Shown in pieces: positions 1 to 55,665 of a stretch of DNA of 55,665 nucleotides. The stretch is from a virus. Taxonomy: Duplodnaviria; Caudoviricetes. The stretch is taken from the IMG/VR virus record IMGVR_UViG_3300030098_002838, positions 1 through 55,665 of that record, one strand, 5' to 3'. How positions within the stretch are numbered: position 1 is the first letter of the stretch; each line of letters begins with the position of its first letter. A program made the position numbers and the translations under genes. Below the pieces are notes generated by a model. That model had not been told where the DNA came from, did not search any database, and saw nothing but the letters and a program-made list of their open reading frames with translations.

Positions 1-108
1 AATTTAGCACTTGTTGATAAGATTTTTGGATTAACAGAAGGAAATCATTTAAAAACAGATGATATGCTTTTAAAAGAACTTCGTTCAATGATTCCAGAGC
101 AAATTATT
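1..108. repeat. Terminal direct repeat, copy 1 (circular assembly overlap)
   Basis: 1-108 equals 55558-55665 except G99 vs A55656. Confidence 0.97.
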
Positions 109-3100
109 AATTTACCAAATGAAAAAGAATTAAGAAAACTTGCTGCTGTAGACAATGAGTATTATATTACTAGCAAAAAAACAGGTATTACAAAAGAAAT
201 TACAGAACAACAAGCATTGTCTTATTATAGGGATGCTCCTGTTCTAGGCCCGATATGGCAAGATATAAAAAAGGTTTTAAATAGTTTAAATCTTTCTTAT
301 GAAGAAAAAAATTATTCAGAATTAGATGCACCTATTGTTGTTAGTTTTTTACCAGAAGATTTACATTTTAAAATTCCAAGATTCCATGAAAAACCAAATA
401 ACCTTTCAGATAAAAAAGCTCCTCGTGAACACGAATATGTAAACGATGGAGAAAATGTAGATGAACTTTTAAGAATAACTGGCAGAGAGTCTGAGTCTGG
501 AAAAAGAGAATCAGTAAGATATTACATAGCTAAAGCTGCTAATGATGTTTTAAATGGATTAAATCAAATAAGCAAGATTACTCAAAAGGGAGCTGTTACT
601 CCAACTGGTAATTTGTGGGATGAATCTGCTTATAATAAATCAAAAGAACATTTTGAAAGTGCTTATGATAATTTAAAAAATGCATATAGTATATCTTTAG
701 AAGATTTTGTAAAGGCTATGTTTAGAGCTTTAAAGAAAATACCTGCAGAGTTTAGAGATAGAGTAAGAGAGTTTTTATTAAAATGGGCTAGAGAAAAAGA
801 TTCTGGAATAGATAACAAAGTTAATACTAGAAATGCTTCTATAGGTATTATTGAGTTAATGGGATTATCAGGTCGTAAAAGAGCAAGACTATCTAGAGAG
901 CTTATTGATTCTGGAACTATGGATAGAATAGTTGATTCAATGCTTAATAGAAGTTCAGAGTCTGATAGTTTATCTAGAGAAGGAACAGAGTTAGAGGATT
1001 CTTCAGATGCAGAAGAAGTATCAAATGATTTAGCTTTTTGGACTGAATCTTATGATTTTAGAAATGAACAATTTTTTAATTTCTTAGAAGAGTCTGATTC
1101 AAAAGGTTGGTTAACTAAAAAACAAGTTGCTACTTTAATGGAGATTGTATTAACTGGAGATAAAAATCTTTTTATGTCTCATATATTAGGAGAATATAAT
1201 TTTGCTCCAGATACAATTGAAAAAAGTAATATGGCTCAAAGTTTCTGGGTAAAAAATCAAGAAATTAATAGAATTACTGGTTCAGAAAAACCATCTTGGT
1301 GGTATGCTAATTTAGATGAAACTGGAAACAGACCAAAAGGCAGAAGTTCTAAGAAAAAATTAATACCTAAAGTTGGTGGTTCTCCTATATATGGTAAAGA
1401 TATTAGAAGCAATAAAGACTTACCAAGTACATATGTTGTATCATTTGCTGATTGGGCATTAAAGAAAAATCCCTATATGGGAGAAGAAATAAAAATATCA
1501 AGAATATATTTAAATGATATAGTTGATGTTTGGAAAGGCGAAAAAGACGATAGTGGTAGTAAATACTTTGGTAAGCAAGCATGGATTGATTTAGGTAGAG
1601 GAAAAGAATCATTAGTTCGTAAATGGGATAATGAATTTGCAGCTGGTGTAAAAGATTCAAAAGGAAATGTAGTTGTAAGAACCGTTGTTGAAATAAAAGC
1701 AGGTGGTAGTAATCCTTCTTTTGTTGTTGCTAGAGTTCCAGAATTTGTATTAGAGTTTTCAAATGATATGGAAGCTGTTAAAGGATATTTTGATACAGAA
1801 GTTGAAATGGGTAATATGACAAGAGAAATGTCTAAAAACTATATCACATCTATTAAAGAATCAAATGCAGTTGATGGCGTTGGCAATAGATATGCAGCTG
1901 CTCAACATATTACTATGCATGAAGTAATGAAAAGAACACATGGTTCAGAATACTTAATGAGAACAGATGATATATTGCATCATTCTAGAAGAGCTCAAAT
2001 ATCTTATGCAGAAGGAGTTGTTCCAATTGGAGTTGGTTCTCATACGATTAAAATACTAGACCAATCAAAAACATTTATTGTTACTCCAGATGGAAGAACA
2101 GAACCAATGGTAGAATATATTGCAGGCTTAGCAGGTAGAAGTAGAAGTGATGGTGCATCTTTAGTTGAAACAGAACACTTAGATAGTATTGCTAAAAGTT
2201 TAGGAAGAGAACCAATTCAAGGTGGAACTCCATTAAGAGAAGTAAAAAGTGTTGTTTGGTTTAATAGTAGAGAAGATGATTTTAGTAAAAACAATTATCC
2301 TTCTAAAGATTTTAGAGGCTCTGAAGTCTGGGAAGGTGTTCATTATTTAGCATTAAAGCATAATGATTTTGTTATAGACGAGGGATTAAAGTTTGTAGAT
2401 GCAAATGGAAATGTTCTTGCTTACAGTGTTAAAGAAAACAACCATATAAGAATATATGATGGAGATGATAATAGAATTACTAGATTGTCTACATTAGATG
2501 AAGCAAAAGAACCAGATGGTGGTTCTGGAAGTTTTAAATTAAATGGTAGAGTTGCTACTAATGTTCTTACACTACCAGAAGAATCATTGCGTGTTATTAA
2601 GATGCCTAATCAAAGACCTAAGAATAGCGCAGCTTTTCCATTTAGTTGGTTAAGTAAATTATATGAACCAGAATTTGAAAATCTAAGATTAGAAATAGAA
2701 AAAAGATTATTAAATATTGCAAGAGCAAACGTACAAGCAATGTATGATGCTAGAAAAAACCCAGAAGTAATGGCTGCTTTATTTGGTCAAATGAAATCTG
2801 ATAATACTGTCTTTATGAAAGAAACAGATGCTCTTATTGAACCTATTCCAGGCCAGATAATTGGAGATGGTCATATGCATCCACATCTTATTAAAGGGCA
2901 TATAGAACCAGTTAAAAACAAATTAATTGGGCAGAATGCTTATGGTGGTAGGCGTAGAGGATTTGGTAATTATCCTGTTATTAAATCTGATATAGATGGT
3001 GTTAAAGTATCTTCTTATGATGGTGTTGCTATAAGTGAAGATGATGCTACAATGACAAACTTTATTAAGCAAAAGTTAAATTTAGATAGAAGTTTAAGAG

Positions 3101-4989
3101 GAGAAGATTTACAACAAGCATTTAAGGAAAGTGTTAGGGGAAGAAGACCAATATATATATTAGCAGGTAGACACCCAGCTTATAATCTAAGTAGTTCTGT
3201 TCAAGTTAAAGTAGAAAATATAGTTCCATCTGGACATGGTAATGTAGTTTGGTTTCATCCAGACATGGTATCTGGGCCTTTACAGGCAGACCAAGATGGT
3301 GATAATAGTTTTCTTCATGTTATGTATTTTGGTGAAGGATTTTCTGATGAAACAATTCCTAGACTTATGTCGCAATCGAAAGAAGCCTTTAAAGAAAAAG
3401 AGGTGTATTCTAGAGTTGAGATATTTAAAAAGAAAGATAGAAATTTAAAAGTCAATTCTAAATCAGATATGTATAAAGCATCTCAAATGATTGGAACTGG
3501 TATAAATGCTCAAGGTGTAGCAACAAACGCTGTTACATTCTTTGAAGATATGCATTACAAGGGATTTAAAGCTACAATAGGTGGTCAATCTATTATTGCT
3601 AGAGACCCCCATAAAGATATGGTTCTTATGGATTATGCTCCTTTGAATGATGATATATCACAAGAATATCTTGATGATTTGAATCTTGGTAAATTGGTTA
3701 ATAAAAATGGTGAAACATGGGTTAGTGGAGATAAATATTTAATGACAAGTCCTAGTAAAGAATTGGGATTAATTTTACAAGGAGCTGTTGACCATGTAAA
3801 AGAATTATTATTGCATGATTGGAAATATGGTGGATATGATTTCCTTATCCCTAAGATGTTTGTACAAGACACAGGAGCTCCTATAGGTCAAAAACAATCT
3901 AGAACAATAGCAAGGTTATTAAGAAAAGAACTTACTTATGGCGGATTAAGACATGGTAGAGACCCAGATTCAAGAAGGTCTAAATCTATAGAGTCTATGT
4001 TTGATGATAGTAAAAAAATGTATGATTTAAATCAAATGCTTGGTAAAGCAAGGGGAACAGAAATTGCTAAAAGAGCAAACAATAGAAGAGTAAAGAATGG
4101 TGAAAATAGCAGAATGGCTCGAGAAACATTACCTATTGAAAAACTAGAGTTTAATAATAATCTTACTACATTAGAAAAATTAATTGCTGTTCCTCATGAA
4201 GTAACTGTTAAGTATCAAAAAGAAAATCCAAAAGATATAGTATATAATCACCCGTGGGGTTATGCACCAAATAGAATAGTAAATGCAATAACAGCTACTC
4301 AAAAAGAACTTTTAGCTATGCAAAAAACTGAACAACTTTGGTATCCAGAAACTAAAGAATGGAAATCAAAGAAAAACGAAGCAATTGCATTTATTAATCA
4401 ATTAGCTACTGAGTTTTATGGAATAGCAAGAAGACAAGAAATATTTGATGATGCAATGTCAGATTCTTTAACATCTGCTAGTTACCCATATGCTGATGAA
4501 ATAATAGATTTAGTGGAAAAATGGTACAATGAAGGCGATAAAAAAAGAAAGATAAAGGCATTTAAGGATTTAGATGAACAGCAACAAGCATACGCTACAT
4601 TAAAGTTTTTAAGGGGAACTGAGCCTCAAATGAAACAGATAAGAGAAGGTGTTAAAGTTCGAGCAACAAAGATTATTAAAACGATGGTTAAAGTATCTGA
4701 AAGAATTGCTGAAGAAAAATCAGAAGGACAAAAAGAGCATTTAAGAAAAAGTTATAATAAACTTAGGGATGATTTAGATAAGCTTACAACAGTTACAACT
4801 ATTAATAAACAACCTAGATTAAGGAATATAGAAGCAATACTCCCAAGACAATTAATGCACCCTGGCGTTTGGTCTGAGTTTATAAATAGATTTGGCCCGA
4901 ACCTTAGAAAAGCATCTGATAAAGCTGTTAAATTAAGAATGAGAAGAGAACTTGGTATTAACGAACTTATTACAAAGGATTGTCCATAA
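1..4989 (+). CDS. Giant virion polyprotein, C-terminal part: single-chain two-barrel (double-psi beta-barrel) DNA-dependent RNA polymerase
   Basis: SDGASLV (2146), ALKH (2350), AGRHP (3163), ADQDGD (3286-3303), GVATN (3514) and AVDHVK (3784) occur in the order seen in YonO, QDE-1-like RdRP and crAss virion RNAP. Confidence 0.85.
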   Translation, partial: NLALVDKIFGLTEGNHLKTDDMLLKELRSMIPEQIINLPNEKELRKLAAVDNEYYITSKKTGITKEITEQQALSYYRDAPVLGPIWQDIKKVLNSLNLSYEEKNYSELDAPIVVSFLPEDLHFKIPRFHEKPNNLSDKKAPREHEYVNDGENVDELLRITGRESESGKRESVRYYIAKAANDVLNGLNQISKITQKGAVTPTGNLWDESAYNKSKEHFESAYDNLKNAYSISLEDFVKAMFRALKKIPAEFRDRVREFLLKWAREKDSGIDNKVNTRNASIGIIELMGLSGRKRARLSRELIDSGTMDRIVDSMLNRSSESDSLSREGTELEDSSDAEEVSNDLAFWTESYDFRNEQFFNFLEESDSKGWLTKKQVATLMEIVLTGDKNLFMSHILGEYNFAPDTIEKSNMAQSFWVKNQEINRITGSEKPSWWYANLDETGNRPKGRSSKKKLIPKVGGSPIYGKDIRSNKDLPSTYVVSFADWALKKNPYMGEEIKISRIYLNDIVDVWKGEKDDSGSKYFGKQAWIDLGRGKESLVRKWDNEFAAGVKDSKGNVVVRTVVEIKAGGSNPSFVVARVPEFVLEFSNDMEAVKGYFDTEVEMGNMTREMSKNYITSIKESNAVDGVGNRYAAAQHITMHEVMKRTHGSEYLMRTDDILHHSRRAQISYAEGVVPIGVGSHTIKILDQSKTFIVTPDGRTEPMVEYIAGLAGRSRSDGASLVETEHLDSIAKSLGREPIQGGTPLREVKSVVWFNSREDDFSKNNYPSKDFRGSEVWEGVHYLALKHNDFVIDEGLKFVDANGNVLAYSVKENNHIRIYDGDDNRITRLSTLDEAKEPDGGSGSFKLNGRVATNVLTLPEESLRVIKMPNQRPKNSAAFPFSWLSKLYEPEFENLRLEIEKRLLNIARANVQAMYDARKNPEVMAALFGQMKSDNTVFMKETDALIEPIPGQIIGDGHMHPHLIKGHIEPVKNKLIGQNAYGGRRRGFGNYPVIKSDIDGVKVSSYDGVAISEDDATMTNFIKQKLNLDRSLRGEDLQQAFKESVRGRRPIYILAGRHPAYNLSSSVQVKVENIVPSGHGNVVWFHPDMVSGPLQADQDGDNSFLHVMYFGEGFSDETIPRLMSQSKEAFKEKEVYSRVEIFKKKDRNLKVNSKSDMYKASQMIGTGINAQGVATNAVTFFEDMHYKGFKATIGGQSIIARDPHKDMVLMDYAPLNDDISQEYLDDLNLGKLVNKNGETWVSGDKYLMTSPSKELGLILQGAVDHVKELLLHDWKYGGYDFLIPKMFVQDTGAPIGQKQSRTIARLLRKELTYGGLRHGRDPDSRRSKSIESMFDDSKKMYDLNQMLGKARGTEIAKRANNRRVKNGENSRMARETLPIEKLEFNNNLTTLEKLIAVPHEVTVKYQKENPKDIVYNHPWGYAPNRIVNAITATQKELLAMQKTEQLWYPETKEWKSKKNEAIAFINQLATEFYGIARRQEIFDDAMSDSLTSASYPYADEIIDLVEKWYNEGDKKRKIKAFKDLDEQQQAYATLKFLRGTEPQMKQIREGVKVRATKIIKTMVKVSERIAEEKSEGQKEHLRKSYNKLRDDLDKLTTVTTINKQPRLRNIEAILPRQLMHPGVWSEFINRFGPNLRKASDKAVKLRMRRELGINELITKDCP

Positions 4990-7900
4990 TGTTAGGCCCG
5001 ACAAATTGCGATGTTAAAAAACTTTATACTCAACTTGATAAGGAAATGTATAATGATGTTTTAGATAGAATTGATATGGGAATACAGGACATGATAGAAG
5101 CTCCTGTTATAGAAATACAAGAAGGAATAAAAGAGCAGCTTAATCAAATATTAAAACCAGCTGAAAGAAGATTATTAAAAAGAGAATTAAAAAGAGAAGA
5201 AGATAGATATAAAGAGCATCAAACACTTTATAAGTTTTTAGAAAAATCAAGTGAAGATATGTTTAGAGATGTTGAAATTTTTGTTGTACCAGAAGACTTT
5301 GTAGAAACTAGGATATTTCAAATAAGAGAGTTTTTTGCACAAGCATTTAATGAATTACCTTTTGCAAATAAAAAAGATTTAATGAACTCTGGATTAAACA
5401 ACAGAAGAGATTGGGATGCTGGTAAAATTAGAGCAATAAGAAAAAGAATAGTAACATCTCATAATAAATATTTTAAAAGAGGTAAAGGCACAGATAAGCT
5501 AACAAACTATGAAAACACAATAAAAGGCTCTATGAAAATGGCACTTGATTTAGACCAAACTGGAGCAGCAGCTAAACTTTTATCTATGTCAAAAGGTATG
5601 CTTGATTCTTATTTGCAAGCTCAATATAAATGGATAGAAGGATACTTAGCAGGTGGTGAATATTCAGAATTGAATTTAACTGCTATAGACAATCAAATTA
5701 CAGCAGCTGCTCAAAAAGGTGATATATCTGAGCAAAATTTAAAGCCTATTCAAAAAACAAAAGTAGCTGTTAGATTATTTGAAGAACTTGTGCATAGTGA
5801 AGTTAGAAACATTATACCTCAAAATATACCAACAACATTAGCAGAATTTAATAAATGGAGAAACTCTTGGTTAGGTAAAAAGTTTTTTGAAATGCAAAAA
5901 TTTCAATCTGAAAGACATCAAATGGGTGTAAGTGGAGCTGAATATGTTTTAATTCCACTTCATGTTGACAAAGAAGGTGTTAATGTATTAAGAAACATAA
6001 GAAAACAAGATATTGCTGATGGTAGAATTGCTAAAGATGAAGACCCTGGAAAGTTTGAAAATGCTTATATAGCATATAGAGTACCAGAGGATTTTAATTC
6101 ATTCTTATCTGACATAAGAACAAAGAAAAAAATATCTGAACAATCATTAGAAAAACATTTGCTTGACAATGAAGTAGAAGAAGGTTTTTATACTGCTGGT
6201 GATGATGCTGTTTTTGATTATGAATTTATAGAAGGAACTAATACTCCAAAGAAAAAATATACATCTTTTAATAGGGGTGTAGATTATATGGGAGAATTTA
6301 ATTACCAACCTCCATCAGAATGGATGCCGGGAATATGGAATGCATTAGAAGACCAAAGAAAATTTGCTGAATTATTTTGGAAAGATATTGTTATTAATGA
6401 AACTGCTCTTCTTAATAATGAAATGAAATCATGGGAGCCTAAGCTTCTTTCTCAACTTGCAAATGCTGGATATGACCCAGAGATGATAAAAGAATTAATT
6501 ACTATGGTTGAAAATATGGGCATAGAAAATAATTTTTGGCAAGATGGTCAAGGCAACTATGTTTCTGCAAATACATTAGCAAGAAAAGCATCTAGATTTA
6601 GTTACGGGCCTATTTCTTATTTTCCAGCTGATAAAAAATCAATGATGAGAGAAGCTATAGATGGTATAGAAACTAAAATAGAAAATATTGAAGCAAGTAT
6701 ATCTCTATATGAAAACATACTTAATGGTGAAAATGTTCCAGAAGATGAAATTTATGAAGCAGAACAAAGTATTGAAATAGGCGAAGCAAGACTAGAAGAA
6801 CTAAATGAAGCTCTTGACGCAATAAACAATTTGTTATTTGGAGACCCAGACACTCATGAAGGTAGAGAAAAGTTAAAAACATCTCAAAGAATATTAAATA
6901 CAAAACACAGGTCTTTGTTTGCAGATAAAAAACGAAGAATAAAAGACAGAAGTGTTTGGAGAAAATATGTTACTGATGTATTTAGAGCAAATGAATCCAG
7001 TAAATTGAGAATACAAGGATATAAAACTCTTTTTGCTTTACGCAATTCTCCAAGCTTACTTAAATATTTAATTAATGAAGTAAGAAATTCTGTAGGAGAA
7101 CCATTTACTGATGCTGGATTTATGGGATTTGATTGGACTGAAGAAAATATTGCAGAATTATGGCCAGGTGAAGCCACACCAGAAGATGTAAGAGCTCTTG
7201 GGTTGTTTGTAAGGGGTTGGAAAACTGGTGCAAACTTAGGTATGTGGACTTCATTTACAAATAATTTTCAAAGAATTACTCCATTTTTAAATTATGGTAT
7301 AGAACCAATGATGGAATCATTTAGAGCATTAAGAGATGGAGACCCAAGAAGTGGTGCGACATCTGAAGAATTATTAGCACAAGTTAGAGAGACTGGTGTT
7401 TTAGAGCCTGCTAATGCAATGATTGATATGTTAGTAATGGGAATAGGTGGTATAGAAACTGATTATTTAGAAGGACTTCTTCCAATAAGAGATATGATGG
7501 CTTTGTGGAAAAATACAACTTTAAATGGTTGGTTAGCTAGTAGTAAAGGTTGGAATAATATATTAGCAAGAGCAAGGGGAAGGTCTGAAGGAGAAAAGAT
7601 TCAAGTAGAAGAATTAATTAGAATAAAAACCTTACTTTGGGAATTTATGCACCATGATAAAGGAAATAAAAAAGAATTAAAAAGAATGCTTAGAGATGCT
7701 AAAATAGGATTGAGGCAATCATATATAAACAGATTAGTGCATTGGAAAATATCATGGTTCCCAGCTGGTGCTAAAATTTTTACGTTAAAGGGTGGCGAAG
7801 AACAAATGAGAGCTGAAGTAGCTGTAATGGGATTTTTTAAAGCAGACGATTTAGGAAGAGTTGCTAAGCCAGCAAATAGAAAATGGAAGTACACAGATTC

Positions 7901-8666
7901 TCAAGACGCTGTTGATATGGCAAGGCTTTATGTTTATGCTAATTTATTTGGTATGAACTCACCTCATTTACCTAAAATGTTTAGAGGTGCTTTTGGAGCA
8001 ACTACTTTTCAATGGAGACCTTATGATTATTTTCAAACACAAGAAGACCATAGAAAATTTAAAAATGCAATATTAGCATCTCCATCAGAAAGTCCCATTC
8101 TTGGAGGAATGGCTTTAGTTCCTAGATTAATGTTGCATATAATGAAAAAAGGAATACGAGCACCGGGACTTATTTCTGAAACATATGACAAAAAATTTAT
8201 AAAATGGATTGATAGTATTGTTCCACTAGAAAAAAAGTGGGATGATAAAATGTTAGATGATTTAGTAAACTTTTTATTAATAAGAGGAACTGCATCTGTA
8301 TTAGCAACGACTATGTTTTATAGTAATGTTGGCTATGGAGCATGGAGAACATTAAATCAAACTGCTAGAATGGCTGGTTTAAGAAATCCAATGAGTCAAA
8401 GAGCTATATTTGGATTAGAAAGTCCTCTTATATCAAGAAGTTTACACGCACTTATGTTAGCATTACTAACAGCTAAAGTAATAACAGCCGATGATGAAGA
8501 AGTTTATGAAGATGTAGTTCGTGATTATGCGCCTGCATTTTGGTTTACAATATTTATATGGATGATGGATTTTGAAAAGAATTTTTCAAGAGGATTAAAA
8601 ACATGGTTACCAAGTCCACTTAGAGAAACAGCTCCAAAAATTATAGATGGATATTTTGATAACTAG
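4989..8666 (+). CDS. Large internal virion/ejection protein (~1225 aa)
   Basis: ATG overlaps the RNAP stop (TAATG); helical, with hydrophobic C-terminal segments; last gene of the late arm. Confidence 0.6.
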   Translation: MLGPTNCDVKKLYTQLDKEMYNDVLDRIDMGIQDMIEAPVIEIQEGIKEQLNQILKPAERRLLKRELKREEDRYKEHQTLYKFLEKSSEDMFRDVEIFVVPEDFVETRIFQIREFFAQAFNELPFANKKDLMNSGLNNRRDWDAGKIRAIRKRIVTSHNKYFKRGKGTDKLTNYENTIKGSMKMALDLDQTGAAAKLLSMSKGMLDSYLQAQYKWIEGYLAGGEYSELNLTAIDNQITAAAQKGDISEQNLKPIQKTKVAVRLFEELVHSEVRNIIPQNIPTTLAEFNKWRNSWLGKKFFEMQKFQSERHQMGVSGAEYVLIPLHVDKEGVNVLRNIRKQDIADGRIAKDEDPGKFENAYIAYRVPEDFNSFLSDIRTKKKISEQSLEKHLLDNEVEEGFYTAGDDAVFDYEFIEGTNTPKKKYTSFNRGVDYMGEFNYQPPSEWMPGIWNALEDQRKFAELFWKDIVINETALLNNEMKSWEPKLLSQLANAGYDPEMIKELITMVENMGIENNFWQDGQGNYVSANTLARKASRFSYGPISYFPADKKSMMREAIDGIETKIENIEASISLYENILNGENVPEDEIYEAEQSIEIGEARLEELNEALDAINNLLFGDPDTHEGREKLKTSQRILNTKHRSLFADKKRRIKDRSVWRKYVTDVFRANESSKLRIQGYKTLFALRNSPSLLKYLINEVRNSVGEPFTDAGFMGFDWTEENIAELWPGEATPEDVRALGLFVRGWKTGANLGMWTSFTNNFQRITPFLNYGIEPMMESFRALRDGDPRSGATSEELLAQVRETGVLEPANAMIDMLVMGIGGIETDYLEGLLPIRDMMALWKNTTLNGWLASSKGWNNILARARGRSEGEKIQVEELIRIKTLLWEFMHHDKGNKKELKRMLRDAKIGLRQSYINRLVHWKISWFPAGAKIFTLKGGEEQMRAEVAVMGFFKADDLGRVAKPANRKWKYTDSQDAVDMARLYVYANLFGMNSPHLPKMFRGAFGATTFQWRPYDYFQTQEDHRKFKNAILASPSESPILGGMALVPRLMLHIMKKGIRAPGLISETYDKKFIKWIDSIVPLEKKWDDKMLDDLVNFLLIRGTASVLATTMFYSNVGYGAWRTLNQTARMAGLRNPMSQRAIFGLESPLISRSLHALMLALLTAKVITADDEEVYEDVVRDYAPAFWFTIFIWMMDFEKNFSRGLKTWLPSPLRETAPKIIDGYFDN

Positions 8667-8667
8667 C

Positions 8668-8713
8668 AAAAAATAAGGCAGACACCAAAACTCGACCTGT
8701 TCTGATGCCTGCC
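8668..8713 (-). terminator. Rho-independent terminator of the minus-strand arm
   Basis: On the minus strand GGCAGGCATCAGA pairs with TTTGGTGTCTGCC (13 bp including G-U pairs), followed by TTATTTTTT, at the convergence point of the two arms. Confidence 0.75.
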
Positions 8714-8736
8714 CGTTATCCCTTAACCGAAGGAAA

Positions 8737-8838
8737 CTATCTTAGCAATATCAATATTATATCTAATTGCTTTTTCATTTCTTTTATTAATTCTCTAAGC
8801 TCCATTACTGCTTCTTTTATATCTTGTTTATTGTTCAT
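8737..8838 (-). CDS. Small hypothetical protein (33 aa)
   Basis: MNNKQDIKEAVMELREL..., overlaps the end of the upstream ORF. Confidence 0.35.
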   Translation of the reverse strand: MNNKQDIKEAVMELRELIKEMKKQLDIILILLR

Positions 8839-9055
8839 CAAATTTCATCCCAGGCCCGAATTGAAAATAAAACTTATATAATCCAATTAACATCATTTGA
8901 TTATATGGTGTAAAATTCAAACCAAACCAAACTAATCCCCCAAATAAATTTAATTCAAAGTGGAATTGTTTTAGGTATGCGGATATAGAATACATTTCTA
9001 TCTTAATTAAATATGGAATTTCAAAGTTCCACATATTTTCTTTTTCAATTTGCAT
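8828..9055 (-). CDS. Hypothetical protein
   Basis: Start moved to MQIEKEN after a GAGGA SD; aromatic-rich. Confidence 0.55.
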   Translation of the reverse strand: MQIEKENMWNFEIPYLIKIEMYSISAYLKQFHFELNLFGGLVWFGLNFTPYNQMMLIGLYKFYFQFGPGMKFDEQ

Positions 9056-9590
9056 TATTTTCCTCCTTTTGTTTAAACATTGCAAAAACATCTAGCTTTT
9101 TATCAAGACTCATATCTTCTACTGTTTCTTTTAAGTATCCATACATTGATATTATTATTGCGTCTGATGTATTTAGTGTTACTCTTTTTTTGTTTTCCAT
9201 TGGAACATTTTGTTTATCAATTACATTTTGCGCTAATGTTTTTAATCTGTGTTTTCTATTTTGTTTATCTTTTGGTAATCCTAATGGCTTCATCCATAGT
9301 TGTGGAGCAACAAGTTTGCATTCAATCTGAAACCCTTCTAGCAACCCTTGCCATATTCCATAGTTGACTCCGAATTTAAACGCACTGCTACGAGCATCTG
9401 TAGGGAAAGCGTGTACTTGCTCAAGATAGGCTATTTGGCTACCAGACCAATTGTTACATATTTCATATAATATATAATATGCATCTCTTATTGTCTTTGG
9501 ATATTTATGAAACTCTACAATGAGTCCTCTTTTACATACTGCTATTCCCCCACTTTTTCCAGGGTCTATTCCTAATATTGTTTTGCTCAT
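9045..9590 (-). CDS. RuvC-like Holliday junction resolvase
   Basis: ILGIDPGKSGG, LEQVH, FKFGVNYG, VAPQLWMK and SDAIII motifs. Confidence 0.88.
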   Translation of the reverse strand: MSKTILGIDPGKSGGIAVCKRGLIVEFHKYPKTIRDAYYILYEICNNWSGSQIAYLEQVHAFPTDARSSAFKFGVNYGIWQGLLEGFQIECKLVAPQLWMKPLGLPKDKQNRKHRLKTLAQNVIDKQNVPMENKKRVTLNTSDAIIISMYGYLKETVEDMSLDKKLDVFAMFKQKEENNAN

Positions 9591-9889
9591 TAAAAATCCT
9601 TTCTTTCTGTGTAATTATGCCTAGTTGTATACTTTTTCTTTTTGTAGTAATAATTCCTATTTATTTTAGGTTGATATTTTTCTCCAATAATTTCACCATC
9701 AAATATTTTTATTACCTCACTTGTTAATGTGTTACCAGCTTTATAACCTATAAGTGTATTATTATATTGCTTACAACCATTATCAAATGTTTCTTTAGGA
9801 ATTAATTTAGGTTTGCTACCCTGAACAATCCTGAACCAATAACAAGTTCTGTTATGCTCAAAGTAGCAACCATTACAACTTTTACGCAA
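9590..9889 (-). CDS. Hypothetical Cys-containing protein
   Basis: CxxC...C...C; translationally coupled to neighbours. Confidence 0.6.
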   Translation of the reverse strand: MRKSCNGCYFEHNRTCYWFRIVQGSKPKLIPKETFDNGCKQYNNTLIGYKAGNTLTSEVIKIFDGEIIGEKYQPKINRNYYYKKKKYTTRHNYTERKDF

Positions 9890-9891
9890 TA

Positions 9892-11220
9892 TTAATTAAC
9901 TGGTTCATCTCCTATGGCCATATCCTTGTTCATATAATAAGAACATCTGTTCCCATTAAATCCAACAGGATAAGTTCCTACTTTACCATATCTACTCTTT
10001 GATATAATAATTTCACTTCCATACCTATCGTATCTTTCGTGGTCAAAATTATATCCATAGAATACAAATACAGCAGATTCAGCAGTTTGTTCTATTACAC
10101 CACTTTCTGCGTAATCACTCATTCTCGGCCTAGGGTCTATTCGTTTTTCTATTTCTCTATTTAACTGACTTACAAGTATTGCACTACAGTTCTCTGATTT
10201 ACATATCCATTTGTATTCTTGCATTATCTTTTCGATTTCAAACCTTCTACCTTCTTTAACTCCGTTTACTTGTATCAATTGAATATAATCATCTACAATT
10301 ACATCTGGTTTGTGCTTAGCAACTTCTCTCATTGCATCATCTAAGTTTCTTATGCTTTCATACATAATAAGATTTTCATATTTGCTTTTTATAGTTTCTA
10401 TAGTATCTTCAAATTCTACTTCATTGTTTTCACCAACAGAGTTTTGTCTTATGTTTGCATATAGTAGATTAGGACTTTCCATTACAACGAGTTTCTTTAA
10501 CATTTCAGTATTACTCATCTCACGATTAAACATCATTACTCTGTATCCTTGCTCAATTAATCCTTTAATTATGTTTATTACTAATGTTGTTTTACCATGT
10601 CCGGGCCTACCACCAACTACAGTTATTTCTTTTCTAGTCATTCCACCAGCTGAGAAATCAAGATATGGTTTATTAAATGGTATTATATTTGTTTTATCTT
10701 TTATGTTGTGTCTCATCTCTTCAACTAAATCAGATATATTTATTTGTTTAGATGGTTGTATTTCTCTTAGTTCGGATATTAATCTGGTATGTGTTTCTAA
10801 TATGTTTCCTACTTCTTTATAATCTTCATAACTTGCATCAACTAATTTTCTAGCAGATTTAGCAGTTTCTCTTTGTATGTATTTTTCCCACACTATTCTT
10901 GCATACTGCGTTACATTTGCTACAGTTGGTACTTTTTCTGCTAATCCAGTTAAGAGATATGCTTGAGCATCGCCAGTCATATCTTTCATTTTATCTGATA
11001 AAGTTATTAAGTCTATTTCAACATTGTCTCTGTATAGTTCTTGTATTGATTTCCAAACATTTTTATTATTTTTATCATAAAATGCATTATTGTCTCTTAT
11101 CCATGCTAGTGCTATTTCTATTTCTCTATCTCCTCCAACAATTGCACATCCCAACAAAGCTTCTTCAGCCTCAGTTGAGTTAGGCATTATTTTCAATTCC
11201 TCTTTTTTTATTTCTTTCAT
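9892..11220 (-). CDS. dnaB: Replicative DNA helicase (DnaB family)
   Basis: N-terminal EAEEALLG; Walker A GRPGHGKTT; DYIQL; SQLNR; P-x2-SD-x2-ESG-x-IEQ. Confidence 0.96.
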   Translation of the reverse strand: MKEIKKEELKIMPNSTEAEEALLGCAIVGGDREIEIALAWIRDNNAFYDKNNKNVWKSIQELYRDNVEIDLITLSDKMKDMTGDAQAYLLTGLAEKVPTVANVTQYARIVWEKYIQRETAKSARKLVDASYEDYKEVGNILETHTRLISELREIQPSKQINISDLVEEMRHNIKDKTNIIPFNKPYLDFSAGGMTRKEITVVGGRPGHGKTTLVINIIKGLIEQGYRVMMFNREMSNTEMLKKLVVMESPNLLYANIRQNSVGENNEVEFEDTIETIKSKYENLIMYESIRNLDDAMREVAKHKPDVIVDDYIQLIQVNGVKEGRRFEIEKIMQEYKWICKSENCSAILVSQLNREIEKRIDPRPRMSDYAESGVIEQTAESAVFVFYGYNFDHERYDRYGSEIIISKSRYGKVGTYPVGFNGNRCSYYMNKDMAIGDEPVN

Positions 11221-12077
11221 AATTCCTCCTTTGCTTGAAAGATATTGTATTGAGTACTAGGTTCGTAATTAGTAATTACATATTCCTTTCTACCTTTACT
11301 TCTATGTTCGTCTGTTGCTCCTGCGTATTTTATGTTTATAGTTTGCACATTATAGTTTTTATACAATTCATATACTTCTTCTCGATAATCATAGCTTACC
11401 ATAAAGTATGCTCCACCTTCATCTATCCTATCTACTGCTTCTTTCATTCTTAAATGGTCATCTGCGTTAAATGTGTTCATATAATAATCTCTTTTTTGCT
11501 TAGCCTTTTCTGTTGCTATAAAGTAAGGAGGGTCTAAGTACCACAAATCACCTTTGCGAGGCTTATATCTCCTTACTAATTCTTCAAAATCAAGATTTTC
11601 TATTGTAGAACCTCCTATAAACTTCCTTGAATACTCTAACTCCATATCAAAGTTCTTGTTTAAGTCTTTATTCATAGCAAAAGGTGTATGTATTAGTTTG
11701 TTAAAGCTATACCTTATAGCATAGAAATACTTAGCAGCTTGATAAGGGTCTGGTATTTCAAATTCCTTCTCAGCCTTTATCTCATCTCTATAATTTACGA
11801 ATAAATCACGAGATTTGGGAATCCAAAATAAATAATGTACAAGCTCATCGTATTTTTCTATTACACATATATATAGATTTACAATATTTCTATCAATGTC
11901 ATTTAATACATTCCATTTAGCTTTGCTCTTTCTAAAGAACATCGAAAGTCCACCTGCAAATACTTCGAAGTATCTCTCATGTGGGGGGAGCAATGGAATA
12001 AGTGTTTTACTCATTTCATATTTCCCCCCATAATAAGGAAGCACTATTGGACAATCGTACCAATCGAGGCTAGGCAC
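11217..12077 (-). CDS. DNA adenine methyltransferase (D12/Dam-like class)
   Basis: YYGGK, EVFAGG, NDID and catalytic YLDPPY motifs. Confidence 0.93.
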   Translation of the reverse strand: MPSLDWYDCPIVLPYYGGKYEMSKTLIPLLPPHERYFEVFAGGLSMFFRKSKAKWNVLNDIDRNIVNLYICVIEKYDELVHYLFWIPKSRDLFVNYRDEIKAEKEFEIPDPYQAAKYFYAIRYSFNKLIHTPFAMNKDLNKNFDMELEYSRKFIGGSTIENLDFEELVRRYKPRKGDLWYLDPPYFIATEKAKQKRDYYMNTFNADDHLRMKEAVDRIDEGGAYFMVSYDYREEVYELYKNYNVQTINIKYAGATDEHRSKGRKEYVITNYEPSTQYNIFQAKEEL

Positions 12078-12849
12078 GCGCCCCTCCCTTAGTGGCCATG
12101 CTCTTCACAAGATTATATAACTTTGATTCTAACTTATGTGTAGATTCTAATTTTCTATCTAATCCATGAGTTGCTACATTAGTACCAACATTGAATAAAT
12201 CCCACAGGTTCTGAGGTTTGCTTTCAATAAGTTTCTGGGTAATATATTCTGAAGATGTTAGTGGAAACAATTTTAACATTTTAAGAATATGATTATCCCT
12301 TACTTTTGTATCAAGTAACAATGGAAACTCTTCTTTCATTATTATCTTTGTCTTATTAATCGTTTCGTCTATTACTCCTTCAACATCATTCAATGCCATG
12401 TTTTGAACAATATGTTTATTCTTATATTTAGTAGCAACAACTCCTATTACTGCTCCATTAAGACATATCAATCTAAATGCTCCTGCTATAATATTAAGAC
12501 CTACTGTTCCATCATAACTATTTTGCCAAATAATCTCTGGAGTCATTTCATCTTTTTTGCTTAGAGTTACTTTATGGTCTGGAAATTCCCATTTAACAAC
12601 AGACCTTGCTCCATTGCCAAATGTCTGAACTTCTTTTATTCTTCCACCATTCTTTTTAATTACATCAGCAGACTTTTTATTTATAAACTCATTCTTTACA
12701 AGTTTATAATTATCTGTCATACAACTAAGTATCTGGCCCGTATCCTCTCTCATTATGAATTTATATCCAGTATCTTTTACAAAATCATTTCCTAGTTGTG
12801 CAGGCACTTCTCTAACTGGAAACATTATGTCATTTATATTTGCTTTCAT
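12070..12849 (-). CDS. DUF932/DUF945-like protein
   Basis: NSYDG...GAFRLICLNG...H and LWDLFN signature. Confidence 0.8.
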   Translation of the reverse strand: MKANINDIMFPVREVPAQLGNDFVKDTGYKFIMREDTGQILSCMTDNYKLVKNEFINKKSADVIKKNGGRIKEVQTFGNGARSVVKWEFPDHKVTLSKKDEMTPEIIWQNSYDGTVGLNIIAGAFRLICLNGAVIGVVATKYKNKHIVQNMALNDVEGVIDETINKTKIIMKEEFPLLLDTKVRDNHILKMLKLFPLTSSEYITQKLIESKPQNLWDLFNVGTNVATHGLDRKLESTHKLESKLYNLVKSMATKGGARA

Positions 12850-13028
12850 TATTTTCCTCCTTCAAGGTGTGGGTTTGTTTTAAAACAGTATTTACATCCA
12901 CTATCATCACACATAATACAATATGGGTGGTCAAATGGAGATGAAAAGAAATTATGAGTTCCTCTTATTACTTTTTCTAAGAAACTATAATTAGTTTTCT
13001 TTTTTCTTATTGTTTTTTTCTTTTTCAT
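12849..13028 (-). CDS. Small basic Zn-ribbon protein (59 aa, not in track)
   Basis: MKKKKTIRKK...CIMCDDSGCKYC; AGGAG upstream; stop overlaps the next ATG. Confidence 0.6.
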   Translation of the reverse strand: MKKKKTIRKKKTNYSFLEKVIRGTHNFFSSPFDHPYCIMCDDSGCKYCFKTNPHLEGGK

Positions 13029-13431
13029 TGCCTTCTCCTTTATCGTTTATTATTGGTGGAGCAGAGCCAAGAAGTTTTCTTTCATTCTTTGACAACTTCT
13101 CCTTATTCTTATCTCTTGATAGAATTATTGATTTTAAATATCCATATCCTTTACCATATAAATAATGTTTTCCTTTGTAATATTCATTTAATCCCCATAT
13201 TAATGTTTGGTCATTAACATTGTCTACATTATACAGAAAGAAATAATATTTATCTCTTTCAGCATCTGAAGGTACATTATCTTTTATACAATGCGCAACT
13301 TCTCTTAAATGTTTTCTTGCTACGCTACTTCTTTTCTTTAATAACATATTTATTTTTGATATATAATTATGTTTTTTAAAGAAATTAAATCCACATTGAG
13401 GACACTCAAATGCTTTTGTTCCCTCTCTCAT
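12991..13431 (-). CDS. Hypothetical protein, possible DnaD-like replication initiator/helicase-loading factor
   Basis: CPQCG at the N-terminus; GYLKSII resembles the DnaD-domain YxxxIL motif; near dnaB. Confidence 0.4.
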   Translation of the reverse strand: MREGTKAFECPQCGFNFFKKHNYISKINMLLKKRSSVARKHLREVAHCIKDNVPSDAERDKYYFFLYNVDNVNDQTLIWGLNEYYKGKHYLYGKGYGYLKSIILSRDKNKEKLSKNERKLLGSAPPIINDKGEGNEKEKNNKKKEN

Positions 13432-13627
13432 TTAATTTTTTCCTCCTATTATGTTCATGTTTTTTTTGGCTGCTTCTTCTATCTAATCCAACTTCAATCC
13501 ACCACCCATTGCCATGCTCTCTAAGTAATTCATTTTTATCTTTGATATATTTAGGGTCTATTAAACTCTCATATTGAAATTTTGCACTCTTCATCCCAAT
13601 ACCTTTACTTCTGTTTGTGGAGCCCAC
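13406..13627 (-). CDS. Hypothetical protein
   Basis: ORF in a tightly packed operon; true start is probably MKSAKF. Confidence 0.5.
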   Translation of the reverse strand: MGSTNRSKGIGMKSAKFQYESLIDPKYIKDKNELLREHGNGWWIEVGLDRRSSQKKHEHNRRKKLNERGNKSI

Positions 13628-13893
13628 CTATGTCTTCCTAAGTAATATGAATCTTCTTTACTTCTTTCACAGCTTGTAACATATACTATACAAGATGTAT
13701 CTGTAGATTCTAACAGTATTGCTTTACAACTAGAAGACATTACTAATTGACCAACAGGTACTTTATATAAGAACTTTAGGCCCGGTGATGGTTTAGTTTT
13801 AAAACTATCTTTTAATGCTTTTTTTGCTAGTTTTTTATTATCTCTTAATCTTTTTCTATATTCTTTATCTTGTTTTGATAGCTTGTTCCTCAT
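13591..13893 (-). CDS. Hypothetical protein
   Basis: GGAGG SD; basic N-terminus and beta-rich C-terminus. Confidence 0.6.
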   Translation of the reverse strand: MRNKLSKQDKEYRKRLRDNKKLAKKALKDSFKTKPSPGLKFLYKVPVGQLVMSSSCKAILLESTDTSCIVYVTSCERSKEDSYYLGRHRWAPQTEVKVLG

Positions 13894-14104
13894 ATAATTC
13901 CTCCTTTTTAATTAAATCATCTTTTATTTTAATAATATCATTTCTAAGATTTCTAAAACACACTTCATATTCATAGTTACTCATAGTTTCAGCACATTTT
14001 TCAGCTATTACTAATGCAACTATAAGATTTTGCATCTCTTCTTTACTAAATCTTATTAAAGCAGTGGATTTATTTAACCACTCCTCATTTGTTTGTTTTA
14101 ACAT
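13865..14104 (-). CDS. Hypothetical protein
   Basis: Overlapping ORF with SD. Confidence 0.55.
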   Translation of the reverse strand: MLKQTNEEWLNKSTALIRFSKEEMQNLIVALVIAEKCAETMSNYEYEVCFRNLRNDIIKIKDDLIKKEELYEEQAIKTR

Positions 14105-14279
14105 ATCTTTCTCCCTTTTTATATCTTAATTTTAATTGATTTAATCTTTGATGGCCAGCACTTCCTTCTTTTAATGTTCCGCATTTCACCATCCACTCAT
14201 ATAGGGAAATAAGATTTTTTAATGATATTCCATTGTCGTTTGAATTGTTAAAAATTGGATGTATTTCTTTTAAATTCAT
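14085..14279 (-). CDS. Hypothetical protein
   Basis: GAGGAGG SD; translationally coupled. Confidence 0.55.
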   Translation of the reverse strand: MNLKEIHPIFNNSNDNGISLKNLISLYEWMVKCGTLKEGSAGHQRLNQLKLRYKKGERYVKTNK

Positions 14280-14563
14280 TATTCCTCCTCGTCAAATGGT
14301 GATTTATAATCTGGATGTAATACTGTTCCTCTCCAAGCCGATTCTGCTTCTTTGCTAAGTTTTTTATCATATTCTGATATTTCTACTTGTTCTTTTTCAA
14401 ATCTATATTCTATATCATCACCTAAATTATTGTATTCATCAGCTGTTGTTGGTTCTGAATCAAGAGCTATTTGAGCAACTGTTTTTAAATGAGATGGATT
14501 TGCTTGGTCTGATGCACTTGCTATATCTAACAATGCTTTTTTATAAATTTGTTCTTTTGACAT
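14279..14563 (-). CDS. Hypothetical acidic protein
   Basis: AAGGAG SD; follows a structured leader. Confidence 0.65.
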   Translation of the reverse strand: MSKEQIYKKALLDIASASDQANPSHLKTVAQIALDSEPTTADEYNNLGDDIEYRFEKEQVEISEYDKKLSKEAESAWRGTVLHPDYKSPFDEEE

Positions 14564-14593
14564 GATTTACTCCTTTGATTGTGGTGAAGGAGG

Positions 14594-14657
14594 GAGGGTG
14601 GCCTTTTGAAAGAGATAAGAAGTATATGAAGAAGGAAAAATATACTCAGCCACCCTC
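14594..14657 (-). ncRNA. Structured leader or small RNA
   Basis: GAGGGTGGC/GCCACCCTC outer stem with an AGTATAT/ATATACT inner stem; begins at the predicted TSS of the 14664-14693 promoter. Confidence 0.5.
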
Positions 14658-14663
14658 ACATAC

Positions 14664-14693
14664 AATTTATCTCTTTTTGTACAAGCCATACAA
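14664..14693 (-). promoter_or_regulatory. sigma70-like promoter
   Basis: TTGTAT-N18-TAAATT. Confidence 0.55.
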
Positions 14694-14699
14694 ATAGTT

Positions 14700-15011
14700 T
14701 TATTTGATTTGACCCAATACCTTCATGTTATGATATTGTAATGATTTTTTCATTTCAAGTTCATTAACATATTGTTTTTTATACCATTTGATTTTATAAC
14801 TACCAAACTTAACACCAAACTCATTTTCAACCATTGTTGTTACTATTTCTTTATCGGCCATCCATTTTAAATCTTTCTTTAAATTACATATTATAGCAGC
14901 CAACCTAAAACTTCCGAACATTTTTAAAGCATCTATCGGTGTTATACTATTTCCTGCTTCTAAGTATTTTCTTACTTTACTTGCTTGTGATTCTTTTCTT
15001 TTATTTTTCAT
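14700..15011 (-). CDS. Winged helix-turn-helix protein (HTH_39-like)
   Basis: LEAGNSITPIDALKMFGSFRLAAII signature. Confidence 0.8.
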   Translation of the reverse strand: MKNKRKESQASKVRKYLEAGNSITPIDALKMFGSFRLAAIICNLKKDLKWMADKEIVTTMVENEFGVKFGSYKIKWYKKQYVNELEMKKSLQYHNMKVLGQIK

Positions 15012-15025
15012 TTAAACCTCCCAAG

Positions 15026-15144
15026 ACTGAGGAGCCTCCTACTATCCACTATACGGTGAGGAAATGAAAGTTCGTGAACGACCTTTCGGTTTTTTTTCAC
15101 CCAAACCTCGGTGTATAGCTTCATACTTCGGTCAGCTCCTCAGT
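15026..15144 (-). ncRNA. Intergenic multi-stem structured RNA element
   Basis: 10-bp ACTGAGGAGC/GCTCCTCAGT enclosing CTATAC/GTATAG, GGTGA/TCACC and GAAAG/CTTTC stems. Confidence 0.55.
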
Positions 15145-15161
15145 ATGTTATTAACAACTAA

Positions 15162-15800
15162 TTAAAATGGTACGTCATCTCCATCTATTTCATCTACAGA
15201 TAACGAATCTCCACCTTCCCAAGGCTTTACGCCCATAACTTTAAAAGATGTTCTCCACTCTTGCTGTTCTGGTGGAAGATGTTTTGTATCAGATGTTACA
15301 TATTCTTGCCTTCTTAAATCAACAAGAACTGGTTTACCTTTTACATCTTCTTCTTCAATAAGAACAAGTTTCTTTACTTTTTTATCTCCAAGAGTTTGTT
15401 CTTCTACTTTGATACCAAGATTTTCTAATAATCCAAAGTATCTACTATTTTTAGAACCAGACTCGGAACTTGTAAAGATAAACCATCCATTATCCCAGAC
15501 ATCTCTTCCTACTAAATGTCCACAATCGGTGGTTGCTTGTTCTCCATTACCATTAGCAACAGGTATTCTGTTGTTATCTTGGTCTCTTTTATATTTGAAA
15601 CCATCCATCTCATATACTAATTGCTCTAAATCAGCTGCCTCGTCTGCTATTTTGTATGTCATATTGACAACAATTGCTTCACCGGCCTTTGTATTTACTT
15701 CTTTAGTAGCTAAAGATTTAATATGAGCTGGATATTGACCTTCTTCAATGGGTTTCCAAGTTGAATTAGGGTCGTATACTGCATTGATTTCCTTTGCCAT
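15162..15800 (-). CDS. Single-stranded DNA-binding protein (DUF669-like)
   Basis: PIEEGQYPAHI start; acidic DGDDVPF C-terminus; next to the annealase and exonuclease. Confidence 0.75.
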   Translation of the reverse strand: MAKEINAVYDPNSTWKPIEEGQYPAHIKSLATKEVNTKAGEAIVVNMTYKIADEAADLEQLVYEMDGFKYKRDQDNNRIPVANGNGEQATTDCGHLVGRDVWDNGWFIFTSSESGSKNSRYFGLLENLGIKVEEQTLGDKKVKKLVLIEEEDVKGKPVLVDLRRQEYVTSDTKHLPPEQQEWRTSFKVMGVKPWEGGDSLSVDEIDGDDVPF

Positions 15801-16066
15801 TATACTGATTTCCTTTCTGTTGTGTATTTTGTTATTAGTGTGTTTACTTTTTCTGTTAGTTCGATTTGCTTTTTACTAGGTGTAGCGTTTTTGCCACCTC
15901 TGTAATAAAGTGTAGGTGTTACCCACTTACCATCAGCAGTTTTTAGAACTCTTCTTACTGATGTTCGCTTTTTGCTAACGCCACCAGATTTTTCAAGTTC
16001 AGCTGCAGATTTCTTAGTAAGAACTCCTGCTTTTTTTAGCTTTTCTATGTCATCTTTACTTTGCAT
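15800..16066 (-). CDS. Hypothetical basic protein
   Basis: AAGGAG SD; translationally coupled. Confidence 0.6.
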   Translation of the reverse strand: MQSKDDIEKLKKAGVLTKKSAAELEKSGGVSKKRTSVRRVLKTADGKWVTPTLYYRGGKNATPSKKQIELTEKVNTLITKYTTERKSV

Positions 16067-16069
16067 AGT

Positions 16070-16300
16070 TTACTCCTTATCTTTGTTATCGTATTGTTCA
16101 AGTGTAAATGTGTGGAACGATGGATTAATAGTTAATTGCTTATTCCTTTTCGTTTCAAACATTAACATTTTTTTACCATTAAACAGCTTTACTCCTTTAT
16201 ACTTAACATTTGAGAATGTTGTACCATCGTTAATTCCAACTAGGTATTCACCATCTTTGTCAAGTATACCATCATCATATGATATATCAACCTTGCGCAT
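16070..16300 (-). CDS. Hypothetical protein
   Basis: ORF within the recombination operon. Confidence 0.55.
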   Translation of the reverse strand: MRKVDISYDDGILDKDGEYLVGINDGTTFSNVKYKGVKLFNGKKMLMFETKRNKQLTINPSFHTFTLEQYDNKDKE

Positions 16301-16895
16301 TTGCTACCCTTTCAAGTTTAGCCAAAGACGAACGATAATTACCTCCGTAAATATCTCCCTCTTCTATCAATGTTGATACTTGGTCATATTTTTCTGTACT
16401 TATTGCTTTAGCTGCGTCTAGTAATTCCTTTTTTTGCTCTTCAGACAGCTCTGTATCTTCTATCTGGTTTCTATATACATCATCAGCAATATTCATATAC
16501 ATATTAAACGCTTTCTTTATGCAATCTGTGTTTGCTGATTTAACATCGTTACCAATGTCCACAAATTCATTAGTGCCACGCTTTTTCTGTATTCTATGAG
16601 CTGCAGTCATATCTCCTTCTCTCCATATACCTTCATCATACCATTTAAGTCTACCATGTACTACAAATGCCTCACTACCTAATACTTCAGTATTTATTAC
16701 TGTCCAACTCCAGCCTGGAAATTCTTTATCTGCAATTTCTCGCATATAACTAACCTCTACATATTCCATACCCATTTTCTTTTTAATAAATGGTTTAGGT
16801 GTTTTTATATTTGACACTCGTTTGTGTTTATCTGTTATCATGAGTCTTATGCCATTTATGACTTCTAAATTGTCTGCTTTAACTATATCACTCAT
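16287..16895 (-). CDS. Rad52/Sak-family single-strand annealing protein
   Basis: YVEVSY...FPGWSW...KSANTDCIKKA...IADDVY signature. Confidence 0.85.
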   Translation of the reverse strand: MSDIVKADNLEVINGIRLMITDKHKRVSNIKTPKPFIKKKMGMEYVEVSYMREIADKEFPGWSWTVINTEVLGSEAFVVHGRLKWYDEGIWREGDMTAAHRIQKKRGTNEFVDIGNDVKSANTDCIKKAFNMYMNIADDVYRNQIEDTELSEEQKKELLDAAKAISTEKYDQVSTLIEEGDIYGGNYRSSLAKLERVANAQG

Positions 16896-17683
16896 TATTT
16901 ATTCCTCCCTCTAGGTTTTCTTTGTTTTCTTTGTTTTATTTTACTAGGACAAATACTTTCGTATTGACAATAATTACATTCCCAATCCTCAAATGGAACA
17001 CCATATTCCAATTCAGGTTCTAAGTATTTTTCAAATTTTTCACCATATTCAATTAAATATTCATTAAGGCCCGTCCAATATTCAAATGCTTTATCTATCC
17101 AATTAGATATAACTAATTGCTCTCTAACCATACTAGTATTCTTATTGTACCAAAATAAATGAAGATTAGTCTTTTTTGGTTCTACTTGTGATTGCATCCC
17201 TAATGCATATGTTCCAAGCTGTAGCTTATAATTCTCATTAGCATTTTGCTGTCTATTGTCTTTTCTGCCAAAGTGCTTAGTCCAAGTATAAGCAGCTGCT
17301 GTTTTAACATCATATATGTCAAGTATTTCAGAATTACCATCATATACTGCAACATCTAAAGTTCCCACAATATTTAATTCTGGTATTTTTATCTTATGCT
17401 CAGAAAATATAGATATATTATTATCCATTATTTCTTTTGCATTAGTTTTCATATAATGATGTACTGCATCTTCAACATCTTTATGAACAATAGTACCCAA
17501 TCTTAAAACTCTTAATCCTTTATCATCTATTGATTCTGATTTGTATTCAAAGTATGCATACAATTGCTTTCTATAACATGAGCCTGATGATGAAGCATGA
17601 AATCCTTTATCTTTTTTACGCTCTATAGAACTTTTATCTTGAAGATGTCGCAAGTAGTTTTGATATGCTATAAGTATATTCAT
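16895..17683 (-). CDS. PD-(D/E)xK exonuclease, Cas4/RecB-like with Fe-S cysteines
   Basis: CYRK, GTIVH, GTLD...DVKT, QLGTY and C-terminal CNYCQYESIC. Confidence 0.88.
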   Translation of the reverse strand: MNILIAYQNYLRHLQDKSSIERKKDKGFHASSSGSCYRKQLYAYFEYKSESIDDKGLRVLRLGTIVHKDVEDAVHHYMKTNAKEIMDNNISIFSEHKIKIPELNIVGTLDVAVYDGNSEILDIYDVKTAAAYTWTKHFGRKDNRQQNANENYKLQLGTYALGMQSQVEPKKTNLHLFWYNKNTSMVREQLVISNWIDKAFEYWTGLNEYLIEYGEKFEKYLEPELEYGVPFEDWECNYCQYESICPSKIKQRKQRKPRGRNK

Positions 17684-17704
17684 ATTAGTTCCTTTCTTCC
17701 CCTA

Positions 17705-17733
17705 AATTTAACAATATCAAGAGTTACTATCAA
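17705..17733 (-). promoter_or_regulatory. sigma70-like promoter for the recombination operon
   Basis: TTGATA-N17-TAAATT just upstream of the exonuclease gene. Confidence 0.6.
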
Positions 17734-17950
17734 CATCTTTCTGCTCGCCTTCTGATAATTCTTTTGCTATTTCTTTGTTAACATCTTTGATGCTTATAGT
17801 ATTTTCTATAAGATATATTCCTAATACCCATTTAAGTGCTTCTATCCATCCTTGATGTATATAATCTTCAGAACTAGTTGTTTTGCTTATATCTTGTGAT
17901 AACATATCAATAAGGCAAGTTATTATTTCATCTTTAGTTCGTAGTTTCAT
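17717..17950 (-). CDS. Hypothetical protein
   Basis: GGAGG SD; GWIEALKWVL motif common in small phage proteins. Confidence 0.65.
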   Translation of the reverse strand: MKLRTKDEIITCLIDMLSQDISKTTSSEDYIHQGWIEALKWVLGIYLIENTISIKDVNKEIAKELSEGEQKDVDSNS

Positions 17951-17951
17951 T

Positions 17952-18146
17952 TTATCCTCCCCATGTTACTGTTCCATATCTATCACCAAATAATTTACTA
18001 CAAGGTGGACATGATTTTTCTTTTAATTTCCCCTTGTACAAATCAGGCACTCTTTCTGTAATCCATTGTTCTTTAATATTTTTATGTTGTTTATATTTTA
18101 TCTCGCATAAATTACAATAATATACTTCACTTTTGACAAATATCAT
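17952..18146 (-). CDS. Hypothetical Zn-finger protein
   Basis: CNLC...CPPC; ATGA overlap with the upstream stop. Confidence 0.6.
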   Translation of the reverse strand: MIFVKSEVYYCNLCEIKYKQHKNIKEQWITERVPDLYKGKLKEKSCPPCSKLFGDRYGTVTWGG

Positions 18147-18484
18147 GATGCAGCTAACCCCCAAAAGAAAAATGCTTTAATATTCTTTTTACCTTTATAA
18201 CCTGATTCTTCTTTTGCTTTCTTTAGAGTTGCTCCTTTAAACTCAATACAATTCCATCTGGAAAACTTAGTACCATCCATTGTATCATCTACAAATTTCC
18301 AAAATTTCTTTGTACCATATCTAGGATGGTTTGTTATCATTTTAATACCATTAGATGTAGATATTGTACCATTATATCCATCATCTCCATGCCTACGTTC
18401 TGCTTCTTCTACCAATTTATTGTATGCTTCAACTGCAGTTTTGAATCTACCTATTGCAAAGTCTTGTTGACAATGTGCTCCCAT
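18143..18484 (-). CDS. Hypothetical protein
   Basis: AGGAGG SD; MGA...HGDDGYNGTIST...FFFWGLAAS. Confidence 0.75.
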   Translation of the reverse strand: MGAHCQQDFAIGRFKTAVEAYNKLVEEAERRHGDDGYNGTISTSNGIKMITNHPRYGTKKFWKFVDDTMDGTKFSRWNCIEFKGATLKKAKEESGYKGKKNIKAFFFWGLAAS

Positions 18485-18627
18485 TATTTTGCCTCCTTTT
18501 TATAAAGTTGATATTTTTCTTTATTCATTACTTTTAATATTTCTATTACTTCTTTACCTCTAAAGCCATCATCTCCTATTGCTATGTCAACAGCTTCTTT
18601 AATTTGCTTTTCAGTATATTTTACCAT
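18484..18627 (-). CDS. Small hypothetical protein (47 aa, not in track)
   Basis: MVKYTEKQIKEAVDIAIGDDG..., fills the gap, coupled at both ends. Confidence 0.5.
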   Translation of the reverse strand: MVKYTEKQIKEAVDIAIGDDGFRGKEVIEILKVMNKEKYQLYKKEAK

Positions 18628-19178
18628 ATTTCAAACCCTCCACTTTTTTCACAAAATTTTATAAACTCTTCAAAAAGCTCTTGATGTAATCGATAATTAC
18701 ATTCCCAGTTTTTCTGTTTACCAACTGGAATGCCTTTTTCTTTTTGAAATGGTGTATTGCACGCATTACACTTTCCCTGAACAATCTCATCATTTCTATG
18801 GCCCGTGCCTTTACAAATTTCACATTCTTCAAGTGGTAAAGAATTAAGATACTTTTCTCGTTCTTCACACATTTTAGATATGTTTAAATGTTTTAATTTT
18901 TTTGCTATTTTTGATGCTTTGTCTTCATCTATAACATATCCATCGTTCATGCTACCAGAATTATAATCTTCTGGGGTTAATATATCAGTACACAAAGCAA
19001 ATACAGCTTCCCATATTGGCCTCCATCCCCAAACATTTGCTCTAAAATATGCACCCGGTGTATTAGTTTGCCACGCAAAATATGCTTTTTTCTCTTCTTC
19101 ATTGTCTTTTCTTGTCCAATCTGGTGCATCTGGTTTATCTTGACCATTAGGTCTAATTCCATTTAAATCAAATCCCAT
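18621..19178 (-). CDS. Hypothetical protein with a DnaJ-like CxxCxGxG Zn finger
   Basis: MGFD...YFRANVWGWRPIW...CEICKGTG...CNAC...SGGFEIW; AAGGAG SD. Confidence 0.75.
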   Translation of the reverse strand: MGFDLNGIRPNGQDKPDAPDWTRKDNEEEKKAYFAWQTNTPGAYFRANVWGWRPIWEAVFALCTDILTPEDYNSGSMNDGYVIDEDKASKIAKKLKHLNISKMCEEREKYLNSLPLEECEICKGTGHRNDEIVQGKCNACNTPFQKEKGIPVGKQKNWECNYRLHQELFEEFIKFCEKSGGFEIW

Positions 19179-19212
19179 GTTATTCTCCTTTTTTATTGTT
19201 ATTTAAAATTTA

Positions 19213-19796
19213 AGTGGGGACTGAACATTTAGCGTTGAATAATTTCAATGAATCTACTAAACATTTAAAACAGACCCCACTATACTACTCATTTAATCTT
19301 AACTGTATACGCTTTAAACAAGTTACTATAACTAAATAAAGTCGCAGGAGATATGAGTAGTTATTAACTATGCGTACACGACTAGTGTTTTTCAACCTAG
19401 TCCACCACAACCTAATTATTATAATTCAAAGTGCATTGTTTAGTTTTACCACCACAATCATCTTAGCCATATAATAATTATCCACTACTCTGGTTTACCC
19501 AGCTCCCTCTGCATAGTTAAATAAATCTTAGAGGGTTGATTATTATGCAATTAGATGACTCGAGTCCTTTATAAATGGATACCTAATTACTGCTTTAAAA
19601 CCCTTAAAGTTTATAAAGCACAACCCTCATTATAATATTTGCCCTGTTTGGGTGTCATGGTACAGGGCTAACCATGTAGGGGATGCGCTCACTCAGCGCT
19701 GCTATATTGTATGAGAACTGTGGTTAACCTATAGCGCTTGTTGCACTCCCGTGGATGATATACTAGGTACAAGAAGGATAAACCTAATATATATCC
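19213..19796 (-). ncRNA. Array of seven contiguous stem-loop domains (putative ncRNA cluster)
   Basis: Closing stems at 19213-19281, 19284-19361, 19364-19520, 19531-19628, 19641-19668, 19680-19750 and 19753-19796; no ORF of 60 aa or more. Confidence 0.65.
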
Positions 19797-20065
19797 TATT
19801 CTTCTTCATCGTCAATTATTATGTGGTATGCAAAATTTAATCCTGTATCCTCATCATCCCATTCTGTTCTTTGTAATATAACATTAGCATTTTCTTGTAT
19901 ATATATTATATCGTCAACATCTAGTTCTTCCCAATATTTATATTTAATGCACCTTTTTGATGTACCACCACTATTTTTAAACTCAATATTAATTGAATCA
20001 TATCCTTTTAATTTAAATAGCAATAGTATTTTTTCTTCTATTTTATTTATAGGTGCATGTATCAT
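19796..20065 (-). CDS. Hypothetical acidic protein
   Basis: ATGA-coupled ORF in the early arm. Confidence 0.6.
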   Translation of the reverse strand: MIHAPINKIEEKILLLFKLKGYDSINIEFKNSGGTSKRCIKYKYWEELDVDDIIYIQENANVILQRTEWDDEDTGLNFAYHIIIDDEEE

Positions 20066-20235
20066 TTATTCCCCCATTTATCGTAATATACAGAATAATT
20101 AGTAATAATATTTGTCCATTGAGCTTTAGATAATGATGTCATTTCTCTTGCTCTTGGGTCAAACATATTATATAATCCACTTTCTTGTACATCAAGATAT
20201 TCTTTGAATTGCTTTTTTGTTACTATTGATTTCAT
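20062..20235 (-). CDS. Small DUF5049-like protein (57 aa, not in track)
   Basis: MKSIVTKKQFKEYLDVQESGLYNMFD...; GGAGGAG SD. Confidence 0.6.
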   Translation of the reverse strand: MKSIVTKKQFKEYLDVQESGLYNMFDPRAREMTSLSKAQWTNIITNYSVYYDKWGNK

Positions 20236-20492
20236 TACTCCTCCTCTTCTGTTTTGGACATATCAACAATGCCATTTATTGTATTTGTAAGTTTATTATC
20301 TGCTATTGCAATAATTCCCGTTACATCATCTTGCGATAAACCCAATTCAACACATAATGCTCTTAACATTGCAGATGCTAATTTACTATCTTTCTTTGTA
20401 ACCGTACTATCATATCTGTTTGCTTGCAGTATTAATAATGATATAAAGTGTGTTAAATCACCCAATATTTCAATTACTTGGTTCTTTCTCAT
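20235..20492 (-). CDS. Hypothetical protein
   Basis: AAGGAG SD. Confidence 0.6.
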   Translation of the reverse strand: MRKNQVIEILGDLTHFISLLILQANRYDSTVTKKDSKLASAMLRALCVELGLSQDDVTGIIAIADNKLTNTINGIVDMSKTEEEE

Positions 20493-20748
20493 TTTTATCT
20501 CCTTCTTCTGTTATTATTTCAAATATTTTATAAAATATATTTAATCTATGTCTAATTAATTGTAACTCAACTATATCTTTTTCCATCTTTTCTAATCTTT
20601 CTTTATTTTCAAATATATTCTGCATCTTAGATGGTAATGAAATATAATTAAGTCTGCGCATATTATCTTCAGCTGTAAATGTAAGGTCTTGTTCTAATCT
20701 AATTATTTCATTTACTAATACCTTAATCATATCATCTTGCTTAACCAT
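20470..20748 (-). CDS. Hypothetical coiled-coil protein
   Basis: AGGAGG SD. Confidence 0.6.
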   Translation of the reverse strand: MVKQDDMIKVLVNEIIRLEQDLTFTAEDNMRRLNYISLPSKMQNIFENKERLEKMEKDIVELQLIRHRLNIFYKIFEIITEEGDKNEKEPSN

Positions 20749-20758
20749 ATATTCCTCC

Positions 20759-20992
20759 TTATTTAAAATATTTTAGTGTTTGCATCCAATATGTTATACC
20801 TTCTTTAGTATAGTAATGCCTTATTGTTTCCCATTTATAATGTAACTGGCAATATATCGTTGTACTGTCTTTATCTACTGAGTGGTTAATATCATATTTA
20901 TGTTTGTCGCCAAACCTATCTTCAACAATGTAAGACTTATCATCTTTTTTACACCCTATAAATAATAAGGATATTAATAATATATATTTCAT
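20759..20992 (-). CDS. Putative lipoprotein
   Basis: MKYILLISLLFIG-C signal peptide and lipobox. Confidence 0.7.
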   Translation of the reverse strand: MKYILLISLLFIGCKKDDKSYIVEDRFGDKHKYDINHSVDKDSTTIYCQLHYKWETIRHYYTKEGITYWMQTLKYFK

Positions 20993-21192
20993 TACTCCTC
21001 CTTATTATTTTTTATTATATCTTCAAGTCTATTTGCTATTTCCATCATACTTGGTTTCATATTATTTACCCGACATTCTTTATCTGCGACTGTTCTGATT
21101 TCTTTTACTAGTTTTTTGATTTTAGATACTATTTCTTTACCTGCATATGTATCATCATAGATTATTTTTCCATTTATATCTATATATTGCAT
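20992..21192 (-). CDS. Hypothetical protein
   Basis: GAGGAG SD. Confidence 0.55.
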   Translation of the reverse strand: MQYIDINGKIIYDDTYAGKEIVSKIKKLVKEIRTVADKECRVNNMKPSMMEIANRLEDIIKNNKEE

Positions 21193-21366
21193 TTATTTCT
21201 CCTCTTCTACATAGTCTTCCCATTCATTATCATCTATTGATACTATAAATGGCCCGTCTTCATCTACATCAACATCATATATTTTATTTTCATAACTTAA
21301 TATTGTATAAAATACTATTGCAAATGGTAGCATTGCTATTATTAATAATATACCAACCTCTAACAT
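21193..21366 (-). CDS. Small membrane protein with an acidic tail (57 aa, not in track)
   Basis: MLEVGILLIIAMLPFAIVFYTIL TM segment; AGGAGG SD. Confidence 0.55.
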   Translation of the reverse strand: MLEVGILLIIAMLPFAIVFYTILSYENKIYDVDVDEDGPFIVSIDDNEWEDYVEEEK

Positions 21367-21494
21367 TAGTTATTCCTCCTTAGTTCTTCTGATACTTTAT
21401 TTACTGCTTGACTATAGTTTTGTGCCTCAACAGTTATTACTCTGCCATAATATCTAAATGACCATTGATTATCATGTATTAATATAAGTGTCAT
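21366..21494 (-). CDS. Small hypothetical protein (42 aa, not in track)
   Basis: AAGGAG SD; stop overlaps the next start. Confidence 0.5.
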   Translation of the reverse strand: MTLILIHDNQWSFRYYGRVITVEAQNYSQAVNKVSEELRRNN

Positions 21495-21519
21495 GTTTGA
21501 CTCCTTCGGTTATTGTGGT

Positions 21520-21729
21520 TTATTGTTTATTTAATTTTTCACATAATTGTACATTTTTTTTACCTAGTTGTACATTTCTATCACGAAGCATATCTATCTC
21601 ATCTTTTAGTTCATTGATTACATTATCATTGTGTTGTAGCTGGTCATTCATTGTCCAACCTAACCAACATAGAAACATCATTGATATGGCTGCTATAAAA
21701 CTCATTGTTACTAATAGTATGTCTAGCAT
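21520..21729 (-). CDS. Membrane-anchored coiled-coil protein
   Basis: N-terminal TM segment followed by heptad repeats; AAGGAG SD. Confidence 0.65.
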   Translation of the reverse strand: MLDILLVTMSFIAAISMMFLCWLGWTMNDQLQHNDNVINELKDEIDMLRDRNVQLGKKNVQLCEKLNKQ

Positions 21730-21743
21730 TATTTACTCCTTGT

Positions 21744-21884
21744 TTATTTAAATACTGGTTGAGGTGCTGTGTACTTTACTTTCTTACCATCTCTCCAAAT
21801 CCATCCTCTTCTTCTACTTTTAGAGATTTGTCTTGGTGTTACTCCAAGTTCACTTGCTAGTTCTTTATTTGTCTTTTTATTCAT
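21744..21884 (-). CDS. Small HTH DNA-binding protein (46 aa, not in track)
   Basis: TNKELASELGVTPRQISKSRRRG HTH pattern; AAGGAG SD. Confidence 0.65.
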   Translation of the reverse strand: MNKKTNKELASELGVTPRQISKSRRRGWIWRDGKKVKYTAPQPVFK

Positions 21885-21984
21885 TATGTTCTCCTTGATT
21901 GTTTGCTTTGTAGATTATCACACATAAGTATGTTAGTGAGCTGTATGATAGTATAATAAATGGTAATAGTATTAAGTCAAGCAT
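21877..21984 (-). CDS. Small hydrophobic peptide (35 aa, not in track)
   Basis: MLDLILLPFIILSYSSLTYLCVII; AAGGAG upstream. Confidence 0.4.
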   Translation of the reverse strand: MLDLILLPFIILSYSSLTYLCVIIYKANNQGEHNE

Positions 21985-22050
21985 CGCATTACTCCTTGTT
22001 TATAGTTTATGCCCAAGTTTTATTAAATCTTATAATATAAAAGAAAAGAG

Positions 22051-22158
22051 AGTGGCTACTAATAACATCATGACGTTAAGCATGAACATGAGTCCAATAT
22101 GTTTGTTACGTTCACCACTGCCCTTATACAAACCCCCTGAAAGGGGGAAAATTCCCCC
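22051..22158 (-). promoter_or_regulatory. Structured intergenic element with alternative G5/C5 hairpins
   Basis: AGTGG/CCACT-closed multiloop at 22051-22119; C5-G5-C5 tracts at 22133-22158. Confidence 0.4.
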
Positions 22159-22162
22159 TCAA

Positions 22163-22363
22163 TTAGGCTGACATAATCGCAGACACTTTGTCCGAATCAT
22201 CTCTCATCTTAGAGATTGCATCAGCTGTTGCCAAATACCTAAAGCCACTACCATCGTGCTTTACAATGTGGTGGTCTTTGCCATCAATCTTATAGGTTTC
22301 AGTTGACACCTCTAAGGTAACTTCAACAAACTTGCCATTAATTGGTAACCATAGTATTTCCAT
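22163..22363 (-). CDS. Hypothetical protein, first gene of the early arm
   Basis: AAGGAG SD. Confidence 0.7.
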   Translation of the reverse strand: MEILWLPINGKFVEVTLEVSTETYKIDGKDHHIVKHDGSGFRYLATADAISKMRDDSDKVSAIMSA

Positions 22364-22497
22364 AGTTCACTCCTTTTTATTTGGTTAAGAAATAACTAAA
22401 AATCGGATTTTCACAATCCCGATATGGGGTACACTAGCCGAGTTATGGCTGTATAACAAAATGCTATAATTTTTTTGAAAAAATAACTTGGGCATGC

Positions 22498-22527
22498 TTG
22501 ACATTGACTTGACAAGTGTTTTAAATT
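22498..22527 (+). promoter_or_regulatory. sigma70-like promoter of the late arm
   Basis: TTGACA-N18-TAAATT containing three tandem TTGAC copies. Confidence 0.65.
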
Positions 22528-22591
22528 GGGGGGACTACAGGGGGGCCGAAAGGGATATTGTAGGCCCGGCATGTAACATAGTATATATAGT

Positions 22592-22807
22592 ATGGCTATT
22601 GAATTAAAAGAACTGGGTTTATTACCAATAGAAGAACAAGAGTCTATTTTAGAAGGGATGCAAGAAAGCTACCATCCAATAGAAGTAAATGGTAAAAAAT
22701 TCATGATACCAGGCCAAGTAAACGAATTAATAGATGATTTGTTTTCTGAAGTAAATAATTTAAGAAAAAAAGTAAAAGAGGGTAGTATTGGAAAGTCAGA
22801 CAATTAG
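22592..22807 (+). CDS. Hypothetical protein
   Basis: First ORF of the late arm. Confidence 0.6.
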   Translation: MAIELKELGLLPIEEQESILEGMQESYHPIEVNGKKFMIPGQVNELIDDLFSEVNNLRKKVKEGSIGKSDN

Positions 22808-23576
22808 GGGTGTTCACCACTATGTATTTGATGATGTAGATGAATTTAAAGAATATTATCATTCAAAGATGATGAGTAGTCCAGAAGTAAAAGGAAACTG
22901 GCGTGAAGGAAAAGAAGGGGATTGGGTATTTAGTGATGATGGAAGGATTGTACAATTATTAAAAGTTGCACATAGCGTTAAGCATCATGGGGATAGAAAG
23001 AATTATAAATTTGCCAGAGGTTGGGTAAGAACAATAGTGGGTACATTTCTGAATCGTGATAATACATTCATGGATACAGACTTCAGCTCTCATGCTAATA
23101 GATACACTTTTTCTAAGACCATCAAAAACCCAGCGTCTAGAGTACGAAAACGTACTAAGCCTACTAATAAAGAAAAAGAGTTTGCAACAAATGTTGTAGT
23201 TGGTATGGGAGCTGTCAAGGCTTATATGACTGCGTTTCAAGAAGAAAATAGAAATAATGCAAAAAAGAAAGCAGCGGTGCTTTTAAAACAGGAGAGAATA
23301 ATGAAAGAAATAGATAGAACTGCTTTAGAAGTAGCTAAAGAACTTGGTATTGACCATGAATATATACTTCAAAAATTAAAAGATTTAGCAGATTTTAGTG
23401 AAGACGACAATATACAATTACAATCTATAAAAGAACTTGGAAAAGCAATAGGAACAGTTGGCAATACAATTAAACAAAAAGAAATCGGAGTAGTTGGAAT
23501 GTTTCAAGGGTTTAGTCCAAAAGAATTACAATCTGCTGATAGAAATGAAATAACAGCAAGTAGTGAAGAAGAATGA
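22788..23576 (+). CDS. Terminase small subunit (with N-terminal extension)
   Basis: C-terminal half KEKEFA...AVKAYMTAF...AAVLLK...ILQKL...IKELGK fits TerS; upstream of TerL. Confidence 0.65.
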   Translation: MESQTIRGVHHYVFDDVDEFKEYYHSKMMSSPEVKGNWREGKEGDWVFSDDGRIVQLLKVAHSVKHHGDRKNYKFARGWVRTIVGTFLNRDNTFMDTDFSSHANRYTFSKTIKNPASRVRKRTKPTNKEKEFATNVVVGMGAVKAYMTAFQEENRNNAKKKAAVLLKQERIMKEIDRTALEVAKELGIDHEYILQKLKDLADFSEDDNIQLQSIKELGKAIGTVGNTIKQKEIGVVGMFQGFSPKELQSADRNEITASSEEE

Positions 23577-24619
23577 TTAGAAAAGATGAAGATGGCAATA
23601 TAGTCGGTTGCGATAAATGTGGCTCAAGAAATTTAAAAAAAGATGGGTGGGCTTATTGGAAAAGTAAAAAAAGACAAAGATGGCAATGCATGGCATGTGG
23701 TAAAAAATTACTTAATCCAAAAATAATAGAAAAACCACAATTTGAAAAAGAGTTACAAGAAGTAGACTATATACCAATAGATGAAATAATAGAGCATAGA
23801 AAAAAACAATACAGTCAAAAATTAAAAGCAAAAAAATCTAAAAGATTAATAAATATAAAAATTAATCAAAGAGGCCCAATAGGAATCCTTCATTTTGGTG
23901 ACCCCCATGTAGATGATGATGGTACTGATTTAGCTGAAATATATATGTTATGTGATTTAGTAAACAAAACAGATGGCTTATTTGGTGGCAATCTAGGTGA
24001 TATACAAAATAACTGGATAGGTAGATTACAAGCTCTGTACGGACAACAATCTACATCTGCTAAAGAATCGTGGAGACTTACAGAACATTTTGTTAATCAA
24101 GTAGAATGGTTATATCTAGTAGCAGGTAATCACGATGTATGGAGTGGTGATGGAGACCCATTAGAATTTATAATGAGAGAACATAGTGGTATTTATGAAC
24201 AATGGGGAGCAAGATTAAATCTTATATTTCCTAATGGTAAAGAAGTTAGAATAAATGCTAGGCATATGTTTAAAGGTAATTCAATGTGGAACACAGCTCA
24301 TGGAGTAGCAAAAGCAGCTCAGATGGGATGGAAAGACCACATCTTAACTTGTGGACATACTCATGTGTCAGGTTATCAAGTATTAAAAGATGCAGCTAGT
24401 GGATTAATAAGTCATGCATTGCAAGTAGCATCATTTAAAATAATGGATAGTTATGCAGATAAATTAGGATTAGATGATAAGAATATATTTAATGCCCCAG
24501 TTACAATTATAGACCCTAGATATGATGATGATGATAATAGATTAATAACTACAATATTTAATCCCTATGAAGGGGCTGAATATTTAAAATATAAGAGGCA
24601 ACAATGGAAAAACAAATAA
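23573..24619 (+). CDS. Calcineurin-like metallophosphoesterase with an N-terminal Zn ribbon
   Basis: GDPH, GD, GNHD, RH and GHTH motifs; CDKCGS...QRWQCMACG. Confidence 0.88.
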   Translation: MIRKDEDGNIVGCDKCGSRNLKKDGWAYWKSKKRQRWQCMACGKKLLNPKIIEKPQFEKELQEVDYIPIDEIIEHRKKQYSQKLKAKKSKRLINIKINQRGPIGILHFGDPHVDDDGTDLAEIYMLCDLVNKTDGLFGGNLGDIQNNWIGRLQALYGQQSTSAKESWRLTEHFVNQVEWLYLVAGNHDVWSGDGDPLEFIMREHSGIYEQWGARLNLIFPNGKEVRINARHMFKGNSMWNTAHGVAKAAQMGWKDHILTCGHTHVSGYQVLKDAASGLISHALQVASFKIMDSYADKLGLDDKNIFNAPVTIIDPRYDDDDNRLITTIFNPYEGAEYLKYKRQQWKNK

Positions 24620-24771
24620 CATTAATTCCAGTGCTTTCGTATTGGCATTTGGCAAATAAAGGCCCGAATCAATATTCTCATCAAAAAAAAGGTAATTGTT
24701 CTGTTTCTTACAATACTTTAACTTTTGATATAAATGGCAAATATAAATACACAGAATGTTTCGGAAGCTGA
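24604..24771 (+). CDS. Small hypothetical protein (55 aa, not in track)
   Basis: MEKQITLIPVLSYW..., bridges the phosphoesterase and TerL. Confidence 0.35.
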   Translation: MEKQITLIPVLSYWHLANKGPNQYSHQKKGNCSVSYNTLTFDINGKYKYTECFGS

Positions 24772-26296
24772 AGAAGCATTACAATTAGCATATACAGATT
24801 TAATTGCTTTTGGTAAATTATTTCTACCTGACGATTTCCTCAGAAGTGAAACACCTTTTTTTCACTATGAAATGGCTGATTTTATTGATGATAAAGAATG
24901 CAAACAGCTTGCTATTATTATTCCTCGTGGTCATGGAAAAACAGTTTTAACTAAAGCATCTATACTAAAAGATTTTGTATTTTGCAAAGATGAAGAAAAC
25001 TTTTTATTCTACGCTTGGGTATCAGCTACACAAAAGTTGTCTGTGGGCAATATGGATTATATCAAGCATCATCTTGAATTTAATGATAGGATTAAATACT
25101 ATTTTGGTAGTCTTAAAGGAAAAAAGTGGACAGAAGAAGACATAGAATTAACCAATGGCTGTAAACTCATTTCCAAGAGTAATGTCTCTGGGATACGAGG
25201 TGGAGCAAAACTCCATAAACGATATGACCTCATTATCCTTGACGACTTCGAACATGAAGCAAACACGCTCACTCAAGAGTCTAGAGATAAAAATGCTAAT
25301 CTTGTTACCGCTGTTGTATATCCTGCTATCGAGCCTCATACTGGCCGTCTTCGCATTAATGGTACTCCTGTACATTATGACTCTTTTATTAACAATCTTC
25401 TTACTAATCATGCAAAAGCTCAAAAAGATGATAAGGATTTTGCTTGGAAATTAATTACATATAAAGCAATCCTACCTAGTGGTGAACCATTGTGGGCATC
25501 ATTTTTTAATAAAGCAAAGTTAGAAGAAAAGAAAAAATTCTATATAGACTCTGGACAAAGTACAAAATTCTATCAAGAGTATATGATGGAAGTACAATCT
25601 GAAGATGACTCTGTATGGACTAGAAAAAATTTAAAATATTGGGAAGGCTACTATGAATATAAAGATGGTGTTAACTATCTTATAAAAGATGGTTCAGAAA
25701 TTCCAGTTAATATCTTTATAGGATGTGACCCAGCTACAGATATAGATACCAAAACATCTGACTTTTCAGTTATAATGGTTGTCGCAATAGACCCTGAAAG
25801 TAATGTTTATGTGCTTGAATATGAAAGACATAGAGCAATACCAACTATTGGTAGTAAAGTAGATGGGAACATTATTGGTAAAAAAGGCGTTGTAGATTTT
25901 ATAATAGAATTATACGAAAAATATCATTGTACATCAGCTACGGTTGAAGACGTTGCAATGAATCGTAGTATCTTTCAGGCTTTAAATGACGAAAGAAGAA
26001 GGCTAAATAAGTTCAGTATTGCCGTTATACCAGAGAAACCGGGCGGTTCAAACAAGCTTAATCGCATCTATAGTGGACTTTCGGGCAGATTTTCGATGGG
26101 TTTGGTACATATTAGGGAGTCTCACTTTGATTTATCGCATGAAATAGTTACATTCGGCCCTAAAATGTCACATGATGACACCATAGAAAGTCTTTATTAT
26201 GCTTGTGTACACTCTTTTCCGCCTAATATGCACAAGGATAAAAAAAATAATTGGATGAAAAAAATTAAAAAAGCTAAAAGTTGGATAGTAGCATAA
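24734..26296 (+). CDS. Terminase large subunit
   Basis: PRGHGKT Walker A, LIILDDFE Walker B, GTP coupling motif, GCDPA nuclease, HDDTIE. Confidence 0.95.
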   Translation: MANINTQNVSEAEEALQLAYTDLIAFGKLFLPDDFLRSETPFFHYEMADFIDDKECKQLAIIIPRGHGKTVLTKASILKDFVFCKDEENFLFYAWVSATQKLSVGNMDYIKHHLEFNDRIKYYFGSLKGKKWTEEDIELTNGCKLISKSNVSGIRGGAKLHKRYDLIILDDFEHEANTLTQESRDKNANLVTAVVYPAIEPHTGRLRINGTPVHYDSFINNLLTNHAKAQKDDKDFAWKLITYKAILPSGEPLWASFFNKAKLEEKKKFYIDSGQSTKFYQEYMMEVQSEDDSVWTRKNLKYWEGYYEYKDGVNYLIKDGSEIPVNIFIGCDPATDIDTKTSDFSVIMVVAIDPESNVYVLEYERHRAIPTIGSKVDGNIIGKKGVVDFIIELYEKYHCTSATVEDVAMNRSIFQALNDERRRLNKFSIAVIPEKPGGSNKLNRIYSGLSGRFSMGLVHIRESHFDLSHEIVTFGPKMSHDDTIESLYYACVHSFPPNMHKDKKNNWMKKIKKAKSWIVA

Positions 26297-26496
26297 TGGC
26301 AACAAAAGAAACTCACGATATATCATTACCTAAAAGTACCAGTAGTTTATCAATGAAATCTAAAGGAGAGTTAGGTACTCAAGGATTTGATGATGGCGGG
26401 CCAAAAAAATCATATTGGCAAAGTTTTATTCCTCCAAATAAATTTCACACAAAAAGAAAAATAGATATTTTATATTCACAACAAAGGAAAAAGTAA
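26296..26496 (+). CDS. Hypothetical protein
   Basis: TAATG-coupled at both ends. Confidence 0.5.
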   Translation: MATKETHDISLPKSTSSLSMKSKGELGTQGFDDGGPKKSYWQSFIPPNKFHTKRKIDILYSQQRKK

Positions 26497-26876
26497 TGCC
26501 AAGATTTGGAAAAAGGTCAAAACAAAGATTAAAGGGAGTTAAGCCAGAACTCGTAAATGTTCTAAATGAGCTTGTTAAGATAATGGATGTTACTATTATC
26601 GAGGGATTGAGGACAGAGGCTAGACAAATGGAATTGTTGGCGCAAGGAAAATCTAAAACGAAATACTCAAAACATTTAGAAGGAAAGGCGGTGGACTTAG
26701 CTCCCTACCCAATTGATTGGGAAGATAGAGATAGGTTTCACTATATGGGTGGAATGATTAGAGGAATAGCTAAACAATTGAATGTTCCTGTCCGTTGGGG
26801 CGGCGACTGGGATGGTGATGGCGAAGTAAAAGACAATGGCTTCGATGACCTTGTTCATGTGGAGATTAAAGGATAA
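26496..26876 (+). CDS. Endolysin, M15 family L-alanyl-D-glutamate peptidase
   Basis: EGLRT, SKHLEGKAVD, WGGDW and DLVHVE motifs. Confidence 0.92.
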   Translation: MPRFGKRSKQRLKGVKPELVNVLNELVKIMDVTIIEGLRTEARQMELLAQGKSKTKYSKHLEGKAVDLAPYPIDWEDRDRFHYMGGMIRGIAKQLNVPVRWGGDWDGDGEVKDNGFDDLVHVEIKG

Positions 26877-29125
26877 TGGCTAGGGGTAACAAAAAAGTAG
26901 TAAATCAAATACATGATTTGTATAGAAAAGCAAATGGGTCTAATAGAAAAAAGTGGGAAAATGTAGCTCAACAAGCTTATGAATTTTTCTTAGGAGAGCA
27001 ACTTACAGAAGAAGAGCAAGATGCACTAAGGTCGGCTGGAATGCCTAATTTTACAATTAATAGGATTACTCCTGTTATTGAAATGATGAAATTCTTTGCA
27101 ACCGCTAATACTCCTAGATGGCAAGCTGTAGGGGCAGAAGGAAGTGATTCAGACGTAGCGGCTGTACACGCTGACATAGCAGATTATTGTTGGTATAATT
27201 CAAATGGTGATAGTATATATGCTCAAGTAATTCAAGATGCTCTTGTAAAGGGGGTTGGGTATATGCAAGTAGATGTAGACCCAAATCAAGATAGAGGATT
27301 AGGAGAAGTAATATTTAAAAAAGTTGAGCCTTTTGATATTTATCCAGACCCAACTTCTAGAGATTTTCTCTTCAGAGATGCTACTTATATTATGGTAAGA
27401 AAAGACTTACCTAAAGAACAAGTAAAAAAATTATTTCCAGATAAAGTAAGACAAATTAAAAATGCAAATAGTGATTCAGCTGGTGAAAATAATTACTCTG
27501 ATAGAGATATATTAGAAAGTGACATAGTATTTCCAGCGGATACCGCAGGGGAATCTTGGGATTCTAAAGGCGAAGAAGATACTATTATAGATTATTACGA
27601 ATGCTATAGTAAAGAAAAAGTATCATTTATGAATCTATTTATTAATTTACCTCCCGGGCCTTCTGAAATGGAATCTATTGAAAGACAAGTGGAAGTAGAT
27701 TTAAAAGATTTTGAAGCAGAAATGATGGTTCAGGTAGAAGAGAAAGCTTTACAATTATCTGAATCTGTACAAAAAGGTGAAATTATACAAGAAAGAGCAG
27801 AACTAGAAATAGAAAGAGCTCGTAGAGAAGCACAAGAATCAGTAGAAAAACAAAGAATTATTTTAATTAATAAATTAAAAGAAGCTGAGTCAAGAATAGA
27901 AAATCGTGTTATTACTAAAGCAGAATACGATATAATGATAAAAGACAAAACCGTGGCAGGAACTATTGTTGATGCAATTGATTTTTATGAAGATAGAATA
28001 CGATATACAATAGTTGTTGGAGACAAACTTCTTTACAATGAAATATTACCAATAAAAGATTACCCTATAATTCCTTTTGTTTATCAATACACAGGAACAC
28101 CATATCCAATGAGTGCAGTAAATCCATTGGTTGGTAAACAACAAGAATTAAATAAGGCACATCAAATTCTTATACATAATGCTAATTTAGCATCAAATCT
28201 TAGATGGATGTATGAAGAAGGTTCTGTGCCAGAAGAAGAATGGGAAAAGTATTCATCGGCTCCCGGTGCATTATTAAAGTATAGACAGGGATTTGCCCCT
28301 CCTACTCCAGTCCAACCTCTTCCACTAAACAATGCCTTTTATGGCATAACCCAGAACGCAAAAGCTGACATGGAATATGTAGCAGGGGTATATTCCTCTA
28401 TGCAAGGAGATAGTGGTTCAGGCCCAGAAACATATCGAGGTTTATTGCAAATGGATGAGTATGGTACTAGAAGAATTAAATCTTGGATGCAAAATGTAAT
28501 AGAGCCTGGATTAGAGCATTTAGGAATGGTGTTTAAAGATTGGGCGCAAGATACTTATTTAGCTCATAAAGTTTTTAGAATTGTTCAACCTAATAATATA
28601 AATGAAGAAAAAATTGTAGAAATTAATGTTCCAATATTTGATGACTTAGGAAATTCAGTAAAGAAATGGAATGATTATGCAACTGCTAGATTTGATGTTA
28701 GAATTATAGGTGGTTCTACACTACCATTAAATAGATGGGCATTATTAGAAGAATACTTTAAGTGGTATCAATCTGGATTAATAGATGATATTGCTATGTT
28801 ACAAGAAACAGATGTAAGAAATAAAGAAGCAATAATAAAACGTAAATCAGTTTATATGCAATTAAGAAACCAAGTAGAACAATTAGACCAAATTGTAAAA
28901 GACAGAAATGGTACTATAGAAACACTTGAAAGACAATTAGTACAATCAGGCATTAAAGAAAAAGTAAAAGATGCTGATATGTCTATACAAAAAGATGTGA
29001 TGCAAACAGAAGCAGCACAATCAGCATATAGAGAAAAACTTAAAAACGAATCAAATATGAAAATGAAAGAACTAGGACTAGCAGCGACTATAAGAAAAGA
29101 CAACATTGAGTCTGCTAAAGAATAG
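26876..29125 (+). CDS. Portal protein (P22-like)
   Basis: GEQ...PNFTINRI...DALVKGVGY...QQELNK pattern; size and position. Confidence 0.88.
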   Translation: MARGNKKVVNQIHDLYRKANGSNRKKWENVAQQAYEFFLGEQLTEEEQDALRSAGMPNFTINRITPVIEMMKFFATANTPRWQAVGAEGSDSDVAAVHADIADYCWYNSNGDSIYAQVIQDALVKGVGYMQVDVDPNQDRGLGEVIFKKVEPFDIYPDPTSRDFLFRDATYIMVRKDLPKEQVKKLFPDKVRQIKNANSDSAGENNYSDRDILESDIVFPADTAGESWDSKGEEDTIIDYYECYSKEKVSFMNLFINLPPGPSEMESIERQVEVDLKDFEAEMMVQVEEKALQLSESVQKGEIIQERAELEIERARREAQESVEKQRIILINKLKEAESRIENRVITKAEYDIMIKDKTVAGTIVDAIDFYEDRIRYTIVVGDKLLYNEILPIKDYPIIPFVYQYTGTPYPMSAVNPLVGKQQELNKAHQILIHNANLASNLRWMYEEGSVPEEEWEKYSSAPGALLKYRQGFAPPTPVQPLPLNNAFYGITQNAKADMEYVAGVYSSMQGDSGSGPETYRGLLQMDEYGTRRIKSWMQNVIEPGLEHLGMVFKDWAQDTYLAHKVFRIVQPNNINEEKIVEINVPIFDDLGNSVKKWNDYATARFDVRIIGGSTLPLNRWALLEEYFKWYQSGLIDDIAMLQETDVRNKEAIIKRKSVYMQLRNQVEQLDQIVKDRNGTIETLERQLVQSGIKEKVKDADMSIQKDVMQTEAAQSAYREKLKNESNMKMKELGLAATIRKDNIESAKE

Positions 29126-29155
29126 TTGATTTTTTCAGCATTGCTAATTTAAATT
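29126..29155 (+). promoter_or_regulatory. sigma70-like promoter upstream of scaffold/capsid
   Basis: TTGATT-N18-TAAATT. Confidence 0.5.
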
Positions 29156-29166
29156 AAGGAGAAATT

Positions 29167-30042
29167 ATGGCTAATGAAAATACAGACAACCTATCTAAAT
29201 CACCAGAGATGAATGATTTTAATATAGATAGCCCTGAAAATAATACGCCAAACACAGCTGACGATTTTTTTGAAGCTCTTGACCGTAAGGTAAATCAAGG
29301 TATACTAGAGCCGGAAGAAGAACCAGCATTGATGCAAAACGAAACAGAATCTGAAACCTCAGAAGTGAGCCCAGAACCTGTTGAGCAAGAGCATAATTGG
29401 GAAAAGAGATATAGTGATTCAAGTTCCGAAGCAAAACGACTTAACTCTCGTTTAAGTGAGCTAGAACCCTATGTACCTGTTCTCGATGCAATGAGAAAAG
29501 ACCCTAATTTAGTAACTCATGTGAGAGACTATTTTGAGGGTGGTGGTTCAACCCCTAAAAAAGTAACGGAAAAACTTGGTTTAGATGATGATTTTATCTT
29601 TGATGCTGATGAAGCAGTTAATAATACTGATTCCGACTCAGCAAAAGTTTTACAAGCTACCATTGATGGCGTTGTTAATCAACGTCTACAAAAGCATCAA
29701 GTAGAACAAGAAAATCAAAGTAGAAGACTTTCAACTGAAGCAGAATTTAGAGCAAAGCATAATATGAATGATGGTGAATGGAAAGAACTTGTTGACTATG
29801 CTAATTCACGAACACTTTCTTTAGACGATATTTATTATCTTAAAAATCGTGAAAATCGTGATAAGAATGTTGCTGATTCTGCCAGAAAAGATATGTCTGA
29901 ACAAATGAAAAGAGTACGTCAGAAACCTCAAAGCGCATCTTCAATAGGTGGAGCTACTAGAAATGATGATATGACTCCAGACGAGCAAGTTTTTGAAGCT
30001 ATTTTAGGGATTGATTCGGAACTAGAATCTGTATTTGGTTAA
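29167..30042 (+). CDS. Capsid scaffolding protein
   Basis: Acidic N-terminus, WEKRYSDS coiled coil; between portal and capsid genes. Confidence 0.75.
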   Translation: MANENTDNLSKSPEMNDFNIDSPENNTPNTADDFFEALDRKVNQGILEPEEEPALMQNETESETSEVSPEPVEQEHNWEKRYSDSSSEAKRLNSRLSELEPYVPVLDAMRKDPNLVTHVRDYFEGGGSTPKKVTEKLGLDDDFIFDADEAVNNTDSDSAKVLQATIDGVVNQRLQKHQVEQENQSRRLSTEAEFRAKHNMNDGEWKELVDYANSRTLSLDDIYYLKNRENRDKNVADSARKDMSEQMKRVRQKPQSASSIGGATRNDDMTPDEQVFEAILGIDSELESVFG

Positions 30043-30076
30043 TAACTAAATACTTAACTTAAAATAGGAGCTTAAA

Positions 30077-31678
30077 ATGGCACAAGACATTTTTGGCATC
30101 TCCGATGTTACCAGTTTAACTGAATCCACAGCTGGTATAGTTGACCCGGGTGGAAATTTATCGACTGGTGACCTTCGGAGAAAATATAACTTTGGCGATA
30201 GAGTTAGCGAATTAGCAATTGCACAAGACCCGTTTTTTAGGTTTGTGTCAAAAGTAGCTAAGAAGCCAACTGATGACCCTCAGTTTAAATTCACAGAAAG
30301 AAGACCTTCCTATCATAAACGATATGCATATGTAGTAGACCACGGCACAAGTCGAGCAGGTCTAGCTGGTTCACAGGCAACTGTAACAGCAAGTGATATT
30401 GCAGAAGGCGATACTTGGTATGTAAGGATGATGACTGATTATAAGAACGATGGTAACATCGGTCAAGTATATGGTTCATCAACTTCTTTAAGAGTAGGTG
30501 ATAACGGAACAAGACCTGAGTTTTTTCTACCAGGTCAAATGGTAAAAATCCCATTTCATACAAATGATGCAGCAAATACAGCTGCTCTTGCTTTTGCATG
30601 CGATGATTATATTGTAGGTAGAGTAGAAGAAGTATATTCAAATTCTGAAGGTGCTGCTTCTGCTACAAATAACTCTGTTGAGTTAAAACTTACAATTGTA
30701 AGAACTCTTGACGATTCAACTAATAATGACTTAGCTGGTTGGGGAGCTGGTACAACTGCTGAAAGCCCTCTTGACGCGCATACTGATGATGTATCTGCGG
30801 CTGAATGGAAAGACTTTACTGTTCAACAACTTGAAAAAGCTCGTTGTTATATAGTAGGTAATTCTTGGGGTCAAGGTTCTGGTTACCCAGAAACATGGAA
30901 AGACCAACCTTTCTCAACCGGTAGTGGTTTAACTCAAATTTGGAAAACTTCTTTAGCAATGGACAACACAACTCGTGCAACTGTTCTAAAGTATGAACCA
31001 AGTGAGTTTGCTAGAATCTGGCGAGAAAAGTTGATTGAGCATAAGTGGGATATTGAAACATCATTACTATTTGGTAATCAGTATTCTGATGCAAATGGTG
31101 TTCAGTATACTCAAGGAGCTGTTGATTATATACTTAGTTATGGTAATCAATTTAGCCTAACTCTATCTTCAAAATCTCAAGATTCATTTCTTGAAGATTT
31201 GTCTCAATACCTAGACCCACGATACAATAATAGCCCTGCTACTGTATTTTTCTGTTCTACAGAAGTGTATAATTGGTTGCATAAACTAAGTGGGTACTTT
31301 GCTAACAATGTTGGTATGGTAAAACCTGGCGCAAGTTCACCTGATAGTTCAGGTAACTCGTATGGTAGAGCTAATATTGACATGGTAGGTAAAAAGAAAG
31401 CATTTGGAGTAGACATTACAGTTATTTCAACACCTTATGGTGATATGAATGTAGCTCGTAACGTACACCTAGATGGTTCTCCTGCTAAGATTGTCGCAAT
31501 TAATATGCGTCATTGTTCTTACAGGCCTCTTGTTGGTAATGGACTTAATCGTGATACAGCTGTTTATGTTGGTGTTCAAACACTAGAAAACAGTGGTATT
31601 GACCGTAGAGTTGACTTAATTCAAACCGAAGCCGGTATGGAGTTTCAGATGCCTGAAGCACATGCCATATGGACATAA
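30077..31678 (+). CDS. Major capsid protein (HK97 fold, DUF5309/SU10-like)
   Basis: PFFRF...TQIWK...EHKWDIETSLLFG...TPYG...TEAGME...EAHA; strong SD; position. Confidence 0.88.
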   Translation: MAQDIFGISDVTSLTESTAGIVDPGGNLSTGDLRRKYNFGDRVSELAIAQDPFFRFVSKVAKKPTDDPQFKFTERRPSYHKRYAYVVDHGTSRAGLAGSQATVTASDIAEGDTWYVRMMTDYKNDGNIGQVYGSSTSLRVGDNGTRPEFFLPGQMVKIPFHTNDAANTAALAFACDDYIVGRVEEVYSNSEGAASATNNSVELKLTIVRTLDDSTNNDLAGWGAGTTAESPLDAHTDDVSAAEWKDFTVQQLEKARCYIVGNSWGQGSGYPETWKDQPFSTGSGLTQIWKTSLAMDNTTRATVLKYEPSEFARIWREKLIEHKWDIETSLLFGNQYSDANGVQYTQGAVDYILSYGNQFSLTLSSKSQDSFLEDLSQYLDPRYNNSPATVFFCSTEVYNWLHKLSGYFANNVGMVKPGASSPDSSGNSYGRANIDMVGKKKAFGVDITVISTPYGDMNVARNVHLDGSPAKIVAINMRHCSYRPLVGNGLNRDTAVYVGVQTLENSGIDRRVDLIQTEAGMEFQMPEAHAIWT

Positions 31679-31689
31679 AGGAGTAAATT

Positions 31690-32196
31690 ATGGGAATGCC
31701 TTTATACGGTCAAAATAAGTTCGGAGAATCTGTTGGTGAAAAATTATACTCTGAGGCAGGTACGCTTCGTGAGCATGAAAATTCAACAGATGCTAACGAT
31801 ATATTCAAATACTCAATACCAGCTAATAAATTAGAAATAGGTGACATTGTTAGAATTAAAGTTTTCTGCACAGTTGTAGATAGCAATAGTTCAGACACTT
31901 TAACACCTATTCTTAAGTTTGCAGGCGATGCTATAGCAACTGGAGCAGCACTTGATGTTGCCGATGATGATATAGTTTACGCTTGGGCTGATGTTCATGT
32001 AACTAGCGCAACTGCAATGACAGCAATAGCTGAAATTAGAACAGATGCTTTAGGAGCTACTCATGTTATTGGTGCAACAAACCTATCTTCAAAAGATATT
32101 ACATCTGCAATAGATGTAGTTCTTAATGTTGATTGGAGTGCTGCTCACGCTGATAATGAAGTAAGAATAGACGCATGTAGCGTAGAACTTGTTTAA
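31690..32196 (+). CDS. Putative capsid decoration/auxiliary protein
   Basis: Beta-rich; directly after the MCP and before a hairpin. Confidence 0.5.
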   Translation: MGMPLYGQNKFGESVGEKLYSEAGTLREHENSTDANDIFKYSIPANKLEIGDIVRIKVFCTVVDSNSSDTLTPILKFAGDAIATGAALDVADDDIVYAWADVHVTSATAMTAIAEIRTDALGATHVIGATNLSSKDITSAIDVVLNVDWSAAHADNEVRIDACSVELV

Positions 32197-32210
32197 CTAA
32201 ACAAAACAAT

Positions 32211-32236
32211 ATATGGGGGCCTTCGGGCCCCTGTAT
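32211..32236 (+). terminator. cUUCGg hairpin after the capsid genes (terminator or stabiliser)
   Basis: ATATG GGGGCC TTCG GGCCCC TGTAT; no strong U-tract. Confidence 0.6.
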
Positions 32237-32252
32237 ATAAAAGATTTAAAAT

Positions 32253-33443
32253 ATGGCAACATTTAAAGAACAAGTAGAGGGACTAACTGGATTATCTATT
32301 GATAGTGGTAGTTCTCCTACACAAAGTGAATTAACTCAATTTTTAAAAGATGGCGTTTTAGACGTTACAAGTAGATGTCTATCTGTTAGACCTCAAGATT
32401 CTTTTATGTTTATGAGAATATCTTCAGAAAGCACATCTCAAGCTGGAGTAACAATTCCATCAGCTAAAATTATTAGTGTTGTAAGAGAATCAGGTACTAA
32501 TGATAATTGGAAAAATTGTAGGAAAATACCTATTGGTTTTCAATACGATGTTACAGATTCAACGAGTCTTCATTATGCTTCTAAATTTAATCCTGCTTAT
32601 TTAGTTTCTGAAGAAGGGGCGATACTTGTTTATCCACCTCCTTCATCTGGTGGTGCTAATTCTTATAAAGTTTACTATGTTAATGGTACACCAACAGACC
32701 AAACTAATAATGCATCACTAACATATGCTCATTCAGATATTAAATATTTTCCAGAAGATAAAGCATATTTAGTAGTTTTATATGCATCTATACAATCATT
32801 ACAAAATGCTTTGTCATCTAAAGCATTACCAGATGATATTAGTTTTCCATCTATACCATCTTCATTATCCTTATCAGATGCTCCTGTTATTCCATCAATA
32901 AGTAATAATAGTATATCTTTTACAACTACAGCTCCAACATATTCTGGGCCTACAGTTGTACCAAATTTTGGAGATGCTGAAAATTGGATTAGTGTAGAAG
33001 AAGACCCTGAAATGTTAGCAGGTAGAATACAAACAATTAATGCTCAAATAGCAGAATTTCAAGCAAAGGTACAAGATTCTGTACAAAGTTTTAACAAAGA
33101 AAATGTAGAGTATCAAGCTCAATTACAAGTATCAATTCAAAATGCTCAATTATCGCAATCAGATGATGCGCAAAAATTGCAAAAGTATTCAGCAGAAATA
33201 TCATCTTATCAACAAGATAATCAAAGTAAGATTGCTAAATTTAATGCAGATTTACAATCGTATACATCTGAAGTATCTAGTAAATTACAAGACTATACAG
33301 CTAAGATACAGAAAGTAATGACAGATTATGGATGGATGGAATCAAGAGCAAAATTATTAATGGCAAAATATGAAGGAGCATTTGCAGCTATGGCAGGCGC
33401 ACAACCAAAAGCACAAGCAGCTCCTCAACAAGTTAGGAGATAA
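32253..33443 (+). CDS. Head-tail adaptor-like protein with a C-terminal Gln-rich coiled coil
   Basis: ELTQFLKDG...VYPPP...LVVLYAS adaptor-like pattern; position. Confidence 0.5.
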   Translation: MATFKEQVEGLTGLSIDSGSSPTQSELTQFLKDGVLDVTSRCLSVRPQDSFMFMRISSESTSQAGVTIPSAKIISVVRESGTNDNWKNCRKIPIGFQYDVTDSTSLHYASKFNPAYLVSEEGAILVYPPPSSGGANSYKVYYVNGTPTDQTNNASLTYAHSDIKYFPEDKAYLVVLYASIQSLQNALSSKALPDDISFPSIPSSLSLSDAPVIPSISNNSISFTTTAPTYSGPTVVPNFGDAENWISVEEDPEMLAGRIQTINAQIAEFQAKVQDSVQSFNKENVEYQAQLQVSIQNAQLSQSDDAQKLQKYSAEISSYQQDNQSKIAKFNADLQSYTSEVSSKLQDYTAKIQKVMTDYGWMESRAKLLMAKYEGAFAAMAGAQPKAQAAPQQVRR

Positions 33444-33445
33444 CA

Positions 33446-33922
33446 ATGGCAGATAAAGCATCATCTAGTTTATCAGCATCAATATTATTAGATGAAATAA
33501 AAGCAAGTATGAGTGGTAGTTTAATTTATGAACCTGCTGATGGTAATGATAAGTGGGTATTTGCAGAAGTGCAAGTAACTGGTTCTGCTTCAGATACAGA
33601 TTTACTAGACACTGGTGATTCATATCTTGGTTCGTCATCTCAAGTAGCTACTGGAGACACATTTAGATGGTTATGTATTAAAAATATATCTACAACCACT
33701 ACAGAAGGAATAGGATTTGTATTAGATGCTGGCAATGCAGTTTATAATGAAAAAGATTTAATTGTTGTAGGGCCTGGAGAAATGGTAATAATAAAACCAC
33801 CTAATTGCACAGTTGCAGATTTACATGCTAGAAGTTGTGTTCTTGATTCAAATCTAAGACCAGAAAGTCAAGGAACGGCAACTGTTAATGCTCATGTAGC
33901 AGCTATATTGGATGACGTATAA
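33446..33922 (+). CDS. Virion structural protein
   Basis: Beta-rich, in the structural operon. Confidence 0.55.
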   Translation: MADKASSSLSASILLDEIKASMSGSLIYEPADGNDKWVFAEVQVTGSASDTDLLDTGDSYLGSSSQVATGDTFRWLCIKNISTTTTEGIGFVLDAGNAVYNEKDLIVVGPGEMVIIKPPNCTVADLHARSCVLDSNLRPESQGTATVNAHVAAILDDV

Positions 33923-34200
33923 TGACTATTAAAGAAATGATGGAAAGAGCCGGTGTTAATAGTACTGGTTTAGCATTAGCTTGGATAAAAGATGCTGTAC
34001 ACGCTATTAAATCTTCTCATGGTGAAGAAATAAAATCTAATAAACAAAATATAATTGATGGAGAAAGAGAATATATTTTACCACTTAACATGGTATCTTT
34101 AAAATCTGTTTCTATTCTAGATACATCAGATGATAAATATAAAAAAATAAAACGATTGGCATATGACCCAATTGTTTCAGAAGATACGAGTCCAGAATAA
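33922..34200 (+). CDS. Adaptor-like protein, N-terminal-type half
   Basis: MTIKEM...WIKDA...GEREYILP. Confidence 0.45.
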   Translation: MTIKEMMERAGVNSTGLALAWIKDAVHAIKSSHGEEIKSNKQNIIDGEREYILPLNMVSLKSVSILDTSDDKYKKIKRLAYDPIVSEDTSPE

Positions 34201-34355
34201 TGCCGGTTCAATATAAAAAAGAAAAAAAAGTAATTATGACTAAGCCTAAAGATGATAAATATAAAGAGCTTTCTACAAAAATAGTTTTGCTTGAACACAA
34301 GTTAGAAGAAATGTATAAAATTGTAAAAAGACTTCAAACTAGAGCAGGATTATGA
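34200..34355 (+). CDS. Small coiled-coil protein (51 aa, not in track)
   Basis: TAATG and ATGA overlaps at both ends. Confidence 0.5.
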   Translation: MPVQYKKEKKVIMTKPKDDKYKELSTKIVLLEHKLEEMYKIVKRLQTRAGL

Positions 34356-35050
34356 GTTATAATACTTATAAAAATTGGTTTTATCAATTACATGGTAGAT
34401 ATATACACTTATGGCAACTTGCTAATAATGCTTTTATAGATACTATTGGTAGTTATAAAATAAGATTGCCGGGTGAAAAATCTCCTATACAATTAATTTA
34501 TCCAGATGAAGACATTACAAATGGATTAAGAATTGAATATACATCATTTGATGAATCTGAAATATTTATATCTGAAGCATTAGAAACTACAACTGCTAAA
34601 TATTCTTCAAGTACCATAGCTTTTTCAGATGGTGGAGATACCATTACTGACTCTACTAATCCATTTGTAACAGCTGGTTTTTCAACTGGTGATAGAATAA
34701 GAATTATAGGGTCTGCTAGTAATGATGGTGATTATACTGTTGATGTAGCAGCTGGTGCTCTTACATTACAAAGTGGTAGTACTACACTTGAAACAATTGG
34801 TGAAAGTATTACAATATATCAAATACCTAAAACTGGAGCAACTGCAGATGAAAGCGCTCATGTTAATTTAAATAGAATGTTATCACTAGCAGTTGTTGAT
34901 TATATGAAGGCCCAGCAAAAAGAATTAGAAGGTGATATTCAAGGTAAAGAATATTACATAAAACAATTTTGGAAAAAAGTAGCAGATGACCAGAGTAATA
35001 AGAGAAATATTTCTATGACTTTTTCTCTTCCTGTTTATTCTGTTCGTTAA
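34352..35050 (+). CDS. Adaptor-like protein, C-terminal-type half with an inserted beta domain
   Basis: LRIEY...GFSTGDRIRIIGSASNDGDYTV...LAVVDYMKA. Confidence 0.45.
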   Translation: MSYNTYKNWFYQLHGRYIHLWQLANNAFIDTIGSYKIRLPGEKSPIQLIYPDEDITNGLRIEYTSFDESEIFISEALETTTAKYSSSTIAFSDGGDTITDSTNPFVTAGFSTGDRIRIIGSASNDGDYTVDVAAGALTLQSGSTTLETIGESITIYQIPKTGATADESAHVNLNRMLSLAVVDYMKAQQKELEGDIQGKEYYIKQFWKKVADDQSNKRNISMTFSLPVYSVR

Positions 35051-35061
35051 TTAAATTAAAG

Positions 35062-35100
35062 TGCTTGTATAAGGAGCATTCTCGCCTCGCATGACAAGCA
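35062..35100 (+). promoter_or_regulatory. Intergenic hairpin
   Basis: TGCTTGT/ACAAGCA stem. Confidence 0.4.
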
Positions 35101-35121
35101 TTAACCGTAAAGGAGAAACAA

Positions 35122-35460
35122 ATGGCAAATTTACAAAAACATAGAGCACACGAATCATTAAATATAGATACAGCTGCTGATTGGCAAGTTCAAACAATAG
35201 TATCAGTTACAGCTAATGCTGCTGACGCTATGATTGATGTGTCTAATTATCACATGGTTCATCTTCAACCAGCTGAAGATATATATTTTACATTTAACGC
35301 AAACAATGTTGAAGCTAGTCTTGTTCCAGCAAATGAACTTTATTTAAAAGGTGGAGATACAATTTATTCTTTTAAAATCCCTAAAGGATTGTCGGATACA
35401 ATGTATTTAATATTAGAACGAGTAACTGATACAGGCAATTGCCGTATTGTATTATCATAG
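35122..35460 (+). CDS. Virion structural protein
   Basis: AAGGAG SD; upstream of the fibre gene. Confidence 0.6.
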   Translation: MANLQKHRAHESLNIDTAADWQVQTIVSVTANAADAMIDVSNYHMVHLQPAEDIYFTFNANNVEASLVPANELYLKGGDTIYSFKIPKGLSDTMYLILERVTDTGNCRIVLS

Positions 35461-35469
35461 GAGGTAATT

Positions 35470-38400
35470 ATGGCTTTTTTACAAACAACAGCAGCAAGTA
35501 TATCTTCTGGGGGTACAATAAATGGTAATGTTACTATAGCAGGCGATTTAACTGTTCAAGGTGATAATAGTGGAACATATAGTGAGATAATTACTGGCGT
35601 TCTTCAAATGTCTAGCACAACATTAAATGGTTCTCCAATAAATTTATTAAGTAGAGATACTGCAATAGATACTGACGGAGAAGGTGTTAGAATAAGATTT
35701 GGTAAAAGTAATGATGGCTTTTTAGCTGACTATGGCTATAGAAGATGGACATCTAGTGATAAGGGTGCAACTATAACATCTACAGATAATTTAAGATTTG
35801 CACTTGCTGGTCAAGATGTTTCGCATTTTATGTTTAAAGGTGGAAATAGTACAACGGGGTCTATTTTAGATATTAGACCACACGAGTATCATGTTGTAGC
35901 AGACGATGTTTTAGGTAAAATAACTTTTTCAGCTGCTCACGAAACTAGTGGTACAGATGCTATTTTAGCAGGTGCTGAAATCAAAGCATTAGCAACTGCT
36001 GAATTTACATCTAGTGTTAACTCTACTGATTTAATATTTGGCACAGGAGCAAGTGAAGCTGCTACCGAAAAAATGCGTATTACTTCAGCAGGTCGGGTTG
36101 GTATTGGAACTGACTCACCTGATACCAATATGCACATTGCAATGGATAATGGAACAATGCCCGATGTTAGTGGAGAAGCTGGAACTGGATTCATTGTACA
36201 AAATAATAGTGCTACAAACGATAATGTTAGAATGTCGCTTATATCAGGTAATGCAGCTTCAGGAGTTATTCATTTTGGAGACGAACAAGACCACAACGCT
36301 GGTACAATATATTATAATCATTCCTCTAATTATATGGCTTTTGAAACTAATGGTGCTAATGAAAGACTGCGTATTGATTCATCAGGTAATGTTGGTATCG
36401 GAAGAAGTGATTCTGTAATGTCAGGATTGGGTGGTACAAACACAAAATTAACACTTTATAATTCTAGCTACGCAGGTAATTTAGAGTTAGCTGGTAACTC
36501 ATCAAGTGATGATGCGTTAATGGGCAGTATTTGGTTTTCAAATGAAGATAATGCAGACGATACAAATGTTGATGCAGATAGTAAGTTAATTGCTACTATA
36601 GATGTAAGAACTGAAACATCAGATTCTAATGCACACGATGATAGTGGTTCTCATATAATATTTAAAACAAAGCCTGAAGCTGGTACATTAGCAGAAGCAA
36701 TGCGTATTGATTCATCAGGGCGAGTTGGTATAGGAGTTGCTCCATCACTTGATGCAAATACTCCACTTACAGTACAAACTGCATCTGACTTTAGTATGTT
36801 GTTAAATAGTACAAATGACGGAGGATTTGTATCTCTTAAAATAGGAAACTCAGGAGATACAAGTGCCACTTCTAATTGGGATATAGTAAGAGCCAATGGT
36901 AGTGGAAATTTAGGAATTAGACATTGGGACACTTTTTATTCAGGTGGTAATGTTACTACTGTGATAAATTTAGATGCCAACTCTCGCATCAGTCTTAGTA
37001 ATAATGATAGTGGTGGAACAGGTGGTACTGATAGTACAAGTGGTAATACTATATTTGGATATCACGCTGGTTTAAACCTTGATTCAGGTAGTATAGATAA
37101 TATTTTAATTGGTCACGCATCGGGAAAGGGATTATCTGGCAGTACGAATGATTACACACAAAATGTGCTGATTGGTGGCAACTCAGGAAGGGATATAACT
37201 CAAGGCGATAATAATGTAGTCGTAGGTCACAATGCAGGTCGGTATCTTTCACAAGGAGATTCAAATACACTTATTGGGCATAATGCCGGTAATGCAGTTC
37301 TTAACGCAAATAATAACACAATAGTTGGTGCAAATGCTGGTGACGCTATATCTTCAGGTGCAAATAATTCTATATTGGGAACATCGGCATTAAGTACAGC
37401 AACGACTGCTTTAAATAATGTGTTTATTGGAAGAAGTGCTGGTGAAGACATTCCAGCAAGTCAAGCACTAAATGGTGTTATAGCTATAGGATGGGAATCG
37501 TTTAAAGGTAGTGGTTCTACTACTACAGGCCCAGAAGGAACAGTTGCAATTGGATATCAAGCATTAACTGCACTCACTACAGGAATTGCTAATACAGCGA
37601 TAGGATATGAGGCATTAAAAACAGAGGATACTAGCGATGGTAATGTAGCTATAGGTCATCAAGCATTAAAAACTCAAGATGCAGTTGATAACGCAGGAAA
37701 TACTGCTGTAGGATATGTAGCATTAACAAATTCGACAACTGCAATAGGGAATACTGCGGTAGGTTATAAAGCAGGTCAGTCTGTTACAACTGGGGGATTG
37801 TCAACTATAGTGGGTCATCAGGCTGGAAAATCTTTTACTGTTGGTAGATATAATACTGTATTAGGGTATGCTGCAATGGATGCAGAAGTAGAAGGTTCAG
37901 AAAACGTAGCAATAGGTTATAATGCTTTAACTGCTGCAAACGCAGGTGGTAGTGGTAGTGGAGCGACTAATACTCACAACACTATGGTAGGTGCAAATGC
38001 AGGTGATGGAATAACTTCAGGTATTCAAAATACTGGATTAGGTGCAAATGTTGCTTTTGATGTAGATGCTAATAATCAAACTGCTATTGGGTTTGGAGCA
38101 ACAACTGATTCAGCTAATGATATTGCAATAGGAAATACAAGCGTTGATGAAATAGAAGGTCAAGCAAGTTTCGCAACTTATTCAGATGAAAGAATTAAAC
38201 AAAATATTCAAGATGGTGATTTAGGTCTTGATTTTATTAATTTATTAAAACCTCGCAAGTATAATAAAGTAAATCCTGCTAAATATCCTGATTCAATTAA
38301 AAACCCAAGTGATGGCGTTGATTCAAATGGTGATGAACAGGAATGGACAGATGCTCAAGCTAATAAAGTTTGGGATGGATTAATTGCTCAAGAAGTAAAA

Positions 38401-38550
38401 GAAGCAATGGATGCTTGTGAAACTTCATATAGTGGTTGGCGTGAAAAGAAAAATTCAAAACAAGTTTTAGAGTATGAAACTTTAGTAGTACCATTAATTA
38501 AAGCAGTTCAAGAGTTATCTGCAAGGGTAGAAGAATTAGAATCAAAGTAG
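35470..38550 (+). CDS. Tail fibre with a C-terminal peptidase S74 intramolecular chaperone
   Basis: RIxSxGxVGIG repeats; NxAxGxxA beta-roll repeats; SDERIKQNI...GLIAQEV...LIKAVQEL. Confidence 0.92.
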   Translation: MAFLQTTAASISSGGTINGNVTIAGDLTVQGDNSGTYSEIITGVLQMSSTTLNGSPINLLSRDTAIDTDGEGVRIRFGKSNDGFLADYGYRRWTSSDKGATITSTDNLRFALAGQDVSHFMFKGGNSTTGSILDIRPHEYHVVADDVLGKITFSAAHETSGTDAILAGAEIKALATAEFTSSVNSTDLIFGTGASEAATEKMRITSAGRVGIGTDSPDTNMHIAMDNGTMPDVSGEAGTGFIVQNNSATNDNVRMSLISGNAASGVIHFGDEQDHNAGTIYYNHSSNYMAFETNGANERLRIDSSGNVGIGRSDSVMSGLGGTNTKLTLYNSSYAGNLELAGNSSSDDALMGSIWFSNEDNADDTNVDADSKLIATIDVRTETSDSNAHDDSGSHIIFKTKPEAGTLAEAMRIDSSGRVGIGVAPSLDANTPLTVQTASDFSMLLNSTNDGGFVSLKIGNSGDTSATSNWDIVRANGSGNLGIRHWDTFYSGGNVTTVINLDANSRISLSNNDSGGTGGTDSTSGNTIFGYHAGLNLDSGSIDNILIGHASGKGLSGSTNDYTQNVLIGGNSGRDITQGDNNVVVGHNAGRYLSQGDSNTLIGHNAGNAVLNANNNTIVGANAGDAISSGANNSILGTSALSTATTALNNVFIGRSAGEDIPASQALNGVIAIGWESFKGSGSTTTGPEGTVAIGYQALTALTTGIANTAIGYEALKTEDTSDGNVAIGHQALKTQDAVDNAGNTAVGYVALTNSTTAIGNTAVGYKAGQSVTTGGLSTIVGHQAGKSFTVGRYNTVLGYAAMDAEVEGSENVAIGYNALTAANAGGSGSGATNTHNTMVGANAGDGITSGIQNTGLGANVAFDVDANNQTAIGFGATTDSANDIAIGNTSVDEIEGQASFATYSDERIKQNIQDGDLGLDFINLLKPRKYNKVNPAKYPDSIKNPSDGVDSNGDEQEWTDAQANKVWDGLIAQEVKEAMDACETSYSGWREKKNSKQVLEYETLVVPLIKAVQELSARVEELESK

Positions 38551-38580
38551 ATTTTAACTAACAAACAAAGGAGCTAAATA

Positions 38581-38817
38581 ATGGCTAAAAAAGAAAAAGA
38601 ACAAAAGCCTGTTTTAACTTTCGATGACAAAGAGTATGTAATCGAGGATATGACAGATGAACAAAAAGTACTTCTCAACCACATTAATGACTTACAGAAT
38701 AAGATGAACTCAATGCAGTTTAACTTAGACCAGTTAAGTGTTGGTAAAGAATCGTTTATATCTAAACTTCGAGAAGCTCTTGAAGAAAAACCTGAAGACG
38801 AGGAAAGTAAAGAATGA
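38581..38817 (+). CDS. Small coiled-coil protein (fibre-associated)
   Basis: AAGGAG SD; follows the fibre gene. Confidence 0.65.
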   Translation: MAKKEKEQKPVLTFDDKEYVIEDMTDEQKVLLNHINDLQNKMNSMQFNLDQLSVGKESFISKLREALEEKPEDEESKE

Positions 38818-38987
38818 AAATTAAAGGAGTATCATTAAATGGCTTAAATAAAAGACAAGAAAATGCTATGAAAAGACATTCTAAGCATCACACTGGTAAG
38901 CATTTAAGAGAAATGGTTTCTTTAATGAAAAAAGGTAAAACATTTACAGACTCTCATAAATTAGCAATGAGGAAAGTTGGTAAATAG
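38814..38987 (+). CDS. Small basic His-rich protein (57 aa, not in track)
   Basis: MKIKGVSLNG...MKRHSKHHTGKH...FTDSHKLAMRKVGK; ATGA overlap. Confidence 0.6.
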   Translation: MKIKGVSLNGLNKRQENAMKRHSKHHTGKHLREMVSLMKKGKTFTDSHKLAMRKVGK

Positions 38988-39439
38988 TGATTATAAGAAG
39001 GTGTAGTCAAGGTCATCGAGTTAGGTTGCATCGCAACACTACTCCTAATGCTGTTCGTCAAAAGACATATGCAGACGGAACTGTCGAAACCTTGACTTAT
39101 CCTTCATCTGGTTATGATTACTTTGTAGAGGTAGATGGAACTGTTGTAAGACGCTCAGATAGTTTTAAAAATATAGAAGAATACTATGTTGATGAATGTG
39201 CTAAAAAGCATGGAGATGGACATGGTAGATTGATTATTGGAACTCATCAATTAGTTAATGGTGTCGCTACAAGTCAAGAAGATTATCCTACAGATGCAAA
39301 TACAAAAGATGAAATAAAAGATTTTTATGATAAACGAGGAATTAGTTATAGTTCTAGTGAAACTAAAGATGAATTATTATCTAGAATAACTATACAATCT
39401 AGTGCAAATGGTAAAATAACATCTAAACATATAAAATGA
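38987..39439 (+). CDS. Hypothetical protein with a C-terminal HeH/SAP-like motif
   Basis: TKDEIKDFYDKRGISY...KDELL; GTG start. Confidence 0.55.
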   Translation: MIIRRCSQGHRVRLHRNTTPNAVRQKTYADGTVETLTYPSSGYDYFVEVDGTVVRRSDSFKNIEEYYVDECAKKHGDGHGRLIIGTHQLVNGVATSQEDYPTDANTKDEIKDFYDKRGISYSSSETKDELLSRITIQSSANGKITSKHIK

Positions 39440-39672
39440 CATTATTAGAACAATATAAAAAACAAATGGTAGAAAAACCTAGGCCCGTAGAAGTAATTGC
39501 GCATGTTCCAGAATTATCTAAATTAATAGAATTATTGTATATGCAAATGAAAAAAGAAAAACAACAAAATGAAGGACAGCCAATGGTTGAAATTTTAGGA
39601 CAACCATATATGCAAACAAGGTCTTGGTATAATCCAGGTCAAGGCATAAAACAATCAGCGGCTGTAGAATAG
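39436..39672 (+). CDS. Hypothetical protein
   Basis: ATGA-coupled ORF. Confidence 0.55.
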   Translation: MTLLEQYKKQMVEKPRPVEVIAHVPELSKLIELLYMQMKKEKQQNEGQPMVEILGQPYMQTRSWYNPGQGIKQSAAVE

Positions 39673-39680
39673 GAGAAATT

Positions 39681-39971
39681 ATGAAAAATCCATTAGCAAC
39701 ATTTTACGGATGGCAAGTTAATTCAGGAGCATTAGATGGGTGGACATCTTATCACATAGCAGCTGGAGCATTTCTTTGTAAAATATTTCAATGGTTAGAA
39801 TGGTCTGACTTTTGGTGTGTTATGGGGGTGTTTATTATTGGTGTTCTTTGGGAAATATTTGAGTGGGTTGTAGAAAATTGGAGACCTTATGGAACAAAAA
39901 ATAAATGGATGATTAATACATTGTCAGATTTATTTGTTGAAACTGCTATGGCATGGTGGATGGTAATTTGA
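39681..39971 (+). CDS. Multi-pass membrane protein
   Basis: WTSYH...GVLWEIFE...NTLSD; AGGAG SD. Confidence 0.65.
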   Translation: MKNPLATFYGWQVNSGALDGWTSYHIAAGAFLCKIFQWLEWSDFWCVMGVFIIGVLWEIFEWVVENWRPYGTKNKWMINTLSDLFVETAMAWWMVI

Positions 39972-40234
39972 AACCTAATGAAAAGAAATTATTATTTTGG
40001 TGGATAGTTATGTTGTTAATGATATTGGGAATTATTACTACTGTTACTGGTTGTAAGAGTGGTTGGTCTATAGGTGGATTAGAAATTTCTCCATCTGATT
40101 CTATTCATATAAATTATTTAATAATAGTAGACCAAGACAGTACTCAACATTGGTACGAACCTAGTATAGAAATAGGAGATAATTATTGTTATAAACACCA
40201 TATTTGGGAAGATGTGAGAAGGAAAAGTGAGTGA
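39953..40234 (+). CDS. Putative lipoprotein (spanin-like candidate)
   Basis: Hydrophobic stretch ending VTG-C; start uncertain. Confidence 0.45.
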   Translation: MVDGNLKPNEKKLLFWWIVMLLMILGIITTVTGCKSGWSIGGLEISPSDSIHINYLIIVDQDSTQHWYEPSIEIGDNYCYKHHIWEDVRRKSE

Positions 40235-40544
40235 GAAGCCAAAGACAGCGCGCAGTTACAGGACGGGAATTATTGATGATAATTTTTCCCTCCATATTAA
40301 CATCAAGTGGCTTGGTCAGTTGTTTGTGGCTGTCGCTGGTATTGTGTATGGATACTTACAGATTACGAATCGCATTGCAGAACTTGAGCGAGGAATGGAA
40401 CTTGCTACTGCCAGCATTGAAGAACTTGTAAATAAACATATGCTAGAAGAACAAAAAACAAGAGAAGAAATGGAAGAACGTATTTCGTTCTTTGAAAAAG
40501 AATTAAACCTAAATCCATTTAGTTGGAAAAGGAAAAAGAAATGA
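40227..40544 (+). CDS. TM plus coiled-coil protein (lysis cluster)
   Basis: One TM segment followed by heptad repeats. Confidence 0.55.
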   Translation: MSEKPKTARSYRTGIIDDNFSLHINIKWLGQLFVAVAGIVYGYLQITNRIAELERGMELATASIEELVNKHMLEEQKTREEMEERISFFEKELNLNPFSWKRKKK

Positions 40545-40807
40545 CATCTGAAGTAATAACATTAATACAAGAGTTAGGATTTCCAGTTGCAATTAGTATT
40601 GGATTGGGTTTTGCCTTATATAGTGTAGTAAGATTTATTTTAAAGGAAAAAGTAGAAGATACTTTGAATAGGTTTGATGAAAAACATGAAAACTTGCAAC
40701 ATAGGTTAGATATAATTATGGATGAGATGGGTAAGTTGAAAAAGTGGAACGCAGAAATTAAATCTGATTTAAAAGTTTATATTGATATGACAATGAGAAA
40801 TAAATAA
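40541..40807 (+). CDS. Holin-like protein
   Basis: MTSEVITLIQELGFPVAISIGLGF, a YvrJ/BhlA-like GFP motif, then a coiled coil. Confidence 0.55.
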   Translation: MTSEVITLIQELGFPVAISIGLGFALYSVVRFILKEKVEDTLNRFDEKHENLQHRLDIIMDEMGKLKKWNAEIKSDLKVYIDMTMRNK

Positions 40808-40962
40808 TGCCAATGCCTTTTCATTGTATAGAATGTGACAAGCCAATACAACAAGCATTAAATGGTATTTGTGATGATTGCAAACAAGAAGAAGAATAAT
40901 GGATTTATGTTGTATAGATTTAGTATTTTTAATAGTATGGATAATTGTAATAGCGAGTTAAT

Positions 40963-41286
40963 ATGGAACAATCATTTATAGAATTATATGCAGAATACGG
41001 AGCAATGGGAATCGTTGTGGCTTTATTTGTATATGGTTATATTAAACAAAGTAAAAGAGCTGATGAACAAGCAGAAGCACTCGAAGCTTTAAAAGTTGAA
41101 AACAAAGGACAAAGTAATGACATTTCTAATATTGAATCTATCTTATTAAAACTTTTAGATAGGTGGAATAACTCAGATTCAACCAGAGATAGAAGACATG
41201 AAGAAATGGTTCGTGAATTAAATGATTTATCAGATGTAATGATGGAAGTAAAAGGTTCTGTTAGCAGAATAAATGGAAAACACTAA
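40963..41286 (+). CDS. Holin-like TM plus coiled-coil protein
   Basis: YGAMGIVVALFVY BhlA-like N-terminus. Confidence 0.55.
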   Translation: MEQSFIELYAEYGAMGIVVALFVYGYIKQSKRADEQAEALEALKVENKGQSNDISNIESILLKLLDRWNNSDSTRDRRHEEMVRELNDLSDVMMEVKGSVSRINGKH

Positions 41287-41546
41287 TGAAATTAAATACA
41301 AATATATCAATTGAAAATATTGTAACTATTATAGCTCTTGTTTGTTCAATGATTCTTGCATTTGGATTTATACAATATGATGTTGATATGATTAAAAGAG
41401 ACTTAGAATTAAAAGTTGATAAAAAAGAAGTAGCAGCAGATAGAAATTTAATTACATATAAATTAGATGTTATCACTGCTGAAATTGCTGAGATGAAAAA
41501 ATCTTTAGAACAAATAAAAGGAGAAATACATGGACTTCGTAAGTGA
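41286..41546 (+). CDS. TM plus coiled-coil protein
   Basis: One TM segment followed by heptad repeats. Confidence 0.55.
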   Translation: MKLNTNISIENIVTIIALVCSMILAFGFIQYDVDMIKRDLELKVDKKEVAADRNLITYKLDVITAEIAEMKKSLEQIKGEIHGLRK

Positions 41547-41778
41547 TTGGTTAAGTTGGTCAAATCTATTTTATATGATTGGACTAGGTATAGCTGGTTA
41601 TGCTACATCTGTAACTGTTAAAAACAGAAACATTGTTGTACAAATCGGTGAATTAGTTAAGGCTTTAGAGGATGGTATGCGTGACAAAAAACTAACTAAA
41701 GCAGAAAAAGATAAAGTTATGAAGGAAGCCTTAGATGTTGCTAAAGCTGTAATTCAAAGTAAATGGAAACTATGGTAA
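41530..41778 (+). CDS. Small membrane protein
   Basis: N-terminal TM segment; AAGGAG SD. Confidence 0.55.
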   Translation: MDFVSDWLSWSNLFYMIGLGIAGYATSVTVKNRNIVVQIGELVKALEDGMRDKKLTKAEKDKVMKEALDVAKAVIQSKWKLW

Positions 41779-41788
41779 AGGAGTAAAT

Positions 41789-41899
41789 ATGCCAGCAGGA
41801 AAAGGAACATATGGGTCAAAACGAGGAAGACCACCAAAGAAAAAATCTAGTCGTAAAAAAATGACAAAAAGAAAGGTTTCTAAGAAAAAGAAATACTAA
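41789..41899 (+). CDS. Tiny basic AT-hook-like protein (36 aa, not in track)
   Basis: MPAGKGTYGSKRGRPPKKKSSRKKMTKRKVSKKKKY; AAGGAG SD. Confidence 0.7.
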   Translation: MPAGKGTYGSKRGRPPKKKSSRKKMTKRKVSKKKKY

Positions 41900-44800
41900 T
41901 GCCAAAACAAACCCACATATATAGAGATTTCTCTGGTGGGGAAAATACATCTGCTAATCCTAGAGTAATAAAGCAAAACGAACTTCAGTTGGTATCTGGA
42001 GCAATGGTTGATGAGATGGGATATTTAAGTAGTTTTTATCCCCCTCAAAGGTCAACTAAGGCTGCTTTTTATCAAGACTTTACATATACTGTTTCGCCTG
42101 GCAGAGGTCTTTTTTATTTTAAATCTGATTATTCTTATGTATCAGGTGGAAATACAGCCGATGATGGCCCATATCATTATGTTATGATAACAGACAGGTC
42201 AACTGGTAATATATCTATAACTGATGGAACTACTAAAACACAAATAGCTGATATAAATATACTTACTCCAGATTTTTATGTGCATAATAATATTGTAAGA
42301 ATAGGATGTACTGTTGGTAATGGAACTTCTGGTGGTCAAAAGTGGTTCGGGCCTATAGGAACATCATCATCTAAAACATTATTAGGTCATGTATATACAT
42401 TAAGATGGTCTATGATTGATAATGCATTAAGAGCTCCATTTTGGGGATTAGTAGGTAGATGCCATTCAGATACTCAAACAAGTTCTGATGCTGTTACTAT
42501 AACAGCTCCTGTTAAAACAGATTTAGCAGGAACATCTACTATTGCAGATGATAGTGGAGTAGAGTTTACTACACCTAGTAGTCATGGATTGTCTGTAGGG
42601 GATACAGTTATTATATCTAATAGTGAATATTATTCTGGTTCACATACAATTACAGCAGTAGATACTAGCACTACTTTTAAAATAGGTAAAACATGGTTAT
42701 CAGTAGCAGAAGATGAAACTCCAGAATGGAGAAGAAAAGGCGAACCTGCGTGGTTTTCTGGATGGCAAGGAGCAAGCGCCAGTCCAATTGAATATCCTAG
42801 CGTAGCTCAAGGAGAAGCAAGTGACCAAAATTATATTGTTTGGAACGCTGATGGTTCAAATGATGAAATAAGAGAAATAACATCTGCAGCTGACAATGCT
42901 TTAACAATAGCAACTGGTACAAGTACAACATCAACATTTCAAATTTATCCTCCTATAGGAACTTTTGATTATCCTATGGGAATGAATCTTGATGTTTATC
43001 AAAGCTATGGTAGTGATAAAGGAGCGTGGCCACCGGGTGAATATGAATTTGGACAATCTCTTGTATATGAAGGCAACCAAGAATCTTTAATAAGAAAATT
43101 ATTTGGAGATAATGTTACTATAGATGCTAATGAAGTATTATATGTAAGAGTATTAACTTGTGGTATATTTATGGCAAGTACTACTATTGGAGATTATCAT
43201 ACAGCTGCTGTAACATCAGATATAGACCCTAGATTAATAGGTGGAAGAGTTTATGCTAGAAAAGCAGGAACTGGTGATAATTGGATATTATTAGTTGATG
43301 TAGATTTTAGAGTTGATGGAGATGGCGATGGTGGAGGTACAAGATTAAATTTAACAGACCCTCTTGACAGTTGGAATAGTAGAGACGCAGGAGCAGTAAC
43401 ATCTACTTTGTGGAATACTAGCGGAGCATCTACTCATGATATAAAAGACAATATAGCAAGGTGGAGAGGATTTTACAGTACTCAATATACAATTAATTCT
43501 CCAAGTCCTTTTACTTATGAAGCAATAAATGGTTTTTCACAAGATGAACCTTCATTATCTTTTGGAGCATATCAGACTGAAGCAAAATATAAAACTTCCG
43601 TATTATGTAATAGTAGGGTGTTTGTAGCAAATGTTACTTATTATGATACTAGAAATCAATCTGCAAATTTAACAAAAATGGGAGATGCTATATTATATAG
43701 CCCTCCTAATAAAATGGATACATTTCCACCTTCTAATAGATTAGATATTGCAGAAGGAGATGGAGATGAATTTACTTGTTTAATGGAATCTGGTGGAATG
43801 TTACTTGCATTTAAAGAAAGTACACTATATATAGTAGATGTTAAAAATCCAAATCCAGCAGGATGGAGATTGCAAGGTAAGTTTGATGGTTTGGGAATTA
43901 AAAATACTCATTCAGCAGTTAAGGTACAATCTGCTGTTGCATTTGCAAATAATTATGGTTGTTGGATATATGACAATAATCAATTAAAAGATTTAATACA
44001 AGGTAAAATATCTGTTAATCAATGGCAAAATTGGACAAGAAATAAATTTAGAAAATTTGAATTTTCTGGAACTGCCACTGCAACAACTGCTAATAAATTA
44101 GATGATAGTGGTGGAACTTTTACAGCTGGTAAATCAAATATACTTGAAGGAGATGTGGTTTTTAATACAACAGATGGTACAACTGCTAATATAACTGGAA
44201 TTGATAGTGATACTCGATTATCTTTAGATAGTAATATAATGGCTAGTGGAGAAAACTATTATATAGAATCAGATACTTTTGGGCCTAATGTAGGATATGA
44301 TAATATATCTAAAAAACTTATTATAGTAAATGATTGTCAAAGCATTTCTGACTCTCCTAGATTTTATGACCTTGTGACAGGGGCATGGACTAGAGGGTGG
44401 GATAATGCTCCAGATAGAACAGGAGCTGCTTTAAAAACTGGCGTTAGTTATTTTATGGATGGGAAATTACATCAAGATGCAGTTGCATCTGGAGGTATTG
44501 AGTGGGATACAATGAATAATTCATGGACTAATTTTGTTACAATACCAGAAGCAACAGGATTAGATAGTATAGGACATAATTCAGCAGGAACTGGAGCAGC
44601 TGTGTATGTAGATGGCAATATGAATGCAAGTGATGAAAGAAATATTTATATATTTGCAATGAAACAAAAAGTTGTTGATTATTCTGTTGCAGAAGGAAAT
44701 GGTGATGCTAATGCAAACAGAACTAGATATAATATAGTAACTAGGGATGAAGATTTTGGAGCTCCTAATAATATTAAAAAGATTTATGGTATTTCAATTG

Positions 44801-45198
44801 ATTATATTACAGAGACTGGAGATGAAAATTTTGCTTTTGATATTAGGTATCAAATAAATGGAGGATTAGTAACAAGTGATATTGGAAGAGAATGGTTAGT
44901 TTTAGATTCTACAAATTTTATATCTGCAAATGATGATGGAGTTGGAACTGCTCAAGGTAACTCTATTAACACATATGAAATACGTTATCCAGAGTTTTCT
45001 GTAAATGCATTTCAAAGTCCTTTAAAGTGTTATAGTATAGCATTGCAAATAAATAATAAAAATGAAGAATCGGCTAGTTCAGAAAGACAATATTTTAAAA
45101 TTGTAAGTATTTCTATAAAATATAGAATAGTTGGAAAAACATCGCAAACAGATACTAGCGCATTTGATACAGATACAATGGTACAATCATCATCTTAA
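41899..45198 (+). CDS. Tail nozzle/stabilisation protein (P22 gp10 / T7 gp12-like)
   Basis: MPKQ...DFSGGEN start; beta-propeller-like LLAFKE...; C-terminal DFGAPNNIKKIY. Confidence 0.75.
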   Translation: MPKQTHIYRDFSGGENTSANPRVIKQNELQLVSGAMVDEMGYLSSFYPPQRSTKAAFYQDFTYTVSPGRGLFYFKSDYSYVSGGNTADDGPYHYVMITDRSTGNISITDGTTKTQIADINILTPDFYVHNNIVRIGCTVGNGTSGGQKWFGPIGTSSSKTLLGHVYTLRWSMIDNALRAPFWGLVGRCHSDTQTSSDAVTITAPVKTDLAGTSTIADDSGVEFTTPSSHGLSVGDTVIISNSEYYSGSHTITAVDTSTTFKIGKTWLSVAEDETPEWRRKGEPAWFSGWQGASASPIEYPSVAQGEASDQNYIVWNADGSNDEIREITSAADNALTIATGTSTTSTFQIYPPIGTFDYPMGMNLDVYQSYGSDKGAWPPGEYEFGQSLVYEGNQESLIRKLFGDNVTIDANEVLYVRVLTCGIFMASTTIGDYHTAAVTSDIDPRLIGGRVYARKAGTGDNWILLVDVDFRVDGDGDGGGTRLNLTDPLDSWNSRDAGAVTSTLWNTSGASTHDIKDNIARWRGFYSTQYTINSPSPFTYEAINGFSQDEPSLSFGAYQTEAKYKTSVLCNSRVFVANVTYYDTRNQSANLTKMGDAILYSPPNKMDTFPPSNRLDIAEGDGDEFTCLMESGGMLLAFKESTLYIVDVKNPNPAGWRLQGKFDGLGIKNTHSAVKVQSAVAFANNYGCWIYDNNQLKDLIQGKISVNQWQNWTRNKFRKFEFSGTATATTANKLDDSGGTFTAGKSNILEGDVVFNTTDGTTANITGIDSDTRLSLDSNIMASGENYYIESDTFGPNVGYDNISKKLIIVNDCQSISDSPRFYDLVTGAWTRGWDNAPDRTGAALKTGVSYFMDGKLHQDAVASGGIEWDTMNNSWTNFVTIPEATGLDSIGHNSAGTGAAVYVDGNMNASDERNIYIFAMKQKVVDYSVAEGNGDANANRTRYNIVTRDEDFGAPNNIKKIYGISIDYITETGDENFAFDIRYQINGGLVTSDIGREWLVLDSTNFISANDDGVGTAQGNSINTYEIRYPEFSVNAFQSPLKCYSIALQINNKNEESASSERQYFKIVSISIKYRIVGKTSQTDTSAFDTDTMVQSSS

Positions 45199-45199
45199 T

Positions 45200-45970
45200 A
45201 TGATAGATATTATAAGGCATAAGCAAGTATCATTAAATGATTTGCAAGAAGGTGAATATGTTATTAATGAATTTGGTGGTCAAGTAAAAGGTGTATTAAA
45301 ACTTAATGGAAAACTTCATAGTTCAATATTTAATGAACAATCAAACAAAGCACCTTTAAAATCAGAAAAAAATGATATAGTTATTAATGATGGAATAAGT
45401 GATAGAGTTATTATAGGAGATATAGGTAAAACTAAAGATGGCAAATTATATGGAATGAAAGTATCTACACCGGGCCATAATGCTAGATTTGCTCCTAAAG
45501 AAAATTTATTAGTAAATACATCTGAGTCTATTAGTATTAGATATAGATTTATAGTTCATAATTTTAGTGATGATTTAAATACTACTAAAACTTATATGCC
45601 GTGGTTTAATAATAGTATTGAAGGTACTGATATGAATCACAGCTCTAGGTCTTTATTAACTCCTTATAAAATGACATTATATAAATTATATATGAGACCA
45701 GAAACATTAAGTGATGGAACAGCTAATTTTGCATTTGGATTAGACAAACAAGATGATGGAGACACTACTGTTGATTCTGTATCTACATTTACATATACTC
45801 CAACATTATCTAGCGATACAATGATTACTGTAAATAAATCAGATTGGAATAACACACCAACTGTAGAAGCTGGTAAAAAAATAGGATTGTATGTACAACC
45901 AAGTGCAGATTCATCTGGAAGTATAGATTGGTTTATAACATCTGTCTGGCAAGTCGAGGTTGTATTATAA
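45200..45970 (+). CDS. Tail-associated structural protein
   Basis: Follows the nozzle gene; beta-rich C-terminus. Confidence 0.55.
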   Translation: MIDIIRHKQVSLNDLQEGEYVINEFGGQVKGVLKLNGKLHSSIFNEQSNKAPLKSEKNDIVINDGISDRVIIGDIGKTKDGKLYGMKVSTPGHNARFAPKENLLVNTSESISIRYRFIVHNFSDDLNTTKTYMPWFNNSIEGTDMNHSSRSLLTPYKMTLYKLYMRPETLSDGTANFAFGLDKQDDGDTTVDSVSTFTYTPTLSSDTMITVNKSDWNNTPTVEAGKKIGLYVQPSADSSGSIDWFITSVWQVEVVL

Positions 45971-45988
45971 TGTATATAGCAATAAATT
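45960..45988 (+). promoter_or_regulatory. sigma70-like promoter of the ejection-protein operon
   Basis: TTGTAT-N17-TAAATT. Confidence 0.55.
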
Positions 45989-46014
45989 TTAAATGTATTT
46001 TCACAATATAGAAT

Positions 46015-47043
46015 ATGGCTACTGAAAGAAAAAAAAGACAAGCTCAAAAATCCACAGTTGATACTTCTAAGTTAAAAGAATTTGCATCTAAGCATGGTGG
46101 TGGTGAATCTAAGGGAGCAAGAAGACTTAGAATGGCTAAATCTGTAAAGGATGAAGCTAGTAAAATACAATCTCAAATATCAAGAGAGCAAGAAAAAGCA
46201 CAGAAAAAAAGTCTTTGGTCTAGTATAGGTGGAGCATTATTTGGATTAGCTGCTGGTGTAGCAACTGGTGGAGCATCTTGGGCTGTGCAAGGAGCTGCTG
46301 TAGGTGCTGGTACATATTTAGGCGCTCATGGTGGTAAAAAACTTGCTGAAACTGAAGGGGGAGCTAAAAGAGAAAAAATTAAATCAGATTTATGGTATAC
46401 CCCAGAAGCTGAAAAACAAAACTTAGCATTTGATGATTATGAAAAAAAATTAAATAAAAGTATTCAAGATAGAGCATTAGCATCTGGTTTATTAACAGCA
46501 GCAGTAGCTGGTGGTGGAAAACTTGTAGAAAAATTAAAAACTGCTAAATCAAAAGAAGCCTTAATGAAATCAAATATTGCTACAGAAAGTGCAAAAGCTC
46601 AAGAAGGATATAAATCAATAATGGATACAGAATTAGTTAAAGTTGATGCATCTAAACCAACATTTTTAGATAGGGATTTAAGCGCTGTAGAACTTGTAGG
46701 AGACCTTCAAAAAAATCGACCAGATTTAAATTTATCAAATATAGAAGTTGTTGCAACAGAATCGTATGGGCCTAGTGCTTTATCATTAAGAAAAGCACCT
46801 CTAGGCACATCAATAAAAAGTCAATTTGCAGCTGCTACTCCACTTGCAACAGAGGCGGCTCCAACAATGATGGATGCTTATATGACTGGATTAAAAGGAA
46901 TGGCATCAGATTATGCACAAAAATCTATATTAGCAAGTGGTGCTATGGGAATATATGGATATAGACCTGAATTGCAATCTTTAAGACCAGTTCAAATGAT
47001 GACACCCATGTATCAAACACCACAAAGAACTAGGACTGCATAA
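46015..47043 (+). CDS. Putative ejection (pilot) protein
   Basis: Gly/Ala-rich hydrophobic hairpin GGALFGLAAGVATGG; podovirus gene order. Confidence 0.6.
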   Translation: MATERKKRQAQKSTVDTSKLKEFASKHGGGESKGARRLRMAKSVKDEASKIQSQISREQEKAQKKSLWSSIGGALFGLAAGVATGGASWAVQGAAVGAGTYLGAHGGKKLAETEGGAKREKIKSDLWYTPEAEKQNLAFDDYEKKLNKSIQDRALASGLLTAAVAGGGKLVEKLKTAKSKEALMKSNIATESAKAQEGYKSIMDTELVKVDASKPTFLDRDLSAVELVGDLQKNRPDLNLSNIEVVATESYGPSALSLRKAPLGTSIKSQFAAATPLATEAAPTMMDAYMTGLKGMASDYAQKSILASGAMGIYGYRPELQSLRPVQMMTPMYQTPQRTRTA

Positions 47044-47909
47044 TGTCTAGAAATATGAATTTAGACGAACTCTTTTGGGGGATTGAAGAATATAAAGATT
47101 TTGCTCCTACATACGATGATTGGAAAGAAAAATATATTCAACAAGATTATGATTATGCTGGGCAAGAATACGGGTTAGCAGGTGAGTTATATGGAATGGC
47201 TCAAGATAGAGCTACGTTTGAAAGGGCTCAAAGAGGACAAAGAAGAGAAGGAGCTGCTACAAATCTTCAAAGACAATTAACTGGTATGGGTATGCAAATG
47301 GGTAGTACACTTGCACAGGCTCAAGAATCTGCGTATGATATATTTGGACAAGGAGAAGAAGTAGCATCTGGTGGATTGGGAACTAGAAGTGGATTGACAA
47401 GAAGGGCAATGAGAGGAATTGAACAAAGTGCTGAAAGAGGATTAGCAGGACAAGCAATGTCTGGATTACAAGCAAAATCCCAATATGAAAGCACACTTGC
47501 AGACTTAGCTGCTGGAGCATTTGGTTCTGCTCAGCAATTACAACAAGCAGGTATAAGTTATGAATCTGCTGGAATTTCTTATGATAGAGCTGCTACAGAA
47601 AGAAATAGAGCAATGGAATCACTTGTATATGATTATGAAGATGAAATGTATGATTACTTATTACAATTAGGTTCAATGGATATATGGGCAAGTGATAGAA
47701 ATCCTAATGTAGATTACGGAACTGGACAAAGTGGGCAAACAACTGGGGATGAATTTGACCCTAATGCAAATCCAGAAGGTGGAGGTCAAAACTTAGGTGG
47801 TTGGAATAATACAGGTATGTCGTATGAAGAGTGGTTAAACATATATGGTGGTGGAGATAAAAACGCAGGCGGTGGTAGTGGAAGCACTGTACCGAGAACA
47901 GGCCCGTAA
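47043..47909 (+). CDS. Putative ejection protein
   Basis: Gly/Ala/Gln-rich helical protein. Confidence 0.55.
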   Translation: MSRNMNLDELFWGIEEYKDFAPTYDDWKEKYIQQDYDYAGQEYGLAGELYGMAQDRATFERAQRGQRREGAATNLQRQLTGMGMQMGSTLAQAQESAYDIFGQGEEVASGGLGTRSGLTRRAMRGIEQSAERGLAGQAMSGLQAKSQYESTLADLAAGAFGSAQQLQQAGISYESAGISYDRAATERNRAMESLVYDYEDEMYDYLLQLGSMDIWASDRNPNVDYGTGQSGQTTGDEFDPNANPEGGGQNLGGWNNTGMSYEEWLNIYGGGDKNAGGGSGSTVPRTGP

Positions 47910-49303
47910 TGTCATACGAAGGAATACAAATACCAAAAATTTATGAAGCTCAAATGCCATCTACTGGTGGGGGAGCTTGGGATTTAGCTGAAAGACTTAT
48001 TCCTACAATGTTTAGTGCATATATAAGAGGTATGCAAAATGAAGAAGTAAATCAATTAAGAGCTGATACTACTATGTATAGTTCTATAGCAAATTCAGCT
48101 CAACATTATTTAGAACCAGAACCTATTGAAAATTTAATTGAGCAATTAACCCTAGAAAGAGATAACCAAGTTAAAAGTGGTGATTCAGTTAGAGCTAATT
48201 ATTTAAATGCAAATATAGCAGCTATGCAACCGTGGTTAACAACTCGTCAAAAACAAAAAGATGCTAGGGGATTAATTAATAGCATGGAAAAAGAAATGGA
48301 TGCTTTAGAAAATACTCCTGGCTATGAAGGAAAAGCATTAAACTTATTAAATGATATGCTTGAAAATCTAAATGAGTATGAACCATATTTTAATACTAGA
48401 ATGGTTAAAGATATAAATGAAGAGCAAAAAGAATTAAATGATAGGTTATCTGTTCTAAGTATATTAAGAGATATGGATGATAATAATTTATTAGAAGAAG
48501 AAGTAGATGGAATACAAATTAGTAGAGCTAAATATCCAAATGAAGAAAGTTATTTAAAAGCAAAACAAGCTGTAGATTTATTACAAATAGCAGTTCAAGG
48601 TAATCAAGTTGATAGTAAACTACTTAATCGTGGATTAATGTTGCACAATCAATCATTAAATGAATTTGGGGTAGCAAGTTCTGAACAAGCTAGAGTGAAA
48701 AAAGATTTACACAGTGCTGTTGTTGGCAATTTAGATAGACAATTAATGGCTTTAGAAAATAAATATGTAACTCCTAGAGGAGAAAATCCTGATTTTTATT
48801 TAGACGATACTATTATACAATCAGGTCTTATTCCAGATTTAAGAAAACAATTAAACATAACTGGAACTGGTGTTGATTCTAGAACATTAAAATTAATTAG
48901 AAATTATGCTTTAGGTAATGTTGCTAAAGTTCTTGAAAACACAAGTGGAGTACCTAAACAAATACAAGAAAGAATTACTAGGTGGACTAAAGCAGGTAAA
49001 CCTATGGGGCCACAAGGTGATATATTAATGGATGATATAGAAGAATATTTAGGATACTATAAGCCAACTTCAATAATTAAAAGAGAGTCTGTATTAGATG
49101 ATTTTAATTTTCCAGGCACAGGTGGTAAAGAAACAAACGCAGAACAATTTGTTCTTGGATATTTAGATTTTTTAAAGTCTCTTCAAGAATCTTCTGATGA
49201 ATTATATGATTTATGGGGATGGGGAAGAGAACAAAAAACTTCTTCTATGGGACAGACAAAACACCATTCTTCTGTATCTGCTTATATGGGGGGAAATCCT
49301 TAA
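47909..49303 (+). CDS. Putative ejection protein
   Basis: Helical; directly before the giant gene. Confidence 0.55.
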   Translation: MSYEGIQIPKIYEAQMPSTGGGAWDLAERLIPTMFSAYIRGMQNEEVNQLRADTTMYSSIANSAQHYLEPEPIENLIEQLTLERDNQVKSGDSVRANYLNANIAAMQPWLTTRQKQKDARGLINSMEKEMDALENTPGYEGKALNLLNDMLENLNEYEPYFNTRMVKDINEEQKELNDRLSVLSILRDMDDNNLLEEEVDGIQISRAKYPNEESYLKAKQAVDLLQIAVQGNQVDSKLLNRGLMLHNQSLNEFGVASSEQARVKKDLHSAVVGNLDRQLMALENKYVTPRGENPDFYLDDTIIQSGLIPDLRKQLNITGTGVDSRTLKLIRNYALGNVAKVLENTSGVPKQIQERITRWTKAGKPMGPQGDILMDDIEEYLGYYKPTSIIKRESVLDDFNFPGTGGKETNAEQFVLGYLDFLKSLQESSDELYDLWGWGREQKTSSMGQTKHHSSVSAYMGGNP

Positions 49304-49350
49304 CAAAAATTTAATTACTCAGTAGTAAATGTATATACGAGAGTTAATCT

Positions 49351-52300
49351 ATGCAACCGTTACCTTATTTTCAATTAGCTAGAGAATGGCAAGAAAATCT
49401 TCCAGATTTGTGGAACGATTCTGGAATATATGATTTAAGATATTCTGATGCCGATGGAAACTTTACAAGACCTTATCCAGAAGCAACAATTGATAGTCTG
49501 TCTGTTGAAGAACTACCAGTTATAAAACACAGAATAGATAATATTATAGCAGCTTATCCAGAGCTAAAAAAATATTCTTTAGAACACCAACCAGATTATG
49601 AATCTACAATAGGAGAGAGATTTTATTATGGTGCGTTTGACCCTATATGGAACAGAGGAGTAGAGGGAGCTCAATCTGCTTTGTCTTCTGGGCTTGGACA
49701 GCTTTATAGTAAAGATATTTATAGTGCAAATGAATTTGATAATCTTATTAGTAATTATACTGATTATCATAAAGACCGAAAAAACTGGATAGACAAAGGA
49801 TATATAACAGATGAAGACGAAATTGCTAAAATAGAAGATTTAGGTAGTTGGTTAGAAAAAGTACCAGATATTACTGAAAGAATTAAAGAAGGGGATAAAG
49901 AATATGTAAAATTAAATGAATTTATTCCTTATTCATATGATACAAAATATACACATAAAGAATTTGAAGGATTAGTTGGTACACCTGTTGTTGAAAGGAG
50001 AATGACTGATAAACAAGCAAGGTCTAAAACACTTAATCCCATTGAAGAAGCATTAAAAGAAAGCGCTGATTGGCTTCATAATGCGTCTAGAGAAAGAGCT
50101 AAACAATGGTTAAAAGAAAGAGAAGGAGATATTAGATTTAGTGCTTATCAAGACCATATGAGTGGTAAACCCGCTGGATTTTTTGCAAACTTTGTACCAA
50201 ATGAGTATTGGTTAGACACTCTTTTTGGATTAGTTCCTTCTGCTTTAGCTGTTTTAGGTGGAGCTGCAACTGGTATCGCTACTGCAAAAATTGCTGGCCC
50301 AGCTGCTGGTGCAAAAGTTGGGACAGCTGTTACTTTAGGATTAATGACTCCGATGGAAGCCACTGGTGAATATCAAGAAGCATATGAATATGCATTAAAA
50401 AAATATGGCGATGAAGACGTAGCTAAAGAAATTGCTAGAAACGCAACAGCTACTTATTTATCTATTATGGCTGCTACAGAATGGCTTCCAACTGGTAGAT
50501 TAATGAAAATGGCTATGCCGGCAAAAGCTGCTAGAGTAACTGCGCAGGGATTAAATAAAAGTATTTATCAAAAAATATTGCATGACCCCAACTTGGGAAG
50601 TATAATGCATCAAATAGGAGGAACAAAAGGAAGAAGATTTGCCTTTCACCTTCAAAATGCTACAAAGCAAGCTTTTGTTGAGGGAATGCAAGAGTTTACG
50701 CAATACTTAGGTTCAGTTGCAGTTCAAAGTGGATATAAAGATGAAACATTTTCAGATATATATGACCCTTCAGAAGCTGCTTCATCAATGTTAGGTGGTA
50801 TCATGTTTGGTGGTATACTTGGAGGTGGTGCTTCTGTTTATGGTGGTAAAGATGCATTTAAATTAGCCCAAGCCAAGTTAATAGGTGAAGAAATAACTCA
50901 ATATGGTGAAATATCTCCAGAAGAAATAGTTGGACTTAGACAAACAATTGTAGATGGCGAAACAGTTGGAGAAGTTGTTACTAAAGATATGTTGGAAAAA
51001 GAAGAAGCTGATACTAAGAAAAAAGAATACACAGGAAAACCACTATATAGACAATTACCAACAGAACAACAAGAAACAGATATTGTTCTTAGAAAAGCAG
51101 AACCATCATTAAGTGGGTTTGTATCTGAATTATTAAGTCCTAGAAAAGCAGGTAGAGCTGCTGTACCTAGAGAAGAGATAGAAGATAAAAAATTAAAAAC
51201 ACTTGTTAATAAACTAGATAAGTTCGGGCCTGGTAGGCAAGCAGAAAAATTAGTAGCTACATTACAACAAGGTGGTAAAGACTTTGTTGATTCTTTAGAA
51301 CCTGAACAAAGAGATAAAATTAATAGTGTATTAAAAGGCGCTATTGGAAATATAAACAAAGACGTTCTTGATGTTGTAAAAAATCCAGATAATTTAATAG
51401 AAGATGTATTAGCAGGTAAAATATCCATTGATTATGAAATTGATAAAGGTTCTGGTAAGATTGCTACACCACATAGAAAAACAGCATTAACTATAAAAGA
51501 TAAAGGATATGTATCAGACTTAACAAAAGACTATGAACAACAATTAATAGATGAGTTTGGAAAGACTCCAAGTGCTAAACAAGCTTCTGGGTGGTTTTCT
51601 AGAAATCTTCGATTAGATATTAGTGAAGATATGCTTAAAGAAGAGATTCAAAAAGATATAGAAAAACAAATTACTCAACCAAGCAAAGAAGAAATAGCAA
51701 AGTCTTTACAATCAGAAGCCTTTAAAGAATTTGCAGACCAAACATTTGCAAAGTTAGAAGGTGATAATATAGTAGATGAAAAGGGCAATTTAGAAAAAGG
51801 AGCTAAAGGTCTTACAGCTATGGTTGTTAGCGAAGACAGATACAAAGGTAAATACACTGGTCAAATTGGTGAAGTAGTAAAATTTGATAAAGGTGCTAAT
51901 AAGGTATTAATGAAAATGCCAGATGGAAAAACAATACCTTTTAGTGTTGGTACTGATATTGCTTTAACTCCAGAATCTGCTGAAGAGCAAGGTGTTACTG
52001 TTACTGCTCCAATTGAAGAAACAGATATAAAAGAAGATGTAAAAGCAGTTGATAAAAAAATATCTCAAGGAGTAGAAGAGGTATTACGACTTAGAGATGA
52101 AGTTGATAAAGGCGCTAAAGCAATAGAGAAAGCACAAGCTCAAAGAAAAACACCACCTAGTATGATTCCATTTGTTAAAATGCAAAAAGAATTATCAACT
52201 ATGCTTAAAGACCCAAATATTATAAAAGAATTAAAGGCCCGTGGTGAATTAGAATCTGTTCAAAAGTTTATTGAAGAAGACAAACCATCTCCACCTCCAA

Positions 52301-55300
52301 CAGAACCAAAAGATGCAGAAAGTCAAGCTAAAAAAAGATTTCATGATGTTGGAAAAAGTTATGATGAAGATTCTCCTGTAGCAACTAAGAAAGTTATTGA
52401 AAAAGCAATGAAAGATATTATGGGGCCACATGCTCCAGATGTTGAATCTGTTCTTGTTAATGAAATTAAAGAAAATCCTAACGCAGTTGGTTCTTATGTT
52501 GATGGTATGTTGCAATTTGTATTGGGTGAAGCTACTGAACAGACAGCAGTCCATGAACCAGTTCATTGGTTTTTAAATAGAATACTTACTGAAGAAGAAT
52601 ATGCTTTCTTAGCAGAAGAGTTTAAGGGTGAAAATCCTATAGAAACAGAAGAAAATATGGCTGATGCAGCTACTCAATTCTATTTTGATAGTAAAACATT
52701 TGTTGGAAAAATAAAGAACATACTAAAGAGATTCTGGAAAGCAGTACAAGCATTTTTTGATAGTTCAATAAATGATGAAATGACTGTGTTTGATTTGTTT
52801 AGCAGAATAGGTAGAGACTTTGAGGAAAAAGTATATAAAGACAATTTTGATGCTTTAAATATTAATACATCATTGGTTGAATTAAATACAAGCCAAATGA
52901 CTAAAATAGAATCACCAGAAGCAGATGTAAAAACATATAATGATTTATTTAAAAAACCCAAGAGTGAATATACTCCAAGAGATAGAAAAATATTTAACCA
53001 TATTCATAGCGACTTACCAACAATAAGAAGCTCTTCTAGTTTACCAAAGTTACCTATAAATCAAAATGTTCTTAAACAAGCAATGGATACTCCATTTGCT
53101 TATAGATTTGTAGAAAATATATTAAAAATGGGAAACAAAATAAGTCTATCTCAACCATTTCCAACTAAAGGTATTTCTAAATATGAAAAATATGCTGTTG
53201 ATAGATTATATAATGATATTATAGAAGATGCTGAATTTAAAGATAAAAAATCAATTGATACTGAAGACCTTGTAGATAAGTATGAAAATTATATACAACT
53301 AGAATTTCCTCTTAATTCTTATATGGTAAGATACCAAAAAGATAATTTAGATAAAGATGGAATGGCTTTTCCTATGCTTTATAAAAAATTTATTAGTAAA
53401 GATATAACAAAAGTTTATTCTGAAAGAATTATGACTACTGATGATAATTTTTATTTAGGACAACAACATGGATTTTATTTAGAAGGAACGATGGGTGAAA
53501 TGCCAACAGGAGCTCCAGTTCAAAAAATTAATGGATATGGATGGTTTGTTTATGTTGAACATGATGTTGCAAAAGGTTCGATTCAAATACCTCCAATAAA
53601 GCTGTCAATAATGTATGAAATACAAAGAGATATTGACAAAATGCTTATAAAGAAAAAAGAACCGCAAGAACAAATTGAACCTACAATAAGAGGATATACA
53701 AAAAAGGAAATAGAAAGAATAGAAAAAGGAGAAGTAATAACAACAGGTAAACAAATTACTTCATTAATGGAAGACTACGTAGCCATTGTTGAAAAAAGGA
53801 TTCAAACATCAATGCAATTTGCTGGCGAACAAGGATTAAGAAATTTTCTAAAAAGACCTTTTACATATACATCGCCTGAATGGCCAGATATAATAAGAGC
53901 AATTAAAAGTCCAACACTTGATGGTGTTGATATTGATATGATTATTAAGAAAGCTGGATATAAAAATAAAATTAAAACTTTTTTAGATGAAGCAAGTGAA
54001 GATGATAAAATAAAAATTAAAAAACAATATTATAATGGATATGTTGCAGAATTAAAAAACAGTTTAGATTTATTAAGAGAGAATGTTAAACAATCAACTA
54101 GGCACGCTGTTGCTGAAAGATTAGATACATCTCTTAGATGGCAAGTTGCTGGTTTGGTTAAAGAAGAATCAGAAAAACCTTACCATATTGCTAAGTTAGG
54201 TCGAGAAGTTACAAGTCAACCAGACTATATTTATTGGGATGGGAAATATGCTCCAGACGTTGTAGCTGATAAAATATTAGATGCTTTATCTCCATATTTA
54301 TCAGAACATGGTAAATTGTATAAAAGTAAAGTAAAAGATTTTACTAAAAAACTTGCTATTGGTACTTTACCTGGCGAAAAGGGAAGTATTCAACAACTTG
54401 AAAATCATAAGTCGTTTTATAAAATACGAGAAAATCAAGATTTTACTAATATATTATATCCATATAAAGATAAAGGAGAAGTTACACAAATTCCAGATAC
54501 TGCTCTTGTATCTTTGCCGATGGATAAAAACAAAAGAATATTAGCAGTAAAACAAATATTAACTAAAATAAGAATTAAACCTCAAGCAATAAAAAGACTT
54601 ATTTCTCAATTAGATAAATATGATAATTATTCAAATAAATTTAAAAATAAAGATGAACATTCAAAGGGAAACAAAGATGAAACTTTACAATTTAACGAAC
54701 CCGAATGGATAAAAATTGATGGAAATTATATTCAAAGAAAGTTTGTAAGTCCAGAAATAACTGATGATGTAAGTTTGTCAAGAGCTATTTTAACTGGATT
54801 GCTCCAAATGGAAAAATTTTTAAGAGCAATAGCTTATGATAGAGACCTAAATACAGTTTCTCATATAGGTAAAGAAACAAATTCAGGAATGTATCCTGAC
54901 CATAACATTTCACAATATGACGCATTTCATGAACAGTCCGTTGAAGATAGATTAAAATCGGAAAAATGGGATATAGAGGTAGGAGATTTAAAACAGCAAA
55001 GAAAAAATCTCATGTATGTGATTAATAGAGAAATCGGTTTAAAACAAAAACAAAAACAATCTGTAGACCGACAAATTGCAATTAGTAAAAGAAGAATAAA
55101 AGCACTAGAGTCTAGATATAGTTTATTTAAAAGGGATTTTAAAAATATTGACCAAGCTATTGATTCGTGGGTTAATGAAGGAAATAGGCAATTAAGAGGG
55201 CTTTTAAAAGATAAACATACTTTAGCATTATTAGCAGAATATGATTCAACAATGCTTGAATCTATAAATAAAATTAAATTAATGGCTGAGACAAAACAAG

Positions 55301-55665
55301 ACCCTCAGACAGAAAGATTTTTAAATGAAGCAAAGACATTTAGACAAAAACAAGTATATACATATATATTAAAAGCAAAAGACAGAGGAATTTCCTTTGC
55401 TGGTTTTGGAGGAGCAAAAGCACATTCAAAACTTGAAGCTCAACTTGATAAATTTGAATCCACTTCTAGATTATATTTAAATGATTTTGAATTAAATGAC
55501 CCATACAGAGTTAAAACATATGAAGAATATCAATTGAAAAAGGTTGGTGATGGTGGAAATTTAGCACTTGTTGATAAGATTTTTGGATTAACAGAAGGAA
55601 ATCATTTAAAAACAGATGATATGCTTTTAAAAGAACTTCGTTCAATGATTCCAGAACAAATTATT
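49351..55665 (+). CDS. Giant virion/ejection polyprotein, N-terminal part (hydrophobic segments, KOW-like motif, HExxH zincin); continues across the junction into 1..4989, total 3731 aa
   Basis: ATG at 49351 (MQPLPYFQLAREW); frame 1 stays open to the window end, so the ORF track omits it; unit length is divisible by 3, so it is in frame with 64..4989; HEPVH at 52552-52566. Confidence 0.9.
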   Translation, partial: MQPLPYFQLAREWQENLPDLWNDSGIYDLRYSDADGNFTRPYPEATIDSLSVEELPVIKHRIDNIIAAYPELKKYSLEHQPDYESTIGERFYYGAFDPIWNRGVEGAQSALSSGLGQLYSKDIYSANEFDNLISNYTDYHKDRKNWIDKGYITDEDEIAKIEDLGSWLEKVPDITERIKEGDKEYVKLNEFIPYSYDTKYTHKEFEGLVGTPVVERRMTDKQARSKTLNPIEEALKESADWLHNASRERAKQWLKEREGDIRFSAYQDHMSGKPAGFFANFVPNEYWLDTLFGLVPSALAVLGGAATGIATAKIAGPAAGAKVGTAVTLGLMTPMEATGEYQEAYEYALKKYGDEDVAKEIARNATATYLSIMAATEWLPTGRLMKMAMPAKAARVTAQGLNKSIYQKILHDPNLGSIMHQIGGTKGRRFAFHLQNATKQAFVEGMQEFTQYLGSVAVQSGYKDETFSDIYDPSEAASSMLGGIMFGGILGGGASVYGGKDAFKLAQAKLIGEEITQYGEISPEEIVGLRQTIVDGETVGEVVTKDMLEKEEADTKKKEYTGKPLYRQLPTEQQETDIVLRKAEPSLSGFVSELLSPRKAGRAAVPREEIEDKKLKTLVNKLDKFGPGRQAEKLVATLQQGGKDFVDSLEPEQRDKINSVLKGAIGNINKDVLDVVKNPDNLIEDVLAGKISIDYEIDKGSGKIATPHRKTALTIKDKGYVSDLTKDYEQQLIDEFGKTPSAKQASGWFSRNLRLDISEDMLKEEIQKDIEKQITQPSKEEIAKSLQSEAFKEFADQTFAKLEGDNIVDEKGNLEKGAKGLTAMVVSEDRYKGKYTGQIGEVVKFDKGANKVLMKMPDGKTIPFSVGTDIALTPESAEEQGVTVTAPIEETDIKEDVKAVDKKISQGVEEVLRLRDEVDKGAKAIEKAQAQRKTPPSMIPFVKMQKELSTMLKDPNIIKELKARGELESVQKFIEEDKPSPPPTEPKDAESQAKKRFHDVGKSYDEDSPVATKKVIEKAMKDIMGPHAPDVESVLVNEIKENPNAVGSYVDGMLQFVLGEATEQTAVHEPVHWFLNRILTEEEYAFLAEEFKGENPIETEENMADAATQFYFDSKTFVGKIKNILKRFWKAVQAFFDSSINDEMTVFDLFSRIGRDFEEKVYKDNFDALNINTSLVELNTSQMTKIESPEADVKTYNDLFKKPKSEYTPRDRKIFNHIHSDLPTIRSSSSLPKLPINQNVLKQAMDTPFAYRFVENILKMGNKISLSQPFPTKGISKYEKYAVDRLYNDIIEDAEFKDKKSIDTEDLVDKYENYIQLEFPLNSYMVRYQKDNLDKDGMAFPMLYKKFISKDITKVYSERIMTTDDNFYLGQQHGFYLEGTMGEMPTGAPVQKINGYGWFVYVEHDVAKGSIQIPPIKLSIMYEIQRDIDKMLIKKKEPQEQIEPTIRGYTKKEIERIEKGEVITTGKQITSLMEDYVAIVEKRIQTSMQFAGEQGLRNFLKRPFTYTSPEWPDIIRAIKSPTLDGVDIDMIIKKAGYKNKIKTFLDEASEDDKIKIKKQYYNGYVAELKNSLDLLRENVKQSTRHAVAERLDTSLRWQVAGLVKEESEKPYHIAKLGREVTSQPDYIYWDGKYAPDVVADKILDALSPYLSEHGKLYKSKVKDFTKKLAIGTLPGEKGSIQQLENHKSFYKIRENQDFTNILYPYKDKGEVTQIPDTALVSLPMDKNKRILAVKQILTKIRIKPQAIKRLISQLDKYDNYSNKFKNKDEHSKGNKDETLQFNEPEWIKIDGNYIQRKFVSPEITDDVSLSRAILTGLLQMEKFLRAIAYDRDLNTVSHIGKETNSGMYPDHNISQYDAFHEQSVEDRLKSEKWDIEVGDLKQQRKNLMYVINREIGLKQKQKQSVDRQIAISKRRIKALESRYSLFKRDFKNIDQAIDSWVNEGNRQLRGLLKDKHTLALLAEYDSTMLESINKIKLMAETKQDPQTERFLNEAKTFRQKQVYTYILKAKDRGISFAGFGGAKAHSKLEAQLDKFESTSRLYLNDFELNDPYRVKTYEEYQLKKVGDGGNLALVDKIFGLTEGNHLKTDDMLLKELRSMIPEQII
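55558..55665. repeat. Terminal direct repeat, copy 2 (circular assembly overlap)
   Basis: Matches 1-108 at 107/108 positions; unit length 55,557 bp. Confidence 0.97.

What the first reader, a model, noticed from the sequence alone, without database searches (positions are those of the whole stretch)
19213..19796. Seven back-to-back structured RNA domains in a 580-nt ORF-free early region
Seen: consecutive closing stems separated by only 2-12 nt. They are AGTGGGG/CCCCACT; ACTACTCAT/ATGAGTAGT; TTAACTATGC/GCATAGTTAA (a multiloop with GACTAG/CTAGTC, TAATTATTATA/TATAATAATTA and CTGG/CCAG); GAGGGTTG/CAACCCTC; GCCCTGT/ACAGGGC; GGGATGC/GCACTCCC; and GGAT..TAGGT/ACCTA..ATCC. The units differ in sequence, so this is not CRISPR, and I see no tRNA T-loop. 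G-U pairs in the last unit favour the minus (early) strand. Inference: a polycistronic cassette of small RNAs, such as anti-defence decoys, antisense regulators or protein sponges. It is the largest non-coding stretch in an otherwise dense genome.
Basis: partly seen in the sequence, partly recalled or inferred. Interest (0 to 1): 0.8.

Follow-up and report, generated by a model that had tools for sequence, protein, structure and literature searches.

The report
Shuffled structured-RNA modules in marine phage
A 617-base gene-free stretch in an uncultured marine phage is a string of seven separately folding RNA elements, each of which turns up again, reshuffled, in other marine phages and matches no catalogued RNA family, so it looks like a row of RNA "genes" whose job is still unknown.

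Summary
All seven closing stems are at the stated coordinates. The 622-nt stretch folds much better than shuffles on the minus (gene-sense) strand (z -5.6). It is the largest ORF-free gap in the window (617 nt).

New here: each of the seven domains belongs to its own recurrent family in uncultured marine phage contigs.
- Exact-pattern scans of IMG/VR found the D2 core in 29 contigs, the D3 junction in 21 and the D5 core in 20.
- The families occur in different orders, next to unrelated genes.
- Between near-identical phages they are gained or lost as whole hairpins.
- Covariation is strong for D2 (10 of 19 pairs with double changes) and D3 (9 of 20). It is seen by eye for D1, D4, D6 and D7, and is weak for D5.
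- D2 and D3 are single-copy per phage genome.
- Rfam 15 matches none of them, and GTDB genomes hold no exact D2 or D3 core.

Best reading (about 0.5): a co-transcribed array of autonomous RNA modules that behave like accessory early genes. Conserved loops and junctions, displayed on variable helices, would act as binding or catalytic cores. Transcription, processing and targets are not shown. The main rival is cis-acting mRNA elements.

The parts
19754..19796 (-). D7: hairpin starting at the last base of the upstream gene's TAG stop. 13-nt loop UUAUCCUUCUUGU on a long stem containing G-U pairs.
   Evidence: Fold -12.1 kcal/mol, z -4.0 on minus against -6.5, z -1.0 on plus. The same loop sits on different stems in L007/8/10, L093, L013/L015/L089 and L138.
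19680..19750 (-). D6: about 70-nt domain closed by GGGA(G)UGC/GCAUCCC. It has an inner mini-hairpin AGG-UUAA-CCU and conserved CUCAUACAAUAUA and GAGUGAG.
   Evidence: Homologs in L093, L116, L007 group, L016 and L143/L144. Closing stems change to GGGGAAUGC/GCAUAUCCCC, GGGAAACGC/GCGUAUUCCC and GGGAUAC/GUAUCCC. The mini-hairpin changes to GG-AUAU-CC, AAG-CCGG-CUU and AGGA-CGU-UCCU. Own z is only -1.6.
19641..19676 (-). D5: candidate H-type pseudoknot CAUGGU-UA-GCCCUGU-ACCAUG-ACACCCAA-ACAGGGC. It overlaps a sigma-70-like ATGACA-18-TATAAT.
   Evidence: Core found in 20 IMG/VR contigs. Ten distinct variants are 92.3% paired, with only one double-changed pair per stem (U-A/A-U/G-U; C-G/U-A). Promoter-like match 11 of 12.
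19531..19628 (-). D4: about 98-nt two-armed domain closed by GAGGGUUG/CAACCCUC.
   Evidence: z -3.9. In the homolog in L107 the closing stem becomes GGGGGUUG/CAACCCCC and one inner hairpin is missing. Near-identical copies follow a different D6 in L143/L144.
19364..19520 (-). D3: multi-helix junction. P1 UUAACUAUGC/GCAUAGUUAA; P2 CUGG-GUAAA-CCAG; optional variable P3 insert; P4 capped by a GAAA loop. Junctions are AGAGGGAG, AGAGUAGUGGAUA, AGGUUGUGGUGG and CGUGUAC.
   Evidence: Junction pattern in 21 IMG/VR contigs. In 18 distinct sequences, 99.2% of cells are paired and 9 of 20 pairs have double changes, against 24-38% paired when slid. RNAalifold finds the same helices. The minimal core is about 85 nt, with P3 absent.
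19285..19362 (-). D2: rod-like hairpin. Variable P1 (ACUACUCAU/AUGAGUAGU); conserved AUAUCUCCUGCGACU and AGCGUAUACAGUUAAGAUUAAAUG; variable distal helix P2.
   Evidence: The 24-mer occurs in 29 IMG/VR contigs. Model R1 gives 35 hits, 29 distinct: 94.7% paired against 82.3% shuffled, and 10 of 19 pairs have double changes. The whole hairpin is precisely absent in L002.
19213..19282 (-). D1: G+C-rich hairpin AGUGGGG(U)CUG...CAG(U)CCCCACU with an inserted tip, followed by UUAAAUUUU.
   Evidence: z -4.3. A short form lacking the tip occurs in L002, L007, L016, L093 and L114. L097 has AGUAGGGG/CCCCUACU (compensatory) and L093 has a G-U. The terminator scan does not call it a terminator.
19179..19212 (-). 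AU-rich leader and Shine-Dalgarno (AAGGAG) of the 185-aa gene.
   Evidence: Sequence. Conserved next to the gene in L002 and L006.
19796..20065 (-). Upstream 89-aa gene of unknown function. Its stop codon abuts or overlaps the D7 stem.
   Evidence: ORF list. No PHROG or Pfam hit. Homologous upstream genes occur in 20 loci.
18621..19178 (-). Downstream 185-aa gene: viral protein with a CxxCxGxG-type zinc motif, function unknown.
   Evidence: 120 homologs, mostly from marine metagenomes. Only sub-threshold DnaJ_CXXCXGXG hits in relatives. The ESM Atlas places it in viral hypothetical clusters.
15030..15147 (-). Module E: a further structured module of the same kind, standing alone in another intergenic gap of this phage.
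   Evidence: z -3.1. Homologs occur in L002, L093, L108, L097, L106 and L088, with four different closing stems. In L108 it lies next to D2.

Best explanation
The gap 19179-19795 is read leftward (minus strand) together with the flanking early genes. It carries seven autonomous structured RNA modules, in the order D7-D6-D5-D4-D3-D2-D1.

Each module belongs to its own sequence and structure family. The families are found only in uncultured marine phage contigs, and D2 and D3, the two checked, are single-copy per genome. Modules are gained, lost and reordered as whole units, in the way small accessory early genes are.

In each family the helices vary freely while specific loops and junctions stay fixed. 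That is the signature of an RNA whose exposed nucleotides bind a partner or form a catalytic core.

I therefore read the array as a row of RNA-level accessory genes.

Shown:
- Modularity.
- Covariation, strong for D2 and D3.
- Single copy per genome.
- Co-orientation with the downstream genes.
- No match to any catalogued RNA family.

Inferred:
- The array is transcribed by read-through from the leftward operon.
- The modules are freed from the polycistronic RNA by cleavage in the short A/U-rich linkers, or by self-cleavage.
- They then act on a host or phage factor during takeover.
For: 1. Whole-module indels in near-identical phages.
- L002 is 99% identical over 440 nt but lacks exactly the D2 hairpin and the tip of D1. 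It carries an A-U to G-C swap in D3 P4 and a U.U to G.U change in D1.
- L006 (flanking protein 96% identical) has D7-D6-D5 identical, then runs straight into the leader. It lacks D4-D1, about 420 nt.

2. Recurrence.
- D2 24-mer in 29 IMG/VR contigs, D3 junction in 21, D5 core in 20 and D6 in 6.
- The window's domains match 40 other arrays piecewise.
- A crude regex map put 40 distinct arrays into 21 different module orders.
- The flanking ORFs fall into many unrelated families.

3. Covariation.
- D2: 94.7% paired against 82.3% shuffled, 10 of 19 pairs with double changes, 22-45% paired when slid.
- D3: 99.2% paired, 9 of 20 pairs with double changes.
- RNAalifold recovers the same helices on MAFFT alignments.
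- D7 has one loop on at least 5 different stems.
- D6, D4 and D1 show compensatory changes.

4. Strand.
- The downstream flank is purine-skewed in the motif's sense in 41 of 43 arrays, and the upstream flank in 33 of 48 (calibrated).
- G.U against A.C in annotated pairs: D2 39 against 6, D3 5 against 2.
- D5-D7 fold better on the minus strand.

5. Single copy.
- D2 model: 1 hit in each of 4 of 5 phage records, 0 in the fifth.
- D3 pattern: 1 per record in 5 of 5.
- One D2 hit in the window.

6. No terminator-like site lies between 22133 and 17500 on the minus strand.

7. Not known.
- Rfam 15 gives 0 hits at gathering score in the window and in 17 related loci totalling 148 kb.
- At E <= 10 or E <= 1 only noise and one tRNA elsewhere appear.

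8. Weak hint: contigs from two metatranscriptome runs of one study carry D3/D2-type sequence from relatives. One is a 231-nt contig at depth 35 that joins the D2 3' core to the D3 5' core.
Against: - There is no direct evidence of transcription, strand, transcript ends or processing. The RNA-library contigs could be DNA carry-over.
- D5 has only one covarying pair per stem and carries promoter-like hexamers.
- For D1, D2 and D4 the plus strand folds as well as the minus strand.
- The G.U/A.C asymmetry in variable pairs is modest: 16 against 8.
- Family members were found with exact patterns taken from the window. The conservation of those pattern stretches is therefore by ascertainment, and many hits are close relatives.
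- D4 has only one divergent homolog.
- No conserved neighbouring protein points to a partner.
- D7 abuts the upstream stop codon, and D5 or D1 often sit just before a ribosome-binding site. Both fit a cis role as well.
Confidence: 0.5

Rival explanations
1. Cis-acting mRNA architecture. The modules stay in the polycistronic early mRNA. They set its stability, processing or translation, acting as exonuclease blocks, RNase sites or a translational operator. In this reading D5 is a pseudoknot operator followed by an unstructured A/U-rich leader, like the T4 gene 32 operator.
For: - The array always lies between or ahead of co-oriented genes (41 of 43 downstream flanks).
- D7 starts at or overlaps the upstream stop codon in three lineages.
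- D5 sits about 20-35 nt before a Shine-Dalgarno in 9 of 21 distinct contexts.
- D1 is the last unit before the ribosome-binding site in the window, L002, L007, L093 and L114.
- No own promoter or terminator is evident.
- Candidate structured RNAs upstream of phage gp32 genes are reported from IMG/VR (PMC10690425, passages).
Against: - Near-identical phages do without four of the seven modules in front of the same gene (L006).
- The same modules precede many unrelated genes.
- In the window, 420 nt separate D5 from the ribosome-binding site.
- Strongly conserved unpaired nucleotides are not needed for a mere nuclease block.
- The downstream protein shows no sign of being a single-strand-binding protein.
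Confidence: 0.25
2. One or more modules (D3, D2 and E are the best candidates) are new classes of small self-cleaving ribozymes. The array would then resemble the ribozyme clusters seen near phage genes.
For: - Sizes are 80-160 nt.
- There are many invariant junction nucleotides on freely varying helices, with optional peripheral inserts.
- Different structured RNAs are clustered side by side.
- Known small ribozymes lie near phage genes and have been proposed to process polycistronic transcripts (PMC6765202, passage).
Against: - No known ribozyme family is found in the window or in 148 kb of related loci, so there is no guilt by association.
- No cleavage-site signature can be read from the sequence.
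- Conserved cores fit protein or ligand binding equally well.
Confidence: 0.15
3. DNA-level cassettes. These would be promoter, operator or terminator units and recombination linkers, like the PeSL elements of T4-type phages. The palindromes would serve protein binding or cruciforms.
For: - D5 holds ATGACA-18-TATAAT in the window (11 of 12 matches) and TTGACA in most relatives, with TATAAT 18 nt on in L086, L090 and L093.
- The inverted repeat GCYCTGT-14-ACAGRGC could be an operator.
- At the same place the distant relative L003 has a terminator, iterons and a promoter.
- Module-bounded indels resemble PeSL-mediated shuffling (PMC4122927, passages; PMC2839356, listing).
Against: - D2 and D3 are single-copy per genome, whereas I recall PeSLs as recurring many times per genome. 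The passages read do not state this.
- D2, D3, D6, D7 and E conserve loops and junctions while the stems vary, which is the opposite of operators.
- A start about 7 nt after the TATAAT would cut off the 5' strand of the next module's covarying closing stem, both in the window (D4) and in L086/L093 (D3).
- The -35 changes together with its pairing partner.
- The modules show three-way junctions, a GAAA loop and G.U pairs.
Confidence: 0.07
4. Single-stranded DNA structures of a replication origin or priming site within the replication module.
For: - The region is single-copy, non-coding and highly structured.
- It lies in the same leftward gene block as the PD-(D/E)XK nuclease and DnaB.
- G.T pairs are tolerated in ssDNA too.
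Against: - There are no iterons and no repeat family of more than 2 copies.
- Modules are optional between near-identical phages.
- In other phages they lie next to unrelated genes.
- The pseudoknot geometry and tetraloops are RNA-like.
Confidence: 0.03

Closest known systems
Clusters of small self-cleaving ribozymes and associated 'RAGATH' motifs near phage genes (Weinberg et al. 2015, recalled and not read here; review PMC6765202, one passage read)
   Same: Several different small structured RNAs lie side by side in phage-like DNA. They have conserved cores on variable helices, and their biological role is unknown.
   Different: None of the known ribozyme or RAGATH models in Rfam 15 matches the window or 148 kb of related loci. 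Self-cleavage is untested.
Phage tRNA gene clusters with extra stable RNAs, as in T4 (recalled)
   Same: These are arrays of unlike, stem-closed small RNA genes separated by short spacers. They are variable between related phages and co-transcribed.
   Different: No tRNA or tmRNA is found by ARAGORN or Rfam. The folds are hairpins, junctions and a pseudoknot, not cloverleaves.
PeSL promoter/terminator cassettes of T4-type phages (PMC4122927, passages; PMC2839356, listing)
   Same: Short conserved non-coding units sit at the borders of indels between close relatives. D5 has sigma-70-like hexamers beside a stem.
   Different: PeSLs are simple stem-loops plus a promoter. I recall them as recurring many times per genome, which the passages read do not state. 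Here the units are complex, differ from each other and are single-copy, with covarying stems and fixed loops.
T4 gene 32 translational operator (mentioned in PMC10690425, passages; geometry recalled)
   Same: D5 is a compact candidate H-type pseudoknot. In L006, L015, L020, L023 and others it is followed directly by an unstructured A/U-rich leader and the ribosome-binding site.
   Different: Support for D5 pairing is weak. The downstream protein is not recognisably an SSB. In the window four other modules lie between D5 and the gene. D5 also precedes other genes.
Modular 3' UTRs of flaviviruses: xrRNA, dumbbell and 3' stem-loop units (recalled)
   Same: These are strings of autonomous structured RNA units, including pseudoknots. 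The units are duplicated, lost and reordered between related viruses.
   Different: Flaviviruses are eukaryotic RNA viruses and the units work against a 5'-3' exonuclease. There is no sequence or family relation, and no such function is shown here.
Large ornate bacterial and phage RNAs GOLLD and ROOL (bioRxiv 10.1101/2024.12.08.627333, listing and abstract start)
   Same: They are several hundred nt of conserved non-coding structure, often phage-borne and of unknown function.
   Different: Those are single large folds. Here the units recur independently and in different orders, and the Rfam models do not match.

Membership tests
Any Rfam 15 family (4227 models) | Covariance-model score at or above the family's gathering score | tested here: not met
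   0 matches in the whole window and 0 in 17 related loci totalling 148 kb. At E <= 10 on 19000-20000 the only hit is ROSE_2, at 15 bits against a gathering score of 65. At E <= 1 on 9 loci there is only a tRNA elsewhere and a miRNA-model noise hit.
tRNA / tmRNA | Cloverleaf with T-loop, found by ARAGORN or the Rfam tRNA model | tested here: not met
   ARAGORN finds 0 genes in the window. Rfam finds none.
CRISPR array | Three or more near-identical direct repeats at regular spacing | tested here: not met
   Only 2-copy direct-repeat families of 7-18 nt at irregular spacing.
Known small self-cleaving ribozymes (hammerhead, twister, twister-sister, pistol, hatchet, HDV-like) | Match to the class consensus core and fold | tested here: not met
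   No such Rfam hit even at permissive E-values. That these classes are in Rfam is recalled.
Self-cleaving ribozyme (any class, including new ones) | Site-specific self-scission of the transcript | not testable with these tools
   This needs in vitro transcription, or end-specific RNA sequencing.
PeSL-type promoter/terminator cassette | Sigma-70-like promoter joined to a simple stem-loop | tested here: inconclusive
   D5 has ATGACA-18-TATAAT, 11 of 12 matches. However, the -10 is poor in many relatives, and the predicted start would truncate the next module's closing stem. The other six modules have no such hexamers among the best matches.
PeSL-type promoter/terminator cassette | Many similar copies spread through one genome. 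This criterion is recalled; it is not stated in the passages read. | tested here: not met
   D2 has 1 copy in 4 of 5 records and 0 in the fifth. D3 has 1 copy in 5 of 5. Each pattern occurs once in the window.
T4 gene 32-type translational operator | Pseudoknot followed by an unstructured A/U-rich leader directly upstream of the regulated gene | tested here: inconclusive
   This arrangement is seen in 9 of 21 distinct D5 contexts, but not in the window, where D4-D1 intervene. Pseudoknot pairing has one covarying pair per stem.
T4 gene 32-type translational operator | The regulated gene encodes the single-strand-binding protein that binds the operator | tested here: not met
   The 185-aa protein has no SSB or gp32 family hit, and relatives show only a sub-threshold DnaJ zinc motif. 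The ESM Atlas gives viral hypothetical clusters. The fold prediction was never returned.
Intrinsic terminator (for D1) | G+C-rich stem followed at once by a U-tract | tested here: not met
   The scan calls no terminator at 19213-19282. The tail is UUAAAUUUU.
MITE or other multi-copy repeat element | Several copies per genome with terminal inverted repeats | tested here: not met
   Single copy. Searching all array sequences against the window finds only the array itself and module E.
Replication origin | Iterons or initiator boxes plus an A/T-rich unwinding element | tested here: not met
   There is no repeat family beyond 2 copies. By contrast L003 has clear CTATTGT iterons at the matching place.

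The most novel reading that the evidence does not exclude
Uncultured marine phages carry an 'RNA accessory genome'. This would be at least eight uncatalogued families of small structured RNAs (D1-D7 and E, plus others seen only in relatives). They are single-copy, traded between phages as cassettes and strung together in early transcripts. At least one of them would be either a new class of self-cleaving ribozyme or a trans-acting RNA that binds and disables a host factor, for defence or takeover.
Probability: 0.3. Interest if true: 0.9.

Novelty: new variant of a known kind. Interest (0 to 1): 0.8.

Why it matters
Phage early regions are read almost entirely as protein-coding. Here a phage spends about 1% of its genome on a row of unlike, well-conserved RNA folds, and dozens of other marine phages carry the same folds in other combinations.

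If these are functional RNAs, they add several new RNA families at once. D3, D2 and E have the look of ribozyme or aptamer cores. They would also show that RNA modules can be exchanged between phages like accessory genes.

The natural variants offer ready-made comparisons. Some are the same phage with 3, 6 or 7 modules, and D3 cores range from about 85 to about 230 nt. These make the question testable in vitro without a cultured host.

Tried and rejected
Hidden ORF or alternative code: rejected. Every frame has 9-24 stops of all three kinds. The 41-aa TTG ORF at 19285-19410 spans D2, which L002 lacks.

Known RNA families, tRNA and CRISPR: rejected.

Cultured phages: blastn of 19100-19900 and of module E against 50,697 phage records found nothing. 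TerL and DnaB reach only about 25-30% identity to any isolate, so no host could be named.

Prokaryote genomes: the exact D2 24-mer and a 31-nt D3 core gave 0 matches in the GTDB representative contigs. These were exact-match scans only, so diverged copies would be missed.

Distant relative L003: its matching intergenic region is not homologous. It has a terminator, CTATTGT iterons and a promoter, with z -1.1.

D6 dimerisation idea: the 8-nt palindromes GGUUAACC, GGAUAUCC and AGCCGGCU suggested a kissing loop. L143/L144 instead have AGGA-CGU-UCCU, so a covarying mini-hairpin explains all variants.

Conserved partner protein: flanking ORFs fall into many families. Pfam gave only scattered hits: wHTH, ParB-like and SPL-like radical SAM.

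Gap survey upstream of the 185-aa homolog in 80 metagenome loci: 59 scored under 50 nt by a crude rule of ORFs >= 40 aa. Four of these (L015, L020, L021, L023) were mis-scored because a spurious ORF overlaps their array. The ORF-length test of orientation was uninformative in this A/T-rich DNA and was replaced by strand skew.

RNA runs: parts of the stretch without cover in X19 and X20 say nothing. Only contigs were available, so there are no ends, strand or expression levels.

Fold of the 185-aa protein: the job was accepted. It was still unfinished at 13 collection tries, so there is no model and no fold search.

Literature: searches listed no paper describing such arrays. Supplements are closed, so I cannot tell whether these modules are among the 10,006 candidates of PMC10690425.

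Full report
**Setting.** The window is a complete-looking 55,665-bp virus record from IMG/VR, about 32% G+C. Genes from about 8.8 to 22 kb run on the minus strand. A run of small ORFs comes first, then the gap, then a 185-aa gene, a PD-(D/E)XK nuclease, DUF932, a Dam methylase and DnaB. Packaging and head genes follow on the plus strand. TerL and DnaB are only about 25-30% identical to any cultured phage. Homologs of the 185-aa protein come largely from marine metagenomes, and the DNA-holding runs are marine.

**The observation.**
- 19179-19795 has no ORF of 50 aa or more and is the largest such gap in the window (617 nt, next 433).
- All six frames are full of stops of all three kinds.
- As RNA the minus strand folds at -170.6 kcal/mol against -135.3 +/- 6.3 for shuffles (z -5.6). 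The plus strand gives z -3.2.
- Domain by domain the minus strand gives z from -1.6 to -4.3. Only D5-D7 clearly prefer the minus strand by energy.
- No tRNA, CRISPR-like repeat or Rfam family is present.

**Close relatives show the units are real units.** A contig 99% identical over 440 nt (L002) lacks exactly the D2 hairpin, base for base at its closing stem. It also lacks the tip of the D1 hairpin. It carries a compensatory A-U to G-C change in the small D3 hairpin, and a U.U to G.U change in D1 that pairs only in the minus-strand sense. A metagenome contig whose 185-aa protein is 96% identical (L006) has D7-D6-D5 identical to the window and then runs directly into the leader. The whole block D4-D1 is absent.

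**Each unit is a family.** Relatives at 56-74% protein identity carry some of the window's units at 73-94% nucleotide identity, mixed with units the window lacks. Exact-pattern scans of IMG/VR found the D5 core in 20 contigs, a D2 24-mer in 29, the D3 junction in 21 and a D6 core in 6.
- The ORF-free stretches holding them are 140-1295 nt long.
- The window's array matches 40 others piecewise, domain by domain.
- A crude regex map sorted 40 distinct arrays into 21 module orders.
- The flanking ORFs belong to many unrelated families with no recurring partner.
- By strand skew, calibrated on the window, the downstream flank is co-oriented with the motif in 41 of 43 arrays and the upstream flank in 33 of 48. 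Arrays therefore lie inside or at the head of operons, always in the sense of the genes that follow.

**D2.** This is a rod-like hairpin. It has a variable closing stem, then AUAUCUCCUGCGACU, a variable distal helix that ranges from a few pairs to about 60 nt, then AGCGUAUACAGUUAAGAUUAAAUG.
- A covariance model built here found 35 copies in 625 kb, 29 of them distinct.
- 94.7% of cells pair, against 82.3% for shuffles and 22-45% when the partner is slid. Ten of 19 pairs show changes on both sides.
- RNAalifold on the plain MAFFT alignment gives the same outer and distal helices. It also pairs much of the conserved middle, where the only changes are C to U opposite G.
- The 3' 24-mer was my search pattern, so its invariance is by ascertainment. 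The 5' conserved block was not.

**D3.** This is a junction RNA. It has P1, an invariant P2 hairpin with a GUAAA loop, an optional P3 insert of 0 to about 140 nt made of at least four unrelated insert types, and a P4 hairpin capped by GAAA. Junction strands are fixed. The minimal form is about 85 nt. In 18 distinct sequences 99.2% of cells pair and 9 of 20 pairs have double changes. RNAalifold agrees and adds a covarying pair under the GAAA loop.

**The other units.**
- D7 keeps a 13-nt loop (UU[AU][AU]CCUUCUUGU, with a near variant in L093) on at least five different stems, always at the stop codon of the upstream gene.
- D6 keeps CUCAUACAAUAUA and GAGUGAG, while its closing stem and an inner mini-hairpin change in step.
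- D4 has one divergent homolog, with an A-U to G-C swap in the closing stem and one inner hairpin missing.
- D1 has short and long forms, one compensatory G-C to A-U change and one G.U. The tip inserted in the long form is flanked by a direct repeat. The same tip caps the distal helix of D2 in other phages.
- D5 can be drawn as an H-type pseudoknot (6-bp and 7-bp stems, loops of 1-2 and 7-8 nt). Only one pair per stem covaries among ten variants.

**Strand and copy number.** In the annotated pairs, G.U outnumbers A.C by 39 to 6 in D2 and 5 to 2 in D3. In variable pairs the count is 16 to 8. D2 is present once in each of 4 of 5 phage records of 50-73 kb and absent in one. D3 is present once in each of 5 of 5. 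The window has one copy of each. Neither core occurs, as an exact match, in one genome each of 185,579 prokaryote species.

**A further module in the window.** Searching all array sequences against the window found a second site. It is a 118-nt module at 15030-15147 (minus strand), in the 150-nt gap between two other genes (z -3.1). Its homologs have four different closing stems and fixed UGACCGAAGUAUGAAG and AGUGRAUAGUAGGAGG. In L108 it lies beside D2.

**Interpretation.** The pattern is many unlike, single-copy, stem-closed folds. Helices vary while loops and junctions stay fixed. Whole units come and go between near-identical phages, and they always lie in the sense of the following genes. 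This fits RNA-level accessory genes carried in early transcripts better than the alternatives.
- A cis role for the two neighbouring genes is hard to square with L006 doing without four modules, and with the same modules preceding unrelated genes. It remains the main rival, especially for D7, D5 and D1.
- A DNA-level promoter or operator reading applies at most to D5. Its TATAAT abuts the covarying closing stem of the next module, so a start there would cut that stem. Its -35 also changes together with its pairing partner.
- PeSL cassettes of T4-type phages are simple stem-loop plus promoter units (PMC4122927, passages). I recall them as many-copy per genome, which those passages do not state.
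- No terminator-like site lies between 22133 and 17500 on the minus strand, so read-through from the leftward operon is plausible but not shown.
- Contigs from two metatranscriptome runs of one study carry D2/D3-type sequence from relatives. That is presence in an RNA library, no more.

**What is not known.** Transcription, ends, processing, partners and the host are all unknown. Whether any unit self-cleaves cannot be told from sequence. The fold of the 185-aa protein was requested but never returned. I found no paper describing such arrays. A 2023 screen of IMG/VR predicted 10,006 candidate structured RNAs (PMC10690425, outline and passages), and its supplements, which I could not open, may list some of these motifs.

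**Verdict.** None of the units belongs to a catalogued family. Interest is high.

Noticed in passing
window 15030-15147 (minus strand): A separate 118-nt structured module ('E') lies in the 150-nt gap between ORFs 15162-15800 and 14700-15011. Its z is -3.1. Homologs in six other loci have four different closing stems and two fixed strands, and in L108 the homolog sits beside D2.
   Followed up: partly
window 1-4989, 4980-8666, 49351-55665 (plus strand): Three giant ORFs of 1662 aa (open at the 5' end of the record), 1228 aa and 2105 aa (open at the 3' end) have no Pfam hit. The first and last may be one gene split by the record's ends.
   Followed up: partly
window 19227-19262 within D1; L091, L095 and L113 within D2: The tip inserted in the long form of D1 is flanked by an 8-nt direct repeat (TAAATGTT). 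The same small hairpin (GAUUCAUUGAAAUUAUUCAAC) caps the distal helix of D2 in other phages, so sub-helix pieces move between module families.
   Followed up: partly
L003 3187-3608: At the place matching the array, a distant relative has a clean terminator, a run of CTATTGT iterons and a TTGACA...TACAAT promoter. There it is an ordinary regulatory boundary.
   Followed up: partly
L015 2675-2725, L013, L088, L096, L101, L108: Another recurrent unit, absent from the window, can be drawn as an H-type pseudoknot (GAGUGU..GGUGGU..ACACUC..ACCACC). A roughly 100-nt unit (GGCUACUGG...CCAGAGCCU) occurs in L007 and L016.
   Followed up: no
L117 85-156: A tRNA-Met-like gene (anticodon CAU, 65.9 bits) lies about 1.2 kb upstream of that phage's array.
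   Followed up: no
window 21953-21980 and 22133-22147 (minus strand): A promoter-like TTGACT-16-TATTAT and the only terminator-like hairpin in 17500-22800 sit at the head of the leftward gene block. They are candidates for the start of the transcript that would cross the array.
   Followed up: no
L016 2290-2330, L143, L144: In these relatives the 5' half of the D6-type unit lies inside the end of the upstream ORF, so a module can overlap coding sequence.
   Followed up: no

Follow-up and report, generated by a model that had tools for sequence, protein, structure and literature searches.

A 3731-codon gene spanning the assembly join of a marine podovirus genome, predicted to fuse an N-terminal module, a variable cassette and a two-barrel RNA polymerase

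In phage phi14:2, the protein gp66 is reported to be packed in the virion and to transcribe the early genes as a DNA-dependent RNA polymerase (RNAP). The same preprint describes the fusion, in some phages, of gp65 (a zincin), gp66 and gp67 into one polyprotein and gives Ile or Val at the fourth position of the DFDxD motif for all crAss RNAPs (bioRxiv 10.1101/2020.03.07.982082). Zincin-mediated processing of such giants is proposed both there and in Iyer 2017, which reports zincin-like peptidases and GNATs in polyvalent proteins, as well as N4-like vRNAPs fused to a zincin-like MPTase (PMC5512222). For N4 itself, a 2026 paper puts the vRNAP third among the ejection proteins, in the position of gp16, and describes its build as beads-on-a-string (PMC13434306), and the discussion of the P23-45 paper proposes that vRNAPs fused to large proteins link translocation to early transcription (PMC10770324). 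Fused zincin-plus-RNAP giants have been described already, then, for crAss-like phages, and the window considered here, a stretch of DNA of 55,665 nucleotides, carries a variant in a small lineage that is not crAss-like.

The window is the complete 55.56 kb genome of an uncultured marine podovirus, opened by the assembler within its largest gene. Comparison of its ends finds bases 1–108 repeated at 55558–55665, with 107 of the 108 positions identical and the sole mismatch (overlap position 99, GAG/GAA) synonymous. This feature, to which no strand is assigned, is an overlap left by the assembly of a genome that is circular or circularly permuted; the stretch is a circularly closed genome of 55,557 bp of unique sequence, cut inside the giant gene. 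CheckV gives a completeness of 100%, and the IMG/VR label for the record is 'linear'. A terminase, a portal, and a capsid protein are encoded by this dsDNA podovirus.

The giant gene, like all of the genes and modules described here, is on the + strand. It begins at ATG 49351, in frame with window position 1, and when circularised has an ORF of 11,196 nt, or 3731 codons, in which no in-frame stop is found; the bounding stops are TAA 49345 upstream and the terminal TAA at 4987–4989. The 5' part (49351..55665) encodes residues 1–2105, its final 108 nt repeating window bases 1–108, and the 3' part (1..4989) encodes residues 2070–3731 and the stop, position 1 being the first base of codon 2070. 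In the uncut window, the ORF listing has 1641 aa at 64..4989 and a 3'-open 2105 aa at 49351..55665. An earlier, sequence-only reading of this DNA had held that frame 1 is open from ATG 49351 through the 108 bp overlap to 4989, that the resulting 3731-aa protein takes up about 20% of the genome, and that the 1641-aa ORF is only its C-terminal part. Reading the circularised frame across the join bears this out, with a measured share of 20.2% (11,196 of the 55,557 unique bases). The variable cassette, the prior description in crAss-like phages, and the terminal-cysteine pattern do not appear in that reading.

The gene is real and continuous across the join. The alternative, that the junction ORF is an artefact, either of a chimeric circularisation or of the true terminal repeat of a linear genome, with the halves being separate genes, would fit the 'linear' label, the one mismatch in the overlap, and a contig from one Logan run (X5) that stops at 55655. 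It is already contradicted, and the chance that it is right is negligible, since both halves are in one unbroken ORF on the linear contigs L001, L002, L007, and L009–L012. In the IMG/VR contig L001, onto which both window ends map collinearly, the unbroken ORF is 3862 aa and aligns from residues 1–3731 to 1–3862 at 73.7% identity, with neighbours that match those of the window (344, 307, and 479 aa upstream; 1254 aa, DnaB, and others downstream). In addition, Logan contigs from three of four runs extend in length beyond the last base of the window: X1 (17,061 bases) has the window end at its base 8861, X2 (16,827 bases) reaches past it, and X4 (1,886 bases) goes 190 bases beyond. X1 and X2 could themselves come from the source sample. 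The junction assumed in the sequence-only reading is therefore supported by these contigs and by the L001 orthologue. Seven more complete giants, of 2698–3663 aa, are present in related loci, each followed by a partner ORF of ~1240 aa, and the N- and C-terminal modules are also in one chain in relatives of 2,540–2,840 aa.

On the evidence of a predicted model, the C-terminal ~1490 residues (511..4986, residues about 2240–3731, 41–58% identity with relatives) are a single-chain two-barrel RNAP of the QDE-1 / crAss gp66 type, in which the DxDGD barrel alone is matched individually. The AlphaFold2 model of residues 2532–3731 has a mean pLDDT of 73.8 and a pTM of 0.67. Its top Foldseek match is the virion RNAP of phi14:2 (6vr4_A, E 4e-8, probability 1.0), followed by QDE-1 at ranks 2–11 and then by RDR2, beta-prime chains, AR9 nvRNAP, and P74 gp62. 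VIA-align gives Z 13.8 for RDR2 (7w84_A; 531 residues aligned, rmsd 5.3, spanning model 1–953) and Z 11.8 for 6vr4_B (630 aligned, rmsd 5.1, model 16–959). There is one DxDGD in the giant, DQDGD at residues 3166–3170 (nt 3289–3303), and the barrel that carries it (model 525–674) superposes on the AR9, PhiKZ, and cellular beta-prime barrels with Z 11.5–12.6 (AR9 7s00_d: Z 12.6, rmsd 2.9), as expected of a beta-prime-like double-psi beta-barrel with the DxDxD metal-binding motif. Ahead of this barrel are a beta-rich region (model 211–405) and a helical stretch (419–519). The RNAP named in the sequence-only reading is thus recognisable by its predicted fold, through both Foldseek and VIA-align.

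Phi14:2 gp66 (PDB 6VR4) is likewise a single-chain two-barrel RNAP and is the best Foldseek match to that of the window. The two phages also share a giant protein at the end of the structural block beside large partners (gp67 and gp65 in phi14:2), an HExxH-bearing part in the same block, and cysteines only at the chain termini. However, there is no detectable sequence similarity: neither phmmer nor hhalign gives a significant link of the window RNAP to phi14:2 gp66 or crAss001 gp50, and structural identity is ~9%. The motif differs, in that all 21 aligned relatives in the close family of the window keep DxDGD unchanged, with Gly in place of Ile/Val, so the Crassvirales RNAP motif is not that of this family. 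GD[FYH]DID is present in 8 distant members reached from the window's RNAP. The zincin gp65 is encoded after the RNAP, whereas in the window the HExxH module precedes the RNAP within a single chain, and the phi14:2 genome is about 100 kb, compared to 55.6 kb. The portal, capsid protein, and terminase of the window do not resemble their phi14:2 counterparts; in a phmmer comparison, 18 window ORFs give nothing below E 0.02 against 23 phi14:2 virion/packaging proteins, and tblastn of the portal matches only three phage records, none of them crAss-like. Membership of the Crassvirales was considered and rejected, the hallmark genes being unrelated and the genome being 55,557 bp as opposed to about 90–105 kb.

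N4 gp50 (3500 aa) is of the same size class as the giant, is the last of a podovirus ejection-protein operon, and avoids cysteine almost completely, but it has a T7-like rather than a two-barrel fold and N4 lacks the terminal cysteines, with zero Cys in gp50, gp51, and gp52. Nothing was found by tblastn of both giant halves against 50,697 phage records. P23-45 gp96 (PDB 8H2N) likewise joins a two-barrel vRNAP to a large protein that forms or lines the DNA-entry path (PMC10770324), and matches the window RNAP structurally with Z 9.2 over 370 aligned residues; P23-45 is, however, a siphovirus with a tape-measure fusion and an N-terminal RNAP, whereas the window is a podovirus with a C-terminal RNAP. 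The polyvalent proteins of Iyer 2017 similarly put a transcription-starting polymerase, an HExxH module, and swappable enzymes in one giant chain, presumably delivered with the DNA, although their N4-type polymerase is T7-like and that of the window two-barrel (PMC5512222).

The N-terminal module (49351..52050, residues 1 to about 900) is mostly helical and is 25–36% identical to relatives. Within it, a Gly/Ala-rich hydrophobic segment (50206..50355, residues 286–335) and a Gly-rich one (50776..50847, residues 476–499) reach a 19-residue Kyte-Doolittle mean >1.2, as no other stretch of the protein does. The first of these segments, and the two hydrophobic helices as a pair, are conserved in the family alignment. 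A membrane channel, as supposed in the sequence-only reading, would have these two helices as its only sign in the sequence. The ~900-residue module has no Pfam match and is not a described LPD domain, and its AlphaFold2 model is weak (pLDDT 48.5), fold searches on that model being uninformative; the AlphaFold domain parse suggested by the sequence-only reading has thus worked for the RNAP, at pLDDT 73.8, but not for this end of the protein. A small predicted beta unit (51853..51960, residues about 835–870, pLDDT 55–68) is, with low confidence, SH3/KOW-like at best. It had been called KOW-like, and a small beta barrel is indeed predicted there, but the matches to SH3, Hfq, Tudor, and Spt5 in a structure search are all non-significant (E at least 0.58). 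The order of parts is as that reading had it: hydrophobic segments, small beta unit, HExxH module, other parts, and RNAP.

Comparison with relatives indicates that the middle ~1300 residues are a swappable, lineage-variable cassette between the constant N-module and RNAP. BLAST subjects number 1–6 along residues 900–2200, compared with 18–31 at the N-terminus and 25–86 over the RNAP. Most relatives carry a GNAT acetyltransferase in the middle slot, identified as PF13673 in L002, L007, L011, L012, and P0020, and L012 also has a cpYpsA (SLOG) domain (PF12694, E 6e-25). The HExxH module (52303..52875, residues 985–1175, ~190 residues with 55 invariant columns) is present only in the long forms, these being the window, L001, L008, L009, and L010. 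The giant contains one HExxH, HEPVH at residues 1068–1072 (nt 52552–52566), and HEPxHWF with the downstream acidic EE..A segment is invariant in all five module-bearing proteins, in keeping with the conserved motif and downstream third metal ligand of zincin-like metallopeptidases, although the motif alone does not define a fold. This had been read as a zincin, for which the HEPxHW motif speaks in 5/5, but the assignment goes no further: no peptidase family is matched in Pfam at E up to 10 for any of the five members, the best match in a PDB profile search is an unrelated helicase fragment (E 0.15), hhalign against phi14:2 gp65 is non-significant (E 0.25–0.46), and the AlphaFold2 model has pLDDT <70 over the region. 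The rest of the variable middle (52876..55557 and on to about window 510, residues 1176–2069) has no family match; residues 1203–1496 are common to P0033 and P0036, and about 1500–1935 only to L001. Searches of Pfam, PHROGs, and PDB give no match for any part of the giant protein of the window. The giant has the make-up of a polyvalent protein, with unrelated domains in one chain that are swapped between relatives (HExxH as against GNAT, either alone or together with cpYpsA/SLOG). As a lead only, the HExxH module is near viral proteins of ~210 aa in an ESM Atlas feature search, and PF18838 LPD23, a polyvalent-protein domain, is found in 20% of the members of one such cluster.

The giant gene is located after the tail genes. 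Four ORFs upstream of it (45131..49303; 279, 342, 288, and 464 aa) have zero cysteines and no family match, and are candidate ejection proteins; the ORF at 46015 has a Gly/Ala hydrophobic segment. A conserved partner gene comes next, 3' of the giant, in all 13 related loci; in the window it encodes about 1225 aa (4989..8666) and has its ATG 4989 overlapping the stop of the giant as TAATG. In P0082, the RNAP is fused to the homologue of the partner in one chain.

The sole cysteine codon of the 3731-codon gene is the TGT at 4981..4983, encoding the penultimate residue, 3730 (...KDCP-stop), and the only cysteine of the partner is residue 7 (TGC 5007–5009). Going by the other structural ORFs, the 3731 residues of the giant would be expected to contain about 16 cysteines (Poisson P 1.8e-6), and its other two reading frames contain 59 and 206 TGT/TGC codons. 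The single Cys is penultimate in 8/8 full-length giants and near the N-terminus in 14/14 partner ORFs. The 64 proteins of the family that reach 900 aa or more total 139,340 residues and 69 Cys; all but 3 of these cysteines are within 10 residues of an end, and in 61 of the 64 proteins the last 10 residues include one. The fused protein of P0082 has zero Cys in 3651 residues. This pattern suggests head-to-tail disulfide chaining of ejected proteins, from the C-terminus of the giant to the N-terminus of the partner, although the terminal cysteines could instead serve some other purpose.

The best explanation, and probably the correct one, is that the giant is an injected three-part RNAP fusion (N-module, variable cassette, and two-barrel RNAP), packed in the virion and disulfide-linked to the next protein. 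Packaging in the virion and ejection are plausible on three grounds: the gene comes after the tail genes, there is precedent in phi14:2, crAss001, and N4, and cysteine is avoided almost totally, as it is in the three ejected proteins of N4. The giant would be packed in the capsid, like phi14:2 gp66 and N4 gp50, would pass through the tail as a thread, either before the DNA or together with it, and would transcribe the early genes before any phage protein is made. The N-module may help with crossing of the envelope or with anchoring, and ready-made enzymes may be delivered by the cassette. A disulfide would join the C-terminus of the giant to the N-terminus of the next protein in the virion, and the pair would leave as a single thread, to be separated by reduction in the cytoplasm.

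An unprocessed beads-on-a-string chain and a cleaved polyprotein are equally possible. Were the giant to cleave itself, the HExxH module would be an active zincin-like metallopeptidase, working in the capsid or after entry, and the products would be a membrane/ejection part, effector parts, and a free RNA polymerase, as in the sequence-only reading and the Iyer 2017 model. The invariance of HEPxHWF and EE..A in 5/5 module-bearing proteins would agree with this, as would the processing proposed for zincins in that paper and in the phi14:2 preprint and, as a lead only, LPD23 among the ESM Atlas neighbours. Such self-cleavage is nevertheless rather unlikely, given the low-confidence fold and the lack of a zincin match in Pfam, the PDB profile search, or hhalign against gp65. 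Further, the module is absent from L002, L007, L011, and L012, of 2,700–2,980 aa, all of which have the N-module–RNAP fusion, which means that cleavage by the HExxH module cannot be essential to the design.

The probability that the giant stays in one piece throughout, as has been proposed for N4 gp50, is somewhat short of even. The N-module would then have a T7 gp16-like role at the inner membrane and stay at the envelope, with the tethered polymerase transcribing the entering DNA. This is consistent with the gp16-position, beads-on-a-string account of N4 vRNAP (PMC13434306), with the coupling proposed in the P23-45 discussion (PMC10770324), and with the conserved hydrophobic helices and the retention of the N-module–RNAP fusion in 8/8 complete giants. 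Against it, the distant relatives P0053 and P0072 have stand-alone RNAPs of about 1,400–1,590 aa, with cysteines at both ends, which indicates that the polymerase works without a peptide link to the N-module. It is highly improbable that the polymerase is RNA-dependent or dual-template, like QDE-1/RDR2, rather than a DNA-dependent transcriptase of early genes. RDR2 does give the best VIA-align row (Z 13.8), QDE-1 fills Foldseek ranks 2–11, and the canonical Gly of DxDGD is as in QDE-1 and not the Ile/Val of the crAss RNAPs, but the genome is that of a dsDNA podovirus with terminase, portal, and capsid protein, and gp66, the closest phage enzyme, is DNA-dependent and equally QDE-1-like; likeness of fold does not settle the template.

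The corresponding proteins of phi14:2, crAss001, and Fpv2 have similarly placed cysteines. In phi14:2, gp67 ends in its single Cys, the cysteines of gp66 are confined to positions 3 and 2179 of 2180, and that of gp65, again the only one, is residue 3. In crAss001, they are C2339 of 2341 in gp47, C5, C1334, and C2404 of 2412 in gp50, and C5 in gp49, and in Fpv2 they are C4400 of 4401 in gp33 and C3 and C1461 in gp34. In a p-crAssphage-like genome, the rule holds only loosely, as the RNAP protein of 4091 aa has 8 Cys.

The first 108 positions of the window repeat 55558–55665, save for one synonymous mismatch (G/A at overlap position 99), and the frame that opens at ATG 49351, with a stop codon two codons 5' of it, is in phase with window position 1. 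Across this overlap it runs on without a stop for 11,196 nt (3731 codons) as far as the TAA at 4987–4989, and this giant gene makes up 20.2% of the 55,557 bp unique genome. In the ORF list it is present as two pieces on the + strand, a 5' part at 49351..55665 (2105 aa, 3'-open) and a 3' part at 64..4989 (1641 aa). The record is classed as 'linear' by IMG/VR, with a CheckV completeness of 100%; the end repeat was probably missed by the classifier owing to the single mismatch, which defeats exact-repeat detection. Because the contig was opened inside the gene and this mismatch probably masked the end repeat, the largest gene of the phage is invisible in the deposited record. Rotating such contigs ahead of gene calling would recover genes of this kind. 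A 176 aa ORF antisense within the giant (50898–51428, - strand) is most likely spurious.

That the giant is a single gene across the join, as the sequence-only reading had claimed, is confirmed both by the frame, which is open through the overlap with no in-frame stop over the 3731 codons, and by an unbroken orthologue with the same neighbours. In L001, a linear 34 kb related contig from IMG/VR, an uninterrupted ORF of 3862 aa aligns over residues 1–3862 with residues 1–3731 of the giant at 73.7% identity. The ORFs 5' of it are of 344, 307 and 479 aa, compared with 342, 288 and 464 aa in the window, and the ORF 3' of it is of 1254 aa, compared with 1228 aa for the partner of the giant, after which come opposite-strand DnaB, methyltransferase and 264 aa genes in both. 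At the DNA level, the final kilobase and the initial 136 bases of the window are collinear at the same L001 position. The N- and C-terminal parts are in a single chain in six more complete giants (L002, L007 and L009–L012; 2698–3663 aa), and likewise in most of the database relatives. Support at the level of reads is weaker than that from these independent assemblies. Among Logan contigs from public marine metagenomes of three studies, those of three out of four runs continue past the last base of the window. The extension is of about 8.2 kb for X1 and X2, which may be the source sample of the window, and of 190 b for X4; the X5 contig ends at 55655. All that these contigs show is that the respective assemblies do not end where the window does.

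Sequence searches say little of what the giant encodes. Neither half matched any Pfam or PHROGs family, the PDB sequence search with both halves gave nothing meaningful, the alignment profile A1 recovered only low-complexity noise from the PDB, and no match came from tblastn searches of 50,697 GenBank phage records with either half. In large protein databases the family amounts to 35 matches by word-indexed search, and an exhaustive HMMER search of 1.84 billion proteins returned only 75 cluster representatives at E ≤ 0.001. For six distant relatives, PHROGs gave just a tail-protein match (E 1.3e-5) and phrog_1017, which is of unknown function.

The structure of the C-terminal part is more informative. 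The AlphaFold2 model of residues 2532–3731 (mean pLDDT 73.8, pTM 0.67) has as its top Foldseek match 6VR4, the virion-packaged RNA polymerase of phage phi14:2 (E 4e-8), followed by QDE-1, maize RDR2, beta-prime subunits, AR9 nvRNAP and P74 gp62. VIA-align is in agreement, with Z 13.8 for RDR2 (531 residues aligned), Z 11.8 for 6VR4 (630 residues aligned) and Z 9.2 for P23-45 gp96, and the DxDGD barrel of the model fits phage and cellular beta-prime barrels at rmsd 2.2–2.9. The DxDGD motif is invariant in a 21-sequence alignment of the module. By its modelled fold, matched over the model as a whole, and by its motif, this part of the giant is identified as a two-barrel RNA polymerase, in agreement with the sequence-only reading.

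According to the available part of the phi14:2 preprint (10.1101/2020.03.07.982082), all crAss RNA polymerases have Ile or Val as the fourth residue of their catalytic motif, whereas the window's family has the canonical Gly. In eight distant members (P0055, P0058, P0061, P0072, P0073, P0078, P0081 and P0085) there is GD[FYH]DID in place of DxDGD, so that active sites of both the Gly and the Ile type occur within the wider family. No direct link of the family to phi14:2 gp66, the protein of 6VR4, or to crAss001 gp50 was found by phmmer or hhalign. A Gly active site is as in the eukaryotic RNAi polymerases, for which a phage origin has been proposed, and is of relevance to that proposal.

The N-terminal module, residues 1 to about 900, is 25–36% identical to that of relatives and holds the only two hydrophobic stretches of the giant, both Gly/Ala-rich. 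A Gly/Ala hydrophobic segment resembling these is present in the ORF at 46015–47043, one of four consecutive ORFs upstream (45131–49303; 279, 342, 288 and 464 aa) that are candidate ejection proteins with no family match; paralogy of the giant with neighbouring genes was not found. Even with a clean 9-sequence alignment, residues 1–1200 fold poorly in AlphaFold (mean pLDDT 48.5), and with this model Foldseek gave nothing below E 0.58 and VIA-align only generic helical bundles at Z ≤ 8.4. In the case of the KOW-like motif that had been read here from the sequence, a small beta unit at about 835–870 has SH3, Hfq, Tudor and Spt5-KOW matches, all of them non-significant, and the motif is at best putative. 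Comparison by hhalign of the N-terminal module with phi14:2 gp67 and crAss001 gp47, and of the partner with gp65 and gp49, gave nothing significant. The best of these, residues 289–492 against gp67 205–401, had E 0.01 and a probability of 4%, which weakened to E 0.079 with a two-sequence template, and is counted as non-significant.

Between residues of about 900 and 2240 the chain varies, with BLAST coverage down to 1–6 subjects. In the long forms (the window, L001, L008, L009 and L010) this region opens with a module some 190 residues long in which 55 alignment columns, HEPxHWF among them, are invariant. The forms of 2,700–2,980 aa are without this HExxH module and have a GNAT acetyltransferase instead, which is carried by L002, L007, L011, L012 and the database relative P0020. 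In L012, where the giant is at 644–9577, the slot of the HExxH module is occupied in addition by a cpYpsA/SLOG domain (E 6e-25). This slot has the look of a swappable effector cassette. The proposal that the HExxH module is a zincin stands as to its motif, which is conserved in the long forms, and finds no backing beyond it: searches of Pfam at E up to 10 and of the PDB with a profile were both negative, as was hhalign of the module against phi14:2 gp65 and against the gp65/gp49 pair. An ESM Atlas feature search, as a lead only, places the module near small viral proteins, with a polyvalent-protein domain in 20% of the members of one cluster. Residues 950–2105 have no homologues among proteins of 1157–3684 aa, and residues 1201–1935 no usable match in the ESM Atlas.

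The fused design would not be without precedent. In phi14:2, the virion carries gp66, and the early genes are transcribed by it (available part of 10.1101/2020.03.07.982082). In the part consulted of Iyer 2017 (PMC5512222), where polyvalent proteins are defined, N4-like virion RNA polymerases are described as always fused to zincin-like peptidases, GNATs are among the polyvalent-protein domains, and autoproteolysis is proposed. For N4 itself, the accessible text of a 2026 paper (PMC13434306) ranks the virion RNA polymerase third among the ejection proteins and argues that it is threaded through the tail as a beads-on-a-string chain, and that of the P23-45 paper (PMC10770324) suggests that such fusions may couple DNA entry with early transcription. 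Given these, the architecture proposed for the giant is an already known design, and by analogy a fused, ejected protein is plausible here. Of what was first read from the sequence, the polymerase is real and the fused design is plausible, while the protease, the membrane channel, the KOW-like motif and cleavage of the chain stay conjectural. The HExxH module differs in placement from phi14:2, being upstream of the polymerase in one chain where phi14:2 encodes gp65 after gp66. What is new is the carrier, a 55.6 kb non-crAss podovirus lineage, together with an active site of the Gly type, the N-terminal module specific to the giant's family and the order of HExxH before polymerase in one chain.

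The giant has a single cysteine, residue 3730 (...KDCP; window 4981–4983). The partner, whose ATG at 4989 overlaps the stop of the giant as TAATG, also has a single cysteine, residue 7 (window 5007–5009), and there are none in the four upstream ORFs (1373 aa together). At the 0.43% cysteine of the remaining structural ORFs, the giant should have about 16 (Poisson P(≤1) = 1.8e-6), and the two other frames of its DNA have 59 and 206 cysteine codons. The pattern is kept in 8/8 complete giants and in 14/14 partner ORFs. Among the 64 family proteins of 900 aa or longer, 61 have a cysteine within the last 10 residues, and of the 69 cysteines in their 139,340 residues only three are more than 10 residues from an end. 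In the distant relative P0082 (3651 aa) the polymerase and a homologue of the partner form one chain, with the C-terminus of the giant and the N-terminus of the partner both mapping by alignment offsets to a join near residue 2395, and this protein has no cysteine at all. The stand-alone polymerases of the wider family, P0053 and P0072, have cysteines at both ends; their loci were not found among viral or metagenome contigs. A complex prediction with the last 300 aa of the giant and the first 300 aa of the partner scored 0.02 (mark 0.32), which is evidence neither way.

Similar placement is seen in phages with proteins that have diverged beyond alignment with those of the window. In phi14:2, gp67 ends in its only cysteine, gp66 carries two, one at residue 3 and the other at the penultimate position, and gp65 has one (residue 3). 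In crAss001 there is C2339 of 2341 in gp47, C5, C1334 and C2404 of 2412 in gp50, and C5 in gp49; for comparison, PolA, RNR and DnaB of this phage have 12, 17 and 6 cysteines. In Flavobacterium phage Fpv2, gp33 (4401 aa, with a DYDID motif) has a single, penultimate cysteine and gp34 has C3 and C1461. The three ejected proteins of N4 have no cysteine. The p-crAssphage-like genome MW067001 fits only partly, as its zincin protein ends ...SCM and its polymerase protein has 8 cysteines; two annotated thioredoxin genes at 23314–24581, about 1.5 kb from the polymerase block, may reflect disulfide handling or coincidence. Under table 11 the giant ORFs of cr273_1 (NC_055904) are interrupted by 34 and 12 in-frame stops, in keeping with stop-codon recoding, and this phage, being recoded, was left out of the cysteine tally.

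It is tentatively proposed, with confidence that falls a little short of even, that in phages with a two-barrel virion polymerase the ejected giants are joined head to tail, the cysteine at the C-terminus of one forming a single disulfide with that at the N-terminus of the next. This would give gp67-S-S-gp66-S-S-gp65 in phi14:2 and giant-S-S-partner in the window. Ejected proteins in general would shun cysteine, and wherever the chain of the two-barrel block is broken a disulfide would bridge the gap, so that gene fusion (a peptide bond) and fission (a disulfide) would be interchangeable states of one chain. The megadalton cargo could then exit the capsid as a single ordered covalent thread, which would come apart by reduction on arrival in the cytoplasm. 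Such a chain, if it exists, would explain both the purge of all other cysteines and their absence from the fused P0082. Crassvirus virions do have structural disulfides, which the crAss001 atlas reports only for tail and portal-vertex proteins; the word 'cysteine' is absent from the atlas, and neither cysteine nor disulfide is mentioned in the available part of the phi14:2 preprint (10.1101/2020.03.07.982082). Head-to-tail disulfide linking is not described in that part of the preprint, in the atlas or in the literature searched. The rule offers a simple hypothesis for how huge internal proteins get ordered, threaded via a 3–4 nm tail and released; it extends past this genome and is directly testable in cultured phi14:2, crAss001 and Fpv2.

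The window, with a GC content of 32%, has recognisable genes for small and large terminase subunits, a P22-like portal, an SU10-like major capsid protein, DnaB, a DNA methyltransferase, exonucleases and a Holliday-junction resolvase. No tRNA genes were found in it, and a promoter and terminator scan gave results at chance level. The nearest GenBank phages have ≤30% identity over part of the portal protein (3 records) and about 25% for the terminase. Given such distant matches, the phage represents a podovirus lineage that has no described relatives and is not recognisable as part of the Crassvirales. Virion polymerases of the crAss type with fused delivery and effector modules would then not be restricted to the ~100 kb Crassvirales, being present also in a ~55 kb marine podovirus lineage for which no cultured or GenBank relative was found. 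The tailspike gene of this phage (35470–38550) has internal direct repeat families at 36067–36735 and 37315–38042 and a C-terminal S74 intramolecular chaperone domain.
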